The notes under the pieces: model-generated
The model's database searches: none
Told to the model about the DNA's origin: nothing
Seen by the model: only the letters and a program-made list of their open reading frames with translations
Program-made: the position numbers and the translations under genes
IMG/VR virus record: IMGVR_UViG_3300029922_000003
Direction: 5' to 3' (one strand)
Source of the DNA: a virus
DNA: 64,000 nt
Part shown: positions 1-64,000 of the stretch, one piece after another
Numbering within the stretch: the stretch's first letter is position 1
Layout of the letters: every line of letters begins with the position of its first letter

Positions 1-132
1 ATCGGATTGCTCATCATAAGCATCTGACCAATATCCACACCCATATCGGATTGCTCCGTTAGGTGCTGGCAGGGCGTTGCGCTTTGCTGACCCGCAAAAC
101 GGGCATTTCTCCGGCGTGATTTCGGTTTTCAT
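1..132 (-). CDS. Hypothetical protein with N-terminal CPFCG Zn-ribbon (Lar-like), runs off window start
   Basis: Manual translation from ATG at 132: MKTEITPEKCPFCGSAKR...; AC-rich leader; frame open to position 1. Confidence 0.5.
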   Translation of the reverse strand, partial: MKTEITPEKCPFCGSAKRNALPAPNGAIRYGCGYWSDAYDEQSD

Positions 133-160
133 AATTGTTGTTGGTTTTCAGTGTGAGTTC

Positions 161-187
161 AAGAAATAGGCGGCGCGTTCCCGCCTA
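161..187 (-). terminator. Possible intrinsic terminator
   Basis: TAGGCGG/CCGCCTA stem followed by TTTCTT on minus strand, at the stop of ORF 185..415. Confidence 0.3.
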
Positions 188-415
188 CTGTGTGTTGGAC
201 TGCTTTTCTAATTCGTCCCACGGATGAAATGAGTCGAAATTAGGACAGGCTATTGAGTAGAGCTGATGGATCGCCTCCATGATGTCGGATTCAAAAAGGG
301 CATCACGGGCTGCTATTATTTTCCTTGCCACATCTGGCTGGATGTCACGAGGCGCAGTCCAACCACTCACTGGAGCGAACACCTCTTGCTCGCTGGTTTG
401 GTTATTTGTTTCCAT
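185..415 (-). CDS. Hypothetical protein
   Basis: 76-aa ORF on the dominant coding strand, tiles with neighbours. Confidence 0.55.
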   Translation of the reverse strand: METNNQTSEQEVFAPVSGWTAPRDIQPDVARKIIAARDALFESDIMEAIHQLYSIACPNFDSFHPWDELEKQSNTQ

Positions 416-430
416 ATTTTTCGGTGTCGC

Positions 431-643
431 TCAGTTCGGGGTGTTCGGCGAATAGCCTAGTTGCGGTATGTAGGGTTCCCAATGTCCCGTTTTACAGTGA
501 TAGGTCACTCCATCATCTCCAAGCCCCAGCATGACTCCTTGCCAAGTGCTGTCGTTTGGGGCTATTAGTATTTGGACGATTTTCGCCGAACCAGTTGATG
601 CAGGCAACGCCTCTTGCGGGGTGGATTCGTTTTCTTCTTTCAT
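431..643 (-). CDS. Hypothetical protein (start probably MKEENEST at 643)
   Basis: AAAAGGAAACTAAT upstream of ATG 643; the longer ORF-track start at 772 overlaps the next gene. Confidence 0.5.
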   Translation of the reverse strand: MKEENESTPQEALPASTGSAKIVQILIAPNDSTWQGVMLGLGDDGVTYHCKTGHWEPYIPQLGYSPNTPN

Positions 644-656
644 ATTAGTTTCCTTT

Positions 657-968
657 TTATTGTTGTGATGATCCGCTCTCACGGCGTACCTGATCACCAG
701 TGTTAGACCAACGGGTAATCCACACGACGCTTCCAAGCGGCCACCAAAGTGTCCAGTAGCGTGCCGTTCCATTTGCTCCTCCTCCCATACAAGTAAATGG
801 CCATCTCATTCCCAGCCACGCAATGTCCACTGTTAGCCTACCAACATGGACTCTCATCAACCGATGGCCGTAAAAGCACACATTTAGATAGGGAAGTCCG
901 TAAGTTCTGCGGTCACTCTCCGCTGAATGTGGATTTAGTATTTCGTCTATTGTGGTTTTTCCATTCAT
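657..968 (-). CDS. Hypothetical Trp-rich protein
   Basis: 103-aa ORF with A-rich leader containing AGGA. Confidence 0.5.
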   Translation of the reverse strand: MNGKTTIDEILNPHSAESDRRTYGLPYLNVCFYGHRLMRVHVGRLTVDIAWLGMRWPFTCMGGGANGTARYWTLWWPLGSVVWITRWSNTGDQVRRESGSSQQ

Positions 969-1059
969 ATTTTTGTTTTGTTTCCTATGTTAATTCAAAT
1001 TTAGTAGTCTGATTAATACCTATCTATTTACTAAATAACAACAATAATTAGTTTGTTAT

Positions 1060-1569
1060 TTAGTCTGTATCTTGTGATACTAAATCCATGTTTGCATCAC
1101 ACGACTCACCGATTGCATCACGCACTTCACGTCGTAAATGACTATATGTAATACGACTCAACTTCATAGATCTTGTTTGTGGTTTTACCTCGAGCAGGTA
1201 AGTCTCATTAGCTCTGTACCTAAACGACACTAGGGATAGTTTTGTATTGGTTATAGCAGCCAACCTAGTCACTACTCTATGTGGAAATCCTTCTCTGGTA
1301 ATGAATGTATGAATCTTTCCGTGTACATTCCACGCTCCCCGAGTAGACACATATCTGCACCCCCACTGTTCCATTCTGGCTTCATACTCTTGATGCACTA
1401 TGGCGAATGGGTTTACCACAGTTCGCTTGATGGCATGAAAATCCAAATCATCTCTAGGACCCCTAAGATAAGTGGGCGACAATATATCCCGCAAGTTCGC
1501 AAAATCAATATAAAACCCAAAGGACATCAGTGCATTTACATAAACAGCATTAATATTGGGGTTATTCAT
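1060..1569 (-). CDS. Orphan member of the WGC paralog family (array at 13820-19000)
   Basis: Motifs YVNAL, LDFHAIK, EQWGCR, FITREGFPHRVVTRLAA match the array consensus. Confidence 0.75.
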   Translation of the reverse strand: MNNPNINAVYVNALMSFGFYIDFANLRDILSPTYLRGPRDDLDFHAIKRTVVNPFAIVHQEYEARMEQWGCRYVSTRGAWNVHGKIHTFITREGFPHRVVTRLAAITNTKLSLVSFRYRANETYLLEVKPQTRSMKLSRITYSHLRREVRDAIGESCDANMDLVSQDTD

Positions 1570-1750
1570 TTTCAATGTGGACATCAAAGCTCTCGACATT
1601 GGCTCGCATCTCATCTGTATTAGACTCGAACTCTGCGACCTTCTTCTTCATAGCTTCAATGATTGCTTTTTTGGAACATTTGTTAATTTGTCTGCTGCAC
1701 CCGACGACCTCAAAGGCCATCAGGCAAGCATGGTTGTATTTAGTCTTCAT
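1562..1750 (-). CDS. Hypothetical protein
   Basis: Small ORF whose stop overlaps the downstream start. Confidence 0.45.
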   Translation of the reverse strand: MKTKYNHACLMAFEVVGCSRQINKCSKKAIIEAMKKKVAEFESNTDEMRANVESFDVHIENE

Positions 1751-1994
1751 GTTGATTCTGGTTCGTTCCTTCTCTAGCCCCCTTGAACACCATTGCGTGT
1801 GCGTAGCAGTCATTCAGGGCAGAGGCAACGAACCGTCCATATTCTTCCTTTTCATCCCTTCCACCCACACCGGACTCAACAGAACAAACGTGGTATCCTT
1901 TCGAGTCCAGTATCGCCCCTTCCTCACTGGCATAGTATGAGAATGGTGGAGTATACTCCAATAACTTCTCTCCTACTGTTCTAAAGTTGTCCAT
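1740..1994 (-). CDS. Hypothetical protein
   Basis: Probable start MDNFRTVGE; tiles with neighbours. Confidence 0.5.
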   Translation of the reverse strand: MDNFRTVGEKLLEYTPPFSYYASEEGAILDSKGYHVCSVESGVGGRDEKEEYGRFVASALNDCYAHAMVFKGAREGTNQNQHED

Positions 1995-2484
1995 GTTGTT
2001 CTGTTGGTTGAATGTCATGCATTTCTGACGTGGTATGCACATTCTTGCGTACTCCAACGAGTAATCCAAGAAGTAGGCCAACCAGCAATGCGACAAAATA
2101 TATTATCGGATAACGCCTTGTTATAGGCTGCTCTTGCTCTTGCTCTTGCTCTTGCTCTTGCTCTTGCTCTTGCTCTTGTGGTTTACAAGAGTTATCAATC
2201 ATTTCTACCACTTCCACAAACAATGAACGCTGGGGCAGAAACTTCTCAGAGTCTGGGACCTTAGAGTCTACTCTGATAGAATCCCCTTCTTCGCGGTGGA
2301 ACACCATTGTTCCTGCAATGGCCTCAAACCCACCCTCTTTGTTGTTTGACATCCATTCATTGCTGATAGCGTCCAAATCTGCGCTTTTGTTCCAGGGATT
2401 CTCCATTGTAGAGTTGTTCCTGTTATTGTTATACCTTGCTATTAAGGCCTTTAGTGTAGGGCCAAGAATTTCTGCTGGTGACAT
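1981..2484 (-). CDS. Hypothetical membrane protein with (QE)n linker
   Basis: Hydrophobic segment IIYFVALLVGLLLGLLVGV preceded by QE repeats. Confidence 0.6.
   Translation of the reverse strand: MSPAEILGPTLKALIARYNNNRNNSTMENPWNKSADLDAISNEWMSNNKEGGFEAIAGTMVFHREEGDSIRVDSKVPDSEKFLPQRSLFVEVVEMIDNSCKPQEQEQEQEQEQEQEQEQPITRRYPIIYFVALLVGLLLGLLVGVRKNVHTTSEMHDIQPTEQHGQL
2131..2178. repeat. Hexanucleotide tandem repeat (CTCTTG)8
   Basis: Eight perfect copies counted; in frame, encodes QE/EQ repeats on minus strand. Confidence 0.95.
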
Positions 2485-2487
2485 ATG

Positions 2488-3201
2488 TCATTCCTCCTTT
2501 GTTGTTATCCCAAGGATTGCCTCCAACTCAGCTTCGACATCCTCTCCAACATTGTTAGTTAGGAGATCAGTTGCTTCATCTGGTGTAGCATCCCTTAGGG
2601 CTTTTATGAACTCGTAGGCATTCCTCAATACTACATCCTTTCCGCTTAACTTATTCTCAATCTCTGCATCAGTAGGTATATCCAACGCTTCTCGAATCCC
2701 CTGTGCTGTTAGTGGGCAACCCAGTTCTTCTATGACCTCAATAGAATCCTGCAGCAATTTTCTGAGCTTTTGCAATTCCTCAACCGCTTTCTCTACGCAA
2801 TCCTCAATTGAAGGGACTCCATAGGAATCGCCCTCAATAAACTCTTTCCCTAGGATTGGCTCCAGTAGAGCTTTTACCTTGGTGTCTGTCTCTGCCCAAT
2901 CTACATGAGCAGTGAACTCATTGCCCTTTGCTATGGCAAGCTCTTCTTCCGCTTTGTTCTTTGCCTCAAGTGCCCTTTTAAAATCAAAATCTCTAAGCTC
3001 TAACTCTGACCTCAGTGTGAAATTGGCTTCGCGTGTCTCGCACAGCTCATGACGCTCATAAGTATCTTTCTTATCCTCTTCTGTGGGTTCACACCCCGGC
3101 CAGTACTCTATACCAACTGAATCTTCTTCCCACAGTTGCGTTCCGCACTCCCACAGATGTGGATTAACAGGCTTAGCCCCGCAGAATTTGCAGTTACTCA
3201 T
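2488..3201 (-). CDS. Hypothetical protein with N-terminal CKFCG Zn-ribbon and coiled-coil segments
   Basis: MSNCKFCG start; acidic helical body. Confidence 0.65.
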   Translation of the reverse strand: MSNCKFCGAKPVNPHLWECGTQLWEEDSVGIEYWPGCEPTEEDKKDTYERHELCETREANFTLRSELELRDFDFKRALEAKNKAEEELAIAKGNEFTAHVDWAETDTKVKALLEPILGKEFIEGDSYGVPSIEDCVEKAVEELQKLRKLLQDSIEVIEELGCPLTAQGIREALDIPTDAEIENKLSGKDVVLRNAYEFIKALRDATPDEATDLLTNNVGEDVEAELEAILGITTKEE

Positions 3202-3325
3202 CGGGCTCTCCATTCTCGTCAAGGAACCCTAGGGCTATACCCTCCTTGACCCAAGATTCCTTTCTCTGTTCGTACCTCTTGCGGGCCAAATAGGCCGCTT
3301 TAAGTTGTTCTCTTGTTATTTCCAT
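3194..3325 (-). CDS. Small hypothetical protein (43 aa)
   Basis: Manual translation MEITREQLKAAYLARKRYEQRKESWVKEGIALGFLDENGEPDE; AAC-rich leader; stop overlaps next start. Confidence 0.45.
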   Translation of the reverse strand: MEITREQLKAAYLARKRYEQRKESWVKEGIALGFLDENGEPDE

Positions 3326-3337
3326 GATTGTTGTTGG

Positions 3338-3592
3338 TTAGTTGTGAATACCTCGCGCTGCTATAAAAGCAGCAGCTAGGGTGTCTTGCTTGGTTAGTAG
3401 CATTGAGCACTTTTCAGCTGGTGGCATCTGCCTTGCATTGAGACATCTCAACTCACGTTGGACAGCCTTGTTGTAGCGTTCTGCCTTTGCAGCTGGTGTG
3501 TTGTGTGGGGAAAGAATGTTCTTAAGGATCTTCTTGCCCCTCTTTATCGCGAGTCGCTTTTCAGCCTCACGTTGTCGTCGTGACTTGCTCAT
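3338..3592 (-). CDS. Small basic hypothetical protein
   Basis: K/R-rich N-terminus; tiles with neighbours. Confidence 0.55.
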   Translation of the reverse strand: MSKSRRQREAEKRLAIKRGKKILKNILSPHNTPAAKAERYNKAVQRELRCLNARQMPPAEKCSMLLTKQDTLAAAFIAARGIHN

Positions 3593-3593
3593 C

Positions 3594-3920
3594 TTAGCGG
3601 CCTAGTAGATGTAGCACAAACGCTACAGCATCTTTCCAGAAATTAGTGAACCTATCCACTATCATCTCTTCTGGGAGTATCTCTATGGGCTCAAAGTATT
3701 GAGCCTCTATCCCGCAATGTTCTCCATCCCATTTGCGCTGAAGTTCACAGAAAACAGTTCTAGGGAGCCCCATACTCTTTCGCTCTCCCACTATAGGATC
3801 AGGGTCTGCAAACCGCTCTTCACCCAAAGCCTTGGGGTTTGTGCACTTTGATAGGTCTGGGTTTTCATAATTAATCTTAGCCCACTTGCAGTCTTTGCAG
3901 AGTCTTATTGGTTCTTTCAT
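3594..3920 (-). CDS. Hypothetical Cys-motif protein (CKDC, C, C, HC)
   Basis: ATG at 3920 abuts the predicted IS left end. Confidence 0.6.
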   Translation of the reverse strand: MKEPIRLCKDCKWAKINYENPDLSKCTNPKALGEERFADPDPIVGERKSMGLPRTVFCELQRKWDGEHCGIEAQYFEPIEILPEEMIVDRFTNFWKDAVAFVLHLLGR

Positions 3921-3981
3921 CAAAATTTGTGGGTGGAAACCTCGGCCTTTAGGCCGACTTTTCGGGTTGCTGTTTTAGTGG

Positions 3982-4010
3982 TTGACGTGTTCAAGGTTTT
4001 GAAATAACTT
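3982..4010 (+). promoter_or_regulatory. Sigma70-like promoter for tnpB (leaderless geometry)
   Basis: TTGACG-17 nt-TAACTT, 7 nt before GTG start at 4018. Confidence 0.5.
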
Positions 4011-4017
4011 AGTTGAA

Positions 4018-5136
4018 GTGAAACTGACTATCCAGATTAAACTGCTGCCAACGCCAATTCAGGCGGATGCCCTGCGTGCCACGTTGGAAACAGTGAACAG
4101 CGCCGCCAATCGCCTTTCGCAACTGGCTTGGGACGCGAAGGAGTTTCGCAGATTCCCGCTCCACAAGACCTACTACCGTCAGATTCGAGACGAGTTCCCT
4201 TTGTCCGCCCAGATCGTCTGCCTGCTCAACGCCAAGGTCGTTGACGCCTACAAGCTGGACAAGAAGGTTCAGCGGGTCTTCCGTAAGCACGGCTGCATCG
4301 CCTACGATGCTCGTATCCTCGGCTTGAACCTCGCGGCGTCCACTATAAGCATCTGGACGCTTGGTGGGCGCGAGAAGATGCCCTTTGTGTGCGGCGAGAA
4401 GCAACGTGCTTTGCTTGCCTATCCTCGCGGCGAGTCCGACCTGATTCTCCGCAAGGGAAAGTGGTTTCTGAACATCACTGTTGACGTGCCGGAGGACAAA
4501 GAGATTGAGGCCGTGGACGTTTTGGGGATCGACCTTGGTATCGCTGAAATAGCGGCGGATTCGGATGGAAACAAATATAGCGGCGCAAAACTGAACAAGG
4601 TTCGCCATCGCAACCGCGCACTTCGCAAAAAGCTCCAGCGCATAGGAACGAAGTCGGCTCGCAGGCTCTTGAAGAAGCGCAGTCGCAAGGAGTCGCGTTT
4701 CGCAACCGACACCAATCACACAATTTCGAGACGCATAGTCTCTCTCGCCAAACGCACAAATCGAATGGTCACCGTTGAAGAACTCACCGGCATCAGATCG
4801 AGGGTTAGGGCTAGGAAGCGCGAGAGGACAAAGCTGCACAGTTGGGCGTTCGCACAGTTGGGTTCCTTTTTGGAATACAAGTGCGCCCGCGCTGGCATTC
4901 CGCTGCTGCGGATTGACCCGCGATTTACCAGCCAAGCGTGCAGTCAGTGCGGTCACACGGAGAAGGCAAACAGGAAGTCGAGAGACAGCTTTGTTTGCAA
5001 GTCGTGCGGCCATACGTCCCATGCGGATACGAACGGCGCGGCCAACATCAGACTGAAAGGTCTGGCGATGGCTGGCGCGGGTGCTTTCAACCACCCGAAC
5101 GTAGCGACTATTTTTTGTGGCAACATCCATAATTAG
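4018..5136 (+). CDS. tnpB: RNA-guided endonuclease TnpB
   Basis: RuvC-I GIDLG, RuvC-II VEEL, Zn finger CSQC/CKSC, RuvC-III ADTNGAANI; TSQACSQCG motif; 372 aa. Confidence 0.95.
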   Translation: MKLTIQIKLLPTPIQADALRATLETVNSAANRLSQLAWDAKEFRRFPLHKTYYRQIRDEFPLSAQIVCLLNAKVVDAYKLDKKVQRVFRKHGCIAYDARILGLNLAASTISIWTLGGREKMPFVCGEKQRALLAYPRGESDLILRKGKWFLNITVDVPEDKEIEAVDVLGIDLGIAEIAADSDGNKYSGAKLNKVRHRNRALRKKLQRIGTKSARRLLKKRSRKESRFATDTNHTISRRIVSLAKRTNRMVTVEELTGIRSRVRARKRERTKLHSWAFAQLGSFLEYKCARAGIPLLRIDPRFTSQACSQCGHTEKANRKSRDSFVCKSCGHTSHADTNGAANIRLKGLAMAGAGAFNHPNVATIFCGNIHN

Positions 5137-5197
5137 GTCAGTTACAATCCGCATCCCTTTAGGGTGCGGTAGTTGAAGTGTTGTTTATAGGCTAAAC
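5000..5197 (+). ncRNA. Predicted TnpB omega RNA (right-end scaffold plus about 20-nt guide from 5178)
   Basis: Inferred from known TnpB biology; right-end hairpin present; 5' boundary is approximate. Confidence 0.45.
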
Positions 5198-5478
5198 GGA
5201 GTTAGCCGGCTTGTTGCTGGTGTTGGATTGCCCGGTGGACACACCTGTTTAATCAGGATGTTTGGAGGCGTTGGGGTTGGTAGTGGTGTCGGAGTTGGTA
5301 TGGGCGTCGGAATTGGTGTAGGGATCTTCGGCTTAGGGGTGACCGTAGGCTTTGGTGTCGACTTCACCTTTGGTATTGGTGTCGGCGCAACCTTAACCTT
5401 CGGTACTGGAGTTGGTGTAGGCGTTGGCGTTGGGGTTGCTAGCCCAGTTGCCAACATCAGTATCAGTATGAATTTCAT
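5185..5478 (-). CDS. Putative secreted Pro/Thr-rich small protein
   Basis: Signal-like [14 protein letters not shown] followed by (TP)n/(PT)n repeats. Confidence 0.6.
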
Positions 5479-5479
5479 G

Positions 5480-5767
5480 CTACTTTATTGGTTCTATCTT
5501 GATCTGACCACTCAGTTGGATCCCGTTGTCTAGCTCCACAAGTGGTCCCTCTTTAGTGTAGAAATTGTCAACATCCCACTCATATACTGATTCCCCCATT
5601 CCAAAAGTAACATGGTATTTGTACTTGTGTGGTGTTGGAGCAGGAGTCGAGTTTGTGACTGCTACTTGAGTTGCATTTATCCGATCCTCTTGGTAGTGGT
5701 TTATTCCCACAGCCATCAAGACGATAGATATACTAACTATCATTAAGATTACTAGTCTAAGTTTCAT
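5480..5767 (-). CDS. Putative membrane-anchored or exported small protein
   Basis: N-terminal hydrophobic helix, short TPAPTP linker. Confidence 0.6.
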
Positions 5768-6076
5768 TTAATTACTTGTTGTTAGTTGTGGTTTAGTTTT
5801 ATCTGAATAGTTCTTCTGCTCCTTGTATGTTCGCAAAAGTACGTTTAGTCGGTATTCAATTTCTTGAACCAATGCTTCGATACCGCGTTCGGTGGTTCGC
5901 ATTGTCCTCACATTCCAGTTGTCGTTTATCCCCTGCCGCTCGCACCAGATGCTATGACTGCCATCTTGGATTTCCTCAATGGCAGCTTTTGTTTGCTCTG
6001 GAGTAAGTCCTGCGTTGTGGTAGTCCTCAAGAGACAACCACACAATTGATGTACGAAAATAGCTTATTGGTTCCAT
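5768..6076 (-). CDS. Hypothetical protein
   Basis: 102-aa ORF, tiles. Confidence 0.55.
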   Translation of the reverse strand: MEPISYFRTSIVWLSLEDYHNAGLTPEQTKAAIEEIQDGSHSIWCERQGINDNWNVRTMRTTERGIEALVQEIEYRLNVLLRTYKEQKNYSDKTKPQLTTSN

Positions 6077-6083
6077 GGTATTG

Positions 6084-6374
6084 TTAGTTGTCTATTCTCT
6101 CCCAGTTGCTGCAGTCAGCTACATCAATCCTTAGATCGTAGCCGTATTCCCTAGAGAAGTTCTTAGTGAGCCATACATCACCCATGCTACTGCATCCAAT
6201 GCAGCGGTATCTCTCTCCTTTGTACTCACAACTCAGGATACGGTCAGACAACCACTTGTTGTCTTTCTGGACCGCTGGCCTTCTGAAGTGCTCTAGCCAC
6301 TCCTTAGCCAATCTCTCTGGTTCGTCCGTTGCAGGAGCATCGAGCCAGTCGTCTGCATGTGTCATTTCAGCCAT
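6084..6374 (-). CDS. Hypothetical protein
   Basis: 96-aa ORF; SSMGDVWL and YDLRID segments. Confidence 0.6.
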   Translation of the reverse strand: MAEMTHADDWLDAPATDEPERLAKEWLEHFRRPAVQKDNKWLSDRILSCEYKGERYRCIGCSSMGDVWLTKNFSREYGYDLRIDVADCSNWERIDN

Positions 6375-6427
6375 ATTAGTTGATTGTTGTCTCCCTCTAG
6401 AATAGAGGGAGGTGTTTAGTTATTGTA

Positions 6428-6673
6428 TTATGTGGGTGTGACTCTTATCCCCCGTTTCTGCACGGGCTCCGCACACTCATCCTTTTTCTTTGCATGGATA
6501 ACACCATGGTAGCACAGAGGATTGGGACAATTTACCAGGAAGAGTGTTGAGAACCGTGCCCTCACTTCCCTCCTACACTCCCTCAGTGTACATTCAATTT
6601 CACAGCCACAGGCAACACACTTGCCCTCCATAGGGGTGTGGCCTATCGGCAATCCTTGTTTGATAATCCTCAT
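6428..6673 (-). CDS. Small putative Zn-finger protein
   Basis: CVACGC and CPNPLC motifs. Confidence 0.55.
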   Translation of the reverse strand: MRIIKQGLPIGHTPMEGKCVACGCEIECTLRECRREVRARFSTLFLVNCPNPLCYHGVIHAKKKDECAEPVQKRGIRVTPT

Positions 6674-6942
6674 TCTTTCTTTGGGTGTCTCTTGTTGTAC
6701 TCAGCCATATAAGCCTCTTGTTTGGCTATCCTGACACTGAGCTCTTTATTAGTTTCTTCGCGATTGCGATATACGGTTATCTTGTAACCAACTCCTGGTC
6801 TCTCCTCTGCATCAAAAAGACTGTCTCCCACAAACTGCAGGATACTCAGAGATAGATAGGGACCATCCAGAATCACTACCTCTTCGGTTTGGACATTGAT
6901 CTTCTCCCTATGTATCTTAATTGGGTACATGTATGCTCCCAT
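6670..6942 (-). CDS. Hypothetical protein, tandem duplicate B (MGAYMYP family)
   Basis: Shares MGAYMYPI, LQFVGD, FDAE, ITVYR and EAYMAEYNKRHP with 6917..7225. Confidence 0.7.
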   Translation of the reverse strand: MGAYMYPIKIHREKINVQTEEVVILDGPYLSLSILQFVGDSLFDAEERPGVGYKITVYRNREETNKELSVRIAKQEAYMAEYNKRHPKKE

Positions 6943-7225
6943 ATTGCTCCTCATTTAATTTGGTTGGATGTCTCTTGTTGTACTCAGCCATGTAAGCCTC
7001 TTCTCCAGCGACTCTGGATTTTCTTTCTTCGTTGGTCTCCTTGCGGTGACGATATACGGTTATTTCATAACCCGTACCTACTTCAAAGACCTCTGCATCA
7101 AAGGGGTCATCACCTACAAACTGTAGGCCCTCTAGAGTCAGAGTGCCTTCCAGCCTCACTACCTCGTCGAAGTAAACCGTCTGCTTCGCCTTGATTATTC
7201 TTATTGGGTACATGTATGCTCCCAT
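6917..7225 (-). CDS. Hypothetical protein, tandem duplicate A (MGAYMYP family)
   Basis: AAGGAG upstream; 25-bp exact DNA repeat shared with duplicate B. Confidence 0.7.
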   Translation of the reverse strand: MGAYMYPIRIIKAKQTVYFDEVVRLEGTLTLEGLQFVGDDPFDAEVFEVGTGYEITVYRHRKETNEERKSRVAGEEAYMAEYNKRHPTKLNEEQYGSIHVPN

Positions 7226-7260
7226 ATCACTTCTCCTTGTTGATTGTTATTTGCATAGTA

Positions 7261-7593
7261 CTATGGTACAGTTTGATAGATGTCCGTAAGTAACTCAGCT
7301 GCCCTCTTCTCGATAAGCTCGAGCAGCCCTAGGGCACTCTCGTAGTATCCACTGTGTACAGCTGAATAGAACTTTCCTCCCAAATCAGCCAAGTCCTTAT
7401 CCCGAGGCATGCCAGAAGTATCTCGTGGGATCTGATCACATTGGTTGCCACAGGCACAAGTGACCCAATTTACAGCCATCTCTGACTTCTTATACCGATC
7501 CATGCGAGTTGGACTCTTTCTTACTGCAGCCTCCAACCATTCCTTCCAATTGAACTTGGACATTTGTTTGCTCTCTGCGTATGTTTTCCCCAT
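7261..7593 (-). CDS. WVTCACGNQC family protein, copy 5
   Basis: FNW...WVTCACGNQC..IPR..G.P.D..L..LG..F...IE.RAAEL. Confidence 0.8.
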   Translation of the reverse strand: MGKTYAESKQMSKFNWKEWLEAAVRKSPTRMDRYKKSEMAVNWVTCACGNQCDQIPRDTSGMPRDKDLADLGGKFYSAVHSGYYESALGLLELIEKRAAELLTDIYQTVP

Positions 7594-7609
7594 ATCACTC
7601 CTTTAGTTG

Positions 7610-7978
7610 TTACTCCAGCCTTAGAACCTTATCCGCTATCTTTCGGAATAAGCTCCTTTGATTCAGTATTACAGCAGATCGCTCTTCGATCATACAAAGT
7701 ACTCTCTTGGCCCTTCCCCATTTGCAGGTAAAGATGTGGCGTGCAAACTCTGAACCCAAATCCATCAGAAGCCAATCATCAGGCATACCCTTCTTGTCTC
7801 TTGGAATAGCTGCACATTGATTACCACAAGCACAAGTAACCCAGCTCAAAGCCTTGTCGATTGCGAACTCATACTCGAACCTGTGAGAGTCCTGGGTGTA
7901 CTTGCCAGCGACTGCCTTTGCCAAGAAGGATGTCCAATTGATTGTACCTTTCAGTTTCTTTTGTGAATAGGTAATCAT
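7610..7978 (-). CDS. WVTCACGNQC family protein, copy 4
   Basis: WVTCACGNQCAAIPRD motif. Confidence 0.8.
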   Translation of the reverse strand: MITYSQKKLKGTINWTSFLAKAVAGKYTQDSHRFEYEFAIDKALSWVTCACGNQCAAIPRDKKGMPDDWLLMDLGSEFARHIFTCKWGRAKRVLCMIEERSAVILNQRSLFRKIADKVLRLE

Positions 7979-8415
7979 TGAATTTCCAATTCGTACCCAA
8001 TCTCTGCTAGAGACTCGGCAGCTTCTTTGATCCTTCTCTCAACCTCTTTACTGATGAGTTTGGCAGAACACTTCTCAATCTTGGATAGCGCGGATTTTGC
8101 CCCTTTCCACTGCCCATTTTTGATTGCCTGGTAGAATTTTGTTCCCAAATGACGCAGCTCTTCATCGAGTGGTCGTCCATCATACGAATCTCTTGGGATG
8201 ATTGCACACTGATTTCCACAGGAACAGGTAACCCAGCTCTTAGCCCTCTCCGCTGCAATGTGGCACTCCCTATCCCAAGGACTATCAAAGTCCAGGTTAG
8301 TAGGAAATACCCTTTTATCCGCGATCACTTTATCCAGCCACTCGTTCCAATTAAATGGCTTGCAACCACAGGCCTCTGCATAGGTGATATCTTTCTTGTT
8401 CTTTGTTTTCTTCAT
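7975..8415 (-). CDS. WVTCACGNQC family protein, copy 3
   Basis: WVTCSCGNQCAIIPRD motif. Confidence 0.8.
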   Translation of the reverse strand: MKKTKNKKDITYAEACGCKPFNWNEWLDKVIADKRVFPTNLDFDSPWDRECHIAAERAKSWVTCSCGNQCAIIPRDSYDGRPLDEELRHLGTKFYQAIKNGQWKGAKSALSKIEKCSAKLISKEVERRIKEAAESLAEIGYELEIQ

Positions 8416-8428
8416 GTTGTTTGAATGG

Positions 8429-8842
8429 TTAATCTTCTATTTGTAGTTCGTACCCAGCTAAGGCAAGAAGCCTTGCTGCTTCTTTCTTGTTGCTGTTGGT
8501 GGCCCTTTGAGTCAGCTCAGCAGAGCGTCTCTCAATAATGCCAAGGATCCTTTGTGCTGTTTTGTAATTGTAGCTTTGTACCGCCTCCGTAAAATCCAGG
8601 CCTAGAGCCAGAAGTGTCTCGTCCACTGGTGTTCCATCCCCATGCCTTGGAATGACTGCACACTGATTTCCACAAGCACAGGTTATCCAATTTGCGGACT
8701 TACTGGATAGTTCGTATTCTTGGGCCACCCTCACGGCTTCACCATCATGAGTTCCAATCAGGTAGTCCAGAACTGAATGCCAGTCGAATGACTCACACTG
8801 GCGAGTTTCTGAGTATGTCCTTACAAATATATGCTTATTCAT
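8429..8842 (-). CDS. WVTCACGNQC family protein, copy 2
   Basis: WITCACGNQCAVIPRH motif. Confidence 0.8.
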   Translation of the reverse strand: MNKHIFVRTYSETRQCESFDWHSVLDYLIGTHDGEAVRVAQEYELSSKSANWITCACGNQCAVIPRHGDGTPVDETLLALGLDFTEAVQSYNYKTAQRILGIIERRSAELTQRATNSNKKEAARLLALAGYELQIED

Positions 8843-8844
8843 AA

Positions 8845-9219
8845 TCAGAGTACGTTGCTCAGGATTCTCCTGATTATCCCCTGTTCTTTGATTAGCTTTG
8901 CCGACCTCTCCTCAATCTCCATTAGGATACATTTAGCGTTCTGCCACCTACCTTCGTTGATAGAATGACTGAAGCGAATCCCAAGAATAAGTAACTTTTT
9001 GTCCTCTGGTGCACCCTCAGTATTCCTCCTAGGGATTACTGAACATTGATTTCCACAAGCACAGGTTACCCAGCTAGAAGCTTGAGCACTTGCTATTCTA
9101 TACAGTGGATGAAATGTTATTTCGTCTGCGTATACAGGGATTTCTTCTTTTATTGCCCTATCGATGAACTCGTTCCAATCAAACTCAGGCAGTCCACATT
9201 TCTTTGTATATGTTCTCAT
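8845..9219 (-). CDS. WVTCACGNQC family protein, copy 1
   Basis: WVTCACGNQCSVIPRR motif. Confidence 0.8.
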   Translation of the reverse strand: MRTYTKKCGLPEFDWNEFIDRAIKEEIPVYADEITFHPLYRIASAQASSWVTCACGNQCSVIPRRNTEGAPEDKKLLILGIRFSHSINEGRWQNAKCILMEIEERSAKLIKEQGIIRRILSNVL

Positions 9220-9242
9220 TGTTGTGTGTGTTGGTTTAATTG

Positions 9243-9461
9243 TTACTCTTTGTGCTTTTTGATCATTGCACTAACGATCACTAATATAGTGCCTATTACC
9301 CAAATGATAGACATGAACGCAATAAAGAAAATAGTCTGCGTAGGGAGGATAATCAGCTTCCCCAACAGAGTGTATTCGCGCCATTGTTCCTTGAGTATTT
9401 CAATAAAATCGATACCTACCTCAACAGTATCTCTATAGATTTTGTTAAATACCTCTTTCAT
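9243..9461 (-). CDS. Small membrane protein
   Basis: Long C-terminal hydrophobic stretch ending KKHKE. Confidence 0.6.
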   Translation of the reverse strand: MKEVFNKIYRDTVEVGIDFIEILKEQWREYTLLGKLIILPTQTIFFIAFMSIIWVIGTILVIVSAMIKKHKE

Positions 9462-9611
9462 TTAGTTGTTTTTTGTTTTGTTGTTTCCAAACTCGTACGT
9501 ACATTTGGTAAACCCCCTCTCCATAAACAGGATATCTCTTCACTGCTCTATGGAGAGAGGGATATTGACTTACCCAATGGTTAAACATATCCCTCACTTG
9601 GTGGACTGTTG

Positions 9612-9926
9612 TTAGTAAGCATCTTTCACCAATGCAGCCACTTCTTTGACGCTTACGGTTTTGTCTTTTAGTAGAATCGGAGTAGCTACCGACTCCATAA
9701 GATTCTTTTTGAACTCAGCTGCTGCCTCGTCAGTTGCTTCGCACAAGACCCCTACACAAAATTGAAGAAGCTTGTCGCTTACATCAGGAGGCAACACCAT
9801 GCTGATAGATGTGGTCTTATTATCAAATATCACTGTTGACTTGAACTTGCCTTTGTTGTCGCCCCAGAGCTCGCGCTTGACCTCTAGGGAATTTAGCAAA
9901 ACCATCTTTGGATCATCCGGTGACAT
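9612..9926 (-). CDS. Hypothetical protein
   Basis: Probable start MSPDDPKM; tiles. Confidence 0.6.
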   Translation of the reverse strand: MSPDDPKMVLLNSLEVKRELWGDNKGKFKSTVIFDNKTTSISMVLPPDVSDKLLQFCVGVLCEATDEAAAEFKKNLMESVATPILLKDKTVSVKEVAALVKDAY

Positions 9927-10266
9927 TTTTTCCTTTTTCTGTAGTTGGGACTGTCTCCCACACTGGGTCTCCTGAATAGAACCTTCCATTGGCCCTATAT
10001 AGCTTTTTGTAATACGCTATTTCCTGGCTGACGTTGCAGTCAGGACAATATCGATGGAAACAACTCACCCTGTTCTGCCCAGATATAATTCCTGGAGAAC
10101 CCCCAGGTGCATACATCCAGCTGTGCTTATGCTTGAACAATCCCTTGCCATACCGCATAACTGCCGTCAAAAGACGAATGCATGCAAAGAGCAGGAATAT
10201 TGAGCATATCACGCATGCCACCATAAATGGATATATCATGCCTGGTTGCATCGTTGCTAGTATCAT
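9913..10266 (-). CDS. Hypothetical membrane protein with H/C motifs
   Basis: N-terminal TM helix; HKHSW and RYCPDC. Confidence 0.55.
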   Translation of the reverse strand: MILATMQPGMIYPFMVACVICSIFLLFACIRLLTAVMRYGKGLFKHKHSWMYAPGGSPGIISGQNRVSCFHRYCPDCNVSQEIAYYKKLYRANGRFYSGDPVWETVPTTEKGKNVTG

Positions 10267-10424
10267 GGCAATAGCGTTTTGTTTTTCTCAGCCTCTCTCT
10301 TGCTCTTGAAGCGTTCGATGATACTGTTCCCAAGCTCAAGTCCAAATGCCACTAGATGTCCTAGCACTGCCAGTAACGCCCCAAAAACTATAACTCCAAC
10401 TACTATCATAAGTAATCCTAACAT
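10263..10424 (-). CDS. Small membrane protein (53 aa)
   Basis: Manual translation MLGLLMIVVGVIVFGALLAVLGHLVAFGLELG...; ATGA overlap with next gene. Confidence 0.5.
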   Translation of the reverse strand: MLGLLMIVVGVIVFGALLAVLGHLVAFGLELGNSIIERFKSKREAEKNKTLLP

Positions 10425-10458
10425 ATTTTTGTTTTCCTTTTTTGTTGTTTGTTTTTAT

Positions 10459-10677
10459 TTAATCCCGATACCGACTTTTACTACCCCCCTCAAGGTGTGC
10501 AATAAATAAGATGATAGCTACTACCAATAAGACGAATCCAGCTACACCACCCACAACCTGAGGTGATACCCCACCAGCCAATGCAGCAAGTCCTGAACAG
10601 ACAAAACACAAAATAGACCCAAGGACTAATTTGTTTTGTTTGAGGTATTGAATTATATTGTTAGTTATTTCTTTCAC
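10459..10677 (-). CDS. Small two-TM membrane protein, paralog 2
   Basis: MKE start, CFVC, Q(V/I)VG, LF(I/V).H shared with 10719..10928. Confidence 0.65.
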   Translation of the reverse strand: MKEITNNIIQYLKQNKLVLGSILCFVCSGLAALAGGVSPQVVGGVAGFVLLVVAIILFIAHLEGGSKSRYRD

Positions 10678-10718
10678 GATTGTTTTTATTTTTGATATTA
10701 GCTCCAGTATTATTGTCG

Positions 10719-10928
10719 TTAATCATCAGAGTGTTTAATCATGTGCACTACAAACAACACAAAGGCTGCAATCAGTAGAAGCAACCCAGTTGTGGCACCG
10801 ACAATCTGGTATGGGGGATCACAACGCACCAATGTACTAATGTTTGCTAATACTAAACACACAAAACACCAAACTGCTTGGGGGTATTCTGCGGTTAGTT
10901 GTTTTATCTTACTAAATAGTTCTTTCAC
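10719..10928 (-). CDS. Small two-TM membrane protein, paralog 1
   Basis: Same motifs as 10459..10677; near-identical upstream AAAACAAAAACAATCGTGAAAGA versus AAAAATAAAAACAATCGTGAAAGA. Confidence 0.65.
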   Translation of the reverse strand: MKELFSKIKQLTAEYPQAVWCFVCLVLANISTLVRCDPPYQIVGATTGLLLLIAAFVLFVVHMIKHSDD

Positions 10929-11293
10929 GATTGTTTTTGTTTTGATTCTGCCTCACACAGCTCACACGGTATCCCAGATTTGCTCCAGGAGTGTTTGCTG
11001 CAAGTGAAGTAGACTCCTTGTTGGAATTTTGATGACTCTGGCTTGTCTGGATAGATGAACCCTAACTCAGACAGGCCATACTCGATCATGTTAAGCGCCA
11101 CATTCTTATTCTTAAGCTGCGACCTCTCTGACCAGCATGAGGCCATAAGGCCAGTTGGGATATGAGTAATAGTAACAGCAAGAGGGTGAGGCATCCCACA
11201 GGTCTGCCCACCAATGCGCTCTTCGCTTCTCACCACCTTAAGCTCCCCATGCTTGTGGGACTCGATCTTTAGATCTGAAGGATCAATGTTCAT
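10925..11293 (-). CDS. Stand-alone class I release factor (RF-1/GGQ) domain protein
   Basis: IDPSDLKIES...IGGQ...VTITHIPTG...SERSQLKNK..AL matches RF domain 3; probable start MNIDPSD. Confidence 0.8.
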   Translation of the reverse strand: MNIDPSDLKIESHKHGELKVVRSEERIGGQTCGMPHPLAVTITHIPTGLMASCWSERSQLKNKNVALNMIEYGLSELGFIYPDKPESSKFQQGVYFTCSKHSWSKSGIPCELCEAESKQKQS

Positions 11294-11651
11294 ACCTAGA
11301 CTTGAGTGTTTTGAGCAGAGACAACTCTCTCTTCCTCTTTGCCTCTGCTCTCTTCTGGGCAGATACCTGACCAGCGTGCTTCGCTCGAGCCTCACTGTCG
11401 AGCCTATCCTTATACTCTTTGTCTGTCTCAATAGACTCGTATCGGACCTCATAGACCATATAACGATCTTCGTAATGGCTTTCCTCATAGTAATGAGTAA
11501 AAGTTACGGTTTCCTGCTCTTCTTCCGTAAGATGTCCTATGGCATCCCTGATCCTATTTTGGATACGCTCAGCAGTACCATCGAAAAAGTCGTCACCTTG
11601 GTCAGGCAACCGCCTGGTTATGTATTTCTTTTTACCTCCCATTGTAGTCAT
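11283..11651 (-). CDS. Hypothetical protein
   Basis: ETDKEYKDRL and L..LK.RYE coiled-coil tail. Confidence 0.6.
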   Translation of the reverse strand: MTTMGGKKKYITRRLPDQGDDFFDGTAERIQNRIRDAIGHLTEEEQETVTFTHYYEESHYEDRYMVYEVRYESIETDKEYKDRLDSEARAKHAGQVSAQKRAEAKRKRELSLLKTLKSRYEH

Positions 11652-12336
11652 TTACCTCCAGTTTGATTTCATTTTCAGTAGCCTTCTTGAGGACTTTCTG
11701 TTTCATCGGTCCGCCTCTGTCCCAATCTTTGTTGTCGTTTTTGCCAAAGTATCTGGCATAGCCATTGTTCTCTTCCATCCAAAGCTTTAGATAGTGAAGC
11801 TCACTCTCTGCGTCTCCATTTGGAATAAACTTTTCAGTGACATAAGCAGCCTTGTAGGCAAACTCCACCATGTAGTCGGGTACTTTGGGGTAGTATCTAT
11901 ACCTGACAACATTCTTGCTGCCATAGTTCCTATAGAGCTCTCTGACGTAAAACCACTTATTCCTAAAAAAAGGAGGGAAGTTCTCTTTGTCAAATTGCTC
12001 CTGACTTATACTCACGAGGCCTTGACCATCCTGAATATAAGTAAAAAAGCTATCTCTCCCGCTGCCAAATCCGACCTCCGTACGAGCTTTGTAGCTCTTA
12101 GGAGAATGCTTTTTACCTAATACCCAGTGATCACATGCATCAACCACTTTCTGGACTTGCTCCCCAATGGAACTTCTCAGAACGTCATCCCTAACTTTGA
12201 AGTGACGCCAGTGACCTACAAAAATCTTGTTTTCAAGAGGTACGCTAATTCCTCTCATATCTCGATATAGCTCATTAATGCGCTCCGCGACTTTCCGAAT
12301 ATGCTTCAAAGAAATTTCCTTCTTCTGCTTCTTCAT
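11632..12336 (-). CDS. Hypothetical protein
   Basis: 234-aa ORF, tiles with overlaps. Confidence 0.7.
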   Translation of the reverse strand: MKKQKKEISLKHIRKVAERINELYRDMRGISVPLENKIFVGHWRHFKVRDDVLRSSIGEQVQKVVDACDHWVLGKKHSPKSYKARTEVGFGSGRDSFFTYIQDGQGLVSISQEQFDKENFPPFFRNKWFYVRELYRNYGSKNVVRYRYYPKVPDYMVEFAYKAAYVTEKFIPNGDAESELHYLKLWMEENNGYARYFGKNDNKDWDRGGPMKQKVLKKATENEIKLEVNDYNGR

Positions 12337-12566
12337 CTCTTTGTGTTGGTGTTGTTGCTAGCCGCCGCTTTGCGTTCAGCCTGCATCTTGTTAAAATCTC
12401 TCCTGGCAGCATTGAGTTCATGCCTCTGGACAGACTCAGTGCGAATGCGATCAAACGTCTCGACTGGATACCATACATCAGCTCCATCTTTCCCGTATCG
12501 CTTCCAAAAGCGCTTCTTGCCATCTGGGGACAGATCCCCTCTCTTGTATCGTTTCTTTTCTTCCAT
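12333..12566 (-). CDS. Small basic protein, KRGD..PDG..FW module
   Basis: Motif resembles N-termini of some phage HNH-associated proteins; no nuclease domain follows. Confidence 0.5.
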   Translation of the reverse strand: MEEKKRYKRGDLSPDGKKRFWKRYGKDGADVWYPVETFDRIRTESVQRHELNAARRDFNKMQAERKAAASNNTNTKR

Positions 12567-12588
12567 TGATAAGTATGTTGACCAATAA

Positions 12589-12612
12589 GGTCCATGGGAA
12601 TTCCCATGGACC
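12589..12612. repeat. Perfect 24-bp palindrome
   Basis: GGTCCATGGGAA|TTCCCATGGACC in a 59-bp intergenic gap. Confidence 0.9.
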
Positions 12613-12625
12613 CATTGGATGTTAA

Positions 12626-13786
12626 TTAGCTAGCTGGTACTACACCTTCAGTCCCGTACAGGATCTGCTCCAAGGTGGTGTCGGAGTGAGTTGCAATGTA
12701 GTTTGTAATAGCTACAATGCTTTGCAGTGGGGCGTGGTAGTCGCTATAAAGAGCTGTAAAGCTGGTATTAGCTTCCTTATTCCCCAACTGCAATACCTCA
12801 TTGGCATATACAGTGAGCATCTGAACATGGACCTCAAAATGATCTAAGAACTCCACAATCACAGGGGATTCAAAGCTCAGATCATATCTGGGGCCAAGGC
12901 CACGAAATACACCATCGTTGTAGATCGTAGAGAAAGCATCAGTGATCAAAAAGACACTATACATGATCTCTTTGCAGCACTGGTGAATCTCCTCTTCCGA
13001 GATGGGAGAATCAAAGTGTCGATTACCAGACACCAACTCCACAAGGTCTGCAACAGCATCCATGAGAGTAAGTGACCACCGAAGCCGCTTCTTGTACTGA
13101 GTCTCGCTGGATGAGGTCGACACTCTCAACTTAGCAATTAGAGCGTAGTAAGGTACCCCCTCAAGCCTGAAGTATTTTTCTCCTGGACCAGAGTATCCGG
13201 CCTTTACCTGAGTCATGCCCGAACCCCCAAACATGTGATCGTCGACAGTACTTCCAATTTCCACCCTCTCCTCTCCGACCTGAACACCATTCTCATAGAT
13301 TGGTATAACCTCGTACACCGCCTCGCTTTCAGGAGTGTTTAGGATGAGCTGATATGCTTCATCAACAAGGTTCTTCACATTAGCGCAGCGCTCGTAGTCA
13401 TTGTCTTCCATAAGAATGACAGTACGATTGAAGTCTGCATAGATGAAGTCTTCCAACACAGAGATCACATCCTCAATCTCCAAGTATGAGAACCCTGGAA
13501 TCTCAATTACAAGGTTGGTGTCCATCGATATGACGATCTCAATCCTTGGATCCGTTTGGAAGGTGGCATCAATACTCTCACAGACTCTCTGCAGCAGATG
13601 CTCCTTGCACCCCTCTTCATCACGGATATCCAACGGCTTGAGTTCCACCTGGGTGACTTCACCCACCTCCACCACAGCCGTCTCTGTTGTTGCAGTAGCG
13701 GCAGGTTTCCCTACCGCATTTTTATCATCCACCTTGGCATCCTTGCCTTTGGTGTCTTTCTTTTGTTTTTCTTGTGCGGTTGCCAT
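12626..13786 (-). CDS. Hypothetical acidic protein with Lys-rich N-terminus
   Basis: 386-aa ORF; no recognised motif. Confidence 0.75.
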   Translation of the reverse strand: MATAQEKQKKDTKGKDAKVDDKNAVGKPAATATTETAVVEVGEVTQVELKPLDIRDEEGCKEHLLQRVCESIDATFQTDPRIEIVISMDTNLVIEIPGFSYLEIEDVISVLEDFIYADFNRTVILMEDNDYERCANVKNLVDEAYQLILNTPESEAVYEVIPIYENGVQVGEERVEIGSTVDDHMFGGSGMTQVKAGYSGPGEKYFRLEGVPYYALIAKLRVSTSSSETQYKKRLRWSLTLMDAVADLVELVSGNRHFDSPISEEEIHQCCKEIMYSVFLITDAFSTIYNDGVFRGLGPRYDLSFESPVIVEFLDHFEVHVQMLTVYANEVLQLGNKEANTSFTALYSDYHAPLQSIVAITNYIATHSDTTLEQILYGTEGVVPAS

Positions 13787-13819
13787 AGTTGTTCTTTTGG
13801 TTAGTTGTTTGTTTTTTAA

Positions 13820-14308
13820 TTAAAAATAATTGATATTAGCTCCATACATGTTGCTGATTATTCGCCTTATGACAATATCAACACTCCTGTAATCTATTGA
13901 TAGCGTACGCACCATTCTATTTCTTGGTCTGACACTTAACCGATAAGTCTCATCAGGCCTTGCATTTGGCCTATATGAAACCATATCAATAGGTAAATTA
14001 ATTATGGCTGCTAATCTGGTCATTACTTTGTGTGGAGTTCCACCCTTAGTAATGCATGCCCATACCATACCACCTTGTGATACGAAGCTATGCATAGGTA
14101 GTGATTCACACCCCCAATCTCTTAAATAAAGATCTTGCAACTGCCTATCGTCCATTAAGAATGTATCAACATCTAGTTGTTTAATTTCACCAAAAAACAT
14201 GCCATACCTCTCCTCAAACATACTTTCTGGCACTGCATCTTCAATCCTGTATGGAATTAGGTTAATAGCATCTAAAACTGTTACTGCGTTAATGTAATAA
14301 TCATTCAT
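13820..14308 (-). CDS. WGC array paralog 10 (Api92/YubB ferredoxin-like domain candidate)
   Basis: YINAV, FFGEIKQ, DWGCE, ITKGGTPHKVMTRLAA; ORF extends to 14365. Confidence 0.75.
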   Translation of the reverse strand: MNDYYINAVTVLDAINLIPYRIEDAVPESMFEERYGMFFGEIKQLDVDTFLMDDRQLQDLYLRDWGCESLPMHSFVSQGGMVWACITKGGTPHKVMTRLAAIINLPIDMVSYRPNARPDETYRLSVRPRNRMVRTLSIDYRSVDIVIRRIISNMYGANINYF

Positions 14309-14352
14309 TTGTGTTCTCCCAATTACCCCAAGTAGCCATAGTTCTGTGCGTC

Positions 14353-14898
14353 CTAAAGCGACCACGCCGTTGCATAGCGTTCCGAATAGTAGTGTCTGGG
14401 GGTGATGGGAGTTCGGAAGTTTTCAGTCCAACGCTCCCTATTCCTATCTAACTCGACTTGAAACGTATCAATGGAATCCCTTGACAACAAGTCATCGCCC
14501 ACTAAACGCAAGTTCATCCTTGCCCTGAATGGATTTACGAAAAGATGGTAGTAATCATTTATATTTTCTGCACTCTTAGAGACCATATTCACCTCAACGT
14601 TCTTTAGTGCAGCAACCCTAGAGAACACCTTTGTGGGTATTCCACCCTGAGTTCTGAACACCATTCTAGTCCCACCAATCAGCATCCGAGCCCTAATCCC
14701 GTCTGATCTACACCCCCACTTGCTGAAAGCGTCCTCAAGTAGTTGATCATAAGGCAAAGTTAATAATGGCTTTATGCGGTAAAATGCGATCAATAAATCG
14801 TCATTCATAAACTCCCCAATGACATCACGCACAAGGGGAATAGACGTATTTCTTGATCTAAAGCTAACTATATTTACAAACATTGTTTCGTTATTCAT
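14353..14898 (-). CDS. WGC array paralog 9
   Basis: FVNIV, IAFYRIKP, KWGCR, FRTQGGIPTKVFSRVAA. Confidence 0.75.
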   Translation of the reverse strand: MNNETMFVNIVSFRSRNTSIPLVRDVIGEFMNDDLLIAFYRIKPLLTLPYDQLLEDAFSKWGCRSDGIRARMLIGGTRMVFRTQGGIPTKVFSRVAALKNVEVNMVSKSAENINDYYHLFVNPFRARMNLRLVGDDLLSRDSIDTFQVELDRNRERWTENFRTPITPRHYYSERYATAWSL

Positions 14899-15442
14899 CC
14901 GGTTCTTCTGGTCCTTCTGGTTCTTGTGCCAGCTCCTCATCATATTGATTGATTAGATTATCTAGTGCGACAACATGGGGCTCTGGTAACTGCTCCCACT
15001 CCCTCTCCATAATTCTGTACAGCCTGGCAGATGGAAATATAAGGGTCTCATAGTATCGCCCAGTATCATAGCAATAAGTATACATCTGCAAGTCGCGCAT
15101 ACAAAAAGTAGCCATCTTTTGAATGACCTTAATCGCTGCACCACCCCGTGTTCTCATTGCCAACATCTTGGGATCGTTAGGGTCTATATACGACGCCATA
15201 GCATTCGCTGTGGCCCCCCACCTATCAAAAACGAACTCTTCCTGATTGCGCCACGGCAAACCTATTATTTCATTTATGTATATTGGGACGACATCGCTGA
15301 AGTCTATAGGGTTTTCACTATTAAGATAACTCCCAATAGCATCTCGGATGGGAACAGCTATTACCCCGTATTGCAGATTGCCGAGGTAGGTACTTGAACC
15401 AAGAGAAAATACACTTAAGTAATTTTTATTATCCGTATCCAT
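14891..15442 (-). CDS. WGC array paralog 8
   Basis: IDFSDVVP, RWGAT, MRTRGGAAIKVIQKMA. Confidence 0.75.
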   Translation of the reverse strand: MDTDNKNYLSVFSLGSSTYLGNLQYGVIAVPIRDAIGSYLNSENPIDFSDVVPIYINEIIGLPWRNQEEFVFDRWGATANAMASYIDPNDPKMLAMRTRGGAAIKVIQKMATFCMRDLQMYTYCYDTGRYYETLIFPSARLYRIMEREWEQLPEPHVVALDNLINQYDEELAQEPEGPEEPDE

Positions 15443-15450
15443 ATATAATA

Positions 15451-15927
15451 TTAGTTATCGGCCCTCGATAGAGTGTTTTGGAGCTTCTCACGAATCTGAT
15501 TGGGAAGGGTATACCCTTGTATCTGGATAAGCCGATGCCGTCTTTCGTATGGCTTAACAGAATATTTGTAATAATCGTTTGACCCATATGCTCTAAAATA
15601 TAATCCAATATAATTGTTAGTAATAGCTGCTAGTCTTGACATTACCTTGGTAGGTACTCCATCCCGAGTGGCAAATGCTAGTGAGTATGGATCATCATAC
15701 TCCGTAAAAAATTCCGGTGTGGTCCCACACCCCCAATGACCAACAAAATAATCATAAATCCCTCCCAGTGGAATTTCCTGTAAAAGTACGTCACGGGGTT
15801 TTATAGCGTCAAAGTCAATAATATTTCGTGGAGTGTGAGTGAACACACTAGGGAACTGCTCCCTTATATTAATTAACTGGGGGGTGAGGTGTGTGTACCT
15901 CATCTCCAATAAATTTGCATATATCAT
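15451..15927 (-). CDS. WGC array paralog 7
   Basis: YANLL, IDFDAIKP, HWGCG, FATRDGVPTKVMSRLAA. Confidence 0.75.
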   Translation of the reverse strand: MIYANLLEMRYTHLTPQLINIREQFPSVFTHTPRNIIDFDAIKPRDVLLQEIPLGGIYDYFVGHWGCGTTPEFFTEYDDPYSLAFATRDGVPTKVMSRLAAITNNYIGLYFRAYGSNDYYKYSVKPYERRHRLIQIQGYTLPNQIREKLQNTLSRADN

Positions 15928-15942
15928 ATTTTTTAAAATTGT

Positions 15943-16395
15943 TTACATCACTAATCTTTGTATCATACGATAACATTCCACTGGAAACGAAACTGGTTGC
16001 AGCTGGCATATACTATGCTTTCTTAGATTTATTGTTATTCTGTACCTGTAGCTCTCAGTAGTGATTGAGTTGCACGAGCACAACCATATATCCTTGTTGA
16101 TGATTGCGGCTAACCTAGATATGGCCTTAATTGGCATTCCGCCACCTGTCATAAACCCATAGGTCTCTTCACCTGGCTCGTTGTTAAACTGGGGGTTTGT
16201 AGCTATAGTGTAACTTCCCCAAACGCCTAGAGCACATTCCGTCCTTGAATATCCTGGTATTTCAGGAATCTGCCGAATGCGATTAAAGTCGAGACTCTCG
16301 CCACGAAAGAACTGTGGATATTCCTGAGCTATATTTATTTTCTCTGGTCCACCTGAGTGGGCCCAAACTATAAGTGCATTTTTAAAAATCTGCAT
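15943..16395 (-). CDS. WGC array paralog 6
   Basis: FKNAL, LDFNRIR, VWGSY, FMTGGGMPIKAISRLAA. Confidence 0.75.
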   Translation of the reverse strand: MQIFKNALIVWAHSGGPEKINIAQEYPQFFRGESLDFNRIRQIPEIPGYSRTECALGVWGSYTIATNPQFNNEPGEETYGFMTGGGMPIKAISRLAAIINKDIWLCSCNSITTESYRYRITINLRKHSICQLQPVSFPVECYRMIQRLVM

Positions 16396-16909
16396 TTGTT
16401 CTTATATTTTCTGGTTCTGTATCCCCATCCCGCATAAACAAACCAATCATATCCTGCATTGCTGAAAACACGCGGGTAGGTATCCTATACGCATTATTTC
16501 TATGAAAGCTTTGCTGTCGTGTGTTTGGGTTGACAAGAAACGCAAAATGCTCGTCTACGTCGCTATACCAAGACCACATACCAATTGTACGATTAATCAA
16601 AGCAGACAGCCTTGATATAACTCTTGTTGGAGGAAAACACTCTGTCTGAAATGACAGGACTTTGGGGTTCCCTCTGCCAACATCACTGAGTCTAAAGAAG
16701 TTCCCGGCGTTGGCGCACCCCCACTGATCAATCAAATCCTGTGGGGTGACAAGATCAACATTGGATAACGGCTTAATATTGCTAAACAAAAGCGCACAGT
16801 CATTCCTATATGTTGATGGTATAGCCTCCAGGATAGGGGCGTATTGTGTAGGAAAGTCACCACCATCTAAGCTAACTGACAATGCATTAATTACTATTCT
16901 ATTCCTCAT
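16382..16909 (-). CDS. WGC array paralog 5
   Basis: VINAL, LLFSNIKP, QWGCA, FQTECFPPTRVISRLS. Confidence 0.75.
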   Translation of the reverse strand: MRNRIVINALSVSLDGGDFPTQYAPILEAIPSTYRNDCALLFSNIKPLSNVDLVTPQDLIDQWGCANAGNFFRLSDVGRGNPKVLSFQTECFPPTRVISRLSALINRTIGMWSWYSDVDEHFAFLVNPNTRQQSFHRNNAYRIPTRVFSAMQDMIGLFMRDGDTEPENIRTNADF

Positions 16910-16956
16910 GTTAAGTTGTGTTGTGTATTACCACTTTGTTTTAATAACTTATATAT

Positions 16957-17448
16957 TTATTGGCGAACATTTCTTGTGATGTCGATTCCTAGCAACTGAA
17001 GACGCCGCACTATGGCATTTTCGGTTTTTGCGCTTAATACCCCAAAAACGACTATATTACATTTGTATCTCCTTTCTCTTGGCTTATACACATGTTGATA
17101 TATATTCCCAGAATCTGGATAATATGATGTCATAATAATATCCATCCTAAGCTGGGCAGATAGTTTTGATATTACCATCCATGGTACTCCATCCGCTGTT
17201 TGAAATGTCAGTCGGTCCGGGTGGGTCCCTTCATTTAAAGCAAAGTTCATGCCGCCCCCACAGCACCCCCAGTTCCTCATCATCCAACTCCCTATTTCAA
17301 TGGGTCTCATGAAGACATCATTTGGTATTGGCTTCAAATCGTCAAACAATACTTGACCATTTCTAAAAAATTCTCCTAGCCCCTCTCTGATGTTAATTAC
17401 ATTTCCATGTCCATCCCATACCGAAAGTACATTAATTATTGTGTTCAC
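16957..17448 (-). CDS. WGC array paralog 4
   Basis: AGGAGG SD plus GTG start; IINVL, VLFDDLKP, NWGCC, FQTADGVPWMVISKLS. Confidence 0.75.
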   Translation of the reverse strand: MNTIINVLSVWDGHGNVINIREGLGEFFRNGQVLFDDLKPIPNDVFMRPIEIGSWMMRNWGCCGGGMNFALNEGTHPDRLTFQTADGVPWMVISKLSAQLRMDIIMTSYYPDSGNIYQHVYKPRERRYKCNIVVFGVLSAKTENAIVRRLQLLGIDITRNVRQ

Positions 17449-17531
17449 GCTGGTCCTCCTATTTAAAAATTAAATGGTGGGGCATCCCTACCCCAAATCC
17501 CTAAATACATCTGAAAAAGTTTCTTCCATAT

Positions 17532-18008
17532 TTAATCAGCCGGTGGTGTGGCTCTTAATCGCTCTTCAATAGCGGCTCTAGTTTGATTAGAAAGATACAA
17601 CAAATCTGGTATTTTTCTGCACCAATACAACCTATTAGCTGGATCAAATGATTGATAATAGATGTCTCTAGATGTACAAAAATATGACACTAACTCTATA
17701 TTCTTTTGGGTTAATACAGAAAGTCTAGAAATCACCTTGTTGGCAGTTCCATTGTGTGTATCAAAGGTCAATCGAGTGCCTATATTATTAATAACAAAAT
17801 TATCTCCAGATCCACTAGATCCCCAATGCATATGTATTAAGTCCTCAATATCTTCTGGCCGACCCCAAGGTGTATACTGTATTGGCTTTACTCGTCCAAA
17901 ATCTATTCTATTGTTACTATAGTACTCACCTAGCGCATCTATGATTTGAACAAACCCATCATTTTCGCTATGGGACATTAAGACGTTAATAACTCTTGTT
18001 GTTCTCAT
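17532..18008 (-). CDS. WGC array paralog 3
   Basis: VINVL, IDFGRVKP, HWGSS, FDTHNGTANKVISRLS. Confidence 0.75.
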   Translation of the reverse strand: MRTTRVINVLMSHSENDGFVQIIDALGEYYSNNRIDFGRVKPIQYTPWGRPEDIEDLIHMHWGSSGSGDNFVINNIGTRLTFDTHNGTANKVISRLSVLTQKNIELVSYFCTSRDIYYQSFDPANRLYWCRKIPDLLYLSNQTRAAIEERLRATPPAD

Positions 18009-18469
18009 GCTGGAGCTAATGGGCATAGGCGTCGCCGGAATGCTGACGGAATATCTAAGACGTTTAGAATCCTAGAAAAAGATTGCTGCCTAATTGCTGG
18101 CAGAGTCTCAAAAACATAGCAACTATCACTGTCTGAATACCTAGAGAACAATTTAGCAACAAGTCTCTTTTGCGCAGAGATCCTTGATATTATCTTTGTT
18201 GGAATTCCGCCAATTGTCGTAAACTCCAGGGCTCTGCCACCGCAAATTATTCTAAAGGCATTGCCAGTTACCTGGCAACCCCAGTTTTCCATGTTCCATT
18301 CCCGTAGATCTTCAATGGTCCCAATAGTACGCCAATCTACTGGTTTTACGCTATTGAAATCAATGCAGCCATGTCGGTCCATGTACTCACCTAAAGCATT
18401 TTGTACCCCAAGCGCCTCTCCTGCTAATGGAGAGTAAATAACTAAAACATTTAAAAAATAATAATTCAT
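18005..18469 (-). CDS. WGC array paralog 2
   Basis: FLNVL, IDFNSVKP, WNMENWGC, FTTIGGIPTKIISRIS. Confidence 0.75.
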   Translation of the reverse strand: MNYYFLNVLVIYSPLAGEALGVQNALGEYMDRHGCIDFNSVKPVDWRTIGTIEDLREWNMENWGCQVTGNAFRIICGGRALEFTTIGGIPTKIISRISAQKRLVAKLFSRYSDSDSCYVFETLPAIRQQSFSRILNVLDIPSAFRRRLCPLAPA

Positions 18470-18484
18470 TATGTGTAAGATTTT

Positions 18485-19000
18485 CTACTCGTCTTCTTCT
18501 ACATCTTCCTCTGCATCACCGTCATCGTCCCCATTCTCATTGTCCTCATACCGCAGGTCTTCATCCAGGTCATAAATTCGTCCTGCAATATCCGCAGGTA
18601 CATCCTCATTATCGATCTCGGAAATTTTTTGCAACCGACTAAAGGGGTTTACTTCTGTTAAAAAGTGTTCATCCGTATGTCGAAAGTAAGAATACATTTT
18701 TAGTTTTCTTTGCACCAGAACAGCTAATCTGGAAATAACCTTAGTTGGAATTCCTCCATCAGTGCAGAATATAATTTTCTTCCCTGAATCAAATTGACTC
18801 TGCCTTTCTGGTGCGAAATAACACCCCCAATTGTTCATATTCCACATCATTACCTCATCAAATCGCATTACTGGGGGCTGTGGCTTAATCTGATGAAAAG
18901 CTATATATCCATCTGCAGTTATATACGGATAGCACTCCCGTGTTAGTTGTGTGTGACCGCCCGTCCTGGTTCTACCAATAAGTGAATTTATGATTTCCAT
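18485..19000 (-). CDS. WGC array paralog 1, acidic tail
   Basis: IINSL, IAFHQIKP, WNMNNWGC, FCTDGGIPTKVISRLA; D/E-rich C-terminus. Confidence 0.75.
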   Translation of the reverse strand: MEIINSLIGRTRTGGHTQLTRECYPYITADGYIAFHQIKPQPPVMRFDEVMMWNMNNWGCYFAPERQSQFDSGKKIIFCTDGGIPTKVISRLAVLVQRKLKMYSYFRHTDEHFLTEVNPFSRLQKISEIDNEDVPADIAGRIYDLDEDLRYEDNENGDDDGDAEEDVEEDE

Positions 19001-19113
19001 CTTCCCTTAAGTTAACACTCTAATTATCTGTTGAGAGCACGCTCGTAAGCACGACCCCTCATGTCTAAAAGGTCCATCAAAATAGGCCCGTGAATAAAAT
19101 TTGCATGTATTTT

Positions 19114-19368
19114 CTACTTTGCATCCTCTTTGTTCTTCCTCCTTAGTGGGCCATACTCTTCCTTAATCTTCCTGAGAGCTACTGGGTCGTGCTTTTCAAG
19201 CTCCTCTGAGAGCTTGTGATTAAACTCTCCCAACCTATGTAGGCTATTCTTTAGCGCATCAATTGTATTGTGTAGTTGTTGAATTCCAAACATATGTTTT
19301 GTTTTTAGCCTCTGGTAATAATTCTGGATTTCTCCACCGTCGCCTCTTCTTTCTGAGAAGTAATCCAA
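19114..19368 (-). CDS. Hypothetical coiled-coil protein
   Basis: 84-aa ORF. Confidence 0.5.
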   Translation of the reverse strand: MDYFSERRGDGGEIQNYYQRLKTKHMFGIQQLHNTIDALKNSLHRLGEFNHKLSEELEKHDPVALRKIKEEYGPLRRKNKEDAK

Positions 19369-19592
19369 TCCACAAGATCCTGTGGGTCCTCAAAAGAATT
19401 TGTCATAGACGAAGCTACAACTGCAACTGTCTCGTACCCATCTTTTGTGCTATATACAAGCAGCGCCAGGGTGGGATCATTTGTACTAGGCTTCATTAGT
19501 ACCGTCTGGAATCCATTGGACTTCAAGAAGTCAATTAGCTCTACTCCATTGCCTTCTGGCTCTTTGGTTTCTGCTGTTTCTATATCGCTCAT
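19305..19592 (-). CDS. Hypothetical protein
   Basis: 95-aa ORF with A-rich leader. Confidence 0.55.
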   Translation of the reverse strand: MSDIETAETKEPEGNGVELIDFLKSNGFQTVLMKPSTNDPTLALLVYSTKDGYETVAVVASSMTNSFEDPQDLVDWITSQKEEATVEKSRIITRG

Positions 19593-19608
19593 TGTTTTGT
19601 TTTTGTTT

Positions 19609-19776
19609 CTACTTACGTAGATTTTTCCACCACTTGTCTACTCGATTGCGATCTGCTTTGTTGAATATCCAAAACAGAGGTAATCCGAACAGGAGTGGGA
19701 TGAGGATTTGTGACACGAATAAAAATAATATTAGTGTCGTTATAAACAAGTCAGTTGTGATTAATAATCTTCCCAT
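19609..19776 (-). CDS. Small membrane protein (55 aa)
   Basis: Manual translation MGRLLITTDLFITTLILFLFVSQILIPLLFGLPLFWIF...; fills the gap between ORFs. Confidence 0.45.
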   Translation of the reverse strand: MGRLLITTDLFITTLILFLFVSQILIPLLFGLPLFWIFNKADRNRVDKWWKNLRK

Positions 19777-19777
19777 A

Positions 19778-20020
19778 CTATTCGTCTTGGTACCTTACGT
19801 TTTCGTCATCGTTGTCGAGAGGAATTCCGCCTACCGAAAGGTAGGCATCCCCTTCTTCCCAATGACCATTGTTATCTACGACGATACATAAGCTAAGCCC
19901 ACCATCGTCGACAGCAACATCTGAATCAGCTGGTAAGGACTCAGCCCAATCCAAAAGCTCTTGTCTTGAAATCATGAGTTGTATCTTTTTGAGGACTTCC
20001 TCGATCTTATTAGTTGGCAA
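19778..20020 (-). CDS. Hypothetical acidic protein
   Basis: 80-aa ORF. Confidence 0.55.
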   Translation of the reverse strand: MPTNKIEEVLKKIQLMISRQELLDWAESLPADSDVAVDDGGLSLCIVVDNNGHWEEGDAYLSVGGIPLDNDDENVRYQDE

Positions 20021-20673
20021 TCATTGCACATACACTTGGCATCAATGATCTGAAGCTTGAGGTCTTCGAGGGTTGTAGTCATGTTGTTATGACTTCCTCC
20101 CCATACTAAACAATACGCATTTATTTCCTCGTCGATAATACTCAATGCTTCAAATTGCTTCTGTAGCATTGGCTTTTCAACAACCTCACCCACTGGGCCA
20201 AGGTTAACAATAGTTACGACTGGATCTCCAGGAAGTGGTTTGGGGGGGCTACCATAAGTAAATATACTGTAATATCTTACACTTCCCTGCACAAGTTGGT
20301 GTATCAATCCAGTCTCTTTGTTTTGTTGCCATGGGAAATGTATTCCCAAAGTATCTAGAGACATTCTTTCCCACCAAGGGAGATAGTCTGAAACAGCTTT
20401 TTGCCCCGCATAACTAAATGCAAGCAGATTTGTTTCGCGACTACCTATACAAATTAATTCATTATCCCTGTTCTCTAGTTCAAAGAACTGAGTTGAGTTC
20501 TTGCCTTTGTATTTTCCAGTAGTGCCACGAATGGTAATCTGGAACAGGACTTTGAACTCGGGATAGTACCAAGCAGTGGAGATATTTAACTCCTTGAATC
20601 TTTTAAATACTTCTTCAATAATCATGTTGTTGGTGTTTGGGTTTTGGTTTGTTCCAATGGCAGTTGCGTGCAC
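19972..20673 (-). CDS. Hypothetical protein
   Basis: 233-aa ORF ending in CMCNDC. Confidence 0.65.
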   Translation of the reverse strand: MHATAIGTNQNPNTNNMIIEEVFKRFKELNISTAWYYPEFKVLFQITIRGTTGKYKGKNSTQFFELENRDNELICIGSRETNLLAFSYAGQKAVSDYLPWWERMSLDTLGIHFPWQQNKETGLIHQLVQGSVRYYSIFTYGSPPKPLPGDPVVTIVNLGPVGEVVEKPMLQKQFEALSIIDEEINAYCLVWGGSHNNMTTTLEDLKLQIIDAKCMCNDCQLIRSRKSSKRYNS

Positions 20674-20916
20674 TTACATGGTTTGAATCTCTTTGATTAC
20701 ATTCCTGCCTTGATGCGCCCCAGATCCATTGCACCTCTTGCAGGTTGCTGTCAGTAGGCGATCAAGTGGAACTAGCTTATCTTGCTCTACTCCTATCCTT
20801 TCGGATAGAGCTGCAATAGCTGCTTCTTTGTCTTTGACGAAGAGAGCTGTCTCTTCGTCTGTGAGTGTGTGGATTTGCCCTGTCTGTGTGTCCATGTGTA
20901 TAAAGAAAAAGGCCAC
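20674..20916 (-). CDS. Hypothetical protein with CKRCNGSG half Zn-finger
   Basis: DnaJ-type CxxCxGxG motif, single copy. Confidence 0.5.
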   Translation of the reverse strand: MAFFFIHMDTQTGQIHTLTDEETALFVKDKEAAIAALSERIGVEQDKLVPLDRLLTATCKRCNGSGAHQGRNVIKEIQTM

Positions 20917-20958
20917 TCCGTAGAGTGGCTTATGTTGTTTTTAAAATTTGTAGGAGGA

Positions 20959-21675
20959 TTATCTCCTCATCTTCCCAAGGACGTACCGAAGGAATGGAGA
21001 CCTAACGCAATCAAGCTCCTCTTGAAGCTCAAAAGCATAGATCTTGTTCTCCCTAGACTCCTCGTCATTAAGTTTATCAAATACTTCCCTAAAGCCAGAA
21101 TTAGGTACATCCACCTGCCCTGAATCTCCTATAAGGTACACTCTACTATGGACTCCAACCCTCGACAGAGTCAACATAAGATCCTCCTTGGTCATACAAC
21201 CAGCCTCATCAATGATGATGCCGTAGCAATTGTAAGAAGTACCTCTCAGTAGTGCTACCGGCTGAGTTTCTACAACCTTGTCATTTATCAATTTAGACAC
21301 CTGACTAGGGGGTAGCAGCTCATCCAGTTTTTGCTGTAGTGGCAGCATGAATGGACATAGCTTTGTCTGAAGGTCTCCACCAAGCCACCCAAGAGTACCA
21401 CTGCCAGACTGCACTACGTTACGGATATACAAGATGTTTGATATCTTCTTCTCTTGCAGAAGCTTCAAGCAAGCATACAGGGCGATCAGGGTCTTACCTG
21501 ACCCCCAAATACCATCTACTATTGTCATAGCAGCTTTATGCTTTAAGGAGGCATCGACAACCTCCTGCTGTCTTTGTGTCCATGGGAACTCCCTTATACT
21601 TAGGTCGAATGCTATTTTAGCGTTCTGATGTACATGAGGTGACGTATCTTTCTTCGCAGCAGGTTTTTTAGCCAT
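20959..21675 (-). CDS. phoH: PhoH-family ATPase
   Basis: Walker A GIWGSGKT, LGWLGGDLQTK, LRGTSY, IIIDEA, GDSGQVD, VRS motifs. Confidence 0.9.
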   Translation of the reverse strand: MAKKPAAKKDTSPHVHQNAKIAFDLSIREFPWTQRQQEVVDASLKHKAAMTIVDGIWGSGKTLIALYACLKLLQEKKISNILYIRNVVQSGSGTLGWLGGDLQTKLCPFMLPLQQKLDELLPPSQVSKLINDKVVETQPVALLRGTSYNCYGIIIDEAGCMTKEDLMLTLSRVGVHSRVYLIGDSGQVDVPNSGFREVFDKLNDEESRENKIYAFELQEELDCVRSPFLRYVLGKMRR

Positions 21676-21681
21676 GTAAAA

Positions 21682-21710
21682 ATCCTAACTCAAATACCTC
21701 TTTAGAGCAA
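21682..21710 (-). promoter_or_regulatory. Sigma70-like promoter for phoH (leaderless geometry)
   Basis: TTGCTC-17 nt-TAGGAT-6 nt-ATG on minus strand. Confidence 0.5.
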
Positions 21711-21804
21711 CCTGCAACATGCTATAATTAATCCATGCTAGATCCACTAGAAGCAGCTATGTTAGGTATATTTTCTTTATGCTATTTAGCTGCTTACTTA
21801 CTGG

Positions 21805-21981
21805 TTACTGCCAGTTGGGCTTTGATGAAAAGATCCAAATTACGCAAAGATAAATAATAGCAACCACTAGAGTTACTACCATTATCCAAAAGTCCTCCTT
21901 CTTGCCCCTATACTTCATGGGACAAGGACAAGTAGAGACTCCGCTAGTAACTCTGTAGGAGCCAGGACAAGGGCCATGCAT
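21805..21981 (-). CDS. Small membrane protein
   Basis: Cys-containing N-terminus then a TM helix. Confidence 0.4.
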   Translation of the reverse strand: MHGPCPGSYRVTSGVSTCPCPMKYRGKKEDFWIMVVTLVVAIIYLCVIWIFSSKPNWQ

Positions 21982-22313
21982 TCCTCTAGGGAGGCTTCCC
22001 AAACAAAATTCTTAACCCCCTGACTTCTCCAGGGAGCAATCTTGAGGTTCTCCGCTAGGTGCACAAGGAATTGCTCTCTTTGCCAATCAGGAAGGCTGGT
22101 AGCAAGTTCAATGATTGCATCTCTGTCTTCCATATAATCTGGAATCTCTGCTGGAAATGTCATCTTGGATCTCGGTGCATATATAGGATGATACCCATAA
22201 GAAACAAGAGAATCTGGATCCTCAGCGTCCTCTGGAGGAGTCCTCCATGTAATCTCCCAGCAATCAAACTTAGCTATTCTTTCATTCTTCTGACTTTGTG
22301 TTTCTATTTCCAC
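21915..22313 (-). CDS. Hypothetical protein
   Basis: Probable GTG start overlapping the upstream stop; IPDY..D..A motif. Confidence 0.6.
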   Translation of the reverse strand: MEIETQSQKNERIAKFDCWEITWRTPPEDAEDPDSLVSYGYHPIYAPRSKMTFPAEIPDYMEDRDAIIELATSLPDWQREQFLVHLAENLKIAPWRSQGVKNFVWEASLEECMALVLAPTELLAESLLVLVP

Positions 22314-22576
22314 TTTTTTACGAGTTCGGGGTTGTTGGCACACCAGAATGCAAGTGCCCATCTCTGCTTCTTTGAGAGTGGGTGCCTCCATGTTCTGATA
22401 CTAATTATCTTGGGTTCTGAAGCTTGCTCGCAAGCATCCTTCAGTTTTTCGTCATCGAAATAGATATAATGCCTAGCATCTATCTTGTCCTAGGTCTTCC
22501 ATATTCTTGTAATACAAGCTCGTTTTATCAACCTATCACTATAGGCATCTCCATAATGGTCAAAGCAATCACTCAT
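22304..22576 (-). pseudogene. 90-codon ORF interrupted by one in-frame TAG at 22490-22492
   Basis: MSDCFDHYGDAYSDRLIKRACITRIWKT*DKIDARHYIYFDDEKL...LSKKQRWALAFWC...KKWK*; exactly fills the gap between genes. Confidence 0.5.
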
Positions 22577-22592
22577 AATTTTTGAAAGTTGA

Positions 22593-22618
22593 GGGTCCCA
22601 CAGTTTCCTGTGGGGCCC
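22593..22618 (-). terminator. GC-rich hairpin downstream of NAMPT-like gene
   Basis: GGGCCCCACAG-GAAA-CTGTGGGACCC on minus strand; weak U-tract. Confidence 0.4.
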
Positions 22619-22647
22619 AGTAATATTTAAGGATAATCTAAGTCGTC

Positions 22648-24123
22648 CTAGAATTCCTTATGAAGTCTCGCCCTAATCTCCGTCAGAGATTGGTCAACAA
22701 ATAGTTGCCCATCCTCGTAAACCCGATTATAGGCACAGTTCTTGACTTCATCCCAGGATACCTGGTCTTTCTGATAGAACTTACCATTCTCATCCTGGTA
22801 GACAGCGATCAACCCCTTGGCTGACTTCTTGAGTTTTGCGGTGTCCGTCTTGGGGTCCTTGAAGATTTCCCTTGGCTCTCCATTAACCTCCACATACGTA
22901 CTCTTGACAGCCCAACCATCTGTGTCACGACTTACGCCATAAACCAGATAGTAGGATCCAATCCCGTACACGATATTGGTACTTGCGAACCCCTTAGCCT
23001 TCAATCCTTCGCAGATTGCCAACAAGACCTTGCGGTTAACTCCATCACCAAGAATCGTTCCAACATGTGGATCCAACTCCTTAAACCCAAGATCATTGAC
23101 CGTTCCACCAAAGATATCCCAAAGGAGTTCTATGGTTCCCTTATTCTCGGGCGAGCCCTCTGGAGCATCTGGGTCTCCAACGATGATCTTGACGTTGTCT
23201 CCACTATCAGGTCGGAAAACCAACTTACCATCACGTTTCAATATGGTTTCTTTTAGCCGGATAGCAAAGTCAGAAAGAGTCTTCCAGTAATCAGTAGTGT
23301 CACTGATGTAGCTGAAAATCCCCGTAGGGTAAACATCCTCAATGAGATGTCTCAGAGCCTCGAACTCGTCTCCTCCATAAGAGCAAATCACGGCGTGCTC
23401 CGAAGCAGCTACCGAAACAGTGATCAACTCCTTGTCGGAATCTCCGTTGTAATATTCCTCAATGAAATCAATCCCAGGAACCGTGTCGGATCCAGCAAAA
23501 GATGTCAAGAATCCGGCATCAGCCATGACCGCAGCTTCGTGACCGAAGCAGCCCCTGTAGCTAAAGTTGTGCCCCTGGAACTTTACAAACCCAATATTTC
23601 CAACTGTTTCCATTGCATACTTCTCGAGCACCTTCCTGATCTCCAAGGCAGTGGTCGCCGTTGTTGCAATGGGCCATGTGGATGTAGAAAGGATTGTTTC
23701 GATGTACGCCTGGAACCATCCAAACCTAGTGTCGGTTGTCCAATACACAAATGGTGCTACACCATATGGGACAATAGACCCCTCAGGGAGACTATAGAAT
23801 GCCAATGGGATGTGCCCCAAGTCATGCAAGGCCTCGATGTGTTCTTGACCGACACTATTTGGACCAAGGTAGTTATTAATCCTCCTTGTGTACCGGGCGA
23901 CCACCTCTTCCTTAGGCTTAGCGAAGAAGTTGGTATTCCAAAGGCCAATAAGGATCTCCTTCAGGAAGTATTGTAGTCCAACGGCCACAACTCCATCCGG
24001 TACGACCTCTCTGTATGACTTTCGAGGCGTCATATTACCAAAGGACAGGCTAAGTCCTGGGACTAATTGCTGCCTGTGTCCGGTTTTATAACCATCAATC
24101 AGCGTTTCTGGACTCTTTTTCAT
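22648..24123 (-). CDS. nadV: Nicotinamide phosphoribosyltransferase-like protein (NAMPT/NadV; possibly Namat of NARP1)
   Basis: DGYKTGH, HNFSYRG, AASEHAV, SYISDT.D, VFRPDSGD, GDG, GIGSY, KDPKTD..KKSAKG. Confidence 0.92.
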   Translation of the reverse strand: MKKSPETLIDGYKTGHRQQLVPGLSLSFGNMTPRKSYREVVPDGVVAVGLQYFLKEILIGLWNTNFFAKPKEEVVARYTRRINNYLGPNSVGQEHIEALHDLGHIPLAFYSLPEGSIVPYGVAPFVYWTTDTRFGWFQAYIETILSTSTWPIATTATTALEIRKVLEKYAMETVGNIGFVKFQGHNFSYRGCFGHEAAVMADAGFLTSFAGSDTVPGIDFIEEYYNGDSDKELITVSVAASEHAVICSYGGDEFEALRHLIEDVYPTGIFSYISDTTDYWKTLSDFAIRLKETILKRDGKLVFRPDSGDNVKIIVGDPDAPEGSPENKGTIELLWDIFGGTVNDLGFKELDPHVGTILGDGVNRKVLLAICEGLKAKGFASTNIVYGIGSYYLVYGVSRDTDGWAVKSTYVEVNGEPREIFKDPKTDTAKLKKSAKGLIAVYQDENGKFYQKDQVSWDEVKNCAYNRVYEDGQLFVDQSLTEIRARLHKEF

Positions 24124-24565
24124 ATTTTTGTTGTTGTAGTTTCGATACCTTAATTGATTGGACAAGCGAGTTTAGTGTGTCGTACGCTTGTCCGAGTCCT
24201 GCTCTGTCATCTAGGAAGATATTGTAATATATCTTACCTCCAGCGTTGATCTCACCACCCTTGGTGAAGTCAACTACATCCTCGTTTATCCCATCGATCT
24301 TGATCCCTATTTCCTCGCAGTGCTTCCTAATGAAAGCATGCCGGCTCTTGGGACTAGACGAGAATATAACTACCTTGAAACCAAGTTCGTTACAGTCTTT
24401 GATCAAACTAATGACGTTGTCAAAGATGTACCCCTTGTTGTGAAAGTCGTAGATTGTATTGTCAAAATCCACTGCGACGACTAAGGACTCGTGTCTCCTG
24501 TAGTCGTTTAACAATCGATTATAACACTCCACTGCCGACAAGAATGGGTCGGTTATTCTACGCAC
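24095..24565 (-). CDS. HAD-superfamily hydrolase-like protein
   Basis: Motif I VAVDFDNTI, motif II FSS, GKIY, motif IV FLDDRAG. Confidence 0.75.
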   Translation of the reverse strand: MRRITDPFLSAVECYNRLLNDYRRHESLVVAVDFDNTIYDFHNKGYIFDNVISLIKDCNELGFKVVIFSSSPKSRHAFIRKHCEEIGIKIDGINEDVVDFTKGGEINAGGKIYYNIFLDDRAGLGQAYDTLNSLVQSIKVSKLQQQKYEKESRNAD

Positions 24566-25463
24566 TTAATATGGAATTGTGTTTACTCAACTCAACTACG
24601 CTGAGCCCGTACGTTTTGACGAAATCCTCAGGGAAGTCCTGATACGAATCTGTCGTCCAGATCTCGTCGATGCCATTTTCCAGAAGCACCTGGACACCCT
24701 TGGAAAAGATTCCATGGGTAACATAGAGAATTACCCTTCCTGCATTCTTTTTCTTTAGCTCCTGAGCCAAAGCTATGAACGTAGCACCTCCATCGCATAT
24801 GTCGTCGACGATCATGATGTCCTTCTTCTCGAGATCATCAGCATACACAATCATTTCCTTGATCTTACCATTGGTAAGGTCGCGTAGCTTGTCAGCTCTG
24901 ATGAACTCAGGGTGTCCAAGAGAAGCCGCCAGGTCAGAGACCTTCTTGTTCGCTCCTGCATCAGGAGAGACAAGGGTAACTCCAGTGAACGCTCTCTGAT
25001 AGAGCTCACGGCTACCCCTGAAGATTGTCTTCAGGTCGACAACCTTAACTCTCTGGATCAGTGCCTCAGTGACACTACTGTGTGGATCAAAGGTATATAC
25101 CCTCTTGAACCCCAGTGAATTGAGAATCCCTGCAAATGCCTTTAGACTAAATGCCTCTCCTCCGTCGCAGATCCTGTCCTGACGCCCATAGGGGACATAT
25201 GCCAAGAACAACTCAACCTGAGCATGGTTGCAGATGCGATATAGAGCATCCCGTACCATAACAAGCTTCATGAAGTCTTCGGAAGACTTGATGCGAGAAT
25301 ACACAGAGCCACCCAGGCTCTGGAAGTCCGCTACGAACCGGTGGTTGTCGGTATCGATCTTGATCCCGACCTCGCCACCTGGGAAGACGAATTGCTTACA
25401 TTCGACTTCTACCACGTTTGCTGTTGAACCGACATTGCCCGCTGCAATAACTAAGTCTTTCAT
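24558..25463 (-). CDS. prs: Ribose-phosphate pyrophosphokinase-like protein (Prs; possibly Adps of NARP1)
   Basis: FPGGEV, YVPYGRQDR, FDPHS, VSPDAGA, K.RD, IVDDICDGGATF, VTHGIFSKG. Confidence 0.9.
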   Translation of the reverse strand: MKDLVIAAGNVGSTANVVEVECKQFVFPGGEVGIKIDTDNHRFVADFQSLGGSVYSRIKSSEDFMKLVMVRDALYRICNHAQVELFLAYVPYGRQDRICDGGEAFSLKAFAGILNSLGFKRVYTFDPHSSVTEALIQRVKVVDLKTIFRGSRELYQRAFTGVTLVSPDAGANKKVSDLAASLGHPEFIRADKLRDLTNGKIKEMIVYADDLEKKDIMIVDDICDGGATFIALAQELKKKNAGRVILYVTHGIFSKGVQVLLENGIDEIWTTDSYQDFPEDFVKTYGLSVVELSKHNSILSA

Positions 25464-25493
25464 TGTGTGTTTTGTATGTTGTGTGTTGCGTTG

Positions 25494-26087
25494 CTACCAA
25501 TCTGCATCATTACGAGTTGTACTCCATGGATGCTTAGTCTCCCATCTCTTCCAAGATAAAATCCTTTCATGGAACTTTGTCCCCAAGATGCGATCTGCAA
25601 TTCTAAGAATTAATGCACTTGGCCACATCACCTGCCTAATCTTCCAAGTCTCAATGATACACTCCCTCTCACCCTTGCCCATCAAGTGGTGAAGTATAAC
25701 ACAGGCTGCTGTACTCCTTGAGACCCCCGCAAAGCAGTGAATTAGAACATCATGCTCCACCTCATCATCAACAATCTTCTTGAGATCTTTGATTAGGTTT
25801 TCAATCATAACCAAATTAGGTGTATTTGGAATGTCCTCAGTAAGCATCTTATTAAAAGTAGCTTCTGTCATCACAGGTCCCTCTCCGAAGTAATCTTCCA
25901 TCACATCTGCGAACGCATGGATAGAGAACTTCGTCTTCAAGCCCTGTCTGATGGCTGTGTTCTGAATCATGATTACATCATGGATGGAGTCAGGATCGTA
26001 CAGAGAGATTAGCACTGTGGGCTTAGAGCCCTTTCTTAGCATGTCTTCTGTCTCGTGGATTCCCTTTACTGTTATACTCTTTATCAT
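25494..26087 (-). CDS. Cys-dependent protein tyrosine / dual-specificity phosphatase-like protein
   Basis: Intact HCFAGVSRS (CX5R) P-loop; downstream WP motif. Confidence 0.8.
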   Translation of the reverse strand: MIKSITVKGIHETEDMLRKGSKPTVLISLYDPDSIHDVIMIQNTAIRQGLKTKFSIHAFADVMEDYFGEGPVMTEATFNKMLTEDIPNTPNLVMIENLIKDLKKIVDDEVEHDVLIHCFAGVSRSTAACVILHHLMGKGERECIIETWKIRQVMWPSALILRIADRILGTKFHERILSWKRWETKHPWSTTRNDADW

Positions 26088-26290
26088 TGCTTCTCCTGGA
26101 TTATATTACTATTTAGATATCGCCCAATTCCATTGGGCATCCTCCATAGTAAATCCCTAAAAATCAAATGTGTCACGACATATAGCGTGCTTGTGTCCTT
26201 TGGCCAAGGAGCCCAAGGCTTTTCCTTGAACTCCTCTCTGGCCGCTTCTTCAGTTATTGACTCTGATGTCCACTCTTCGTGTGCCATCAC
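26084..26290 (-). CDS. Hypothetical protein
   Basis: 68-aa ORF, overlaps both neighbours by 4 nt. Confidence 0.5.
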   Translation of the reverse strand: MMAHEEWTSESITEEAAREEFKEKPWAPWPKDTSTLYVVTHLIFRDLLWRMPNGIGRYLNSNIIQEKQ

Positions 26291-26847
26291 TCCTCCTCTT
26301 CGTCCCCCACCCGCAATCGACTCTTGAATTTGCTGATGTGTGGAAGCTCATCTATGCCTCTATTGGCAAGAGCGTCTGCAACTTCATTTCCTGGATGGCC
26401 ATTGTGTCCTTTGACCCATGTCCACTTGGCTGACACCCCAGCCGCAGCCTTTGCAAGCCGCTGCCAGAGATCGAGGTTGGATACCTCCCTACCATTGGAT
26501 CCAATCCATCCATTCTTTTTCCACTTGTGAATCCACTCCTTCATGCCATTGACGACGTACTTACTGTCAGTGACTATTTCAACAGCGGCTTTCAATGAGT
26601 CGAAGTCAGGCATAGCGATAAGTAATTCAAGTGCCTGGACAGCAGCAGTCAACTCCATCTTCTGATTGGTTGTATTGTGCTGGCCACCATAGAGCCTTTG
26701 CTCCGTGTTGTCTGGTAGCTCTATGTACACTCCCCACCCCCCCTTGCCAGGGTTGCCACGGCAAGCGCCATCTGAATAGACGACTATGTTGTTGGGGTCA
26801 TGCCTGATAGGCTTTCTCTCCACTCTAGCTAGTTTGTTGTACAGCAT
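26287..26847 (-). CDS. rnhA: Ribonuclease HI
   Basis: YSDGACRGNPG.GGWG, TTNQKMELTA, TDSKYV, WVKGHNGHPGNE.AD.LA. Confidence 0.95.
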   Translation of the reverse strand: MLYNKLARVERKPIRHDPNNIVVYSDGACRGNPGKGGWGVYIELPDNTEQRLYGGQHNTTNQKMELTAAVQALELLIAMPDFDSLKAAVEIVTDSKYVVNGMKEWIHKWKKNGWIGSNGREVSNLDLWQRLAKAAAGVSAKWTWVKGHNGHPGNEVADALANRGIDELPHISKFKSRLRVGDEEEE

Positions 26848-27610
26848 TTGGATTTTTGTATTCGAGGTTAGATAGATTCCAATTAAATGGATTGCCATCA
26901 ATGAAATTAGGCCTGTGGTCTTGGCTTGGCGGTTGCCCCTTCCATGCCCTCAGGATTATCCCAGGGCCGTAGATGTCTGGGAGTCCGTCAGTGACATTTG
27001 ATGGGAACTGAGTTCCAGCACTATTGTGCCCAAACCTCGTGCACTCAACTGGGTCACGGTAAATGGTTCCACCGTCGACTTCATTGTTCTCAGAGAAAGC
27101 CCAAATTCTGCCATTCCTTGTGACAGCTACGCGCTTGGTTACCCAGGTAGCTTGAGACCCCTCTATTTCCCAGGGAGAGCAAACTCCACCCCATCCTATA
27201 AATGGGTTTACAACACAACCATGTGTTGCTCCATACTCAGATTTATGACATGGGTCATCCAGATCGGGACACCCCACCCCCCAAGGAGATATTCTCTCCA
27301 TTATACCACGGTCACTACGATAATGCTGAGGCCACCCCCTGAGGGCATTCTCGCTACGATTATGTATGGTACAATTCTCACCCCTGCACCTTTCCTTGCT
27401 ATGTGTGTTCACCAAGAATATATTCTCACTCCACTCAAGGAATATGCGATCACGTTCTTGCTCTTTCCTAGCCTTTGGTATTGACTCAATCAGCTTTTCA
27501 ACAATAAGAGGATCTAGCTCACTATCGATTGTTTCAATCTGTTTCTGTAGCGTGACCTTACTGCGAAGCAACTCCTCCAATCTCGATTTCTGTTTTTTCT
27601 TTGTCGCCAT
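26825..27610 (-). CDS. Hypothetical multi-domain protein with degenerate C-terminal HNH-like remnant
   Basis: CTIHN..WP..R.DRG..ER..GVG.PD block; C-terminal FIDGNPFNWNLSNLEY. Confidence 0.6.
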   Translation of the reverse strand: MATKKKQKSRLEELLRSKVTLQKQIETIDSELDPLIVEKLIESIPKARKEQERDRIFLEWSENIFLVNTHSKERCRGENCTIHNRSENALRGWPQHYRSDRGIMERISPWGVGCPDLDDPCHKSEYGATHGCVVNPFIGWGGVCSPWEIEGSQATWVTKRVAVTRNGRIWAFSENNEVDGGTIYRDPVECTRFGHNSAGTQFPSNVTDGLPDIYGPGIILRAWKGQPPSQDHRPNFIDGNPFNWNLSNLEYKNPNAVQQTS

Positions 27611-28196
27611 GTGTTATTTGTGTTGTTTGTGTTGTTTGTGTTATCGGCGGGTATTTTTCCTGCCTCTCCTTTACATAAGCTAGTGCACAACTCCATTCCA
27701 GTGGCCGATAGTTTACTTCGGGCCTCTCTACAGAAACACAGAAGTACCTAGAGTCTGGGGTCCCATCTGGAAGCAACACCTGACGTGCATGAATATGTCC
27801 TTGAAAATTGGCTATGTTAGTACCAAGAGAGCCTGGGTGAACTGGTACATGGCTCATCCAATGGCAATCAAGTCTGTGATAGGCCCTTATGTCCTTGAAG
27901 TACTTCAGGTAATCCTTAGCTTGAAATATATCGTGATTCCCCTTAATAAGCACTTTGTGCCCATTTAGCCTTGGCATCACTGCATCCATGGCTTGCTTCT
28001 TCATGGCGATATCCCCAAGGTAGTAAACCTTATCAACTGGTCGTACAATTTCGTTGTGCCACTTGATCAAGTCTTCATCCATATCATTTGGATTATCCCA
28101 AAGAGGACGAAGTGGACTACCATCTTCTCTTTTAAATTTGAATAGAGACCAATGCCCAAAGTGTGGGTCGGCCATTACAAAGATTTTATGGCTCAT
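27558..28196 (-). CDS. Calcineurin-like metallophosphoesterase
   Basis: ADPHFGH, YLGD, GNHD, SHVP, FQGHIH motifs. Confidence 0.85.
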   Translation of the reverse strand: MSHKIFVMADPHFGHWSLFKFKREDGSPLRPLWDNPNDMDEDLIKWHNEIVRPVDKVYYLGDIAMKKQAMDAVMPRLNGHKVLIKGNHDIFQAKDYLKYFKDIRAYHRLDCHWMSHVPVHPGSLGTNIANFQGHIHARQVLLPDGTPDSRYFCVSVERPEVNYRPLEWSCALAYVKERQEKYPPITQTTQTTQITHGDKEKTEIEIGGVASQ

Positions 28197-28401
28197 CTGG
28201 AAATTCTCCTGCATTTACCATCTCGTGGATGGTCGCCTTAGGTGTCATGCCAGAAGCGAAGTATGGATAGATTCTACTCCAGTATAGAGGGCTCTTCGCA
28301 CTTATCTTCCTGGGGTGGGTTCTTGGATGTTCCTTCTCCAAATCCTGCAACGCTCTCTCTGTCTCTTCTGCAAATTCTGGCAACGTCATGTTTGGTTTCA
28401 T
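28186..28401 (-). CDS. Hypothetical protein
   Basis: 71-aa ORF, tiles. Confidence 0.5.
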   Translation of the reverse strand: MKPNMTLPEFAEETERALQDLEKEHPRTHPRKISAKSPLYWSRIYPYFASGMTPKATIHEMVNAGEFPDEP

Positions 28402-28408
28402 TTGTGTT

Positions 28409-28759
28409 TTAGTGGTGAGTAAGAAGTGAATAAAAATATTGGTGGTGGAATAATATATATACTACCCCCGCACCCAACATTAACAGGGATACTTGTATGG
28501 CCCCTTTGCCAGCTCCAATCCAAAAGTATGGAGACTTGAGCATAGATGTAAATCTAATCCTTTCAAAAATCTCCATCGATTTCGTACTTGAATACAAGGC
28601 TCCGCAGATCCATGCATACTTAACTCTCTCTTCTAGCGTTGGGGTGTGTGGCCTGCCAAATCCCAAAAATCTCTGAGCATCTTGACCCCAGTGTTTTTCA
28701 ATCTCAGCATTAATAATTGACGCTGTCTCATCTATTTTGTCGGTATTGTCTTTCATCAT
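28409..28759 (-). CDS. Hypothetical membrane protein
   Basis: C-terminal hydrophobic helix. Confidence 0.55.
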   Translation of the reverse strand: MMKDNTDKIDETASIINAEIEKHWGQDAQRFLGFGRPHTPTLEERVKYAWICGALYSSTKSMEIFERIRFTSMLKSPYFWIGAGKGAIQVSLLMLGAGVVYILFHHQYFYSLLTHH

Positions 28760-28961
28760 TTGTCGTTGTGTTTGTGTAAGTTTCGGGGATACTTATTTGG
28801 ATGACTGTGTATCTGTATTCTGGACCTTGGTCTATTTCAACTTCTACTTGGTAATCCATAATCCCCATAGTGAATATCGCAATCAAGAAGATCACACGAA
28901 AGTGATTTGATTGGCTATCTTCCTCTTCGGTTGTCTTTTTTTTGAATTTCCCTGTCAGCAT
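28728..28961 (-). CDS. Hypothetical small membrane protein
   Basis: Single hydrophobic segment. Confidence 0.4.
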   Translation of the reverse strand: MLTGKFKKKTTEEEDSQSNHFRVIFLIAIFTMGIMDYQVEVEIDQGPEYRYTVIQISIPETYTNTTTNDERQYRQNR

Positions 28962-28968
28962 AAATGCG

Positions 28969-28997
28969 AAAAAAGCCCCACTAGAATTAGTGGGGCT
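28969..28997 (-). terminator. Intrinsic terminator
   Basis: AGCCCCACTA-ATTC-TAGTGGGGCT followed by a T-run on minus strand. Confidence 0.85.
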
Positions 28998-29016
28998 GGT
29001 TAGGAAAAACAGGAGG

Positions 29017-29910
29017 TTATCCCCTGTTTTTCACTCCATACAGCTTAGCAGCATCTGCCAATCCACTATCCGGCGTAAAGTTTCCCTTATCTGACGGGTC
29101 ATATGTACTGGAGTTGTACCGGCTGGGGATAATAGGGCTTGTCCTTACGGCTGGAGTTTCCATGTGTCCAAGGTCAGGTTCTTTTGGAAGCATGCTTCCT
29201 GGAGACGGCTGAGTCGCTGCCAATTGAATTAGCTTAAATGATGGTTGGTCTAGTGGTGCTGCACCATCTGGGATATTTGGGGCTCCAGGCTTAAGAAAAA
29301 TAGCGCTACCGCCATTGCTGGCTCTGTAGGTTGTCCCTGGTGCAGTTCCTTTGTACAGAACTGAAGTGGGCTTTTGAGAGTTCTCTAGGTCTTGGTACAT
29401 AGCGCTCTCCCTGGCGACATTGTCTCTAGCGCGATCAACAGCAACGCTGTGAATCATACCGGCAGTGTCTGGATTTGCACTAGGCAGAGTAAGTGGGGAT
29501 GGCTTGTACTGGCCAGGAGCAACTGCTCCGCTTTGCACCATGTCGTGCATCTGCTTAAAATTGTCGAACCCAAGGTTCTTGGAATCAAGAACGTGGTGCC
29601 TGAGGACAGAAGCTGTGTTAGCTAGAGTCTGATTATCAACCCCCCCCCCGAATGTAACTCCAGAGCCTGGGATATTGCTCGCAATCCCAGTACCTATATC
29701 GTCGATCTTCTGATTGGCCCAATCACTATACCCAGTGTGTAATTTATTGCCCCAATCTCCAACCCCCTTCCAAAAATCAAACTTAGAATCCCAAGCATTG
29801 TGCACTGTTTGTTTTATCTCATTCCAGACATCTGGCCATAGGTTGCCATTATCAGCCTTCTTTGAAAGCTCACAAAAAGTATCAATATATTCTTTTGAAT
29901 ACTTATTCAT
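29017..29910 (-). CDS. Hypothetical protein (possible virion-associated)
   Basis: 297 aa, G/P/S/T-rich; contains a G10 tract at 29640-29649. Confidence 0.7.
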   Translation of the reverse strand: MNKYSKEYIDTFCELSKKADNGNLWPDVWNEIKQTVHNAWDSKFDFWKGVGDWGNKLHTGYSDWANQKIDDIGTGIASNIPGSGVTFGGGVDNQTLANTASVLRHHVLDSKNLGFDNFKQMHDMVQSGAVAPGQYKPSPLTLPSANPDTAGMIHSVAVDRARDNVARESAMYQDLENSQKPTSVLYKGTAPGTTYRASNGGSAIFLKPGAPNIPDGAAPLDQPSFKLIQLAATQPSPGSMLPKEPDLGHMETPAVRTSPIIPSRYNSSTYDPSDKGNFTPDSGLADAAKLYGVKNRG

Positions 29911-30116
29911 TAACTATTTCCAATTGGGTCGTGCTCATTTACCATAGGACTATTCTTTGGCATCTTAGGCATGGCGAATGGAGTTGGCTTGGGAATAGCG
30001 ATTGGCTTTGGTGCGGGAGGGGGTGTGACTGCCTTATTGAGATCAAAATTGACGGTATCTGCGTCCTCGGCAAGCTTTGCAACCTCATTGAAGTATGTCT
30101 GGGCATATCGATTCAT
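29910..30116 (-). CDS. Small Pro/Lys-rich protein
   Basis: N-terminus resembles that of 29017..29910; AAGGA upstream. Confidence 0.6.
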   Translation of the reverse strand: MNRYAQTYFNEVAKLAEDADTVNFDLNKAVTPPPAPKPIAIPKPTPFAMPKMPKNSPMVNEHDPIGNS

Positions 30117-30147
30117 CCTTGAATATTAAATCAAGATTACTTATCCG

Positions 30148-30915
30148 TCAACTATGTTCGGCCTTATCCAATACGTGTTTCTTTTTTCTACCCTGTGGCA
30201 CATTAATCTCAAGAGACTTGATTACATCAAAAGGGCTTTCGTAATTTATAAAATCGTTTATCTTTGATCCAGACGAGCAGGAAACGAATCGGATACCACG
30301 AGTCTCGCATTCTTTAACTAACTTTTTAAGCGAGCTTAAAATTTCTTTATATAACCTATGATTATAATCTCTCTGCTCTTCGGTCAAATAACTGCCATCA
30401 AAGTAATGCTGAGTGGTGTTATCTAGATCTACTCCAAACAAGTAGATTGTCTTTATCCCCATCCACAGCAAAAACTGAATTGCAAATGCAAATGTGTTCT
30501 TGTCATATCGGAACATCATGTTCTCCGAAAAGTCAAAATACTGGCTAGCTTTATCAGCATAGAGTATGTCAGCAAAATTGACGTTATTTAATGTCTTAAC
30601 CTTGATGTTATTTATCAAGGCTTCACCCTGGTCTCCTGACATGATTTTAGGGAATGCCTCCCAAAACAATCTTACATCATAATTCTCTGGAGAGTCTAAT
30701 CCTGTCCAAATATCTGGTACTACAAATGGGTATGTATTGTTCAACCCCATGACAATCCTGTTGGGGCCTTTTAGGTACTTAGGGTCTATCACACGCAAAG
30801 ACGGGCCTCCGCAACACAAAAATGCTGCGAGGCCGTTAGTCTTCTTGTGGAGGTTAACCGTACGCCAAGCCTCCCCATCGTGAGTCCACAGTGGCATCAA
30901 CTGTTTATATATCAA
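30148..30915 (-). CDS. DUF115/MptE-like (Maf-type transferase fold) protein
   Basis: FLCCGGPSL, MGLNN, IYLFGVDL..HYFD motifs. Confidence 0.65.
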   Translation of the reverse strand: MIYKQLMPLWTHDGEAWRTVNLHKKTNGLAAFLCCGGPSLRVIDPKYLKGPNRIVMGLNNTYPFVVPDIWTGLDSPENYDVRLFWEAFPKIMSGDQGEALINNIKVKTLNNVNFADILYADKASQYFDFSENMMFRYDKNTFAFAIQFLLWMGIKTIYLFGVDLDNTTQHYFDGSYLTEEQRDYNHRLYKEILSSLKKLVKECETRGIRFVSCSSGSKINDFINYESPFDVIKSLEINVPQGRKKKHVLDKAEHS

Positions 30916-30941
30916 CCACTGAGATCTGCAAGTAAATACTA

Positions 30942-31775
30942 CTAGGCGACAACAAGGTCATTCCCAGGCTTCACGCCAAGAGTCCTGTCTTCGTAAAACT
31001 CTCTAAAACCAAAGATACCATCCTCGATAACACCATAGTGTTTCTCTGTGTTGATATTCCAAGCTTTGAGTAAAGTATCTCCGAATCTCAAGTGCTTGCT
31101 CTCAGGTACAGCAACTCTAGTGTGACCTAAAATTTGATTACCTGTCTCTGGGTGCATGTAGAATTCCTTGTCCCAATCGAGCCAAAGCATTCCACCAAAG
31201 TTATCCTTACCACCCCTAGACCTTCCCACTCCCCTAAGTATGTAGTTGTTCGGGTAGTCAAGGTTTCGGAAATTCTTCCAAACCTGTTCGCATTCACTTT
31301 CAACAAATTCCTTGAGCTTCATGTCCTTTGGAATGTGTTCTGGGATGATGCCGGCATGTGAAATAGTCCACCCTTGCGTCTGGTACGCTAAAGCAAAGTG
31401 CTCAAGAAAGAAGCTATCTTTCAGGTTGGCATCAAAGAAGCACTTCCTCCACTTCTTAGCCTTCTTGTGGGAATAAGAAGTTGAAGAGTATGGATTCTCC
31501 TTGCAAGAGTGAGAGGTAGATAGTGCATTGGAGGCGTATATGTATTGGAGATCATGATTCCCTAATATAAACCTTATCTTCCTCTTGTGCTCATGGTGCA
31601 GAATCAACGCTCTGAGGGCGTAACACGTTTCTTCAAAAGTTAGAACCTCTGATTGGGGCTTCTTTGTATCAACCCAATCTCCAACCGAAATGAGCTCATC
31701 AAAGTGCTCGTTATCCAAAAGCCACCTTATAGGATCAAGATCCTGGTGTATGTCTCCAACGACTAGTGATCTCAT
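30942..31775 (-). CDS. Calcineurin-like metallophosphoesterase
   Basis: VGDIHQ, VGDWVD, LGNHD, SHAG, QILGHT. Confidence 0.85.
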   Translation of the reverse strand: MRSLVVGDIHQDLDPIRWLLDNEHFDELISVGDWVDTKKPQSEVLTFEETCYALRALILHHEHKRKIRFILGNHDLQYIYASNALSTSHSCKENPYSSTSYSHKKAKKWRKCFFDANLKDSFFLEHFALAYQTQGWTISHAGIIPEHIPKDMKLKEFVESECEQVWKNFRNLDYPNNYILRGVGRSRGGKDNFGGMLWLDWDKEFYMHPETGNQILGHTRVAVPESKHLRFGDTLLKAWNINTEKHYGVIEDGIFGFREFYEDRTLGVKPGNDLVVA

Positions 31776-31802
31776 GTATTTTTGTGTTGTTTTTCAAGAC
31801 CT

Positions 31803-31828
31803 AAAAAAGTGGGGCCCGAAGGCCCCAC
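31803..31828 (-). terminator. Intrinsic terminator
   Basis: GTGGGGCC-TTCG-GGCCCCAC + TTTTTT on minus strand. Confidence 0.85.
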
Positions 31829-31847
31829 AAAATAGAGTGGACAAGAA

Positions 31848-31979
31848 CTATCCGTCTAATCTTTTTAATCTTTTTTTCTTAGCGTATTTGCTCTCCTTCA
31901 AAGAGGAGTCCTTCAACAACCGCTCCTTGCGGTCCACTTTCTGCTGCTGCTGCTGCTTTAGTCTTTTGTTTGACTTCAT
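31848..31979 (-). CDS. Small very basic protein (43 aa)
   Basis: Manual translation MKSNKRLKQQQQQKVDRKERLLKDSSLKESKYAKKKRLKRLDG. Confidence 0.45.
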   Translation of the reverse strand: MKSNKRLKQQQQQKVDRKERLLKDSSLKESKYAKKKRLKRLDG

Positions 31980-31982
31980 TAA

Positions 31983-32891
31983 TCATTCTAGTTTGGTTAG
32001 GTTGATTTTTTTAAACACGAAGCACGCTTCAGGACGAGTTGGTGTATCGTACTTGTTCGGGCTATAATAAATGACACCAGGCAACTCTGTTAGTTGCACC
32101 CCATTATTTCGTGCTGCCTCCAGCATCAGCTTTCGGATTCCATGCATATGAGCATGTACCCGAGGTGAAGAATCTCCTTTCATATCTCGCCAAGCCTGAT
32201 TACAGTCAATAATCTGATAAGCTTCGCTTTCCATTACGGGATATCCCAACCTTAATGACTTTTGGTATAATTCACTTTGAGTATTCCTCAGGTTTAGTGA
32301 GAGAGTAATCATGAATATTCCACCATCAGCCAAAATACTTTGATTCCTGAACAAGATTTCTACTTCTCGCATCTTAGGAATCGCCAGACAACCCATGTAG
32401 TCTGCGTAAATTATATCAAACTGTTTTCCCCTTCCATTCAAGATCATATGATCACAATGAAATCGGCCCTGGAGGGCTTTCTTCATTGTTTTCCCATACT
32501 CAAGCAATATCAGTTTGTAGTTTGTTCCGTGGCCAGTATCCAATTGGCGTCTTCTTATTTCGGAACGAGCGTGAACATCCTTATCTCTCTCTACACCAAC
32601 AAACACAATTATGTTGTTGGGAAAATAAGCAGCAAGCTTCATTTCCCAAATCCATAGGTCTGCTGGCAGGGACAATATGTACGTAATCCTTCCTAGTCGC
32701 TCATTACGAGCCATTAGGGACTTTAGGTGCATAAAGTTGTGATCGTCACTATCTCGTTTTTCTTTTCTTCCTATGTCCCAGCGGATAGGCAGTCTTTTCT
32801 TACTCTCTATTTCTTCTACTAGAGACTGCTGTCTTCTCTTAGGTTCTATCTTTATCATCGTTTCGGGCTTGAGTTTGTCGGCATAATACAA
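31983..32891 (-). CDS. Putative SAM-dependent methyltransferase-fold protein
   Basis: FVGVERD and FDIIYADYMG resemble class I MTase strands; glycine loop is degenerate. Confidence 0.45.
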   Translation of the reverse strand: MYYADKLKPETMIKIEPKRRQQSLVEEIESKKRLPIRWDIGRKEKRDSDDHNFMHLKSLMARNERLGRITYILSLPADLWIWEMKLAAYFPNNIIVFVGVERDKDVHARSEIRRRQLDTGHGTNYKLILLEYGKTMKKALQGRFHCDHMILNGRGKQFDIIYADYMGCLAIPKMREVEILFRNQSILADGGIFMITLSLNLRNTQSELYQKSLRLGYPVMESEAYQIIDCNQAWRDMKGDSSPRVHAHMHGIRKLMLEAARNNGVQLTELPGVIYYSPNKYDTPTRPEACFVFKKINLTKLE

Positions 32892-33412
32892 ACAATTGCG
32901 CCAGGCAAGTGTCTGTCTACAAGGGTATTAATTACAGACCACTCGCCGGCGTTAGCCCCTGACCCCATTTTGTAGGGAAGATAGACAAAACCTCCTGCTT
33001 CAGTCAATGCGGCTAAATAAGCATTACCTGCTAATTGAGCCAAGCATAGTCTAAGTGCTGAGTACTCCAGTACTCGCTGCTGACCCCTGTCAGACATGCA
33101 GAACAGCATGGCGACAAACAAAGAGCTGGTGACTGGCACGAGCAATGTTGTCCCAAGTAGATCTGCTGGGAATGGATGGCCCTTGAGGTAGGACTTGTAA
33201 AGTTCAACTACCTCTGGGTACTTTTGTGTGATTTGAAACGAAAATCCACCATCTAGATTTCCATTAACACTAACGGCATGAAGGATCATGCCTGAACTAA
33301 CTTTGATTATGTCTTGTGTTACTTGCTTCACTTGCGATGGTACGGGGAGGACTCTTGGTGCTAAATATCTGTAGCGAGTTCCAAGAGTTCCTGTCCGTAC
33401 CCCGACTGACAT
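32855..33412 (-). CDS. Degenerate macrodomain protein
   Basis: DII, ILHAVSVNGNLDGGFS.QI..KYPEV, LLG, YSAL..CL, LPYKMGSGANAGEW pattern. Confidence 0.6.
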   Translation of the reverse strand: MSVGVRTGTLGTRYRYLAPRVLPVPSQVKQVTQDIIKVSSGMILHAVSVNGNLDGGFSFQITQKYPEVVELYKSYLKGHPFPADLLGTTLLVPVTSSLFVAMLFCMSDRGQQRVLEYSALRLCLAQLAGNAYLAALTEAGGFVYLPYKMGSGANAGEWSVINTLVDRHLPGAIVCIMPTNSSPKR

Positions 33413-33741
33413 ACCGCATCAATTGGTCTAATCCCTTTGGATAGCCCTTTGGCGATTGCATCGAAGTTCGTCTTTTTGCGAAGTCGTTCGTATATAATAC
33501 GATAGACTTCATTCCAGCGCAGGTTCAAGGTTCTAGCTTTCGATCTAACAACTTTATTGATCCTTGCGCGGACAATTTCAACTTCATCATTCAAGACCTT
33601 TGATGAAGCCCTTTTTACTGGAAATGGGGCTGAAGATGCGTTCAATTCCTCGAACGCACTTACCATGTTCTTTGATGCAGTTCTGAACTGCACCACAGCT
33701 TCTGTAAAATTAAATACTAACTGATTTTTATTATTCTTCAT
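33361..33741 (-). CDS. Hypothetical protein (possible antirepressor C-terminal-like DNA-binding domain)
   Basis: RARINKVVR...W..VY...Y..L pattern; weak. Confidence 0.5.
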   Translation of the reverse strand: MKNNKNQLVFNFTEAVVQFRTASKNMVSAFEELNASSAPFPVKRASSKVLNDEVEIVRARINKVVRSKARTLNLRWNEVYRIIYERLRKKTNFDAIAKGLSKGIRPIDAVCQSGYGQELLELATDI

Positions 33742-33801
33742 TTTATGAATACTTTGGGGTTTACTAAAAAATGTATTAACTTAGCGTTGCGCCGCAACAA
33801 G

Positions 33802-34263
33802 TTAAGAAACGTACTGAGCCACGCTTTTTAAGATTCTACTAGAAAACTTAGGCGGCTTAGTGGGATGTAACGCCAATCCCAGGCGGTGAGGGGTCTTTTC
33901 GTACAATCCCTTTGCAATACTTGGACTTATGGAAATGCCAGTGGGGCAGGATACAACCAAATCTGCTTCAGAATTCCAAAAACCACGGTTTAAGAAATTT
34001 GCAATCTGCTGTGCAGTACTATCAGAGAATAGAGTAGCACCAGGATAATCAAAAGGGTCTCCATCAAAACACTCTATGCGCAGAATGTCCTGTAGAGGAA
34101 TCTTATATGACTTTGTAAGGACACGCTCGTCAATCATTGCCGACCTAGCGCTCATCTCATTTGAAGACACCAATACTACCCAGGGGGTTCTCCCCTGGGC
34201 AGCAGCGGCGTCCCGAAGGACTGCATTGAGTCCCATGTAGCAGGATGCTCGGACTGTTTGCAT
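33802..34263 (-). CDS. Tyrosine-phosphatase-like protein with broken P-loop
   Basis: F.D, AQQIANF, LVVSCPTGISISPSIA (CX5R Arg replaced by Ile). Confidence 0.55.
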   Translation of the reverse strand: MQTVRASCYMGLNAVLRDAAAAQGRTPWVVLVSSNEMSARSAMIDERVLTKSYKIPLQDILRIECFDGDPFDYPGATLFSDSTAQQIANFLNRGFWNSEADLVVSCPTGISISPSIAKGLYEKTPHRLGLALHPTKPPKFSSRILKSVAQYVS

Positions 34264-34271
34264 CTTTGTGA

Positions 34272-35630
34272 TTACAGACTGAAGTCTTCGTCAAAAGTGA
34301 AGTCATTAAATGCCTCAATCAACGCCTCACGGAATTCATCCGAGATGATGCTGGTTGGGATAACGAAGAATTTCTTCGTCAAATCAAGAACCGAAGGGTT
34401 CGACTGATTGTTGGGGAATACAAAGTAATCCCCAGTCGCCCTAATTCCCCAGGTATTTTCCTGGAAGTAAGCAGTAACCGGAATTACATCATCCTCACTA
34501 TTAACTATGTCTGCGATATTTTTCTCCTCATCATCGACCCACTCATCCTGATCGTTATATTGTCCGTCAGGGTACCTATCAGATCTTGGTTTCTTACCAA
34601 TACTGATGGTGATCCCTGTCTTGAATCCAGGAGTCGTCATGTCACTGGTGGTGCCTGTGGAGATTGTGACAGTCTTATCTTCAATAATAGCTTTTCTCAT
34701 TGATTCGAGCACTTCCTCAAATGTTTCAGAATCTCGAACAAGGAAGTCTTTGACATCTAGTTCGAGATTGTGCTCTTTAATGGCCTTGAAGAAAGCAGCA
34801 TCTTTGACGGATGATGTCTCTTCAAGGTGATAGCTGTAGTTTCCCATATCTTTCTTTTCGGTCTTGTATGGTCGGAACAACCCGACAACTAGACACCCTG
34901 GATACTTGGCTTGCAAAGAGTCAACTTCGACAAAGAAGTCATCTTCATTGACATCAACTACATCCTGGGCTGGGACAACTGCCCCAACGAGTGGATTCAG
35001 CTCTGTGGCTGGAACAACTTGTGCGGCAAGTGGATTTGCCGGAATAACTTGTGCTGCTAGCGGATTTGGATTCACTGGTGTTGGTGTTGGAGTTGGTGTT
35101 GGAGTTGGTGTTGGGGTTGGTGCTTGGGTTACCACCCTGTTTTCCTGCCAGTCCAATGACCTTGCGGGGACAATAGGCCCGTTGATGTTTACTTCCTGGA
35201 GGATAGTAGTGGCTTTGGGGACCACCTTCTTTGCGGCCCAATCAAACTCGACTGGCTGGACTGCACCAACGAGACCACTAACAACCGACTCAATTTCCTC
35301 TGAATCAACATATGGTGAAACGAAGTCAGGTGCAACAGTAGAGAAGTCGTACGAACTACTCGCAACAATAGACCCAATCACTGCGTACAGGTTGTTGTTC
35401 CGCAAGATCGACTCAGTCACATTGATGTGCTGTGCCAATAGCCCACTCTCAATAGAAGCGAGTGCAACTGCATCAATACCAGGAAATGCAGCAAGGAACG
35501 TTTTTGTTTTTACATCTTCGATTTCGAGTGGAGTCTGGATCGCAGGGAACTCTCGACCAAGCGAGATATATGCAGACCTTGCCTCTCTAACAAGCTTATC
35601 GATGATAAAAATTTGTATAGATTTTAACAT
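34272..35630 (-). CDS. Hypothetical acidic protein with (PT)n / NPLAAQV linker
   Basis: 452 aa; directly downstream of the JAB gene. Confidence 0.75.
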   Translation of the reverse strand: MLKSIQIFIIDKLVREARSAYISLGREFPAIQTPLEIEDVKTKTFLAAFPGIDAVALASIESGLLAQHINVTESILRNNNLYAVIGSIVASSSYDFSTVAPDFVSPYVDSEEIESVVSGLVGAVQPVEFDWAAKKVVPKATTILQEVNINGPIVPARSLDWQENRVVTQAPTPTPTPTPTPTPTPVNPNPLAAQVIPANPLAAQVVPATELNPLVGAVVPAQDVVDVNEDDFFVEVDSLQAKYPGCLVVGLFRPYKTEKKDMGNYSYHLEETSSVKDAAFFKAIKEHNLELDVKDFLVRDSETFEEVLESMRKAIIEDKTVTISTGTTSDMTTPGFKTGITISIGKKPRSDRYPDGQYNDQDEWVDDEEKNIADIVNSEDDVIPVTAYFQENTWGIRATGDYFVFPNNQSNPSVLDLTKKFFVIPTSIISDEFREALIEAFNDFTFDEDFSL

Positions 35631-35744
35631 TTGTTTTTTGTTTTTGTTTAGTTTTTAAAAATCGAAGTAAGGACCTACCATCTCTGGTAGGTCCATACAA
35701 CAAGACCGCCCTGATATATGTTATATCAAGATTTCTAAACTATA

Positions 35745-36956
35745 TTATTCTCCGGCATACCCCATCATGATATCTTCCATGGAGGCTCCATTTTCTATCC
35801 CACTAGCAATCCTCCGGCCCTTAATCCATTCCTCAAGATTCAAGATCATGCATGCCTCGGATATATTGTATACCGAGAAGATATTGGTCTGCATATCAAT
35901 GATGACATTCAGCTCAGAGCTAGTAAGATTCCCATCTGCTTTAGATAGAATGTTCTTGAGATTGAGTTGAGTTATCTTGTGCCTTGCCGCGACCTTGTTT
36001 ACCTGTGGTTCTATCAGAGACTGATTAACCGGCATCAGCGCCGACGAAGCAGCTGTCGAACGCCCCGCCCTTTCTCGCTTTTTTTTTGAACTGTTTGACT
36101 TACCCCCACGGTTCCAATAGTCGGATCCTTGATGGTGAGCCCCGGTACCGTGATGGGGCAACCCCATGTACGGATGACGTTGAGCATATGGCACAATCAC
36201 CCTAGGCGTGAGGGCCTTGGGGATGCGGTTCTCAACCCAGCGCTTTACCAGCTCTTGATCAACCAACTCCTCACTGGGAGTATTGATCAAGAAATCAAAG
36301 GCAAAGGTCCTGATCTCTGGTGGAGCATTTTCTGATACGAAACAGTTAGGAACCTCAACGAAGTCGCGAAGATCCGGCTTGGATTGATACACCCTTGCCT
36401 TCACAGCCGTCTCCTTGCCTTCACCATCAAACTCAAGAGATCCAGGCAGAATGACAGTAAACCGAGCATGAAGATCAATCTTCGGCCCAGACACCGTTCC
36501 CATGGTGATATGGATACCAGCTGAGTTATCTTCGTCGGTCTTGTCCGTCCCGCTCTGAAACGCTGTAGCGTTGCAATGACTATGGGCAGTTCCCCACTGA
36601 TGGAAACCACCGGCCAGCATCTCGTTCATGTCAGTCTGGAACCTCTCATGGTCTGGCAACTCCTTGGTCGTCATCCCAGTGTTCATCTCCTGAGGGAAGG
36701 CGTGAGCCTTCCACATCCGAGTTGTTTTGTTGTAAAACAAACGAACCTGAGCTTCGGATTTTTCAGTATCATTTATCTTCTTGAAGAAGAACGCAATGGT
36801 GCGCCACAGAGACAGGGACATCTTCCCAGTCTTGAGTCGTAGCAATGGCTCGCTCTTCAGCTCGGTAAACTCAACAGGAGTATACACAGATATTTCTTCC
36901 GTCAGGCTCCTCAAGTAAAGAGGCTTATTGTTGTGGATATACAGTCTTTCGGACAT
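35745..36956 (-). CDS. Prokaryotic JAB/MPN metalloprotease (Ubl peptidase) with C-terminal extension
   Basis: SEAQVRLFY (Glu), WGTAHSHCNATAFQSGTDKTDE (HxH..S..D), GIHITMG. Confidence 0.85.
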   Translation of the reverse strand: MSERLYIHNNKPLYLRSLTEEISVYTPVEFTELKSEPLLRLKTGKMSLSLWRTIAFFFKKINDTEKSEAQVRLFYNKTTRMWKAHAFPQEMNTGMTTKELPDHERFQTDMNEMLAGGFHQWGTAHSHCNATAFQSGTDKTDEDNSAGIHITMGTVSGPKIDLHARFTVILPGSLEFDGEGKETAVKARVYQSKPDLRDFVEVPNCFVSENAPPEIRTFAFDFLINTPSEELVDQELVKRWVENRIPKALTPRVIVPYAQRHPYMGLPHHGTGAHHQGSDYWNRGGKSNSSKKKRERAGRSTAASSALMPVNQSLIEPQVNKVAARHKITQLNLKNILSKADGNLTSSELNVIIDMQTNIFSVYNISEACMILNLEEWIKGRRIASGIENGASMEDIMMGYAGE

Positions 36957-36963
36957 AGTATTG

Positions 36964-38577
36964 TTATCTTTTGATTATGAGTGACTTTTTATCCAAGACA
37001 AAATCTACTCTCTGAATAGACTCTTCTTGGGGCGACGATGGATCTTCTTCCTCAAACATGCTTCGAGAAAATATTTCCTTTCTTTGTATAAATGCCTCAA
37101 TCAATCCCTTGGATATGTTTGAGGGTTGATTGGCGATAGCCGAAGGAACTTCCACCATTATGGCGGTTTTGATCTTGGCTTTTGATGTCCTCTTGATTGT
37201 GGACACAAAAGTCCCAGAGCACTCAACTTTGACTTTCTTAAATAGACCCTTTGCTGTTTTGGGGTCCATCTGAAGATGAGACAATGTTCTATCGTAGTTG
37301 TCACTACTTGGACGGTAGCAATGAAGTCCAAACCCCCCTAGTATACTTGATATGTTACCTGAACCAAGTTCGACAAACTGGTTATCCCAGTAAAGTGGAA
37401 CCTGATCCTCAGCAGCACGAATAGCTGCTTGCCATATAGACATCATTGTTGAACCACTGTGCAGTGATACACTAATTGATGGGGTTTTGGACACCAGCCT
37501 GTCGGCAAACTCAATGACGTTTTTCATCGTCTTGTGTTCACTTGACTGCAATAGGTTGGTCTTTACGGGACCCAGGATCTCAGAGCCGAACTCGTTACAG
37601 AGCATTTTCATGATCTGTCCTCGTACAGTTCCGTAGGTTGAATCCTTGACACCAACCGACTTGATGCTCTTTTGAGCAACTCGAATAGTGTCACTCTCCA
37701 TCATTTTGGATACTGTTTTATGTACCTCGATCTCCTCACCCGATGTTTGAAACACAACTGCCCTCTCGTTGGATCCACCACTTTTTGTTGCTGCAACCTC
37801 AACAAGACTGAAGTCCATAACACCATCTTTGGTCTTAGATGTCTTAACGCTGCAGGTAGTCCATTTTTGATTGTTCCAAAACCACACCACTGAACCAATA
37901 GGTAGAATAAATAATCCCAAGAGACTTTTATTAACCGTATGTTTTGAGTCGATAAAGATATTACTTATATCGAAATTGGCCATGTTCACGTTGTCCTCAA
38001 TTGTCATAACAGTAGGAGTTGAGGTATCTCCGTCAGCAAGACGAATAAACTCAACCTGAATATTGTTATTGGTCGGGTCAAACAGTGAAGACCGTCCACC
38101 ACCACGAGAGCTCCTGGTACGACGACCAACGCTCAAGAACTTGCCCTTGGGAAGGCTGTAGTTAGACCCGCAAACCGTCTTGCATGCCTTTGTTACCTCA
38201 AATGGAATGAATGGAATATCCGCCATGTATGACAGAATCTTTCCATCAATTACTGGATTGAAGTACCCCATAGGGGTCATGTGACTGAATATCTTTTCGT
38301 ACGCTTCAGGTACGATAGGATATCCACATGCCGTCATGTCAAATGGGACGCAATCTGCACCAGGGTGTCCTTCTAGTAAGAGCGCCCCCGCAAAATTACC
38401 CACAAATATATTTCTCTGTGGATTGAGACCCCATCTAACCAACTGGGCCCTACGATCAGACAACATCGAAGACCGATACGATGTATTTTTGAAGTAGTGA
38501 TATGGAGCTATTGGGAAGAACGGCTTATCCACTTGCTCTTCCGATGCTGGTATTGATTGTTCTGGTGTTTGTTCCAT
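36964..38577 (-). CDS. Hypothetical protein inside the Ubl operon
   Basis: 537 aa; abuts E1 (0-nt gap) and JAB (7-nt gap). Confidence 0.8.
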   Translation of the reverse strand: MEQTPEQSIPASEEQVDKPFFPIAPYHYFKNTSYRSSMLSDRRAQLVRWGLNPQRNIFVGNFAGALLLEGHPGADCVPFDMTACGYPIVPEAYEKIFSHMTPMGYFNPVIDGKILSYMADIPFIPFEVTKACKTVCGSNYSLPKGKFLSVGRRTRSSRGGGRSSLFDPTNNNIQVEFIRLADGDTSTPTVMTIEDNVNMANFDISNIFIDSKHTVNKSLLGLFILPIGSVVWFWNNQKWTTCSVKTSKTKDGVMDFSLVEVAATKSGGSNERAVVFQTSGEEIEVHKTVSKMMESDTIRVAQKSIKSVGVKDSTYGTVRGQIMKMLCNEFGSEILGPVKTNLLQSSEHKTMKNVIEFADRLVSKTPSISVSLHSGSTMMSIWQAAIRAAEDQVPLYWDNQFVELGSGNISSILGGFGLHCYRPSSDNYDRTLSHLQMDPKTAKGLFKKVKVECSGTFVSTIKRTSKAKIKTAIMVEVPSAIANQPSNISKGLIEAFIQRKEIFSRSMFEEEDPSSPQEESIQRVDFVLDKKSLIIKR

Positions 38578-39291
38578 TTATTCCTTTAGGTCTCCAACCA
38601 TCTTTGTCGCATAGCGCATGTCGGTGTTGCTTATCTCAACCGGCCAGAAGTCGTATGACTGCTCGGGGTCAAGTTCTTTGTACTCAGTGGTCCAGAAGTT
38701 CCACAAGAGTAGTGTGTGTGCTCCGGCAAAGTAATTTGCCAGTGATGTTTGTGGAATCTCTTCCAGGTGCTCTTCGGTATTGCACCCAGCCGCATGGACA
38801 GGTGAACCGCGCTCAGTAGTAAGTATCTCAGGATATCGCACTCGCGGATCCAGAGTAGTCCCCTCCCACTTGTGGTCGTAATAATACGAGCTGGCAGATA
38901 TCCGACCATTGGCTCCAATGAAGCACTTTGCCTCATGACGATCAACAATTGATAGGATGTCTTTTCGAGCCGGATGATTGTCGACAAACGCAATGACAAC
39001 AGAACCATCCTTAATGGGGAATGATCCAGTCACATATTCGGAATGTGTCTTGAGATTGATGTTGGGGTGACTTTCACCAAGAACCGACATCAAGGCCTCT
39101 GCCTTGTTCATTCCCGTCAATCCGCTGGCGAAGAGCTGACGCTCATAATTCCTGTCCTCGATTGTATCGCCATCAACTAGGGTTACTGTTGACCCCTTAA
39201 ACTCCTTGGAGTAATTGAGGGTCTTGAGGAATGCTGGCAAGAAATAGCTGCATACCCCTCCACATCCGATGACGTAGTAGTTCTGTTTCAT
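38578..39291 (-). CDS. E1-like ThiF/MoeB-family activating enzyme
   Basis: VIGCGGVCS, LVDGDTIEDRNYERQLF, NKAEAL, VDNHPAR, candidate catalytic Cys in AGCNT, QTSLAN. Confidence 0.9.
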   Translation of the reverse strand: MKQNYYVIGCGGVCSYFLPAFLKTLNYSKEFKGSTVTLVDGDTIEDRNYERQLFASGLTGMNKAEALMSVLGESHPNINLKTHSEYVTGSFPIKDGSVVIAFVDNHPARKDILSIVDRHEAKCFIGANGRISASSYYYDHKWEGTTLDPRVRYPEILTTERGSPVHAAGCNTEEHLEEIPQTSLANYFAGAHTLLLWNFWTTEYKELDPEQSYDFWPVEISNTDMRYATKMVGDLKE

Positions 39292-39391
39292 ATTTTGATT
39301 AATTGTTTTTTGGTTGATTTTTGTTTATCTAAGAAATGGTCAGTGCCGACTTTTCGGCACTGACCCATTTAACTTTCAGTTAGTGCGTATA

Positions 39392-40498
39392 CTATTCGTT
39401 TATTGCGCGTACGCGCCTACGAACTGTATTCCGAACTGCCTGCTGCACATCTGGAACATCAGCTACTGGAGCTGGAGTATCACCCACTGCCAGATTGTTA
39501 TCAGCAGTAATGAACAGGTTGTGATCAGTAGGGGTAAACACTATGTGGTCATCTCCCTGATTAACTCCAAAGAATTGATTACCAACAGCTGGTGTATGCC
39601 ACAATCCAGCGGCACCTGCACCATCAGTAACCTGAACCACCGTAGTACCAACAGCTGGTGGTGTAACAATCTGATCCACAGCCTCAGGTGTACGAATTTC
39701 ACCAAATCCTGTAATCGCACCTTCGCCAACAGCTGGAGTTTCATTGGCCATGGTAGCGCGAGGAACTTCTCCCGCCTCTGCTGCCTCTGCTGCCGTGGGA
39801 GCGGGAGGAGGGGTAGTAGGAGCTGCCGTAGGAAGATTCTCAAAGTCAGCTGGATCCATATCGACGAATCCATCTGTAACCTGAGGAGCACCACGATTAG
39901 GTGCAGGTGTTGGCTCAGCTATATCCGCCCAATTTACTTCAGCCCCAATTCCACCAATAATTGGTGCAATGGGAACTTGTTGACGTGGAGTTGTAGGCTG
40001 ATAGGCAGCTGGGGCAACAACTGGAACAACTGCTGGAGTAGCCTGCTGCGCCACTGGAGTATTGAATGCATCAGCTGGGAAAACTCCCGTAAGGGGTTGT
40101 TCCTCCACTCGAACCTCTGGTAGGGCTTGTGGTACAGGAGCCTGTTGTGGCTCCTGCTGTCGAGGCATCTCTGCAATGAATCGCAAAGCCCAAGGAGAAT
40201 CTTCTCCTCTGGAAACCTCTGCTTCCAGCTTTTTAACAACTGCATCGAATATTTGGCACTGGAATTGACCAATCTCAAAGGACTCGGATAGCTCCTTAGA
40301 TATAAAACTTCGGTCCCGCCTATCCGCTTTTTGTTCTGCAGTAAGTGGGAATATTTTCAGCTCCCCTCCATTTTTTTTGAGATAACTAAAGTCGTCAAGA
40401 AGAGACAACATCCTGGACCGACGAGTAGCTCCGAAAATAGTTTCGGAACTGACAGGCAATCCAGGCAACTCCAACATTTCTTGGAATAAGGATTTCAT
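39392..40498 (-). CDS. Hypothetical protein with P/A/T/Q-rich linker inside the Ubl operon
   Basis: 368 aa between E2 and E1. Confidence 0.75.
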   Translation of the reverse strand: MKSLFQEMLELPGLPVSSETIFGATRRSRMLSLLDDFSYLKKNGGELKIFPLTAEQKADRRDRSFISKELSESFEIGQFQCQIFDAVVKKLEAEVSRGEDSPWALRFIAEMPRQQEPQQAPVPQALPEVRVEEQPLTGVFPADAFNTPVAQQATPAVVPVVAPAAYQPTTPRQQVPIAPIIGGIGAEVNWADIAEPTPAPNRGAPQVTDGFVDMDPADFENLPTAAPTTPPPAPTAAEAAEAGEVPRATMANETPAVGEGAITGFGEIRTPEAVDQIVTPPAVGTTVVQVTDGAGAAGLWHTPAVGNQFFGVNQGDDHIVFTPTDHNLFITADNNLAVGDTPAPVADVPDVQQAVRNTVRRRVRAINE

Positions 40499-40507
40499 GT
40501 ATGTGTA

Positions 40508-41317
40508 TTACCAACCAACTGTGGCGTATGGAAGGCCATCAAGATAGTAGTTTCCAACTTTGACGGTGAGGATTGTTTTGGCGGACTTGATGGGAGCAAC
40601 CTGCTTCTTTTCTCTGTTCCACCCAATTAGCTGGTCTGCCAACTCGATGCGATTTGCACCTTGAGTGATCAGATCCGAATTCATGCGGCTCTCAAAGAAT
40701 GACTTGAGGGTACGCTGGATTTCTTCATCCGAGGTTTTGACAGGATTGGTGTACTTATCAAAGGCACTACCCATGCAAACCCTGGCGTCAGCGAAGACGT
40801 TTGGGATACACGGCAAGAAGTTGCCCATAATTAACCCCGCTTTCACATCAAAAAGTTGGAAGCAGAAATATGCATTGATTTCGTAATTGCCTGACCCCCC
40901 TGGAGTAAGAGAGATAGCAACCAAGAACCGAACCTTGCAATCCGAAGTACTGAGAGATTCCGATGAGCAGTAAATCCTATCCTGGAATGCGTCAGTTGCT
41001 GAGCGAGTAAAATCAGCGATCAATCGAGGGGTTCCACTGTGTTCCACAATCTGGAAGGAGGTATCAAAGACAATCCCAGGAATATATCCCCAGTAGACAG
41101 CTTCGTTCTTCTTCGTAATGGACAGGTGGAATGGCACCCTTTTGTACTGTACGCCTGATGATCCAACTGATTCTGCAACCTCAAAAGTCGTATGCTTTTT
41201 GATGGTTGAGAACGACTGATTTGAGACTCGTTCGATGATCTCACTAACATTTTGTAGAGCGAATGGCTCCATACGGTATGCGACACCGTCTTCGTTAAGG
41301 ATAATAAGAGGTTTCAT
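40508..41317 (-). CDS. Prokaryotic E2 family D-like (PRTRC protein B-like) conjugating enzyme
   Basis: LPCIPNVFADARVCMG (PN...xC.G catalytic Cys loop) and FFESRMNSDL. Confidence 0.75.
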   Translation of the reverse strand: MKPLIILNEDGVAYRMEPFALQNVSEIIERVSNQSFSTIKKHTTFEVAESVGSSGVQYKRVPFHLSITKKNEAVYWGYIPGIVFDTSFQIVEHSGTPRLIADFTRSATDAFQDRIYCSSESLSTSDCKVRFLVAISLTPGGSGNYEINAYFCFQLFDVKAGLIMGNFLPCIPNVFADARVCMGSAFDKYTNPVKTSDEEIQRTLKSFFESRMNSDLITQGANRIELADQLIGWNREKKQVAPIKSAKTILTVKVGNYYLDGLPYATVGW

Positions 41318-41364
41318 GTGTTTTGAAGAACTTGTGGGATATAAAAAAAATAAATGTCTAAGAT

Positions 41365-41398
41365 ATCCCCCAATCTCGGCGCAACGAGATTGGGGGAT
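41365..41398 (-). terminator. 14-bp hairpin between Ubl and E2 (terminator or mRNA stabiliser)
   Basis: ATCCCCCAATCTCG / CGAGATTGGGGGAT perfect arms; T-run about 15 nt downstream. Confidence 0.55.
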
Positions 41399-41415
41399 AA
41401 AATTAGCCTACGAGA

Positions 41416-41661
41416 CTAGGCGGAAGCCTTCTCGTGTGCCTTGTGCTGAACGTTAACGACATCGCCGTCAGAGATGACAGTATTGTCGCTTGCGCGGGAG
41501 CCGTTGAGGACGAACTCCACGTTCTCGTTGCTGTAGCCGAGGGCTGCAGAAACGTTGCGGTTGGCACGAATGCAGCTCAGAGTGGACCCCACAGGGAGAC
41601 CATTGATTGGGAGCTGGTTGCCTCCGAAGGAGACAGTGATACGAATGTTACCGTTTGCCAT
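41416..41661 (-). CDS. Ubiquitin-like (beta-grasp) protein
   Basis: 81 aa; ITVSFG strand, GSTL..I....NV..ALG helix, FVLNG, ISDGDVVNV; ends HEKASA; first gene of the E2/E1/JAB run. Confidence 0.8.
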   Translation of the reverse strand: MANGNIRITVSFGGNQLPINGLPVGSTLSCIRANRNVSAALGYSNENVEFVLNGSRASDNTVISDGDVVNVQHKAHEKASA

Positions 41662-41806
41662 AATGTGTATATTATGTTTGCTACCTGGACGCCAGGAGCC
41701 AGCGTTAGTTTTTAATCAAGAACCACAACTAGGCGCTTTCTATAGAAAGGCGCTTAGCCGGCATAACCCCGTAAAAGGTTACACCGGCTGTAGCGCATCT
41801 CCGTAG

Positions 41807-42274
41807 TCAACGCACAACAACACTCTGTATAGGATGGTTCGTGGTCTTGATGACCAGGGACGCTTGCTTGGTGAGGATCTTTTTAGGAAACTCATCCAAG
41901 TGCCTTTTAGGACTGAGGGTGTTGAAAGTCTCGCCCAGATTCTGGATACGAGAGTTTCTACGCCTTGTGTTCTGATTAAAAATACTGGCCTTCGCTAGCA
42001 AATGAGGAATTATCTGGTTATGATCTGAGGTGGCTTCAATTTTGACAGTGAACGCTACAATCGCGTCGGTATCAATCACGTCAATGGTCTCCTGAGAGCC
42101 AAAAAGGATTGTTACATCCCTGGTCTCTACAGCAGGCTCTGCCTCGTCCTGATCATTTGCAAGATTCGCAATATAATTACGAACCTCTGCTAAAATTCTT
42201 TCTTTCTCTGCTCCGTCCTGGACTGAAGCAGTCAAGACTGTATCTAACTCCTCTACACTAATCTTCTTTGCCAT
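41807..42274 (-). CDS. Hypothetical protein
   Basis: 155-aa ORF upstream of Ubl. Confidence 0.7.
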   Translation of the reverse strand: MAKKISVEELDTVLTASVQDGAEKERILAEVRNYIANLANDQDEAEPAVETRDVTILFGSQETIDVIDTDAIVAFTVKIEATSDHNQIIPHLLAKASIFNQNTRRRNSRIQNLGETFNTLSPKRHLDEFPKKILTKQASLVIKTTNHPIQSVVVR

Positions 42275-42299
42275 ACTGAACTTTCTACTAAACTAACAT

Positions 42300-42697
42300 G
42301 GGCAATATCTGAGCGGCCTTTGCCGCTTATTTTGTAGTAATAGTTTTGTGCACTGAATGGTAACAGGATGATCCGGCCCCTGCCTCTGTCCTGAAGAAAC
42401 CTGCAGCTCGCAAAGGGACTCGGTCACTTACTATTTGTGGATGGTTTCACCACAGCCTTGCGGCACTACAAAAAGGCAATTTGGTAGGGTGGGACGTTAC
42501 TTCCCACGATTATCTGCGTTTCGGTATACTCTCATTTCTAACCGGACTGGTACTCCAGTATTTCCTTGTAGAGTATTTTAAGGTCTAAGCTTTATCAGTG
42601 CCTTGCTAAATACCTGATTCAAAGTCCTAAATTTGGGGCCCTAGGATTATCTTTGAAACTAACCTTTATGTTCTACGATTTCACACCGCCTACCAAA
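42300..42697 (-). ncRNA. Unclassified structured intergenic RNA candidate
   Basis: About 430 bp without an ORF; long-range helix 42480-42488/42689-42697 plus several hairpins with GNRA-like loops. Confidence 0.5.
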
Positions 42698-42702
42698 ATC
42701 AA

Positions 42703-43449
42703 CTAAATGTTTTTGAAGACCGATAATGGCTGCCAATAGTCGTCACCAGCACTAACCTCATATTTGTCCGAACGGATGAGACTTAGTACATCGTGTCTAA
42801 CATTATTAAATAACAACCCCTCGGGACGGCCTGAAGTTAAATCAAGGACAATTTCTGTTACAAGCCACGCAGTAGACTTGTCTCGCTTGAGTCGAATCCA
42901 AGTCATTGTTGGAGTGAACCAATCATCAGTTTTTGAACTCAGTGGGTTCTTGTACTTACGCTTGGTGCGGTAAGTGGTTAAACCGTTCTTGCCAGCAAGG
43001 GCACTGCCTAGGTGACGCGTTCTCCAAACACCGGAGTCGTAAAATTCAAGATCGCCAATGAAGCATTGTGAGACCTTACCTAGCTCGATTGCAATCTGTT
43101 CATTCTTTGTCAATAAACGATATCCCGCTGCAGTATTGATCTGCTCGGGAGAGAGGCGACCTGGGTTTAGCCAAGTGTCTTTCGGTTCGATGTCAGCGAG
43201 TGCTGGATACACCACACGGCGAACCGGCTCGATTTGATAGGTCTGCTCCTGTCCCGAAATCGGGATTCTAAAGAAGTTCTGACGAACATGTTCGTCTGTT
43301 ACTTCTGTGCATGGGAAGTCGAACCAAGTATTATCCTGAGAGGATCTTGGGCGGAACTGAACTCCATGCTGTCTGCTTGCTGATACTGCTGAGATGACTT
43401 TGAATTTGTCCTCAATGCTGTTTTGTGGGTCGAGTACTAAGTACGACAT
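42703..43449 (-). CDS. Hypothetical protein
   Basis: 248-aa ORF, AAGGA upstream. Confidence 0.7.
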   Translation of the reverse strand: MSYLVLDPQNSIEDKFKVISAVSASRQHGVQFRPRSSQDNTWFDFPCTEVTDEHVRQNFFRIPISGQEQTYQIEPVRRVVYPALADIEPKDTWLNPGRLSPEQINTAAGYRLLTKNEQIAIELGKVSQCFIGDLEFYDSGVWRTRHLGSALAGKNGLTTYRTKRKYKNPLSSKTDDWFTPTMTWIRLKRDKSTAWLVTEIVLDLTSGRPEGLLFNNVRHDVLSLIRSDKYEVSAGDDYWQPLSVFKNI

Positions 43450-44197
43450 ATACTAATTCCTTTTTGAGGGGCTGCTGATATTATCTGTAGTAGAATTTTT
43501 GTGAGTTTGGACTTCACATAATTCTACATTGTTACTTTTTTTGGGCGGGAAAGGATTGCTCCTCGCGGCCACAGACGGGTTTTCAACATTTAATTCGGCA
43601 ATACCGATACTAACCGAAACACATCTTCCAAAAAAGGATCTTGAGTAGTGAGAATAGGCGCAACAGGGTAAGCGTCGGTATCAGCGATGCGCAATGCAAG
43701 AAGCTTGGCCAACACTATCCTGCTTGTTTTCTGCCTTCAAGGCGTGGCTTGTCTGAAAGCCAATCATACCAAAGCTGATAGGGTCATGACAGTTTGCCAG
43801 GCCAAACTCAACCAACAAGCGGTATTTTTCACTACCCAAGAAGTTCTACAAAAATGTTTTCTGGACAATCGTGCTTTTACGCCAAATGACTGGTCTCGTA
43901 GTATAACACTCATATACCTACTTGTAATCAATAGGTTATAACTAGATTTCATTACAAGAGGAGGTAGCAACCTCGCAGCATACCCTATTCAAATCACCTA
44001 GGGAGAGTGCCCTAGGTAACATATGCCTTTATTTAATGAATAAGATAAGTCTTCAGATATATTCCCTAACGTATACTACATTTATCTCCTTTTTATCGGT
44101 GTATTTGATGTAGACTCATAGGTATCCTAGACCCCCGACTACGGTCAACTCTCTATGGATGGCTGCTTCTAAGCCCACCTCCTTGTCCAGAAAATAC

Positions 44198-44271
44198 GAG
44201 CGTGAGCGGGACTCGAACCCACATTCCCGAGCCCCATTTGGCCAGGTTCCTGCCAATTGAAAGATCACGCA
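44198..44271 (-). tRNA. Aberrant tRNA-like element (Pro-TGG-like, expanded anticodon loop)
   Basis: Acceptor GCGTGA/TCACGC, D-arm TTTC-AATTGGCA-GGAA, T-arm GTGGG-TTCGAGT-CCCGC; 11-nt anticodon loop containing TGG; no encoded CCA. Confidence 0.55.
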
Positions 44272-44372
44272 TAAAATCAAAATAGTCAGAACGGGAATGC
44301 ACTCCCTTTTCAAGTCATCGAGTATAAGGATTGCGCTTTGGATTGTCGGGTAGAGGTGCTTCTGTAAGTATA

Positions 44373-44515
44373 CAGCAGATTTTCACTTAGTCCCTCCGCT
44401 CTTTGGGCTCTCGATCCCGTAGGCGCTTTTAAATGACAATCGTGGAGGGAGCTAGGGACGTTACTCCTAGCACTCTATGTCAAATGTGCTACCAGACGTT
44501 GTTACTGACCTGCTG
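44373..44515 (-). ncRNA. Unclassified multi-stem RNA candidate
   Basis: CAGCAG/CTGCTG closing helix, TCCCTCC/GGAGGGA helix, hairpin sharing AGTAACGTCCC with 42491-42501. Confidence 0.45.
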
Positions 44516-44516
44516 A

Positions 44517-44786
44517 CTAGTATCGCTTATCCCCACGCCTGTACTCCACTGGAGGACAGATTTTTGGGGGATTAAAAAATGCTTGGTCCTCATCTCTAGT
44601 CTGACACTTGATGTTGTCCTGACTAAAGATGGGCTTGCCATCCTTGTCAATTCCTGGGAAGTGTCTGAGGCACTTGGTCGCCTCCTCTCTCAATTCCTTG
44701 AGTGTTCTTTTCCTCCCAGTAAAGAAGCTCTTCAAAAACTTCTCAGTAGCAGCTATTGCTGAATCCTGTTCATATCGAAGACTCAT
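44517..44786 (-). CDS. Hypothetical protein
   Basis: 89 aa; 4-nt overlap with upstream gene. Confidence 0.6.
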   Translation of the reverse strand: MSLRYEQDSAIAATEKFLKSFFTGRKRTLKELREEATKCLRHFPGIDKDGKPIFSQDNIKCQTRDEDQAFFNPPKICPPVEYRRGDKRY

Positions 44787-45562
44787 TGAAATAAATCGTT
44801 GTCGAACTCCTCAATGTAGATATACGAAGGAGATCGGGGTTTACCTGACACTATCCTCCAGAGTCCACCTCTGTGCTGGAGAGACCAACTCTTCTTGTGG
44901 GCATCTTGACCAATAAAGGTTCTTACAAAGTCTAGGCCAACGTGGAGGAAATTTCCTCTAGCAGCCCTGAATTGAATTTGCCTGGATCCAGCAACTGAAT
45001 CTCTTCCAACCCAAAGCCTCTTGGCATCTGGAAGGGGAACTACCCCTAGCCGTACCATTCCAAGCTCTGAGAAGAGAGAGAACCCAATGTTCCACATCTC
45101 TACATTCCATTCAGCTTTGTATGCGCCCTCAGACAACCTCTGCGAGCAGTATATTGCCAGTCTCTCAAATTGATCTTTGGATAGAGTAGCGACAACTCCT
45201 AGAAGTTCGTCGTTCTCCATTGCCATAACCTTCTGGGTACCCTCTTGGTCTGTGAGGGTTTCTAGGAAGTTGTTGTAGAGCCACTCCTTAGTTTCCTTAA
45301 CTGGAAGGATCCCTTCGTTTCTGTAGGAGTTGACGAATGGCAGGTTGGGATGCCAGAACGCTTTTGTATCGAACTGACAGGAGGAAGGGACAGAGATCTC
45401 TTTTCCTGAAACAATCAGGGAGGTTAAGACTGGCCTAGGGGAGTTATCAAAGAGATCTTCTTTCTCAGGAAGCTCTGAATCCTCCTCTGACTTTATGACT
45501 GGAAACTGAGACTCATCTGTCTTTTTGTTTTTTTCTGTCACGAACTTTTTGGATGAAGACAT
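44783..45562 (-). CDS. Hypothetical protein
   Basis: 259-aa ORF. Confidence 0.7.
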   Translation of the reverse strand: MSSSKKFVTEKNKKTDESQFPVIKSEEDSELPEKEDLFDNSPRPVLTSLIVSGKEISVPSSCQFDTKAFWHPNLPFVNSYRNEGILPVKETKEWLYNNFLETLTDQEGTQKVMAMENDELLGVVATLSKDQFERLAIYCSQRLSEGAYKAEWNVEMWNIGFSLFSELGMVRLGVVPLPDAKRLWVGRDSVAGSRQIQFRAARGNFLHVGLDFVRTFIGQDAHKKSWSLQHRGGLWRIVSGKPRSPSYIYIEEFDNDLFQ

Positions 45563-45611
45563 GGCTCCCTTTCAGGGAGCTTTTTGTCATGTTGTTTAAG
45601 TATTTATGGTG

Positions 45612-45710
45612 GGGAAAAGATCTGCTTTCGCTACCGAAGTGACTGATCCCTCGGAAACCTTCGGATTCCTCACGATAAGTCACTTCGCTAACGCGAAGCG
45701 GACTTTTCCC
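45612..45710 (-). ncRNA. Structured intergenic element with two alternative stems
   Basis: GGGAAAAG/CTTTTCCC outer stem; 10-bp inner stem 45635-45644/45678-45687; competing hairpin 45683-45698. Confidence 0.45.
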
Positions 45711-45794
45711 GAACTCATCCTGACGGATTCGATTTTAACCACTGGATTTAAGGCAGGTCAACAAGAATCTTAAGTTTCAGGGTAAAATAAATTT

Positions 45795-46451
45795 CTATCC
45801 AGAAACTCCCAGTGGGAATACTGACCTCACTGCAGAATTGAATTGATTACAAACCAAGGTTGTCTTTGTAGAAGGACTAGCACCAGATGGAACTGAACTC
45901 ACCTTGTAATAGATCTCAACAGTCACTCCAGCAGCTTCTGGCATAAAGAATATTTTTGTAATCTTCTCTCCCAGCATCAATCTCATAACCGGAATCCTAA
46001 TGGACAGGTCTATACTGTTCTCAATGAAGTAGTCGTTAACTACATCCTGCAGCTTAGAGATTACTTCAGAAAGACCATTAATGTCTGTTCCATTATTCTG
46101 TGGATCTACATCCAGGTACTGTTTGTACCAGGATTGGAATTTAGGTATCTTGGAGTCTCGGTGGGATAGGAACATCTTTCCTTCTACAGATCCAAACCCT
46201 GTATCAACCACTACTTCCTTTTTCTTGATTGGTTTTTCTGGGGTAACTTTCTCAACCCTCTTTGCCCTCACCTTTGGTTTGGTAGCAGTTGGAGTAGGCT
46301 GATTCTTAAAAGGTCTGCCACGTTTTTTCTTCTCAGTCGGAAGTGATTGAGGAGGATTTTTAAATGGACGACCCCGTTTCTTGGGCACAACTGGCAGTTG
46401 CGATTCCTTTACTTTGGGGGGTCTACCCCTCCTTTTCTTTTTTGGTGGCAT
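45795..46451 (-). CDS. AT-hook DNA-binding protein
   Basis: Three motifs KRRGRPPK, KKRGRPFK, KKRGRPFK in a basic N-terminus. Confidence 0.7.
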   Translation of the reverse strand: MPPKKKRRGRPPKVKESQLPVVPKKRGRPFKNPPQSLPTEKKKRGRPFKNQPTPTATKPKVRAKRVEKVTPEKPIKKKEVVVDTGFGSVEGKMFLSHRDSKIPKFQSWYKQYLDVDPQNNGTDINGLSEVISKLQDVVNDYFIENSIDLSIRIPVMRLMLGEKITKIFFMPEAAGVTVEIYYKVSSVPSGASPSTKTTLVCNQFNSAVRSVFPLGVSG

Positions 46452-47121
46452 TTGTTTCAGCATTTTGAGATTGTACAAATTTTTGAAAGTCACCATTAGC
46501 AACAAGGCTAACCTGGACTGTTTGTTTGATTAGGTGTCGAAGGTTTTCAATCCCTTTACTATTCTGAAGTTGGTTCTCTAGGTCTTTCTCCCTCCAGAGA
46601 TTGACAGCATCAGTTATTGCAGATTCATTGGAAGATCCAATAGCGTCCACGAACTGATTAAGGTTGATTGAGATCAGGTGTGGGAGTTTCTTGTTCTCGC
46701 TATTTTCGTGATGATTAATCATCCCCATAATGATTTGTGGAACGAAGAAACTAGAGCACACAACACCTGTTGGGTCTTTAATGAGTTCGTTTACACATTT
46801 TGTTTCAAATGGGTATCTTTCCTCGATTGTGGAAAGAGTAATAGCAAGTCGCTTTTCGTACGATTCAGACACTCTCTTCTTCACAGAGTCCAGAACATCT
46901 TTAACTCGAACGACAGCGCCTTTTAAAAATTCTGTATCATTGAAAATCCCTTCCTGCTCGTACTTATCAAACTCAATCATGATCCTGGAGACCATATAGG
47001 AGTGGAGCAAGTCGGCTTTGTCCATTGAGTTGAAGATACTTTCTTGTCCTTCAAGGGAGAATACCGCAGAGAACATGTGGCACTTATAGTCAGTAGTTAA
47101 AATAAATTTGTCTTTACTCAT
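46423..47121 (-). CDS. Hypothetical protein
   Basis: 232-aa helical ORF. Confidence 0.7.
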   Translation of the reverse strand: MSKDKFILTTDYKCHMFSAVFSLEGQESIFNSMDKADLLHSYMVSRIMIEFDKYEQEGIFNDTEFLKGAVVRVKDVLDSVKKRVSESYEKRLAITLSTIEERYPFETKCVNELIKDPTGVVCSSFFVPQIIMGMINHHENSENKKLPHLISINLNQFVDAIGSSNESAITDAVNLWREKDLENQLQNSKGIENLRHLIKQTVQVSLVANGDFQKFVQSQNAETNATKKEKEG

Positions 47122-47135
47122 GTATGTTATTTCAA

Positions 47136-47260
47136 GCAGTAGTCAGTGTTAAATATATGTGGTAACCTAATATAATTTAACACTGGCTACTGCCAGAAAC
47201 GTTAATCGTATCTTTTCAAAAGATGACGGGCAAGGGTGGTGCTATTGCTAGCACCACCCT
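47136..47260. repeat. Two long intergenic inverted repeats
   Basis: 19-bp arms 47136-47154/47175-47193 (one G-T pair) and perfect 12-bp arms 47233-47260. Confidence 0.85.
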
Positions 47261-47275
47261 AAATCCGTATTTGAA

Positions 47276-47680
47276 CTAGATGAGTTCTTCCTGGGGCACT
47301 AGGCCCTCAGGAACAATTTCATCCGAGTCTTTCTTGGGGCCCTTGAAGACCCCAGTGGCTTTCAGGACAATGCCTGTTGCCAACCCGACTGCGCCTGCGG
47401 CCTTGTGTTTGACCATGGAGGCAGCAGCCCCTGCGGTCTCCATCGCCCTCTTGCCGGCACTCGCCCCCTTGTGCGCAACCTTCTCCGCATTGTCCACGAG
47501 GGAAATGCCGAGTCTGGCACCGCCATAGAGGGCGGCGACTCCAGCAGCGACCTTGAGGCCGTCTACTGCGTATGGCCTTACTGCACTAATGGCAGCTTTG
47601 GCGATGACACCGGCCTTTTGGCCAGCGGTGGGTGCGGCTTTTTTGATAAAGAGGCCGCCGATCTTTGCAATGATGTTCAT
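47276..47680 (-). CDS. Ala/Gly/Lys-rich amphipathic protein
   Basis: Start MNIIAKIGG after an AC-rich leader. Confidence 0.7.
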   Translation of the reverse strand: MNIIAKIGGLFIKKAAPTAGQKAGVIAKAAISAVRPYAVDGLKVAAGVAALYGGARLGISLVDNAEKVAHKGASAGKRAMETAGAAASMVKHKAAGAVGLATGIVLKATGVFKGPKKDSDEIVPEGLVPQEELI

Positions 47681-47726
47681 TGTATTTTGTTTTTGTTGTT
47701 GTGTTTGATTACCTTCTTGCGCGGTA

Positions 47727-48983
47727 TCATTCCAGGGAAGGTATTTCCCAGAATGACTTAAGACTGATACCACCGGTTGTCGCGTGCTCCTTTACGGGAG
47801 TCTCAACTGGTGATGTAATAGATGGGTCGACCTCAACCTTAGGTTGTTCGACTTGGACTGGCTCAGGTGCAAACTCTGACGAGTAAATGACCTGGGCTTC
47901 TTTTTGAACTGGCTTGCGGAAGAACGGAGCTTTTTCGTCCTTTGACTTTGCCTCGAATGGCGTGTTGCGCCATGTACGAGGGAACTTGAATCCATCCACG
48001 AGATCTGCTCTGCCGACTCCCACAGGGGAACCTTGGATGCCGATCAGGAGGGGGATCTGGGTTGGGTCCACAGCGCACAACTTCAGGTTGAATGTATCAA
48101 CTGGCTTCACTAGTTCAGGGAAGTAGCTGACTATTTTCGTGCAGATATTGTTCATCCGCTCGCAATACTCATTCTTGAAGTCCACAGACCCTGGTGTGAT
48201 CCAGTTTCTGTAGCAGTGTGCCGTTAGCAACTCTTGCAACCCAATGGCCATATCCTGTATGGCCATTCGAGCTGAGTCGGGGTCGTGGGTGATATTGACT
48301 TCTTGTGCACGCTTGATGTAGCGGTGCCAGGTAGTCATCAATTCCGTGTTCATGAACATCAATGACTTCTCGAGTCTAATGGTCATGAGGTGTGTGAACT
48401 TCTTCGCCTTGACGGGGAAGTTGCTGAGCGCACCTGGGGCTCCGTCTTCATCAATCTGGAGAATCTCCAGCTTGGTGGTGGATCCCTCTCGTGCTGGCAG
48501 TAGGAGCTTTGAGATCTCCACACATTTTCTGTGTGGTAGAGTAGCAAATAGCTCGCGACGCCGAGTCACTTCGGGTCCGAAAGTCTTTTGTTGCTTGTTC
48601 CCACGTTCTTTCCAGAACTTGGGGAGCTCGATCCTCTTTTCCAGTTCTTCCACCGGAATGTAATAACTTCCCGTAGGGAGGTCATTCGTAGATGATCGTT
48701 CGAGGATTCCCACCATCCAATTGACGGCTGGTTGGAATTCCCTTCTTGGGCAATATGCCCCATTTGTTCCTGATACAGGAACTGAGGCCGCAAGGCATGG
48801 AATGCCATTGACGATCTCATAAACTCCGATTTTCCCTTGGAACGTCTTTTCGTTCCACATCCCATACACAATTACACCGCCTTCTTCAGGTAGCATAAAT
48901 GGATCGCCCTCCATAGGAAATGCCCCGTTGATAGGGCAAAGTGTTTTTAAGCTGACTATGCTCCGACAGACCCGGTGAAACAT
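47727..48983 (-). CDS. Hypothetical protein
   Basis: 418 aa; AAGGA upstream. Confidence 0.75.
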   Translation of the reverse strand: MFHRVCRSIVSLKTLCPINGAFPMEGDPFMLPEEGGVIVYGMWNEKTFQGKIGVYEIVNGIPCLAASVPVSGTNGAYCPRREFQPAVNWMVGILERSSTNDLPTGSYYIPVEELEKRIELPKFWKERGNKQQKTFGPEVTRRRELFATLPHRKCVEISKLLLPAREGSTTKLEILQIDEDGAPGALSNFPVKAKKFTHLMTIRLEKSLMFMNTELMTTWHRYIKRAQEVNITHDPDSARMAIQDMAIGLQELLTAHCYRNWITPGSVDFKNEYCERMNNICTKIVSYFPELVKPVDTFNLKLCAVDPTQIPLLIGIQGSPVGVGRADLVDGFKFPRTWRNTPFEAKSKDEKAPFFRKPVQKEAQVIYSSEFAPEPVQVEQPKVEVDPSITSPVETPVKEHATTGGISLKSFWEIPSLE

Positions 48984-49104
48984 ATGAGATTTCCTTTTTG
49001 GTTTGTTTTTAACTTGCTATCTCCTTACGTAATGTAAGTGATAATTCTTTTACCAATGTATTATGGAAGAACAGGGCACCTTTTATACCCCCCCCTCCTA
49101 CCCA

Positions 49105-49134
49105 AAAGAAAAGGGCCCCTTGCGCAGGGGCCCT
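49105..49134 (-). terminator. Intrinsic terminator
   Basis: AGGGCCCCT-GCGCA-AGGGGCCCT + TTTCTTTT on minus strand. Confidence 0.8.
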
Positions 49135-49160
49135 CTCTCCATTATGTGGTAACAATGAAA

Positions 49161-49628
49161 TTACAGAATGCCAGACTGACTCATGAATGAATGTCCAGAC
49201 GGCTTGACACCAATCTCTTCAAAGATCTTGGTTAGTAGAGCGTGCTCAGCGGCAGGTACATTATACAAGAACTCTGACTCAAAGCCTCCATTATTGGATG
49301 CAACGATTCGAGCAAAGGTATAAATACCGTTTGAGGTCCTTACCAGAATATACCCAGTAGTTGGAGTAACATTAGCGAATGTTGCAACAAGATGCTTAGA
49401 TGTGCCAGCTAATGCTGGAACAAGCTTTTCTAGTATTTCGTTGTATGGGTTGGGTTCGGAATTATCTGTCCCAACAACATCAAATACTGTTACTGATGGT
49501 GTGGGCTCTACTACAGGCTCTACCGTAGGGGTGGGCTCTGGTGTAGCAGTAGCCTCTGGTGCTACTGGTTCTATTGGTGTAGGTGTTGGAGTTTCTACTT
49601 CAACTTGGGTTGTTTTGTCTTTTGCCAT
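49161..49628 (-). CDS. Hypothetical protein with (PT/PE)-rich N-terminus
   Basis: 155-aa ORF. Confidence 0.7.
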   Translation of the reverse strand: MAKDKTTQVEVETPTPTPIEPVAPEATATPEPTPTVEPVVEPTPSVTVFDVVGTDNSEPNPYNEILEKLVPALAGTSKHLVATFANVTPTTGYILVRTSNGIYTFARIVASNNGGFESEFLYNVPAAEHALLTKIFEEIGVKPSGHSFMSQSGIL

Positions 49629-49637
49629 ATTGTTTAT

Positions 49638-49979
49638 TTATTGTGTATCACCTTCGAGAGCAAGGTAAAAGTCTATAGCCCTCTTGATGATTTCTTTTAC
49701 TACCTTTGTGTTTTTTTCGTACGATAGGGGCTTAAGTCCAGTGTTACTAAACTTCATCGCCTCTACCTGAAAATCTCCAGTTAGACTCTCTGGATCCCTT
49801 GGTGGCTCTTCTTCGTCTCCTTCTTCATCATCTATATACTCATACTCGAAGTCCTTAATCTTTAGGATCATCGGGAATTTTCCAGTACAGATGATATACT
49901 CGTTTTCATTCTCGTCCATTGTGTACAGGAACGGGGGTGGGCCAGAGCGTATCGGTTCGATGGAAATAGACTGTTTCAT
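49638..49979 (-). CDS. Hypothetical acidic protein
   Basis: 113-aa ORF. Confidence 0.65.
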   Translation of the reverse strand: MKQSISIEPIRSGPPPFLYTMDENENEYIICTGKFPMILKIKDFEYEYIDDEEGDEEEPPRDPESLTGDFQVEAMKFSNTGLKPLSYEKNTKVVKEIIKRAIDFYLALEGDTQ

Positions 49980-49999
49980 AGTGTTAGAAGGCTTTCATT

Positions 50000-50028
50000 A
50001 AGCTAGACCCTATGACTATGATTGACAA
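50000..50028 (-). promoter_or_regulatory. Sigma70-like promoter (leftward)
   Basis: TTGTCA-17 nt-TAGCTT on minus strand, in the divergent gap. Confidence 0.5.
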
Positions 50029-50050
50029 GTTGTTTTTCGCCTAATAATAG

Positions 50051-50079
50051 TTGACTATGTTGATTTTGTTATATATTTT
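50051..50079 (+). promoter_or_regulatory. Sigma70-like promoter for the RuvC-like gene (leaderless geometry)
   Basis: TTGACT-17 nt-TATTTT-6 nt-ATG. Confidence 0.5.
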
Positions 50080-50085
50080 TAGATC

Positions 50086-50589
50086 ATGATTTTATGTGGG
50101 ATAGACAATGGTGTCACAAATAATGGAATAGGGGCGGTAACTCCAGACGGGCGCGGACTTTTATTTAAGCTTCCAATCAAAAAAGAAAGATCTTACACCA
50201 AAGAGAAAAAGAATATTAGTAGAATAGATTATCCAAAATTAGTTGAAATATTTAATAAGATAAAAGCTCTCTTCCCTGGAGAAGAGGTGGTAGCAATATT
50301 AGAGCGTCCCATGGTTAATAGCCGGAGGTTCACAGCCTCAATGAGTGCTATGAGGTCTGTGGAGTGTGTCCAGATAGCTCTAGAGGAATGCAAAATAGAG
50401 TATTCATTTATTGATTCAAAAATTTGGCAACATTCTCTATTGCCGCCTGGAACGAAAGGGGATCAACTCAAGGTAGAAAGTCTAAGAGTGGGCAAAGAGC
50501 TGTTTCCATATCTACCTCTTAAGCACGACGGAGACGGCATTCTAATTGCGGAATATCACAGGCGCAAGCATATGGGACTTTGCTCATAG
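50086..50589 (+). CDS. RuvC-like Holliday junction resolvase
   Basis: ILCGIDNG, AILERP, W..S, HDGDGILIAEY (RNase H-fold acidic residues). Confidence 0.75.
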   Translation: MILCGIDNGVTNNGIGAVTPDGRGLLFKLPIKKERSYTKEKKNISRIDYPKLVEIFNKIKALFPGEEVVAILERPMVNSRRFTASMSAMRSVECVQIALEECKIEYSFIDSKIWQHSLLPPGTKGDQLKVESLRVGKELFPYLPLKHDGDGILIAEYHRRKHMGLCS

Positions 50590-51135
50590 TTTCAAGAGCT
50601 TATCTGCTAAGATACTCACGGGACAAGCAAAAAAGTTACTTTCTTCTCCAGGTATAGCTATATACCTAGCACCCAATTCGTCCATCTCGTTTTGGTCATT
50701 TGATCCAAAAACCCATAGCACTGTGGCTGAGGCGTTTGTAGCTAACAGGAGGGTGGGGGCATTAGCCCCCCTAATCCCCTCATATTTACAACTAACTTCG
50801 CATATCCTATTTGTCACAAGCTTCTCGAAGTTATTGAATTGTGACTTTTTACTGGGGCGCATAATATCGCTAACCCCCTCTACAAAGAACAGCTCAGTGG
50901 GTGCTGTATCTATTACTAAATCTCCACCAAAGGCTTCGACCCTATTTAAGTGTCGAACCTCTTTGGTCTGGATGTTGAATTCCAAGAACGGATCCTCAGC
51001 TGACCTAATTGCAGCCTGCGGAATCTTCGTCTTGAGCTGCGTTGACAGTGCTAGGGCAAACTTGAGGTTGCCTCTTGTATTAATCTCCTTCCCCTCTTCT
51101 GTCATAGAGAGATAGGCTTTACGTGGGTCGGTCAT
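50584..51135 (-). CDS. Hypothetical protein
   Basis: 183-aa ORF. Confidence 0.65.
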   Translation of the reverse strand: MTDPRKAYLSMTEEGKEINTRGNLKFALALSTQLKTKIPQAAIRSAEDPFLEFNIQTKEVRHLNRVEAFGGDLVIDTAPTELFFVEGVSDIMRPSKKSQFNNFEKLVTNRICEVSCKYEGIRGANAPTLLLATNASATVLWVFGSNDQNEMDELGARYIAIPGEESNFFACPVSILADKLLKL

Positions 51136-51162
51136 AATTTATTATGTTTTGTTATTTGGGTA

Positions 51163-51191
51163 TTGAAGTTTTGGGTAAACTAGCATACACT
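51163..51191 (+). promoter_or_regulatory. Sigma70-like promoter for the HNH gene (leaderless geometry)
   Basis: TTGAAG-17 nt-TACACT-6 nt-ATG(51198). Confidence 0.55.
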
Positions 51192-51197
51192 CTGTAT

Positions 51198-52019
51198 ATG
51201 AAAAAGTGTACCAGATGTTTGATTAAAAAAGATGAAATAGAGTTTATGCCAAGATCAGATAGACCAGGGAAATTTACCTCTAGGTGTGCTGTGTGCATTA
51301 ATGAGATTGCTAGGGGGAAATATAACAATAACGAAGAGACTAAAAGGAAAGTGTCTGAAAATGGAAAAGCATATAGGGACTTAAATGAAGAGAAGGAGAG
51401 GTTAAGGCACCAAAAATGGAGAGAAGCCAATATAGAAAAAATCAAAGAGAAGGCAAAAACTGATTACTGGAAAAATAGAGAAGCTGATAAAAAGAGGCAT
51501 CAAGAGTATTACATAAACAATAAAGAAAAGATTGCCGCCAGAGTAAAAGACTACCGATTAAGAAATCCAGGAAAACAGGCTGCGCGATTGAGAAAAACAA
51601 GAGCGGAAAGCCTTCCATATCGTTTAACAAGAAATCTTAGTAGAAGGATGGTAAGCATTCTTCATGGCAAAAAATGTAATGAGCCAACAAAAGCTATATT
51701 GGCAAAACTGGGATATACAGTTGAGGACTTAATTAAACACATTGAGAGTCAGTTCCAAGACGGAATGACATGGGAAAACTATGGTCGCCCAAATGGTAGC
51801 TATACCGATGGTTGGCACATAGACCACAAAAAGCCCTGCTGCTCTTTCGACTTCGATTCAACCGATCACCCACAATTCAAAGAACTGTGGGCTCTCAGTA
51901 ATCTTAGGCCATTGTGGGCCAGAGATAATGCATCGAAGTCAAAAGAGGACAGGGTGATGAGTATTAGTGGAAAAGCAATTATTCCACAGGAGACTCCGGT
52001 AGAACCACCGATGGAATAA
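51198..52019 (+). CDS. Free-standing HNH homing endonuclease
   Basis: N-terminal CTRC/CAVC Zn finger; MTWENYG, WHIDHKKPC, NLRPLWARDNASK. Confidence 0.85.
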   Translation: MKKCTRCLIKKDEIEFMPRSDRPGKFTSRCAVCINEIARGKYNNNEETKRKVSENGKAYRDLNEEKERLRHQKWREANIEKIKEKAKTDYWKNREADKKRHQEYYINNKEKIAARVKDYRLRNPGKQAARLRKTRAESLPYRLTRNLSRRMVSILHGKKCNEPTKAILAKLGYTVEDLIKHIESQFQDGMTWENYGRPNGSYTDGWHIDHKKPCCSFDFDSTDHPQFKELWALSNLRPLWARDNASKSKEDRVMSISGKAIIPQETPVEPPME

Positions 52020-53181
52020 TCCCAGATTCAGTGTTTAATTGATCCTCCTCTTTCTTTAGATGCTCATATGTCAATATTTTGTCATCTAATACAATATCTA
52101 GTTCCTGCTGGAATACTTCTATTCTGCTTGGGTCGTGGGCGAAGTCATAAAACTCTTGCGCAGTTAATGCTCTTTCCTTAGGAATCCCCATTTCATCAGA
52201 AAAAAACTTAGGACCTTTGACTTGTTGGAAGCCACCAATTTCCCCAGAAGCGAGCATGGAGGTTGTTGCCTCTACAAAATCAAAAGACTTGTTCCATCTA
52301 ATATTATAATTAATCTCTCTAAATGGTACTCCAATTTTGTTCTTTTTAAGCGTTAGTTTGGTTTTGAATCCATCCTTTTCTTCTCCTGAAGAGTCCTTTA
52401 AGGCACTTTGTCTTTTAAGTATCAGATTGTATGTACTTACAAAAGGAATTGCCTTCCCGCCACTTCCAATCAGTTTGTCTATCTCGGCAACGGGAACTCT
52501 TGCTGCAAAACCAGTTGCAATAGCTTCCCTACCCTGATTTACAAGAACGAGAAGGGTATTGGTTTCTTTTATTTTGTTTTTACAAAGATTCAACCAATCT
52601 TTGAGCTGCTTGGAGACCCCACCTACTTTTTGTTGAACAAAATTTTCCTCATCCTCTTCTAACCTCTCATCAGAACTGCCTGCTATTGAATCAATTACGA
52701 TGCACTTTGGGATTTCCCCTTCGGGGTCTAATTTAAGAAATAAGTTTAATTGATCAAGGGTCATTCTCATAGCACCTTCAATACTGGTCGGATGGAAGAC
52801 TCTAAACTCTTCTGGCTTAGATAGATATGCCCTCATGTGTTTTGTTGAACCCGCTTGCTCGGTCTCTATTAAGCAGCTCAACCCTCCAGCTCTCATACAG
52901 AGGTCTGCTATCCACAATCCCAATGAAGTCTTCCCAGACCCCTCGGCAGCTAATATTTGCATCACCCTTCCAAGTGCGAACCCCTTTCTGCCTAGAGCCC
53001 ACTGAAATCCCAAGTCTGGGACATAAATATATTGTAAATTTCCATCTTCCTCAGTCGCTGAAGACACCATATCAGATCCATATTTTTCTTTAACTCCAGC
53101 GGCACTCTCCGCAAAATATTGCTCAACAACGCTTGAGTATTTACTAACTTCCGTCGATTTCTCTTTCTTTGTTCTTGCCAT
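51979..53181 (-). CDS. recA: RecA/UvsX-like recombinase
   Basis: Walker A AAEGSGKT, IETE, Walker B IVIDSIAG, VNQ, SGGKAIPF, KNKIGVPFRE. Confidence 0.9.
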   Translation of the reverse strand: MARTKKEKSTEVSKYSSVVEQYFAESAAGVKEKYGSDMVSSATEEDGNLQYIYVPDLGFQWALGRKGFALGRVMQILAAEGSGKTSLGLWIADLCMRAGGLSCLIETEQAGSTKHMRAYLSKPEEFRVFHPTSIEGAMRMTLDQLNLFLKLDPEGEIPKCIVIDSIAGSSDERLEEDEENFVQQKVGGVSKQLKDWLNLCKNKIKETNTLLVLVNQGREAIATGFAARVPVAEIDKLIGSGGKAIPFVSTYNLILKRQSALKDSSGEEKDGFKTKLTLKKNKIGVPFREINYNIRWNKSFDFVEATTSMLASGEIGGFQQVKGPKFFSDEMGIPKERALTAQEFYDFAHDPSRIEVFQQELDIVLDDKILTYEHLKKEEDQLNTESGIIPSVVLPESPVE

Positions 53182-53232
53182 AAATTTATTTTGTTTGGTT
53201 TGGAGAGGGGGCCGAAGCCCCCTCCCACTTTA

Positions 53233-54447
53233 TTAATCAAAGAGTTCAGCTACGCTGCTCTTCGTTGCTTTCTTTCGTTGTGGAACGGACTCAACCACTA
53301 CATCCTCTAGTTCATCATCGTCGTCGAGAGATGTTGCTCTCTTGGAAGCTGGAGCTGGAAGTTCATCTTCCTCTGGCTCAAAGCTCCGAGCCGACTCACG
53401 TACTGGCTCATCAGCAGACTCCTCTTCCTCATCATCAAGGCTATTCCTTTTAGAGGGACCTGCCTTTGCTGCTGGGCGTCTGAATTCTGCATCAGGGATC
53501 TCGTCTTCTTCCTCATCGTCATCGTATGAGGTTGAGGTGACACTGACTCCTGTTGCCTTCTTGATCATTGCCTCAATGCCTGGCACCCTTCGCGAGAATG
53601 CCCTTTCGAGCAGCTTGGGTGTGTCACTGAAGTAATAGATCAGCTTGCTGATAATTTCACCCTCAGTGATTTCATTGAAGATGCTATCAAGGTCGTATCG
53701 AGCCTTGAGAACAGAGCTTGTCGTCTTGATAGGATCTTCGTCATCGAGCGGAACCATGTTGTAGATGGAGATACCGCCAGTAGGTCCTGGGCAGATCTTC
53801 AGAGAGCAAGGAACTAGCTTCCTTGGATCAGTGATATCACCCCAGTAATACTCATCTGCAGATCCCTTCTCTGCCTTGCGGTTCTTACGCCCAAGTTCAG
53901 ATAGAAGACCCCAGCCCTTCGACTCAGAGTCTCTGCTAGTGAAAGCACCAATAGGGATCTGTAGGATTACGGGCTTGTCGGATGGGTTATCCTTGTCGTA
54001 CAAAATAATTGAATTAACAACATAGCCGCTCCACATGGATCCAAGACGAACATGTTCGTTCTTGTATGCATTGGGGATCTTCTTGCCATCAGAACCATAC
54101 CCTGCGATGAGGGCATACTTCGGATCGGCCTTGGCTGTTTTGATTAGCTCCTGAATTGGATCGTATGCGTCTGGGTCAAACGTCTTGGCGCTAATAATAT
54201 TTGATTCCTTTCCAACGAATGGATGGAAGTAAACTCCCACTGCCCAGTTGGTGTATGCATCTGGGTTCTCTTCGTCACGATAGGGCAAGAAACTTGCCTT
54301 ATCCTCTTTGTCACCAATTGCCGGCAAGATGCAGGCAACGATATCCTTGTTCGCATTTGCGAACTTCACTCTAACACCTTCGCGATATACAAAATGCTTG
54401 GACGTATAGTTCCGATCATTTTGGAAATCATTAATTCCTCTGGCCAT
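53233..54447 (-). CDS. Probable single-stranded DNA-binding protein (gp32-like by context)
   Basis: Between polymerase and recombinase; very acidic tail ending ELFD; hairpin downstream. Confidence 0.5.
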   Translation of the reverse strand: MARGINDFQNDRNYTSKHFVYREGVRVKFANANKDIVACILPAIGDKEDKASFLPYRDEENPDAYTNWAVGVYFHPFVGKESNIISAKTFDPDAYDPIQELIKTAKADPKYALIAGYGSDGKKIPNAYKNEHVRLGSMWSGYVVNSIILYDKDNPSDKPVILQIPIGAFTSRDSESKGWGLLSELGRKNRKAEKGSADEYYWGDITDPRKLVPCSLKICPGPTGGISIYNMVPLDDEDPIKTTSSVLKARYDLDSIFNEITEGEIISKLIYYFSDTPKLLERAFSRRVPGIEAMIKKATGVSVTSTSYDDDEEEDEIPDAEFRRPAAKAGPSKRNSLDDEEEESADEPVRESARSFEPEEDELPAPASKRATSLDDDDELEDVVVESVPQRKKATKSSVAELFD

Positions 54448-54479
54448 ATGTTATTTTAGTTTATTTAGTTTTGTTTTTA

Positions 54480-57272
54480 TTAGTTTATTTCGTCGATGTC
54501 GTAGAACTCAATACCATCTGCAAGGATAGACTTCCTGCCTCCATATACATTAATCTTCCCATATACAAATACTACCGCTTCCTCTTTCACCTTATCTGCC
54601 ATGCCTGCATACAACTTGGGAAAGATAGTAACACTCATTTTGTGTTCCTTATTTCCCATGTCAATGAAGCACATGTCATCACCCTTCTTCGTCTTTATCT
54701 TGTTGAAGCCTACAACTACGCCTGCACAGCAGACGCGCTCATCGGCTGGAAGCAATGAAGCCGTAGCAATGTCGACACAACGAGTCCTTCCTTGTGACCG
54801 GAAGAACTCAACTATGTCAGGGTTGCCGATGCAAAGACTCTTGCTTTCAAGCATCTCTACCTGTCCCCTACTTAGAGGGACGTGAGGGACATTATCCTCT
54901 TTTTTCTTGCTGACAGAAAACCTAAGCTTTAGGTATTCCGTCATCAAATTATTTCTCTTATCTGTTACACTATCTCCAGCGGCCTCTGGCATTTCATCCA
55001 GAGCACCAGACCAGATCAATGCAGATATAACTCTCTTGCTGACGATTCTACGATCAGACCTCATAAACAAATCATTTAGGGACTTGTATGGAGCATTCTG
55101 TTTTAGTTCGACAGCAGCATTCTTAATCCCCTTAATCATTGTTAGTGGATATACAATCTTCTCGTATTTCTCATCGATAATATAGAAGTCGACATCACTA
55201 ACATTAATGTCTGGGTGCTTAACTCTCTCGTGGAAGAATTTTGCATTCTCTTCTAGATCTTCATGAGTAGAGTTCTGCAGGATAGCAGTCCACCACTCAA
55301 GAGGATAGTGACCCTTGAGCCAAGCACAGATGTATGCCATATAGGAATACGCCACACTATGACTAAGGTTGAAAGAGTACGAGCTACTAGCTATACAAAG
55401 ACTAACGAAGGCTGATGTCTGCTCTGCATTCCACCCTCTATCTGCAAGCCTTCTGCGGATATCTGGTAGAATCTCATTCATCTTGTCAGCCTTCTTCTTG
55501 CCGATGATCTCTCGAATCTCGTCAGCCTGCTCTCCTGTGTAGCCACAAGACTTTTGGAACATGGCAGCAATTTGCTCTTGGAACAAAACGATACCATGAG
55601 TGGACGACAGGATATCTTCAAGGTCTGGGTGTAAGAACGTAACAGCTTTTATGCCCTGACGCCTTTTAATCCAAAGATCAATGAGAGTAGTCTTCTCGTT
55701 GGTTTCCTCATCAATCATCTCTGCATACATCGTACCAGGACGACATGCTGCGGTGATGGCTGCTAGATCTAGAACGCTCCTAGGCTGAACCTGCATGCAG
55801 GTTTGTGTTGGAATTGGGCCTTTGAACTGGAAGACAGTTTCGGTTCTGCCTTGGCAGATCTCATCAAAGATCAAAGGGTCTTCTGGGATTTTGTAAATAT
55901 CCACTGAGATCTTGTGACGCTTCTTGATGAGCTTAACACAGTTGCCAATATCCTTTAGGGTATTGAGTCCTAGAAGATCGAACTTGATAAGCCCCATAGC
56001 CTCAACAGCTTCCATTGTAAACTGAGTACAGTCTTCGTTGTTGATAGTACAGACAGGGACAATCTCCACAATCGGCACGTCAGACAAGCAATATGCGCTA
56101 GCATGTCTTCCAAGTGATTTAGGGATACCAAGAACCTGAAACACAAGATTCCTCACAGCCTGAAATTCATCAAAGAACTCTCCAAGCTCCTTGTTGTTTT
56201 CTATCTCCCCCATGTGGACTATACCATCGTCATCTGTCCACCCAGTTAGCCAACCCAAGAGATCATTAAACCCCTGTGGGATATCTGGAATCGTCTTGCA
56301 TAGATTGTCCACACGAAGCTTCATCGCCTCATCTTCCTTTGTATTCAACAGAACCCTAGATACGTCTTTGATTGCGCTCTTGACCTTGTTGGTGCCAGTA
56401 GTACAAACCCTGATGAACTTGTCACCATGCTTTGCCTTAAGACACTCAACAAGCCTACCTGGGTCACTGAAGTCCACATCGATATCTGGCAGCTTTCCTC
56501 TGTTGATTCGTCCCATAGAGAGGAATCGGTCAAAGGACAATCCATAGTGAATGGGATCAACATGGGTGATCATCAAGAGATATGCCAGAAGCGAACCTCC
56601 AGCAGAACCTCGACCAGCACCAATCTCAATCCCAATAGACCTAGCTGTCTCGCAAAAATCGTGTAGTGCAAAGAAGTATGGGAGAAGGTTTACCTTACCA
56701 TTCTCTGCGATCAGCTTTACCTCCTGCTTGATTCTAGCCTTGTAGACAGGATCATCTGGTAGACGACCATATCTAGTGATCAGATCAAATAGGTGGTGCT
56801 TGTACTTGGTATCCAGATCGCAGTCCAGTTCGATAACCTCTCTGGACATCTCTACCTCTGGAAGATGGTATTCCTTCTTGAGCTGTACACGCTCACACAT
56901 TGCTGCCAATGCATGGTTGTTCTCTACCCCCTCTACAAATTGAGCTGATGTATTGCCATGCAGACTCTTCCACTTATCCCAAGCTTCCTCTGTGTTTAAT
57001 TGGTAGTACTTTGTGAAGAACTTGAGACCGCCGTCCTCCCCCCTACCGTTTTGCAGTAGGAGATCTTGAACAACCTTCTGGTCCTTATTCACAAAGTGAG
57101 CATCCAAAGTAAGCAGAAGAGGAAGACCTTCTTTCTTAGCGATCTTCATGATGAGCTCATTGCCCGCTTTCTGTAAGTCGCCATGCTGTGCTTGTGGAGA
57201 GCATTCCATTCGCACGAACATACCTCTCTCTACTTTTCTCCAGCTGCTTTTGTTAACTCTCATGCGTTTCAA
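54480..57272 (-). CDS. dnaE: DNA polymerase III alpha subunit, C-terminal part (end of PHP, catalytic, OB domains)
   Basis: LTLDAHF, GRGSAGGSL, FDRFLS, PDIDVDF, GRHASA, KFDLLGL, FQEQ, YSFNLSHS, C-terminal OB fold; alternative ATG at 57263. Confidence 0.92.
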   Translation of the reverse strand: MKRMRVNKSSWRKVERGMFVRMECSPQAQHGDLQKAGNELIMKIAKKEGLPLLLTLDAHFVNKDQKVVQDLLLQNGRGEDGGLKFFTKYYQLNTEEAWDKWKSLHGNTSAQFVEGVENNHALAAMCERVQLKKEYHLPEVEMSREVIELDCDLDTKYKHHLFDLITRYGRLPDDPVYKARIKQEVKLIAENGKVNLLPYFFALHDFCETARSIGIEIGAGRGSAGGSLLAYLLMITHVDPIHYGLSFDRFLSMGRINRGKLPDIDVDFSDPGRLVECLKAKHGDKFIRVCTTGTNKVKSAIKDVSRVLLNTKEDEAMKLRVDNLCKTIPDIPQGFNDLLGWLTGWTDDDGIVHMGEIENNKELGEFFDEFQAVRNLVFQVLGIPKSLGRHASAYCLSDVPIVEIVPVCTINNEDCTQFTMEAVEAMGLIKFDLLGLNTLKDIGNCVKLIKKRHKISVDIYKIPEDPLIFDEICQGRTETVFQFKGPIPTQTCMQVQPRSVLDLAAITAACRPGTMYAEMIDEETNEKTTLIDLWIKRRQGIKAVTFLHPDLEDILSSTHGIVLFQEQIAAMFQKSCGYTGEQADEIREIIGKKKADKMNEILPDIRRRLADRGWNAEQTSAFVSLCIASSSYSFNLSHSVAYSYMAYICAWLKGHYPLEWWTAILQNSTHEDLEENAKFFHERVKHPDINVSDVDFYIIDEKYEKIVYPLTMIKGIKNAAVELKQNAPYKSLNDLFMRSDRRIVSKRVISALIWSGALDEMPEAAGDSVTDKRNNLMTEYLKLRFSVSKKKEDNVPHVPLSRGQVEMLESKSLCIGNPDIVEFFRSQGRTRCVDIATASLLPADERVCCAGVVVGFNKIKTKKGDDMCFIDMGNKEHKMSVTIFPKLYAGMADKVKEEAVVFVYGKINVYGGRKSILADGIEFYDIDEIN

Positions 57273-58110
57273 TTATCCTTGTTGGACCAGTGAGTTCGTA
57301 TAACTCTTCTTCGCTTATGCTCATTGGAGAGTCAATTATTCGATTGGAGAGAGGGAACTCTTGTGGTCTGTCGTTGAGGGATGAAAATACCTCAGTAACT
57401 TTCCTGGTGCAAGCCTCTAGAGCAGAAATCGTACCGATGTCTGTTTCTAGCATATCTGTTTCCTTGAAGGTATACATAAATCCATTTTCTCCCTCTACTT
57501 GTATAACTCCCTTTGTCTCCCAGTCTCTATCGACGTTGTGGGGCATTACCTCCATAAATAGCCTATTGTCCGATCCGAATATCTCCATGAGCCTTTCTAG
57601 GCCATAAGCGGCCATGTCATTCTCTCCACGAAGATACGGCTTTACAATAGGCCCCTCAATACATCCACTGCCGCAGATGATTCCCTCATTGAACTCCTCT
57701 AGGTCTTCCCAAGCAACCCTGGGCTTCAAGTTTCCAAATATGTTTACAACCCTACCTGGGCCCCATGAAGCATTTGATAAAGCAAGTAGGTTCTTATACC
57801 CAGTTTGGTTCATCGCCCATAGGGTTAGATGAAAATATTTGAATGCCTTTTTGCCTGGTGCTACGTTGTATTCTTTGTGGGGAAGAAGGTATATTTCTGC
57901 ACCTGGTATCCCTTTAATATCTGTTTTTGAGGTCTTGGTTATGAGGTCATATAGCCCAAGGACATACCCGTGGTCAGTGCAACTACAAGCCTCAATCCCA
58001 TTCTCCTGGCAGTACTTTATGTATTCGTCTATTTTTGACACTCCATCCATAAGGCTATACGCTGTATGAGTGTGGAGTGGCAATATACTTAATTTAGTTG
58101 GTGCGCTCAT
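57253..58110 (-). CDS. dnaE: DNA polymerase III alpha subunit, N-terminal PHP part
   Basis: LHTHTAYSLMDG, TDHG, GAEIY, HLTL.A.NQTGYKNL, GSGC, FMEVMPH. Confidence 0.88.
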   Translation of the reverse strand: MSAPTKLSILPLHTHTAYSLMDGVSKIDEYIKYCQENGIEACSCTDHGYVLGLYDLITKTSKTDIKGIPGAEIYLLPHKEYNVAPGKKAFKYFHLTLWAMNQTGYKNLLALSNASWGPGRVVNIFGNLKPRVAWEDLEEFNEGIICGSGCIEGPIVKPYLRGENDMAAYGLERLMEIFGSDNRLFMEVMPHNVDRDWETKGVIQVEGENGFMYTFKETDMLETDIGTISALEACTRKVTEVFSSLNDRPQEFPLSNRIIDSPMSISEEELYELTGPTRIIETHES

Positions 58111-58203
58111 ACTTCTGTGTGTGTTTGTGTGCAGACGCAACGAGCCCCTTGCGCGGGGCTGTGGCGATCTACGATAGCCTACCAATGGGTAGGCGCAGTA
58201 CTA

Positions 58204-58470
58204 TTAACTGAACGAGAAGTTCGGATCGAACTCAATCGCTTTGTAGTGATTGTGGGAAACTTTCTCTACCATACCCTCTTCGCACATGCGCTTCATAAAG
58301 ATGAATACGCTTTCTGGATTGATCTTGGCCTTCACTCTCTTACTGACGAGTTTGATCACGTCAGGAAGGTGAACAACACCATTGTCGCTTTCCATAGAGA
58401 GCATTGATTGATAGATTATATCTTCAAAGTCATCAGGGTACTTTTGGGCGGTAGTCATTTGGGTTTCCAT
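58204..58470 (-). CDS. Small hypothetical protein (winged-helix-like)
   Basis: Helix-turn-helix spacing followed by EGMVEKV..NHY wing-like pattern. Confidence 0.5.
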   Translation of the reverse strand: METQMTTAQKYPDDFEDIIYQSMLSMESDNGVVHLPDVIKLVSKRVKAKINPESVFIFMKRMCEEGMVEKVSHNHYKAIEFDPNFSFS

Positions 58471-59485
58471 ATTTTGCTTCAATCTGCTTCCAGATTTCCG
58501 ACCTAGGTGCTTCACCTGGATCCTTGAATCCTTCAAGCTTCATAGTTAAAAGATATACCCCCTTGAACGAATCTTCAAGTCTCTTGAACCATTCGTCTTG
58601 GGTATTTACATCCTGGTCCAAAATCATAATGATCTTAGTCCAGTTGGTGCAAATTATCCTAATTTGATCTCGTGTTAGTTTCTTTCCAAAGGTGGCGACA
58701 GAGCAGCACCCTACCTTTAGAGCATCAATTGGCCCTTCAGTAACAACGACATATCCTTCATTTTTGACGGCTTTATCAAAGTTAAATAGGGATCTTGCTC
58801 GCTGCATTCCAGGGCAAGTATAATACTTTGGGACATGGTGATCTGACCAATGAAACCCACCACCCTCAAGCGGGATCTTTTCCATTATGTCCCAACCGAA
58901 GGCATCTCCCTTCCAGATCATCCTATCCCCGCGATCATTTACCTTTTCCACCTGTCGTGCCTGCCACCCCATAAGGGTACCAGCCATGACTACGGGGAAT
59001 ATAATTCTCCCAGAGGTAGTTCCCATATTGTCACTGAACCTATATGTACCATCAGTACAGTATGACAACTTGAATCGGTCAGCATCTTCCATAGAGATGC
59101 CTCTTTGGGTTAGATACTCTACAGCGGGATGATTGTCCTCAAGACTACTCATCTTTACCATCTCACCAGGGACAGGAATATCGTCTTTCCAGATTGTTCT
59201 GTTTGATCGATATACCTGACACGATGTCTCAGAGTCTTTGGGTCTACGAACCTTCATTCCTATAAAGAATTGACGACCCTCGTCGAAGAAGTCTTTGTAG
59301 GCATTGCCGGCGTGTCCGCAGTCGTGACAGATGTATGCGCCAGTGTCAGCGTTGATGGACATCTTATACCGTCCACCCTTCTTGTGGAAGCGTGGACAGT
59401 GTACGGTGAATTCTGTATGATCCCTGGAAAAAGTCTGCTGAGCTTCAGGAAAGACTCGTTCTACTTCTTCAAAGGATAGACTCAT
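58433..59485 (-). CDS. dnaG: DNA primase (Zn ribbon plus Toprim)
   Basis: VHCP...ICHDCG, RIIFPV, GWQAR, VVTEGPIDA, LDQD, KDPGE. Confidence 0.85.
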   Translation of the reverse strand: MSLSFEEVERVFPEAQQTFSRDHTEFTVHCPRFHKKGGRYKMSINADTGAYICHDCGHAGNAYKDFFDEGRQFFIGMKVRRPKDSETSCQVYRSNRTIWKDDIPVPGEMVKMSSLEDNHPAVEYLTQRGISMEDADRFKLSYCTDGTYRFSDNMGTTSGRIIFPVVMAGTLMGWQARQVEKVNDRGDRMIWKGDAFGWDIMEKIPLEGGGFHWSDHHVPKYYTCPGMQRARSLFNFDKAVKNEGYVVVTEGPIDALKVGCCSVATFGKKLTRDQIRIICTNWTKIIMILDQDVNTQDEWFKRLEDSFKGVYLLTMKLEGFKDPGEAPRSEIWKQIEAKYGNPNDYRPKVP

Positions 59486-59820
59486 GTGAGATCGAATTCG
59501 TATCCGTATTTGGTTTTTGTTGCCCTATATTCCTGGGCAGGGGTTCCTAGGTTGTTTATGTGCTTCAACGCATAGTTCCTGAAGATCTCAGAAAGCTGAG
59601 AGAACAGCACCGGGTCAAAGGGGAGTTTATAAACATTTATTTCATCATCTGGTGAGACAAATGTCGCAATGACAATTGCCTCTCTGTCGTCGTCCTCTTG
59701 ATAGGTTATGTCCATCTCTGAGGAGTATAACTCAAGACCTACTATTTCTCCTAGGTCCGCCGAGTCTCCAACTTTTCCAATTGGCCATTGCTGTATTGGT
59801 CGTTGTTCTGTGTATTCCAT
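59482..59820 (-). CDS. Hypothetical protein
   Basis: 112 aa between primase and helicase. Confidence 0.6.
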   Translation of the reverse strand: MEYTEQRPIQQWPIGKVGDSADLGEIVGLELYSSEMDITYQEDDDREAIVIATFVSPDDEINVYKLPFDPVLFSQLSEIFRNYALKHINNLGTPAQEYRATKTKYGYEFDLT

Positions 59821-59821
59821 A

Positions 59822-61213
59822 CTATCGTGTGTTCTGTGTTCGTCTATTTACTGGAGTAAAATTTGCCGCACTTGGAACTGCATTGAGCAGGTCTGGTGGG
59901 ATATCCTCAAAGGTCTGTTTGTCTAGCCTTGCGAGAATTTGTGATTCAAATATCTGTCCGTCTCGCATCTTGCCTGCCTTAACTGTCATTCTCCCGCCCT
60001 CTCTGTCTTGGTCAGTTGCGCCGATTCCAAGAAAGACTGAGCATCGCCATGACTTACTAAAGCCCTCTGCTGCGTTTGACATACGGACTTCTCTCTGTCC
60101 ATCCCCCTTGGCATTTGCCTGGGTTGCTGTCCAAAATGCCACGTTAAATCTCTTTGCGATGTCAGAGCATCCCTTAGAGTAGTTCTGAAGCTGGTGTCGC
60201 AGCTCTCTGGATACATACCCATTGCTTCTATCTGATGGGTCTGTTTCGAGGGCGTCTAGCCAATCAAGGAAGATCATGTCTGGCATCTCCTCAGGGGACA
60301 GTCCAGCCAATCGATTTTCTATCATCTTGAGGGAGCAAGCTTCCTCTGAATAATCCCAGATATCAAAGTTTGCTCTAACCTCTAGGGGAAATGTATCCCT
60401 AATCTGATGAACCTCATCCCTAACTTTATCCATGTCACCATCATCACCATACCTGATCCTGTTGTAATCAACCTGGGTCATTCTGGAATACAACCTTTCT
60501 GAGATCTTCTTCTGTGGCAGCTCTAGGGTGATTAGTAGTGTCTTCTTGTGAGAGAGGCAAGCTCCCCAACAAAAGTTAATCCCTACGGTTGTTTTGCCTA
60601 AACCAGAAACACCGCAAACTACTCCAAACTCCCCCTTACCAAGACCGCCATTCATCCTAGAGTCAATTGCGTTAATCCCGCATGGGACATACTCAACCGG
60701 AACATCGGACATCTGGCAATCAATAAGAGGCTTTATGGATACAGATTTTGAACTACTTGGTTTTGATTCCTCAAGCGCCTTAGATATCTTACTGGCAAAC
60801 TCCTGTGGCGTACCCTTCTTATATCCACTGATCAATCTTGAAATTTTTATCTCAGACAGAAATGCAGGAAGAATTTTAAGGAAGTACTCCTCGTGGAGTT
60901 TCATGTCATAGATTGCCTCAACCTCTCTTATTAGTGGTTTTCTTTCTGTAGCCAAAATATCTCCTGATTCAATCATCTCCTTGAGATGCATTGCCAGGAG
61001 TTCTACTGGGATACATTCGGTGGGTACTACCCCCTGAACATTCAGTATCTTTTTGGCTGCAATTAAGATTCCACTATGAATCGGTAGCTCTACGTCGTTG
61101 TGGGTAAATCTGCCTTCGTGCAGGTACCTTAGAAGGCTCGGGCAGCGTATCGTGTGCGCTATCATCGACCTCTGAAAGTCTTTGTGGAAATAATCTGTTG
61201 TATCTTGAGACAT
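59822..61213 (-). CDS. dnaB: Replicative DnaB-like helicase
   Basis: GVSGLGKTT, ITLELP, IFLDWLD, WTATQAN, AEGFSK, KMRDG. Confidence 0.88.
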   Translation of the reverse strand: MSQDTTDYFHKDFQRSMIAHTIRCPSLLRYLHEGRFTHNDVELPIHSGILIAAKKILNVQGVVPTECIPVELLAMHLKEMIESGDILATERKPLIREVEAIYDMKLHEEYFLKILPAFLSEIKISRLISGYKKGTPQEFASKISKALEESKPSSSKSVSIKPLIDCQMSDVPVEYVPCGINAIDSRMNGGLGKGEFGVVCGVSGLGKTTVGINFCWGACLSHKKTLLITLELPQKKISERLYSRMTQVDYNRIRYGDDGDMDKVRDEVHQIRDTFPLEVRANFDIWDYSEEACSLKMIENRLAGLSPEEMPDMIFLDWLDALETDPSDRSNGYVSRELRHQLQNYSKGCSDIAKRFNVAFWTATQANAKGDGQREVRMSNAAEGFSKSWRCSVFLGIGATDQDREGGRMTVKAGKMRDGQIFESQILARLDKQTFEDIPPDLLNAVPSAANFTPVNRRTQNTR

Positions 61214-61769
61214 AGGTATCCTTTATATATTTGTCAATTGATGGGTTGGCCTTGACCTCCGCGTATGCAGTTGCCCCATATCTTTCTAAAAACTCTGGTA
61301 AAACGTCCTCGCTGCATAGCAATATACGAATATATGCCTTCACCGGAACGAAGTCTAGACCAAGAATATTGTCGACTTCTCCATGAGTTTTTGTATAGAA
61401 AGCTATGGCGTCATTGAGGTATCTTATTTGGTTTGTAAACTCCAGCTCGCCAATGGTTTTCCCTTTGTTGAGATAATTGTTGTAAATGCTCTGTGCTCTC
61501 GGGGAGCACAGTTGATTTACAAATGGAGCACCACCCCAGCACTCAAAAAGTGATTCTAGGTAGGTTACTGGATCTGCTTTTAGTCTAATAAGTGTATTGG
61601 CCAACTTGAACCATTCACTATCAAACTTTTTGCCGCACTTGTACCCAGGGGCTGATCGCCCCCTAAAGCACTCGTAGACTCGCTGGCATTTTCTAGCTAG
61701 CGAACTGGCATCTACTTCTTCAGGTTGCATCTTGTAAAAATTGTATTTGGTCTGGTGAGACATCTTCAA
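61074..61769 (-). CDS. Hypothetical replication-module protein (possible helicase loader)
   Basis: Between two helicases; 140-nt overlap with dnaB. Confidence 0.65.
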   Translation of the reverse strand: MKMSHQTKYNFYKMQPEEVDASSLARKCQRVYECFRGRSAPGYKCGKKFDSEWFKLANTLIRLKADPVTYLESLFECWGGAPFVNQLCSPRAQSIYNNYLNKGKTIGELEFTNQIRYLNDAIAFYTKTHGEVDNILGLDFVPVKAYIRILLCSEDVLPEFLERYGATAYAEVKANPSIDKYIKDTYVSRYNRLFPQRLSEVDDSAHDTLPEPSKVPARRQIYPQRRRATDS

Positions 61770-63177
61770 ATAATTTGTATCCTCTTGATTTGTATAGGTC
61801 TATGCGAGTTTTTGATTTTCTTTGCATTCTCTCACACCACATGTCGTTGAAATCTATTACTACTCCATACCCCTTACCCTCTGTCAACCTTCTATTTCTT
61901 CCAGCTTTTTGAAGGACCGAAACATCAGACTGAGTCCAGTTGGCATTTATAGTCACAAACAGCGCCTTGGGATCTACACCCTCTGCCAGGCAGTCAGTAG
62001 AGATGATTCTCTTCATATCTCCAGAGTTGAATCCACCCATAACCCTAATCTTCTCTTTTGTAGATATGCTACCGTGGTATATCTCAAATCCACTGTCTTT
62101 CAGATAGTCGGACATCAATTCCTCTAAGTGCGCTAGAGTTCTTACATAGATTACTAGTTGTTGGTCTTTGGGGACTAGATTCACGCACTCGCTAAGTAGC
62201 TTGTTCCTGTGACGGTTGTACCAAACCCCATTTTTCTCCATTGTGAGATTCTGGGTTGTCTTTGAGAACTGGACCCCTTTGTCTACTTTTATAGTGTAGA
62301 CATGTAGTGGAGTAGCCCTTTCCATTTCCTCTAGCTCCTGATCTGTTAAGGTAAACACGGTTGGTCCAAAAACAGACTCAAGGTATTTTGAAAGCCCCTT
62401 GAATCCACCAGATAGGGTTCCAGAGAACCCACACTTTTTGGATGTTTTGAATCTTAACAATTGCTCTGACGTAACCGGACTTGATGCTGAATGCGCCTCA
62501 TCGAACAGAATATAACTAATATTACTTGGATCAAACTTTTGTAGAGATTTTGATGTTATTACCATAGTTCTACCCTTCGCCTTTTTTGATGAAAGGTAGA
62601 CGCCTGGATCGCACTCGGGAGCAAGATCCTGCAGATCTTTATAAAGCTTTGTAGCTACAGATTGGCGGTTGGTTACAACCAATCCCCTGTGTTTGCTAAA
62701 AGCCCTACAGAGTGCCGCGATTATCCTTGTCTTACCAGTATTGGTTGCTGCATTTACTAAGCACCCACCATCGTGACTCAGGACAGCCTCTACCGCAGTT
62801 TTTTGATCTGGATAGAGACCTTCAAATACCCTTTCGGTTATTTCTGGTTCTTCGTAAATAGCACCATTCGGTTCAAGGATATCAATCTCATATTTTAACT
62901 TGAATAGGGTTTTCTTTACTAGGGTCAATAGACCATCGTACGTAATTACCCCATTCCCATCTTTTGTTATTTTGTACAGGTTCTTCTTAACAGAACCAAT
63001 AGGACCATCTACAAACACCTCTCGCATCTTTCCAGTCTTTTGATCAAAAAACTTTTTCTTAATTTTATCCCTCACTGTGTAAGAGAAAGATAGTTTTGCG
63101 AGAAGATCTGGAATGATCGGATCTATTCGTAAGTACCCTCCAGATCTGGTGATTGTTACTTTCATTGTGCTCTGCAT
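61720..63177 (-). CDS. uvsW: SF2 DEAH-box helicase (UvsW-like)
   Basis: YPDQ, AATNTGKT, FDEAH, FSGT, STDCLAEGVD, QKAGRNRR. Confidence 0.85.
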   Translation of the reverse strand: MQSTMKVTITRSGGYLRIDPIIPDLLAKLSFSYTVRDKIKKKFFDQKTGKMREVFVDGPIGSVKKNLYKITKDGNGVITYDGLLTLVKKTLFKLKYEIDILEPNGAIYEEPEITERVFEGLYPDQKTAVEAVLSHDGGCLVNAATNTGKTRIIAALCRAFSKHRGLVVTNRQSVATKLYKDLQDLAPECDPGVYLSSKKAKGRTMVITSKSLQKFDPSNISYILFDEAHSASSPVTSEQLLRFKTSKKCGFSGTLSGGFKGLSKYLESVFGPTVFTLTDQELEEMERATPLHVYTIKVDKGVQFSKTTQNLTMEKNGVWYNRHRNKLLSECVNLVPKDQQLVIYVRTLAHLEELMSDYLKDSGFEIYHGSISTKEKIRVMGGFNSGDMKRIISTDCLAEGVDPKALFVTINANWTQSDVSVLQKAGRNRRLTEGKGYGVVIDFNDMWCERMQRKSKTRIDLYKSRGYKLFEDVSPDQIQFLQDAT

Positions 63178-63184
63178 ATTTAGT

Positions 63185-63220
63185 GGGAATCCCCGGCCTA
63201 AAGGCCGGGGAGGATGTCAA
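63185..63220 (+). mobile_element. Solo IS200/IS605-type end (scar or PATE-like remnant)
   Basis: GGGAATCCCCGGCCTAAAGGCCGGGGAGGATGTCAA; core CGGCCTTTAGGCCG (minus strand) identical to the tnpB left-end hairpin. Confidence 0.65.
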
Positions 63221-64000
63221 TCGCGTACTTGCTCTATCCACTGCTGCCAAGAATCACCAAGATACTTCTCTAGAGAATTCCTCTGCTTCATCAAGTAGAG
63301 GGGCTTTAAAATACCCTGTGACTTGATTATAGCTCTGACAATGGACTTCCTGTCGTTTGGGTTGCACTTTAGGCTATTTAGCCAAAAGATGTCTTCACTA
63401 GATACAACAGGAACGCCCTGAGACACAGCATCCGCTGCAACGATACAGAATGTTTCTGTATAGCTAGCTGCAAGTACAACGTCCATGCTCTTTATGAGAG
63501 AGCAAAACGTATTGTGATCTTTCCACTCGTGTTCGATTAGTTCGTGGTATCCATTGTTGGCAAATAGGTTCTTTAGATTTTTGTATACCTGCGCACCCCA
63601 TTGCTCCAATCTCGTGGAATTTATATGGAAGTGCAGAACCTCGCCACTCCGTTCCGCGTAGTCAATAGCAGCCACTGCCTGCATCATCTGGTTCTTTAGT
63701 GGCCGGATGGCTCCAAAGCACCCAATGTTAATTACATCATTATGTACTGTAGGAAGTTCAAACTTATCCACTTTCTTGTGGATGTAGTAGTTCGGCAGGT
63801 AGACAGTTCTCTGTTTTGTGAACACAGAAATGTTCTCGCATGACCGAACGGTATTTGACGAAACAAACACCCCAGGGATCTGTGCATACTGATAGACCCA
63901 GTCCGTAGCAATACCTTCGTTCGCTAGGAATGGAATCTCAGAGTGATTCCGAATCACCCAGGTGATGTTGGGGTGCAGCTTAGTAAGCTCCTTCAATTTC
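63217..64000 (-). CDS. GT-B glycosyltransferase (family 4-like), 5' end outside window
   Basis: IGCFGAIRPLKNQ, ETFCIVAADAVSQGVPVV (Ex7D-type motif); frame open at window edge. Confidence 0.8.
   Translation of the reverse strand, partial: KLKELTKLHPNITWVIRNHSEIPFLANEGIATDWVYQYAQIPGVFVSSNTVRSCENISVFTKQRTVYLPNYYIHKKVDKFELPTVHNDVINIGCFGAIRPLKNQMMQAVAAIDYAERSGEVLHFHINSTRLEQWGAQVYKNLKNLFANNGYHELIEHEWKDHNTFCSLIKSMDVVLAASYTETFCIVAADAVSQGVPVVSSEDIFWLNSLKCNPNDRKSIVRAIIKSQGILKPLYLMKQRNSLEKYLGDSWQQWIEQVRD

What the first reader, a model, noticed from the sequence alone, without database searches (positions are those of the whole stretch)
13820..19000. Ten-gene tandem array of hyper-diverged paralogs (candidate Api92/YubB ferredoxin-like effector bank)
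Seen: ten consecutive 150-185 aa genes, AT-richer than their flanks. Nearly all carry N-x-L near the start, then (I/L)-x-F-x-x-(I/V)-K-P, WG(C/S/A), F-x-T-x-x-G-x-P-x-K-V-(I/M)-S-R-L and a final aromatic/P strand pair, but little identity elsewhere. Established: the DUF1281/Api92-like (YubB) ferredoxin-like domain has an FDFxxIIP / WxxxNWGTKW / FxTAWSPP pattern and occurs in mobile-element polyvalent proteins. Inference: a derived subfamily (WGTKW to WGC, TAWSPP to TxGGxP) kept as a repertoire of variants, each perhaps binding a different host defence protein. I know of no described array of this size.
Basis: partly seen in the sequence, partly recalled or inferred. Interest (0 to 1): 0.8.

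Follow-up and report, generated by a model that had tools for sequence, protein, structure and literature searches.

The report
Ten-copy YubB/Api92-like gene array in phage
An uncultured phage of about 190 kb carries ten tandem, highly diverged copies (twelve in the 75.7 kb examined) of a small protein family that is common on plasmids and viruses but has no known function, and the copies change fast in a few surface segments, as expected for proteins that bind host factors.

Summary
Ten co-oriented minus-strand genes (150-183 aa, 13820-19000) are true paralogs (leave-one-out HMM E 1e-17 to 1e-31). The array is the AT-richest stretch of the window. Two more copies lie downstream, at window 1060-1614 and just left of the window.

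The family guess also holds. No copy reaches Pfam PF18406 directly. However, the profile of the ten finds PF18406 proteins in 1.84 billion sequences, hhalign gives 99.1%, and two AlphaFold models (pLDDT 96 and 89) have Api92 (PDB 2IJR) as sole top PDB match (Z 8.8 and 8.4; next 4.7 and 5.2).

New here:
- 80 viral loci with a canonical member each hold one copy.
- A syntenic sister phage holds two copies in the same slot.
- The ten-gene array is invariant across near-identical strain contigs.
- Strain polymorphisms concentrate in the array and are mostly nonsynonymous (91:15 against 19:14 in flanking genes, p=0.001). They cluster in the beta1-alpha1 loop and the C-terminal strands and tail, while the core motifs never vary.

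The function is not shown. The family is uncharacterised, and Samuel et al. 2024 list it among plasmid leading-region families. My best reading (about 0.45) is a bank of non-enzymatic binders of host, probably defence, proteins. This scan has noted DUF1281 genes on other DNA before (251 notes, including one tandem pair).

The parts
18485..19000 (-). Paralog 10 (first gene of the array), 171 aa, pI 4.5, acidic D/E tail
   Evidence: ORF; aligned in A1; leave-one-out HMM E 1.5e-27; pI
18005..18469 (-). Paralog 9, 154 aa; the copy that was modelled
   Evidence: AlphaFold2 pLDDT 96, pTM 0.90. Api92 2ijr_A is the sole top PDB match: Z 8.8, rmsd 3.0, 128 residues aligned. The identical protein is on 22 or more contigs, the longest 186,740 bp.
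17532..18008 (-). Paralog 8, 158 aa from the ATG at 18008 (ATGA overlap with the stop of paralog 9); 164 aa if started at 18026
   Evidence: gene callers use the 158-aa start. Sister of paralog 7 in the tree (95/87). A strain variant (L001, 94.8% nt identity) differs at 18 residues, mostly at aa 21-28, 54-62 and 128-163.
16957..17448 (-). Paralog 7, 163 aa (GTG start, AGGAGG Shine-Dalgarno upstream)
   Evidence: BLASTP against paralog 8 E 6e-21; allelic patches at aa 122-125 and 151-164
16382..16909 (-). Paralog 6, 175 aa
   Evidence: In strain L005, 9 substitutions within 23 nt change residues 13-20 (the beta1-alpha1 loop), all nonsynonymous.
15943..16395 (-). Paralog 5, 150 aa (WGS variant of the motif)
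   Evidence: leave-one-out E 5e-17
15451..15927 (-). Paralog 4, 158 aa
   Evidence: leave-one-out E 7.5e-28
14891..15442 (-). Paralog 3, 183 aa, the most divergent copy (WGA; insertion after beta1; acidic tail; pI 4.35)
   Evidence: AlphaFold2 pLDDT 89. 2ijr_A is again the sole top match: Z 8.4, 135 residues aligned, next Z 5.2.
14353..14898 (-). Paralog 2, 181 aa (the ORF extends to 14943; the alignment favours the ATG at 14898)
   Evidence: Strain L017 carries a heavily substituted allele (94.7% nt identity, aa 33-59 and 116-125) with an in-frame insertion.
13820..14308 (-). Paralog 1 (last gene of the array), 162 aa
   Evidence: It groups with the two dispersed copies (98/93 and 98/89). It shares a 47-of-48-nt tract with the 12th copy, although the two genes are 58% identical overall.
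1060..1614 (-). Dispersed 11th paralog (184-aa ORF; likely start at the MNNPNINAV methionine near 1569)
   Evidence: HMM of the ten, E 1.3e-31; recovered as P0011
12626..13786 (-). Conserved 386-aa gene of unknown function just downstream; marks the syntenic slot
   Evidence: 37% identical ortholog directly after the two-copy array in the sister phage; no Pfam or PHROG match
19305..19592 (-). Conserved 95-aa gene upstream; the other anchor of the slot
   Evidence: 54-58% identical ortholog directly before the two-copy array in L003/L104

Best explanation
The region is a lineage-specific expansion of one small alpha/beta scaffold. The scaffold is the minimal, single-domain form of the Api92/YubB (DUF1281_C) ferredoxin-like fold: ten tandem copies, plus two dispersed copies downstream. 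The phage is uncultured, about 190 kb, with a DnaE-type polymerase. That much is shown. The rest is inferred. I read the proteins as non-enzymatic binders. A conserved core (beta1 Asn, DF..KP, WG, F.T, GG.P.KVISRLA helix) holds the fold. The beta1-alpha1 loop, the beta5-beta6 hairpin and the C-terminal helix or tail form a changeable surface. Each paralog would recognise a different host protein, most likely a component of host immunity or another entry barrier, and block or divert it. The array would then be a standing repertoire that grows and shrinks by local duplication (2 copies in a sister phage, 10 here) and is refreshed by allelic patch exchange and occasional micro gene conversion.
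For: Family and fold:
- The profile of the ten, run against 1.84e9 proteins, returns only this phage's copies, a pair from a sister phage, and then PNW..DFxKIIP..NWGTKW..FxTAWSPP proteins. Eight of the ten of those hits that I scanned match PF18406 at or above its gathering score.
- hhalign probability is 99.1%, E 8.5e-19.
- Api92 2IJR is the sole top PDB match for two models, Z 8.8 and 8.4.
- BFVD hits are 'YubB ferredoxin-like domain' proteins, E down to 1.6e-8. The ESM Atlas structure search agrees.

Non-enzymatic scaffold:
- The only family-wide invariant residues are W-G, and the nearly invariant ones are N, F, F and T.
- The residue after WG is T, C, S or A, so there is no conserved nucleophile, acid or base.

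Diversified partners:
- pI ranges from 4.35 to 9.43 among the paralogs.
- Identity is 17-37% although every ORF is intact on 24 or more contigs.

Arms-race signature:
- Strain polymorphisms are 91 nonsynonymous to 15 synonymous in the array (pN/pS 1.65; 2.4 on contigs that span both regions).
- Flanking genes show 19:14 (pN/pS 0.37). Fisher p=0.001.
- Hot spots are the beta1-alpha1 loop (1.56 sites per residue), beta6 and the C-terminus (1.0-1.26). There are no changes in GG.P plus helix 3.

Copy-number dynamics:
- A syntenic sister phage has 2 copies in the same slot.
- 80 of 80 other viral loci have 1 copy.

Context:
- The family is a large 'uncharacterized' leading-region family, 1949 members in Samuel et al. 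2024, PMC11541004 supplement 3.
- It sits beside ssb, DUF4313 and LPD11 on a Bacteroides plasmid, and it is fused to LPD28.
- It lies in the small-gene block ahead of the replication genes of phage HMO-2011.
- The window also carries a PRTase (Prs-like) gene and an NAPRTase/NAMPT gene, which an unchecked first-reader note reads as an NAD-reconstitution counter-defence module.
Against: - No member of the family has a tested function, so 'binder of defence proteins' rests on association and evolutionary pattern only.
- The family's spread to giant viruses and polinton-like viruses of eukaryotes fits a universal target, such as nucleic acid or a nucleotide, better than specific bacterial immune proteins.
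- pN/pS above 1 is only marginally above neutrality (binomial p=0.04).
- The variants come from metagenome assemblies. Many sit in multi-substitution patches that are probably single recombination events, so the counts are not independent.
- Expression timing is unknown. The sigma-70-type promoter scan found no more sites than chance.
- I could not map the sites on 3D coordinates, only on secondary-structure segments.
- The host is unknown.
Confidence: 0.45

Rival explanations
1. The family and fold are the same, but the function is a conserved entry or establishment task on a universal substrate: binding or protecting incoming nucleic acid through the RRM-like sheet of the ferredoxin fold. 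The paralogs would reflect subfunctionalisation, dosage or hetero-oligomer formation rather than different host targets.
For: The family occurs in phages, plasmids, ICEs, giant viruses and polinton-like viruses, which argues for a target common to all cells. The fold is ferredoxin-like, with weak resemblance to RNA- and DNA-binding ferredoxin domains such as RNase P subunits and Cas2 (Z about 4-5). The motif face is invariant even between strains. On plasmids the gene sits next to ssb.
Against: Canonical members are strongly acidic (pI 4.0-4.9) and the paralogs range from pI 4.35 to 9.43, which is unlike a shared nucleic-acid-binding surface. The nonsynonymous excess and hypervariable patches are not expected for a housekeeping role. 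The norm elsewhere is a single copy.
Confidence: 0.2
2. The proteins are small-molecule sponges or sensors. The conserved N/D-F/W-G/T cluster would form a pocket for a nucleotide-type immune signal or metabolite, as in ACT/RAM/PII-like ferredoxin domains, and the paralogs would be tuned to different ligands.
For: Low-Z structural neighbours include ligand-binding ferredoxin-like domains such as ACT, Lrp/AsnC RAM, CutA1 and MTH1187 (Z 3.6-4.3). Conserved aromatic and polar residues persist without a catalytic set. The phage invests in NAD-related functions: it encodes a nicotinamide phosphoribosyltransferase and a PRTase, and an unchecked first-reader note reads these as NAD-reconstitution counter-defence.
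Against: Those matches are at background level (Z below 5), and only Api92 stands out. Variation lies in loops and the C-terminal tail rather than around the conserved cluster. Ten different ligands is a large number. No ligand is reported for Api92 in what I could read.
Confidence: 0.1
3. The proteins are packaged in the virion and ejected with the DNA, like the T4 internal proteins or the solo forms of polyvalent-protein domains. They would act at the very first moment of infection. This concerns delivery and is compatible with either a binder or a nucleic-acid role.
For: Relatives are fused to LPD28, a polyvalent-protein domain. Iyer et al. 2017 (PMC5512222) propose that such proteins travel with the DNA and that solo LPD domains act as early facilitators. 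In Ralstonia phage RP12 the family member lies among virion structural genes.
Against: Here the array lies among non-structural accessory genes (PhoH, NAMPT, release-factor-like), not next to head genes. No shared N-terminal targeting or cleavage motif is seen, because the N-terminus is beta1 of the fold. Plasmid members are genes of the leading region, so they are made after entry.
Confidence: 0.1
4. The array is a by-product of duplication-prone replication in a paralog-rich phage, with copies drifting under relaxed constraint and having no individual function.
For: The same phage has other tandem families: five Cys-motif genes at 7261-9219 and three collagen-like genes, according to unchecked first-reader notes. 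pN/pS near or above 1 is also what relaxed constraint gives.
Against: All twelve ORFs are intact, and the ten-gene array is intact and identical in order on all contigs that span it. The paralogs are anciently diverged (branch lengths 1-2.4 substitutions per site), yet each keeps the core motifs and models confidently. No strain polymorphism touches GG.P plus helix 3. Only one frameshift is seen, and it affects only the C-terminal tail of one allele.
Confidence: 0.05

Closest known systems
Api92 of the Yersinia pseudotuberculosis adhesion pathogenicity island (PDB 2IJR; Pfam DUF1281 PF06924 + DUF1281_C PF18406)
   Same: Same fold. It is the only PDB chain that stands out for both models (Z 8.8 with 128 residues aligned, and Z 8.4 with 135). 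The order of secondary-structure elements is the same, and it is encoded on a mobile element.
   Different: Api92 has 282 residues, with large insertions and an N-terminal region scored by PF06924. The phage proteins are 150-183 aa, 7-10% identical to it, and match neither Pfam model directly. Api92 itself has no known function.
YubB / YccB / YfdA / YfaB 'YubB ferredoxin-like domain-containing' proteins of conjugative-plasmid leading regions (family 27 in Samuel et al. 2024, PMC11541004, supplementary file 3)
   Same: Homologous domain. Both are carried by invading DNA next to establishment or anti-restriction genes. Both are uncharacterised.
   Different: The plasmid forms are single copy and long, about 300 aa with PF06924. 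They are acidic and Trp/Cys-rich, with NWGTKW and TAWSPP motifs. The phage subfamily has WG(C/S/A) and T.GG.P, a mixed pI, and 10+2 copies.
Short viral YubB-like proteins (for example HMO-2011 gp06, P-HM1 PHM1_061, Ralstonia phage RP12 ORF032; giant-virus and polinton-like-virus members)
   Same: Same domain in stand-alone form, about 150-250 aa, in viruses. These are the nearest architectural equivalents.
   Different: They have one copy per locus: 80 of 80 IMG/VR loci and one in each cultured-phage region fetched. They keep the canonical NWGTKW and TAWSPP motifs and pass PF18406.
Expanded fast-evolving host-interaction gene families of viruses (poxvirus gene 'accordions', T4 internal proteins IPI-III, phage anti-defence islands). 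This comparison rests on my own knowledge, not on a tool result.
   Same: Tandem duplication at one locus, copy-number change between relatives, an excess of amino-acid change in surface segments, and location among accessory genes.
   Different: The paralogs here are ancient (17-37% identity), not recent amplifications. No target is known. The scaffold family is different.

Membership tests
Api92/YubB ferredoxin-like family (Pfam PF18406 DUF1281_C) | Direct match to the Pfam PF18406 HMM at or above its gathering score (22.8 bits) | tested here: not met
   None of the ten matches PF18406 even at E<=1. They are therefore outside the curated Pfam family as now defined. I claim homology as a derived subfamily, not Pfam-threshold membership.
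Api92/YubB ferredoxin-like family (Pfam PF18406 DUF1281_C) | Significant profile-level homology to proteins that do match PF18406 | tested here: met
   The HMM of the ten finds such proteins at E 1e-8 to 1e-4 in 1.84e9 sequences. Of the ten hits scanned, eight match PF18406 at or above the 22.8-bit cut-off, E down to 2.8e-14. hhalign of A1 against 25 canonical members gives 99.1%, E 8.5e-19 over 108 columns, and 16 of those 25 match PF18406. Caveat: the canonical set was picked by the A1 search.
Api92/YubB ferredoxin-like family (Pfam PF18406 DUF1281_C) | Same three-dimensional fold as the solved family member Api92 (PDB 2IJR) | tested here: met
   Paralog 9 model (pLDDT 96): 2ijr_A Z 8.8, rmsd 3.0, 128 aligned, next best Z 4.7. 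Paralog 3 model (pLDDT 89): Z 8.4, 135 aligned, next 5.2. Foldseek against PDB is weaker (E 0.025, prob 0.93). BFVD YubB proteins match at E 1.6e-8 to 1e-5.
Api92/YubB ferredoxin-like family (Pfam PF18406 DUF1281_C) | Signature motifs: (P)N..N in beta1, DFxKIIPxP, NWGTKW, FxTAWSPPxPVI | tested here: inconclusive
   The positions are kept but the motifs are altered. N7, F of DF, W-G and T are invariant. TKW becomes C/S/A plus variable residues, and AWSPP becomes xGGxP. The same columns align in the joint alignment A2.
DUF1281 proper (Pfam PF06924; long enterobacterial/Vibrio form) | N-terminal region of about 177 residues matching PF06924 | tested here: not met
   No PF06924 match in any paralog. 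The Vibrio plasmid homolog has it at E 2e-36. The phage proteins are the short form.
Polyvalent proteins (Iyer et al. 2017, PMC5512222) | Two to fifteen conflict-related domains fused in one polypeptide | tested here: not met
   Each paralog is a single domain that fills the whole ORF. Only distant relatives (P0040, P0042) carry a fused LPD28 domain.
Experimentally defined anti-defence proteins | Demonstrated inhibition of a defence system or binding to one of its components | not testable with these tools
   No function is reported for any family member in the papers held. The host is unknown.

The most novel reading that the evidence does not exclude
The array is a germline-encoded repertoire built on one scaffold. 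The YubB/Api92 fold would act as a general-purpose binder. Its beta1-alpha1 loop and C-terminal hairpin or tail would be under positive selection. The number of copies in a fixed genomic slot would expand and contract (2 to 10) as the phage meets different host immune proteins. If so, this would give the first functional handle on DUF1281/YubB, one of the commonest uncharacterised families in the first-transferred region of conjugative plasmids.
Probability: 0.3. Interest if true: 0.8.

Novelty: new variant of a known kind. Interest (0 to 1): 0.6.

Why it matters
DUF1281/YubB proteins are carried by thousands of conjugative plasmids (1949 members in one leading-region survey) and by many phages, giant viruses and polinton-like viruses, yet nothing is known about what they do. 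A phage that keeps twelve ancient, intact, fast-changing copies, while a related phage keeps two and other viruses one, is a natural experiment. It shows which parts of the fold are fixed and which are free to vary. It points to direct interaction with variable host factors rather than catalysis. It also offers a panel of natural variants for binding screens. If the binder-repertoire reading holds, it would change how the plasmid homologs are studied, as candidate establishment or anti-defence proteins that affect plasmid spread. It would also add a new scaffold to the known set of phage counter-defence proteins.

Tried and rejected
- **Direct family scans:** the ten paralogs gave nothing in Pfam, PHROGs, NCBIfam or PADLOC.
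- **PDB sequence searches:** profiles A1 and A2 gave only chance hits.
- **Cultured phages:** there was no nucleotide or protein match to the array.
- **IMG/VR viral contigs:** they hold no close relative of this phage. One metagenome-contig scan with the 386-aa neighbour found nothing.
- **Whole genome:** none is held for the window, so the count of twelve copies covers only 75.7 kb plus what the protein-level search of the collection shows.
- **Diversity-generating retroelement:** I considered this for the hypervariable patches and rejected it. The substitutions affect A, G, C and T alike and are mostly transitions, not adenine-specific. I did not search for a reverse transcriptase.
- **Gene conversion from another paralog as the source of the allelic patches:** no donor lies within the 75.7 kb available. 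The one clear inter-paralog tract is the 47-of-48-nt stretch shared by paralog 1 and the 12th copy.
- **Strain comparison for array content:** it gave little, because thirteen of the fifteen strain contigs compared are 99.9-100% identical to the window where they overlap it.
- **Promoter and terminator scan:** uninformative.
- **F plasmid 48-68 kb:** the A2 HMM found no hit, and the F 258-aa hypothetical has no Pfam match. I therefore did not verify the position of the gene on F myself.
- **Two profile hits:** P0021 (2930 aa, GST_C repeats) and P0032 (fibre-like) are false positives.
- **Literature:** searches for DUF1281, Api92, YubB, yccB and yfaB gave no functional study.
- **3D mapping:** I could not obtain model coordinates, so variable sites are mapped on secondary-structure segments only.

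Full report
**1. The observation**

Ten co-oriented minus-strand ORFs fill 13820-19000 with short gaps or small overlaps. With the starts favoured by the alignment and by public gene calls they encode 150-183 aa. They align end to end (A1). N7, F39, W65-G66 and T87 are invariant, and G90, P128 and R131 nearly so.

Identity is only 17-27% to the first copy and 21-37% over local BLASTP alignments. Homology is nevertheless secure. Pairwise BLASTP E-values reach 6e-21. A leave-one-out HMM of nine copies scores the tenth at 5e-17 to 2.5e-31.

The array has GC 0.406, against 0.438 and 0.437 in equal-sized flanks. It is among the two AT-richest of 295 windows of that size.

The same HMM finds an 11th copy at 1060-1614(-) (E 1e-31). 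A public contig that is 100% identical to window 1-8813 and runs on to the left carries a 12th copy (L002:10001-10486).

**2. The genome**

The window encodes a DnaE-type polymerase, a DnaB-like helicase, PhoH and a nicotinamide phosphoribosyltransferase. Its polymerase is under 30% identical to any cultured phage's. No whole genome is held.

The identical paralog 9 is on at least 24 contigs from JGI, ENA and Logan assemblies. The longest is 186,740 bp. This is therefore an uncultured phage of roughly 190 kb that recurs in many samples.

Gene leaders are A/C-rich, and most lack a Shine-Dalgarno sequence.

**3. The family**

No paralog matches Pfam, PHROGs, NCBIfam or PADLOC directly. PDB sequence profiles give nothing.

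An exhaustive HMM search of 1.84 billion representatives with the profile of the ten returns three groups:
- this phage's own copies;
- a pair from one other phage (P0013 and P0028);
- small proteins with MPNW.N, DFxKIIPxP, NWGTKW and FxTAWSPP motifs.

Of the ten hits from these groups that I scanned, eight match PF18406 (DUF1281_C, 'Ferredoxin-like domain in Api92-like protein') at or above its gathering score, with E down to 2.8e-14.

A profile-profile comparison of the ten against 25 such canonical proteins gives 99.1% probability, E 8.5e-19 over 108 columns. Sixteen of the 25 match PF18406 on their own.

AlphaFold2 with the joint alignment gives pLDDT 96 for paralog 9 and 89 for paralog 3, the most divergent copy. 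Both show the same order of elements, beta1-alpha1-alpha2-beta2-beta3-alpha3-beta4-beta5-beta6-alpha4.

Against 48,161 PDB representatives, Api92 (2IJR) is the only match that stands out:
- paralog 9: Z 8.8, rmsd 3.0, 128 residues aligned, next best Z 4.7;
- paralog 3: Z 8.4, 135 residues aligned, next best Z 5.2.

Foldseek against predicted viral structures returns 'YubB ferredoxin-like domain-containing' proteins of phages and giant viruses at E 1.6e-8 to 1e-5. The ESM Atlas structure search returns DUF1281_C clusters at TM 0.70.

By Pfam's own threshold, however, the ten are not members, and I file them as a derived subfamily.

**4. What is known about the family**

I found no functional study. 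What the sources do show:
- Samuel et al. 2024 (PMC11541004, supplementary file 3) list 'Uncharacterized; DUF1281', named YubB/YccB/YfdA/YfaB, as a leading-region gene family with 1949 members.
- On a Bacteroides plasmid the homolog follows ssb, DUF4313 and LPD11 genes.
- On a Vibrio plasmid the long form (PF06924 plus PF18406) lies near T4SS genes.
- Some relatives are fused to LPD28, a polyvalent-protein domain. Iyer et al. 2017 suggest that such domains act early in invasion.
- In phage HMO-2011 the homolog lies in the small-gene block ahead of the replication genes.
- The family also occurs in polinton-like viruses.

**5. How unusual the array is**

A pattern scan of IMG/VR found at least 569 canonical members. 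In the 80 best loci (1.11 Mb, up to 10 kb on each side), each holds exactly one copy at E<=1e-3. The cultured-phage and plasmid regions I fetched also hold one each.

The only other multi-copy case I found is the sister lineage of this phage (L003 and L104; 190,646-bp contig). It is syntenic with the window over at least 16 kb. Amino-acid identities are PhoH 38%, the 233-aa gene 34%, the 95-aa gene 54%, the 386-aa gene 37% and the 234-aa gene 68%. It has two copies in exactly the slot, between the 95-aa and 386-aa genes, where the window has ten.

In the tree the two sister-phage copies pair with each other (100/99). Paralogs 7 and 8 pair, and paralog 1 groups with the two dispersed copies. 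The rest is star-like, with branches of 1-2.4 substitutions per site. The expansion is therefore lineage-specific, local and old.

**6. Evolution within the population**

Thirteen of the fifteen strain contigs compared are 99.9-100% identical to the window where they overlap it. All contigs that span the array show the same ten genes. The array content is therefore invariant at this depth.

The few differences are concentrated in the array and are patchy. Unique changes are 91 nonsynonymous to 15 synonymous in the array (pN/pS 1.65). On contigs that span array and flanks the ratio is 52:6 (pN/pS 2.4). In 25 flanking genes it is 19:14 (pN/pS 0.37). Fisher p=0.001, and the excess over neutrality is marginal at p=0.04.

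Mapped on the common alignment, the changes fall as follows:

| Segment | Nonsynonymous sites per residue |
|---|---|
| beta1-alpha1 loop | 1.56 |
| C-terminal helix and tail | 1.26 |
| beta6 | 1.0 |
| beta5 | 0.67 |
| GG.P motif plus helix 3 | 0 (no changes in 17 residues) |

Few changes fall in beta1, alpha1, alpha2-WGC or beta4.

One allele of paralog 6 has nine substitutions in 23 nt, all nonsynonymous. These patches have no donor in the 75.7 kb available and are not adenine-biased, so neither paralog conversion nor a diversity-generating retroelement explains them.

Conversely, paralog 1 and the 12th copy share 47 of 48 nt across the GGTPHKVMTRLAAIIN motif, although they are 58% identical overall. 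This is a short gene-conversion tract.

Caveats: these are assembly consensus sequences, the counts are small, and substitutions within a patch are not independent.

**7. Mechanism**

Shown:
- a compact ferredoxin-like scaffold;
- an invariant core with no conserved catalytic set, since the residue after WG is T, C, S or A;
- pI from 4.35 to 9.43;
- hypervariable loops and tail;
- copy-number change between relatives;
- a family habit of riding on invading DNA.

Inferred: the proteins are binders whose variable surface recognises different host proteins, probably immune or entry-barrier components. I put this at about 0.45.

The main rival (0.2) is a conserved role on a universal substrate such as nucleic acid. 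The family's reach into eukaryotic viruses favours this, but the acidic and mixed charges and the nonsynonymous excess argue against it. Ligand sponge (0.1), ejected virion protein (0.1, a question of delivery rather than of target) and functionless drift (0.05) are less likely, for the reasons given under the rivals.

**8. Verdict**

- The family interpretation is supported.
- The functional interpretation is plausible but unproven.
- The thing is a new variant of a known kind: an exceptional paralog expansion of a known but uncharacterised mobile-element family.
- It is interesting mainly because it gives evolutionary evidence about how that family may work.

Noticed in passing
window 1060-1614 (-) and L002:10001-10486 (+) (1.2-1.7 kb left of the window start): There are two dispersed extra copies of the family downstream of the array. 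In the tree they group with paralog 1, the last gene of the array.
   Followed up: yes
window 13997-14044 and L002:10256-10303: A 48-nt tract is 47/48 identical between paralog 1 and the 12th copy. It encodes GGTPHKVMTRLAAIIN. The two genes are otherwise 58% identical and lie about 15.7 kb apart, so this is probably a micro gene conversion.
   Followed up: partly
window about 22528-22531; L006:4666-5938: One strain contig (L006) carries a 1.27-kb insertion with an OrfB_IS605/TnpB gene between the NAMPT gene and the 158-aa gene. The insertion is absent from the window, and its nucleotide sequence has no megablast match anywhere in the window. TnpB elements therefore seem to be moving in this phage population.
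   Followed up: partly
window about 21900-26800 compared with L104:4083-4807: The Prs-like, HAD-like and NAMPT block of the window has no counterpart in the syntenic sister phage. That phage has only two small genes between the orthologs of the flanking genes, so the NAD module is a lineage-specific accessory insert.
   Followed up: partly
window 16851-16873 (paralog 6, residues 13-20) in L005: Nine substitutions within 23 nt, all nonsynonymous, rewrite the beta1-alpha1 loop of one allele. No donor sequence was found and the changes are not adenine-specific.
   Followed up: partly
upstream of most genes in 12600-19100, for example 16910-16956 and 13787-13819: The leaders are A/C-rich (AACACAACACAAC-type). 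Most lack a Shine-Dalgarno sequence; only paralogs 7 and 10 show one. This may hint at a host that makes little use of Shine-Dalgarno pairing.
   Followed up: no
window 12626-13786 (-): A 386-aa protein with no Pfam or PHROG match is conserved at 34-37% identity in two other lineages. In the sister phage it again sits directly after the YubB-like genes. Whether it is functionally linked to them is unknown.
   Followed up: partly
L104:2534-3295: The sister phage has a gene with a faint LAGLIDADG_3 match in the region syntenic to window 26.9-27.6 kb. It may be a homing endonuclease.
   Followed up: no

Follow-up and report, generated by a model that had tools for sequence, protein, structure and literature searches.

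To our knowledge, host anti-phage systems, namely Bil, CBASS Cap2/Cap3 and Bub, are the only bacterial settings in which conjugation of ubiquitin-like (Ubl) proteins has been demonstrated by experiment. The locus described here, from the virus record IMGVR_UViG_3300029922_000003 of IMG/VR, raises the question of whether a phage may own such a pathway itself. In a stretch of 64,000 nucleotides (hereafter the window), a sequence-only reading had proposed an operon for a Ubl tag, an E2, an E1 and a JAB peptidase, interleaved with three large genes, X, Y and Z. The phage indeed encodes a beta-grasp tag, an E1 whose ATP/Mg site is intact, an E2-like protein carrying a PN-x7-Cys motif and a JAMM peptidase in which the metal site is complete; motifs, profiles or folds back each of the four roles. 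We consider it probable, while short of certain, that these genes form a putative phage-owned Ubl conjugation pathway, distantly related to the PRTRC or class-6d cassettes and lacking their ParB. What is new here is an uncharacterised variant near PRTRC with an Ala-ended tag and two conserved partners, X and Y.

Cassette architecture and distribution

All seven ORFs of the proposed set were recovered at their expected places on the minus strand (Table 1), in the order Ubl-E2-X-E1-Y-JAB and then Z.

Table 1. Features of the cassette and its surroundings, in minus-strand order
Feature	Position	Strand	Size	Basis or description
Gene upstream of Ubl	41807..42274	-	155 aa	Syntenic in all large-phage relatives
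Ubl, beta-grasp protein	41416..41661	-	81 aa	AF2 model and Foldseek, conservation, codon pattern
Hairpin, G+C-rich	41367..41396	-	12 bp	Directly 3' of Ubl stop; read from sequence; conserved in L007
E2-like carrier enzyme	40508..41317	-	269 aa	Prok-E2_D, motif, AF2 model
X	39392..40498	-	368 aa	N-domain of about 100 aa and 278-residue proline/alanine-rich tail without lysine
Hairpin in 100-nt X-E1 gap	39338..39365	-	12 bp	Terminator scan
E1, minimal ThiF-type adenylation domain	38578..39291	-	237 aa	ThiF profile and motifs
Y	36964..38577	-	537 aa	Lysine-rich (7.3%); abuts E1 stop; 7 nt from JAB start
JAB/JAMM metallopeptidase	35745..36956	-	403 aa	N-terminal extension; uncharacterised C-terminal half
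Z	34272..35630	-	452 aa	(TP)n linker; adjacent to JAB

The host replicon is an uncultured phage of ~187 kb, and the sequence of the window recurs in metagenome contigs, the longest of which has 186,740 bp. Its genes include those for DnaE, DnaB, primase, UvsX and NAMPT, and PHROG matches in the window comprise a DnaE-type polymerase, helicases, a primase, a UvsX-like recombinase and NAMPT. Together with the occurrence of relatives on contigs from IMG/VR and on others that encode a T7-like portal, these matches bear out the supposed phage origin of the cassette, which lies within the replication/early module.

A survey of large phages found the core Ubl-E2-X-E1-Y-JAB again in four more lineages, and a compact form, Ubl-E2-~110aa-E1-JAB, was common in T7-like phages of ~42 kb. 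Across this deep divergence, spanning the five large-phage lineages and the compact form, identities were 47-64% for E1, 30-58% for E2 and 40-59% for JAB. Reference collections returned very little: a blastn search with the operon matched none of 50,697 GenBank phages, tblastn with E1 gave a single weak one in Salmonella phage Arash, and tblastn of JAB against plasmids gave none. PHROGs and PADLOC offered nothing useful for the operon genes beyond generic E1 and JAB matches. It should be added that Rfam had no match at E<=0.1 over positions 33000-45000, and that ARAGORN found no tRNA within the window.

The protein encoded upstream of Ubl showed 33-68% identity to its counterparts in the relatives L007, L014, L015 and L020, and no family (Pfam, NCBIfam) or ESM Atlas match. 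Since the downstream neighbours of the cassette are syntenic too, the synteny of this gene may reflect only the phage backbone.

The tag and its enzymes

The AF2 model of the 81-aa product (pLDDT 79.6) is a beta-grasp fold, as the sequence-only reading had expected, and yielded 264 Foldseek matches in the PDB at E<=1e-3, the best being SUMO, ubiquitin and Caldiarchaeum Ub with TM of about 0.7. Pfam profiles gave only ThiS at 0.071. In comparison with L007, Ubl was the best-conserved gene of the cassette: the two copies are 80% identical with identical tails, the neighbouring genes being 32-68% identical, and their substitutions are distributed 13/8/33 over codon positions 1/2/3. Judging from this conservation above the neighbours and from the codon-position bias, the ORF is real. 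The same two patterns favour the minus-strand Ubl over an antisense ORF of 93 aa on the plus strand (41434-41715), which was rejected as a true gene. Gene callers had picked precisely this antisense ORF, not Ubl, on near-identical contigs; as such programs often overlook the tag gene or assign it to the opposite strand, the cassettes are under-counted.

The Ubl of this phage ends in ...VQHKAHEKASA and contains only two lysines, K74 and K78, both within the tail. Its family comprises about 95 clusters with an invariant K-A at or near the C-terminus; small-phage tails read ...QASSKA in 87 of 90 clusters, and large-phage tails ...AHEKA followed by A, SA or AA. Every member seen, except one, has Ala as its last residue. 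The Gly or Gly-Gly typical for adenylation is thus absent from the C-terminus (...AHEKASA), and a terminal Ala is uncommon among beta-grasp Ubls. Furthermore, the core is free of lysine in 68 of the 89 clusters.

For E1, the expected ThiF profile was matched well (Pfam ThiF 1.4e-10, 41.2 bits against a gathering cut-off of 28.1). The best NCBIfam match was PRTRC_ThiF at 1.1e-10, far under its cut-off, and weak matches to PADLOC E1-E2 models reached 3.7e-6 at best. Nucleotide and Mg-site motifs (GxGG, DGD, RQ, K63 and DNHPAR) are invariant, in line with the nucleotide loop noticed earlier; the cysteine proposed alongside it ('AGCNT', C170) is conserved only in the large-phage lineage. Small-phage E1 proteins have a cysteine in the same loop but three columns earlier.

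The catalytic-position cysteine remarked on in E2 (RVCMG) is C181 and is invariant across the family. It belongs to a site IPN-x7-C181-x-G, with a motif N213-x-D215-L216 downstream. Among 43 diverse sequences N173, C181 and G183 are invariant and P172 is nearly so; the His of 'HPN' is replaced by Ile or Leu, and PN stands eight residues before the catalytic Cys, as in the UBC superfamily. The suggested Prok-E2_D (PF14460) profile did match at E=0.0019, but its 18.4 bits stayed below the gathering cut-off of 25; 11 of the 43 relatives matched it at E<=0.01 (best 8.2e-5) and no other family recurred. With the AF2 model (pLDDT 92), Foldseek found nothing significant in the PDB, and in BFVD only uncharacterised proteins of uncultured phages. 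The best rows of VIA-align were mostly UBC/UEV/RWD proteins (Z 4-5.2, rmsd about 4 A, 100-127 residues aligned), and Cap2 (7to3) was among the structural matches. The E2 assignment is a tentative one: its profile matches are sub-threshold, its motif is a single short one and its structural matches reach only Z 4-5.2.

A similar picture was obtained for JAB, where the Prok-JAB profile matched at 1.8e-4 but with 21.8 bits against a cut-off of 25, and PRTRC_A at 6.4e-5. The E/HxHx7SxxD site, already read as intact, is invariant in six sequences from three lineages (E68, H125, H127, S135 and D138). JABs of all lineages match PRTRC_A only, and weakly. In the N-terminal extension W51 is invariant, and the adjoining Arg is Asn in some small-phage members.

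Partner proteins X and Y and the neighbouring Z

Of the three interleaved genes, X and Y proved to be conserved and Z did not. The N-domain of X is conserved in L007, L014 and L015, and its tail is lysine-free in three homologues, proteins of the window averaging 6.4% Lys. A lysine-free Ubl core and a lysine-free X tail are together consistent with lysine-directed conjugation. At the position of X, the relatives L015, L020 and a third contig encode a protein of just 96-115 aa. No profile similarity was found between the N-domain of X and the ~109-aa protein of the small phages, so that their equivalence is positional only. X had no family match in Pfam, NCBIfam, PHROGs or PADLOC and, like Y, shows no recognisable fold; with its lysine-free arm on a conserved N-domain it is a candidate adaptor.

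Y is conserved between E1 and JAB, with 41% identity in L007 and about 26% in L015 and L020, and a fifth contig has a 562-aa gene at this position. Its invariant residues include C242 and H286. Searches of Pfam, NCBIfam, PHROGs, PADLOC, PDB profiles and the ESM Atlas gave no match for Y, the best PDB profile being CD4 at E 0.18, which is chance level. X and Y are two lineage-specific partners of the tag and its three enzymes within the conserved operon.

Z resembles only its counterpart in L007, the closest relative (55% across the portion present), and the proteins at its position in L015 and L020 (299-326 aa) showed no BLAST similarity to it. No family match was obtained in Pfam, NCBIfam, PHROGs or PADLOC. 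A gap of 114 nt with a promoter-like site separates Z from JAB. As its conservation ends at the closest relative, Z was rejected as a conserved member of the system, and by this comparison it probably lies outside it.

Relation to known systems and proposed function

That sets of E1, E2, JAB and Ubl exist in bacteria (PRTRC, Bil, CBASS Cap2/Cap3), as stated in the sequence-only reading, agrees with the cited papers, and its mention of PRTRC was apt: within NCBIfam this is the sole described family touched by E1, E2 and JAB alike. PRTRC denotes the ParB-related, ThiF-related cassette (TIGR03734-03742), which Iyer, Burroughs and Aravind 2006 (PMC1779556) listed as operon class 6d and whose E2 is Pfam Prok-E2_D. 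In NCBIfam the phage JAB, E2 and E1 have PRTRC_A, PRTRC_B and PRTRC_ThiF, respectively, as their best or sole match, although the scores are far below the model cut-offs (ThiF, 41.3 bits against 144.75; protein A, the JAB, 22.6 against 101.8; protein B, the E2, 12.1 against 131.45), and the relatives score similarly, none at cut-off. On a Photobacterium plasmid, a true PRTRC_B matched Prok-E2_D (2e-24), which ties this E2 profile to PRTRC; its PN...C motif aligns with that of the phage E2 family, and LPN...C.G is common to both. Phage and PRTRC cassettes further share a separate small Ubl, a PN-x7-C E2 without His at 'HPN', a single-domain ThiF E1, a JAB extended at its N-terminus and one additional small protein lying between cassette members. 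In class 6d the JAB has an N-terminal alpha+beta domain with conserved Arg and Trp (PMC1779556).

The differences are nevertheless considerable. The phage Ubl ends in Ala and not in the conserved Gly of PRTRC protein C, and the protein at the Ubl position of the Photobacterium plasmid ends in ...VKTNG; the phage Ubl did not match TIGR03738 (PRTRC protein C), and its family showed no profile similarity to this plasmid protein. Class 6d E2s have a downstream 'absolutely conserved' His, whereas no His occurs in the invariant or nearly invariant columns of the phage E2s. A Y of 525-576 aa is inserted between E1 and JAB in the phage cassettes, unlike in PRTRC, and the carriers are lytic-looking phages instead of plasmids or ICEs. 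No ParB was found among the scanned operon and flanking genes or among the called genes of the relatives.

Bil (BilABCD) occurs as types I and II, type II being class 6C (Chambers et al., PMC10557695), and likewise unites Ubl, E2, a JAB deubiquitinase (DUB) and E1 in a single operon. Its DUB pre-processes the Ubl and its target is lysine (PMC10557695), which offers a template for the reactions that we propose. However, the Bil E1 is a multidomain IAD-AAD-CYS protein (PMC10557695) and the phage E1 a single domain; the Bil order is Ubl-E2-DUB-E1 (PMC10557695), and Bil serves host defence with a Gly-ended Ubl, while that of the phage ends in Ala. With type II CBASS the cassette shares a bacterial E1/E2 and a JAB, and Cap2/Cap3 conjugate through a C-terminal Gly or Ala (PMC10097602). 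The substrates of Cap2 end in Gly or Ala (PMC10097602), and we found no other precedent with experimental support for an Ala terminus. Unlike the separate phage genes, Cap2 is an E2-E1 fusion, and it acts on a CD-NTase instead of a beta-grasp protein; no CBASS-type cyclase or effector was found at the cassette, PADLOC giving no cyclase match. Bub comprises diverged bacterial E1, E2 and Ubl with non-canonical chemistry (Ye et al. 2024, PMC11601596). Exceptions to the Gly-Gly and thioester rules therefore exist, of which the phage Ala terminus would be another, yet Bub uses serine oxyesters and a serine protease (PMC11601596), whereas the phage E2 Cys and JAMM site are invariant.

The earlier statement that no characterised phage system has this architecture holds only in part: the literature searched contains no characterised phage system, but annotations of PRTRC cassettes, none with a mechanism, exist for prophages of Burkholderia gladioli, as a ParB/ThiF partitioning cassette (PMC13366799), and of Phocaeicola (bioRxiv 10.64898/2026.10.01.756045). 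A role in partitioning or maintenance, the usual annotation of PRTRC on plasmids, ICEs and prophages, would agree with PRTRC being the nearest named family. We hold it very improbable here, as ParB is missing from the scanned genes, the carriers resemble lytic phages with replication modules and no PRTRC model was matched at cut-off.

A sulfur-carrier or otherwise non-conjugating system, in which E1 would activate the small protein to a thiocarboxylate for a thio-nucleoside or cofactor, also appears improbable, if less so. Such carriers include ThiS, MoaD, TtuB, CysO and QbsE, and JAMM peptidases mature some of these. Two members of the Ubl family were named 'sulfur carrier protein ThiS' by JGI, and the scores of E1 against ThiF/MoeB models nearly equal that against PRTRC_ThiF. 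JAMM maturation of sulfur carriers is, moreover, established (Iyer 2006, PMC1779556). On the other hand, the scanned operon genes and flanking ORFs yielded no match to a rhodanese, a cysteine desulfurase or an enzyme of sulfur insertion, the E2-like protein with its invariant Asn and Cys is always present, the Ubl terminus is Ala and not Gly-Gly, and this reading leaves the lysine depletion unexplained.

Two further readings place the cassette in conflict between phage and bacterium or between phages, and we regard both as unlikely. The one ranked higher takes JAB as the key activity, stripping or mimicking host Ubl marks (Bil or CD-NTase conjugates), or the Ubl as a decoy saturating host enzymes. 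Host Ubl defences do exist, phage DUB domains have already been proposed as anti-Bil, and the early/replication region fits counter-defence. Stripping, however, needs the peptidase alone, yet the motifs of E1, the catalytic residues of E2 and the tail of Ubl are invariant as well; in addition, the phage enzymes are not close to those of Bil or Cap2/Cap3, and lysine avoidance in Ubl and X points to the phage's own conjugation. The one placed just behind it sees the cassette as directed at rival phages or mobile elements, a Bil-like phage-carried defence that would tag the virion proteins of such competitors. The inferred chemistry would be the same, and the characterised bacterial systems Bil and CBASS Cap2/Cap3 work in phage-bacterium conflict. 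Contrary to a mobile accessory defence, the cassette keeps one position in the replication module and passes down together with the phage backbone across deep divergence in two lineages, 42-kb genomes included, and PADLOC defence models gave only the weak generic matches.

Under the favoured reading of a phage-owned conjugation pathway, the 81-aa product would be a pro-Ubl from which JAB removes the variable 1-2 small residues past the invariant ...AHEKA, exposing a terminal Ala; the large-phage tails match such a precursor pattern, and we infer the trimming only from this tail variation. Alternatively, the encoded terminal Ala would be used directly, and trimming may be unnecessary since all family members seen but one are Ala-ended as encoded. 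E1 would then adenylate the C-terminal carboxylate, and Ubl would pass to a thioester on Cys181 of E2, possibly by way of the E1 loop Cys, and on to lysine residues in at least one target, Asn173 playing the part that it has in canonical E2s. JAB could also undo the mark. X and Y (with Cys242 and His286) are candidate adaptors or E3-like factors, or Y may be the substrate. The position in the replication/early module makes host take-over, regulation of replication proteins or counter-defence likelier functions than virion assembly. A fuller version, to which we give somewhat less than an even chance, is that phages run their own Ubl conjugation in infection with a C-terminal-Ala tag, that X with its lysine-free arm and Y as a new E3 or dedicated substrate select host or phage lysines, and that this viral writer and eraser exists in at least two tailed-phage lineages.

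If true, a conserved virus-owned writer/eraser set would mean that phages, too, use Ubl conjugation chemistry, with a 237-aa E1, a 269-aa E2 and an 81-aa tag as a tractable minimal system and X and Y as two conserved candidate specificity factors. The rules of Ubl activation would widen because the tail is invariant and Ala-ended, and the long-uncharacterised PRTRC/6d class would gain a functional model. As for expression, the hairpin at 41367..41396, absent from the terminator-scan list because its T-run is not adjacent, may cause partial termination or serve for processing and thereby set the ratio of Ubl to the enzymes.

Gene order and the carrier phage

Analysis of the minus-strand operon points, with moderate confidence, to a phage-owned pathway for conjugation and deconjugation of a ubiquitin-like (Ubl) tag ending in Ala; the core of the sequence-only reading, a phage-borne set for writing and erasing such a tag, was supported by motifs, profiles and folds. 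All seven co-directional ORFs proposed in the interval 34272-41661 were present and occupied it on the minus strand. The start of Y directly abuts the E1 stop, 7 nt lie between the end of Y and JAB, and the E2-like gene and X are spaced by 9 nt. The gaps of about 100 nt after Ubl and after X each contain a 12-bp hairpin, and a promoter-like site lies inside the 114-nt gap between JAB and Z.

Genes of the Ubl operon in the window
Gene	Coordinates	Strand	Product length
Ubl	41416-41661	-	81 aa
E2-like	40508-41317	-	269 aa
X	39392-40498	-	368 aa
E1	38578-39291	-	237 aa
Y	36964-38577	-	537 aa
JAB	35745-36956	-	403 aa
Z	34272-35630	-	452 aa

The core order Ubl-E2-X-E1-Y-JAB was conserved in four further contigs of large phages, namely L007, L015, L020 (a 174-kb contig) and a contig of 67.8 kb, with identities of 47-64% for E1, 30-58% for E2, 40-59% for JAB and 25-41% for Y. 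The Ubl cluster of L007 was also present on a 190,646-bp contig. The sequence-only reading had counted Z as the last member; this part did not hold, and Z is probably outside the system, because its position in L015 and L020 is filled by proteins without BLAST similarity to it. Synteny also extends to the 155-aa gene on the upstream side and to genes on the downstream side, and alone it therefore cannot assign membership.

A compact version, comprising Ubl (74-77 aa), an E2-like protein (about 300 aa), a protein of about 110 aa, E1, JAB and a small VRR-NUC-like protein, is encoded next to a polymerase of family A on many 37-44-kb contigs, including one with a T7-type portal. The protein of about 110 aa showed zero profile similarity to X.

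The carrier of the operon is a large, uncultured and deeply novel phage: at least 24 metagenome contigs, up to 186,740 bp in length, carry the identical E2, and the DnaE-type polymerase shares <30% identity with that of any GenBank phage. Apart from this polymerase, PHROGs assigned two helicases, a primase, a UvsX-like recombinase and a nicotinamide phosphoribosyltransferase to the window, in which zero tRNA genes were found. The polymerase match was strong (phrog_405, 1e-174) and belongs to a 930-aa ORF (54480-57272, minus strand), preceded and overlapped by a 310-aa ORF (57253-58185). The nicotinamide phosphoribosyltransferase is full-length (22648-24165, minus strand; phrog_448, 3e-168), and the phage therefore carries NAD+ salvage.

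Predicted activating, carrier and peptidase enzymes

The ThiF assignment of E1 was borne out by a score above the Pfam cut-off and by invariance of the nucleotide loop, DGD, RQ, Lys63 and DNHPAR over three lineages. Its proposed catalytic Cys (C170, in AGCNT) fared less uniformly, being kept in the large-phage lineage only, while E1 of the small-phage lineage (T7-like phages of about 42 kb) has a Cys in the same loop, three columns before. Because the column of the candidate loop Cys differs between the two phage lineages, a thioester step at E1 is given as possible only. For JAB, profile matches were weak (Prok-JAB, 1.8e-4; PRTRC_A, 6.4e-5), and the claimed intact E/HxH/S/D set was found as invariant Glu68, His125, His127, Ser135 and Asp138 (E...HxHx7SxxD).

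The E2-like protein matched Prok-E2_D just at E 0.0019. Profile search over 1.84 billion representative proteins placed it in a small family of 44 clusters; Prok-E2_D was matched by 11 of 43 members and no second family recurred. Asn173, Cys181, Gly183, Asn213 and Leu216 were invariant in 43/43, and Pro172, Phe153 and Asp215 nearly so. The PN-x7-C spacing is that of the canonical E2 active site, HPN...Cys. Ile or Leu takes the His position of HPN, and class 6d E2s were likewise described with this His replaced (Iyer et al., PMC1779556).

The AF2 model of the E2-like protein was confident (pLDDT 92). Foldseek returned zero significant matches in the PDB, and the best rows of an exhaustive VIA-align search were mostly UBC/UEV/RWD, at Z of 4-5.2 only, the top matches including Fts, UbcH7, UBE2E1, Ubc13, Tsg101 and Cap2; these matches suggest, but do not prove, that the UBC fold is present in an elaborated form. 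Among viral structures, in BFVD, significant matches were limited to A0A6J5NI06 (E 3.7e-7) and A0A7R7G2H5 (E 1.2e-4), uncharacterised proteins of uncultured Caudovirales and probably further members of phage E2-like families.

The Ubl tag and its partner genes

Sequence profiles were silent on Ubl (ThiS just 0.071); its AF2 model is a beta-grasp, the fold whose lack would have spoken against the sequence-only reading, with hundreds of ubiquitin and SUMO structural matches. No other gene of the operon is conserved as well as Ubl: between the window and L007 it shares 80% identity, its neighbours 32-68%, and its substitutions number 13, 8 and 33 at codon positions 1, 2 and 3, respectively. The Ubl ORF is a real gene. 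In near-identical metagenome contigs an antisense 93-aa ORF (41434-41715, plus strand) was annotated instead of the 81-aa Ubl, and in L019 the gene was absent from automatic calls; such cassettes are therefore under-detected in protein databases.

The small-protein profile search gave 90 clusters, 87 of them with the invariant C-terminus ...ITLExQASSKA. In the large-phage branch an invariant ...AHEKA is extended by A in four clusters, by SA in the window, L007 and P0140, and by AA in the relative L014. Aligned over their full length, the two branches have the small-phage terminal K-A over K78-A79 of the window protein. Two readings are compatible with these tails. In one, the mature end would be ...KA, the variable one or two small residues being a pro-peptide cut off by JAB; pro-peptide removal by DUBs applies to many Ubls and was shown for Bil (PMC10557695). 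Alternatively, the encoded terminal Ala, present in nearly all members, would be used directly. Under both readings of the tail the activated residue is predicted to be Ala, not Gly. The sole experimental precedent found is type II CBASS, where Cap2 substrates have C-terminal Gly or Ala; a CD-NTase with Ala at its end undergoes conjugation, and changing Gly to Ala does not abolish thioester formation (PMC10097602).

The spacer from the upstream 155-aa gene to Ubl (41716-41806, minus strand; 1820-1965 in L007) is conserved between both phages. It opens with a long hairpin (GCGCTACAGCCGG...CCGGCTAAGCGC), continues into a similar A/T-rich leader, had no Rfam match, and may combine a terminator with the promoter or leader of a separate, abundant Ubl transcript.

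The conserved part of X is its N-terminal ~100 residues; the protein has only 96-115 aa in three of the four relatives with the same gene order, and only the subclade of the window has the long tail. X is without lysine beyond residue 90 (window), 83 (L007) or 77 (L014), the mean for window proteins being 6.4%, and the Ubl core is lysine-free in 68 of 89 clusters, yet has 3-6 arginines. Such avoidance is suggestive of lysine-directed conjugation, with tag and partner protein shielded from self-modification, and suggestive only because the X tails, mutually unalignable in these three phages, are also compositionally biased. Y is lysine-rich (7.3%), has 48 invariant positions, Cys242 and His286 among them, and could be an E3-like factor or the substrate.

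Relation to PRTRC, Bil and CBASS

The literature searched neither described nor characterised a phage-encoded E1-E2-JAB-Ubl system, as the sequence-only reading had held; its claim needs qualifying in that PRTRC cassettes were already annotated in two prophages, of B. gladioli (as a 'partitioning cassette'; PMC13366799) and Phocaeicola (bioRxiv 10.64898/2026.10.01.756045). PRTRC is the sole named family touched by all three enzymes, every score being far below cut-off. In a Photobacterium plasmid, whose PRTRC cassette also has genes for ParB and for a small protein with the C-terminus ...VKTNG, true PRTRC_B matches Prok-E2_D (2e-24). The E2 of PRTRC is therefore Prok-E2_D; combined with the class 6d description and species list of Iyer et al. 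(PMC1779556), this assigns PRTRC to class 6d. Chambers et al. (PMC10557695) put type II Bil in class 6C, and Bil differs from the system here in its multidomain E1.

When the phage E2 family was compared with plasmid PRTRC_B by hhalign, the LPN...C.G motif alone aligned. Unlike PRTRC, the window system has an Ala terminus on its tag and an additional 537-aa gene, with no ParB among the window genes scanned, and it lacks the downstream His of class 6d. By these comparisons we regard it as a distant phage branch of the PRTRC kind, filed outside PRTRC itself.

It should be added that the window E1 matches ThiF genes on plasmids of 110-220 kb from Clostridium, Thermoanaerobacterium, Lysinibacillus and Bacillus (H17-H30), some of which may be phage-plasmids. 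On one plasmid locus, L017 (NC_017998.1), the neighbour of ThiF is a protein matching Prok-E2_D (3.3e-8), and the cassette carries no PRTRC annotation.
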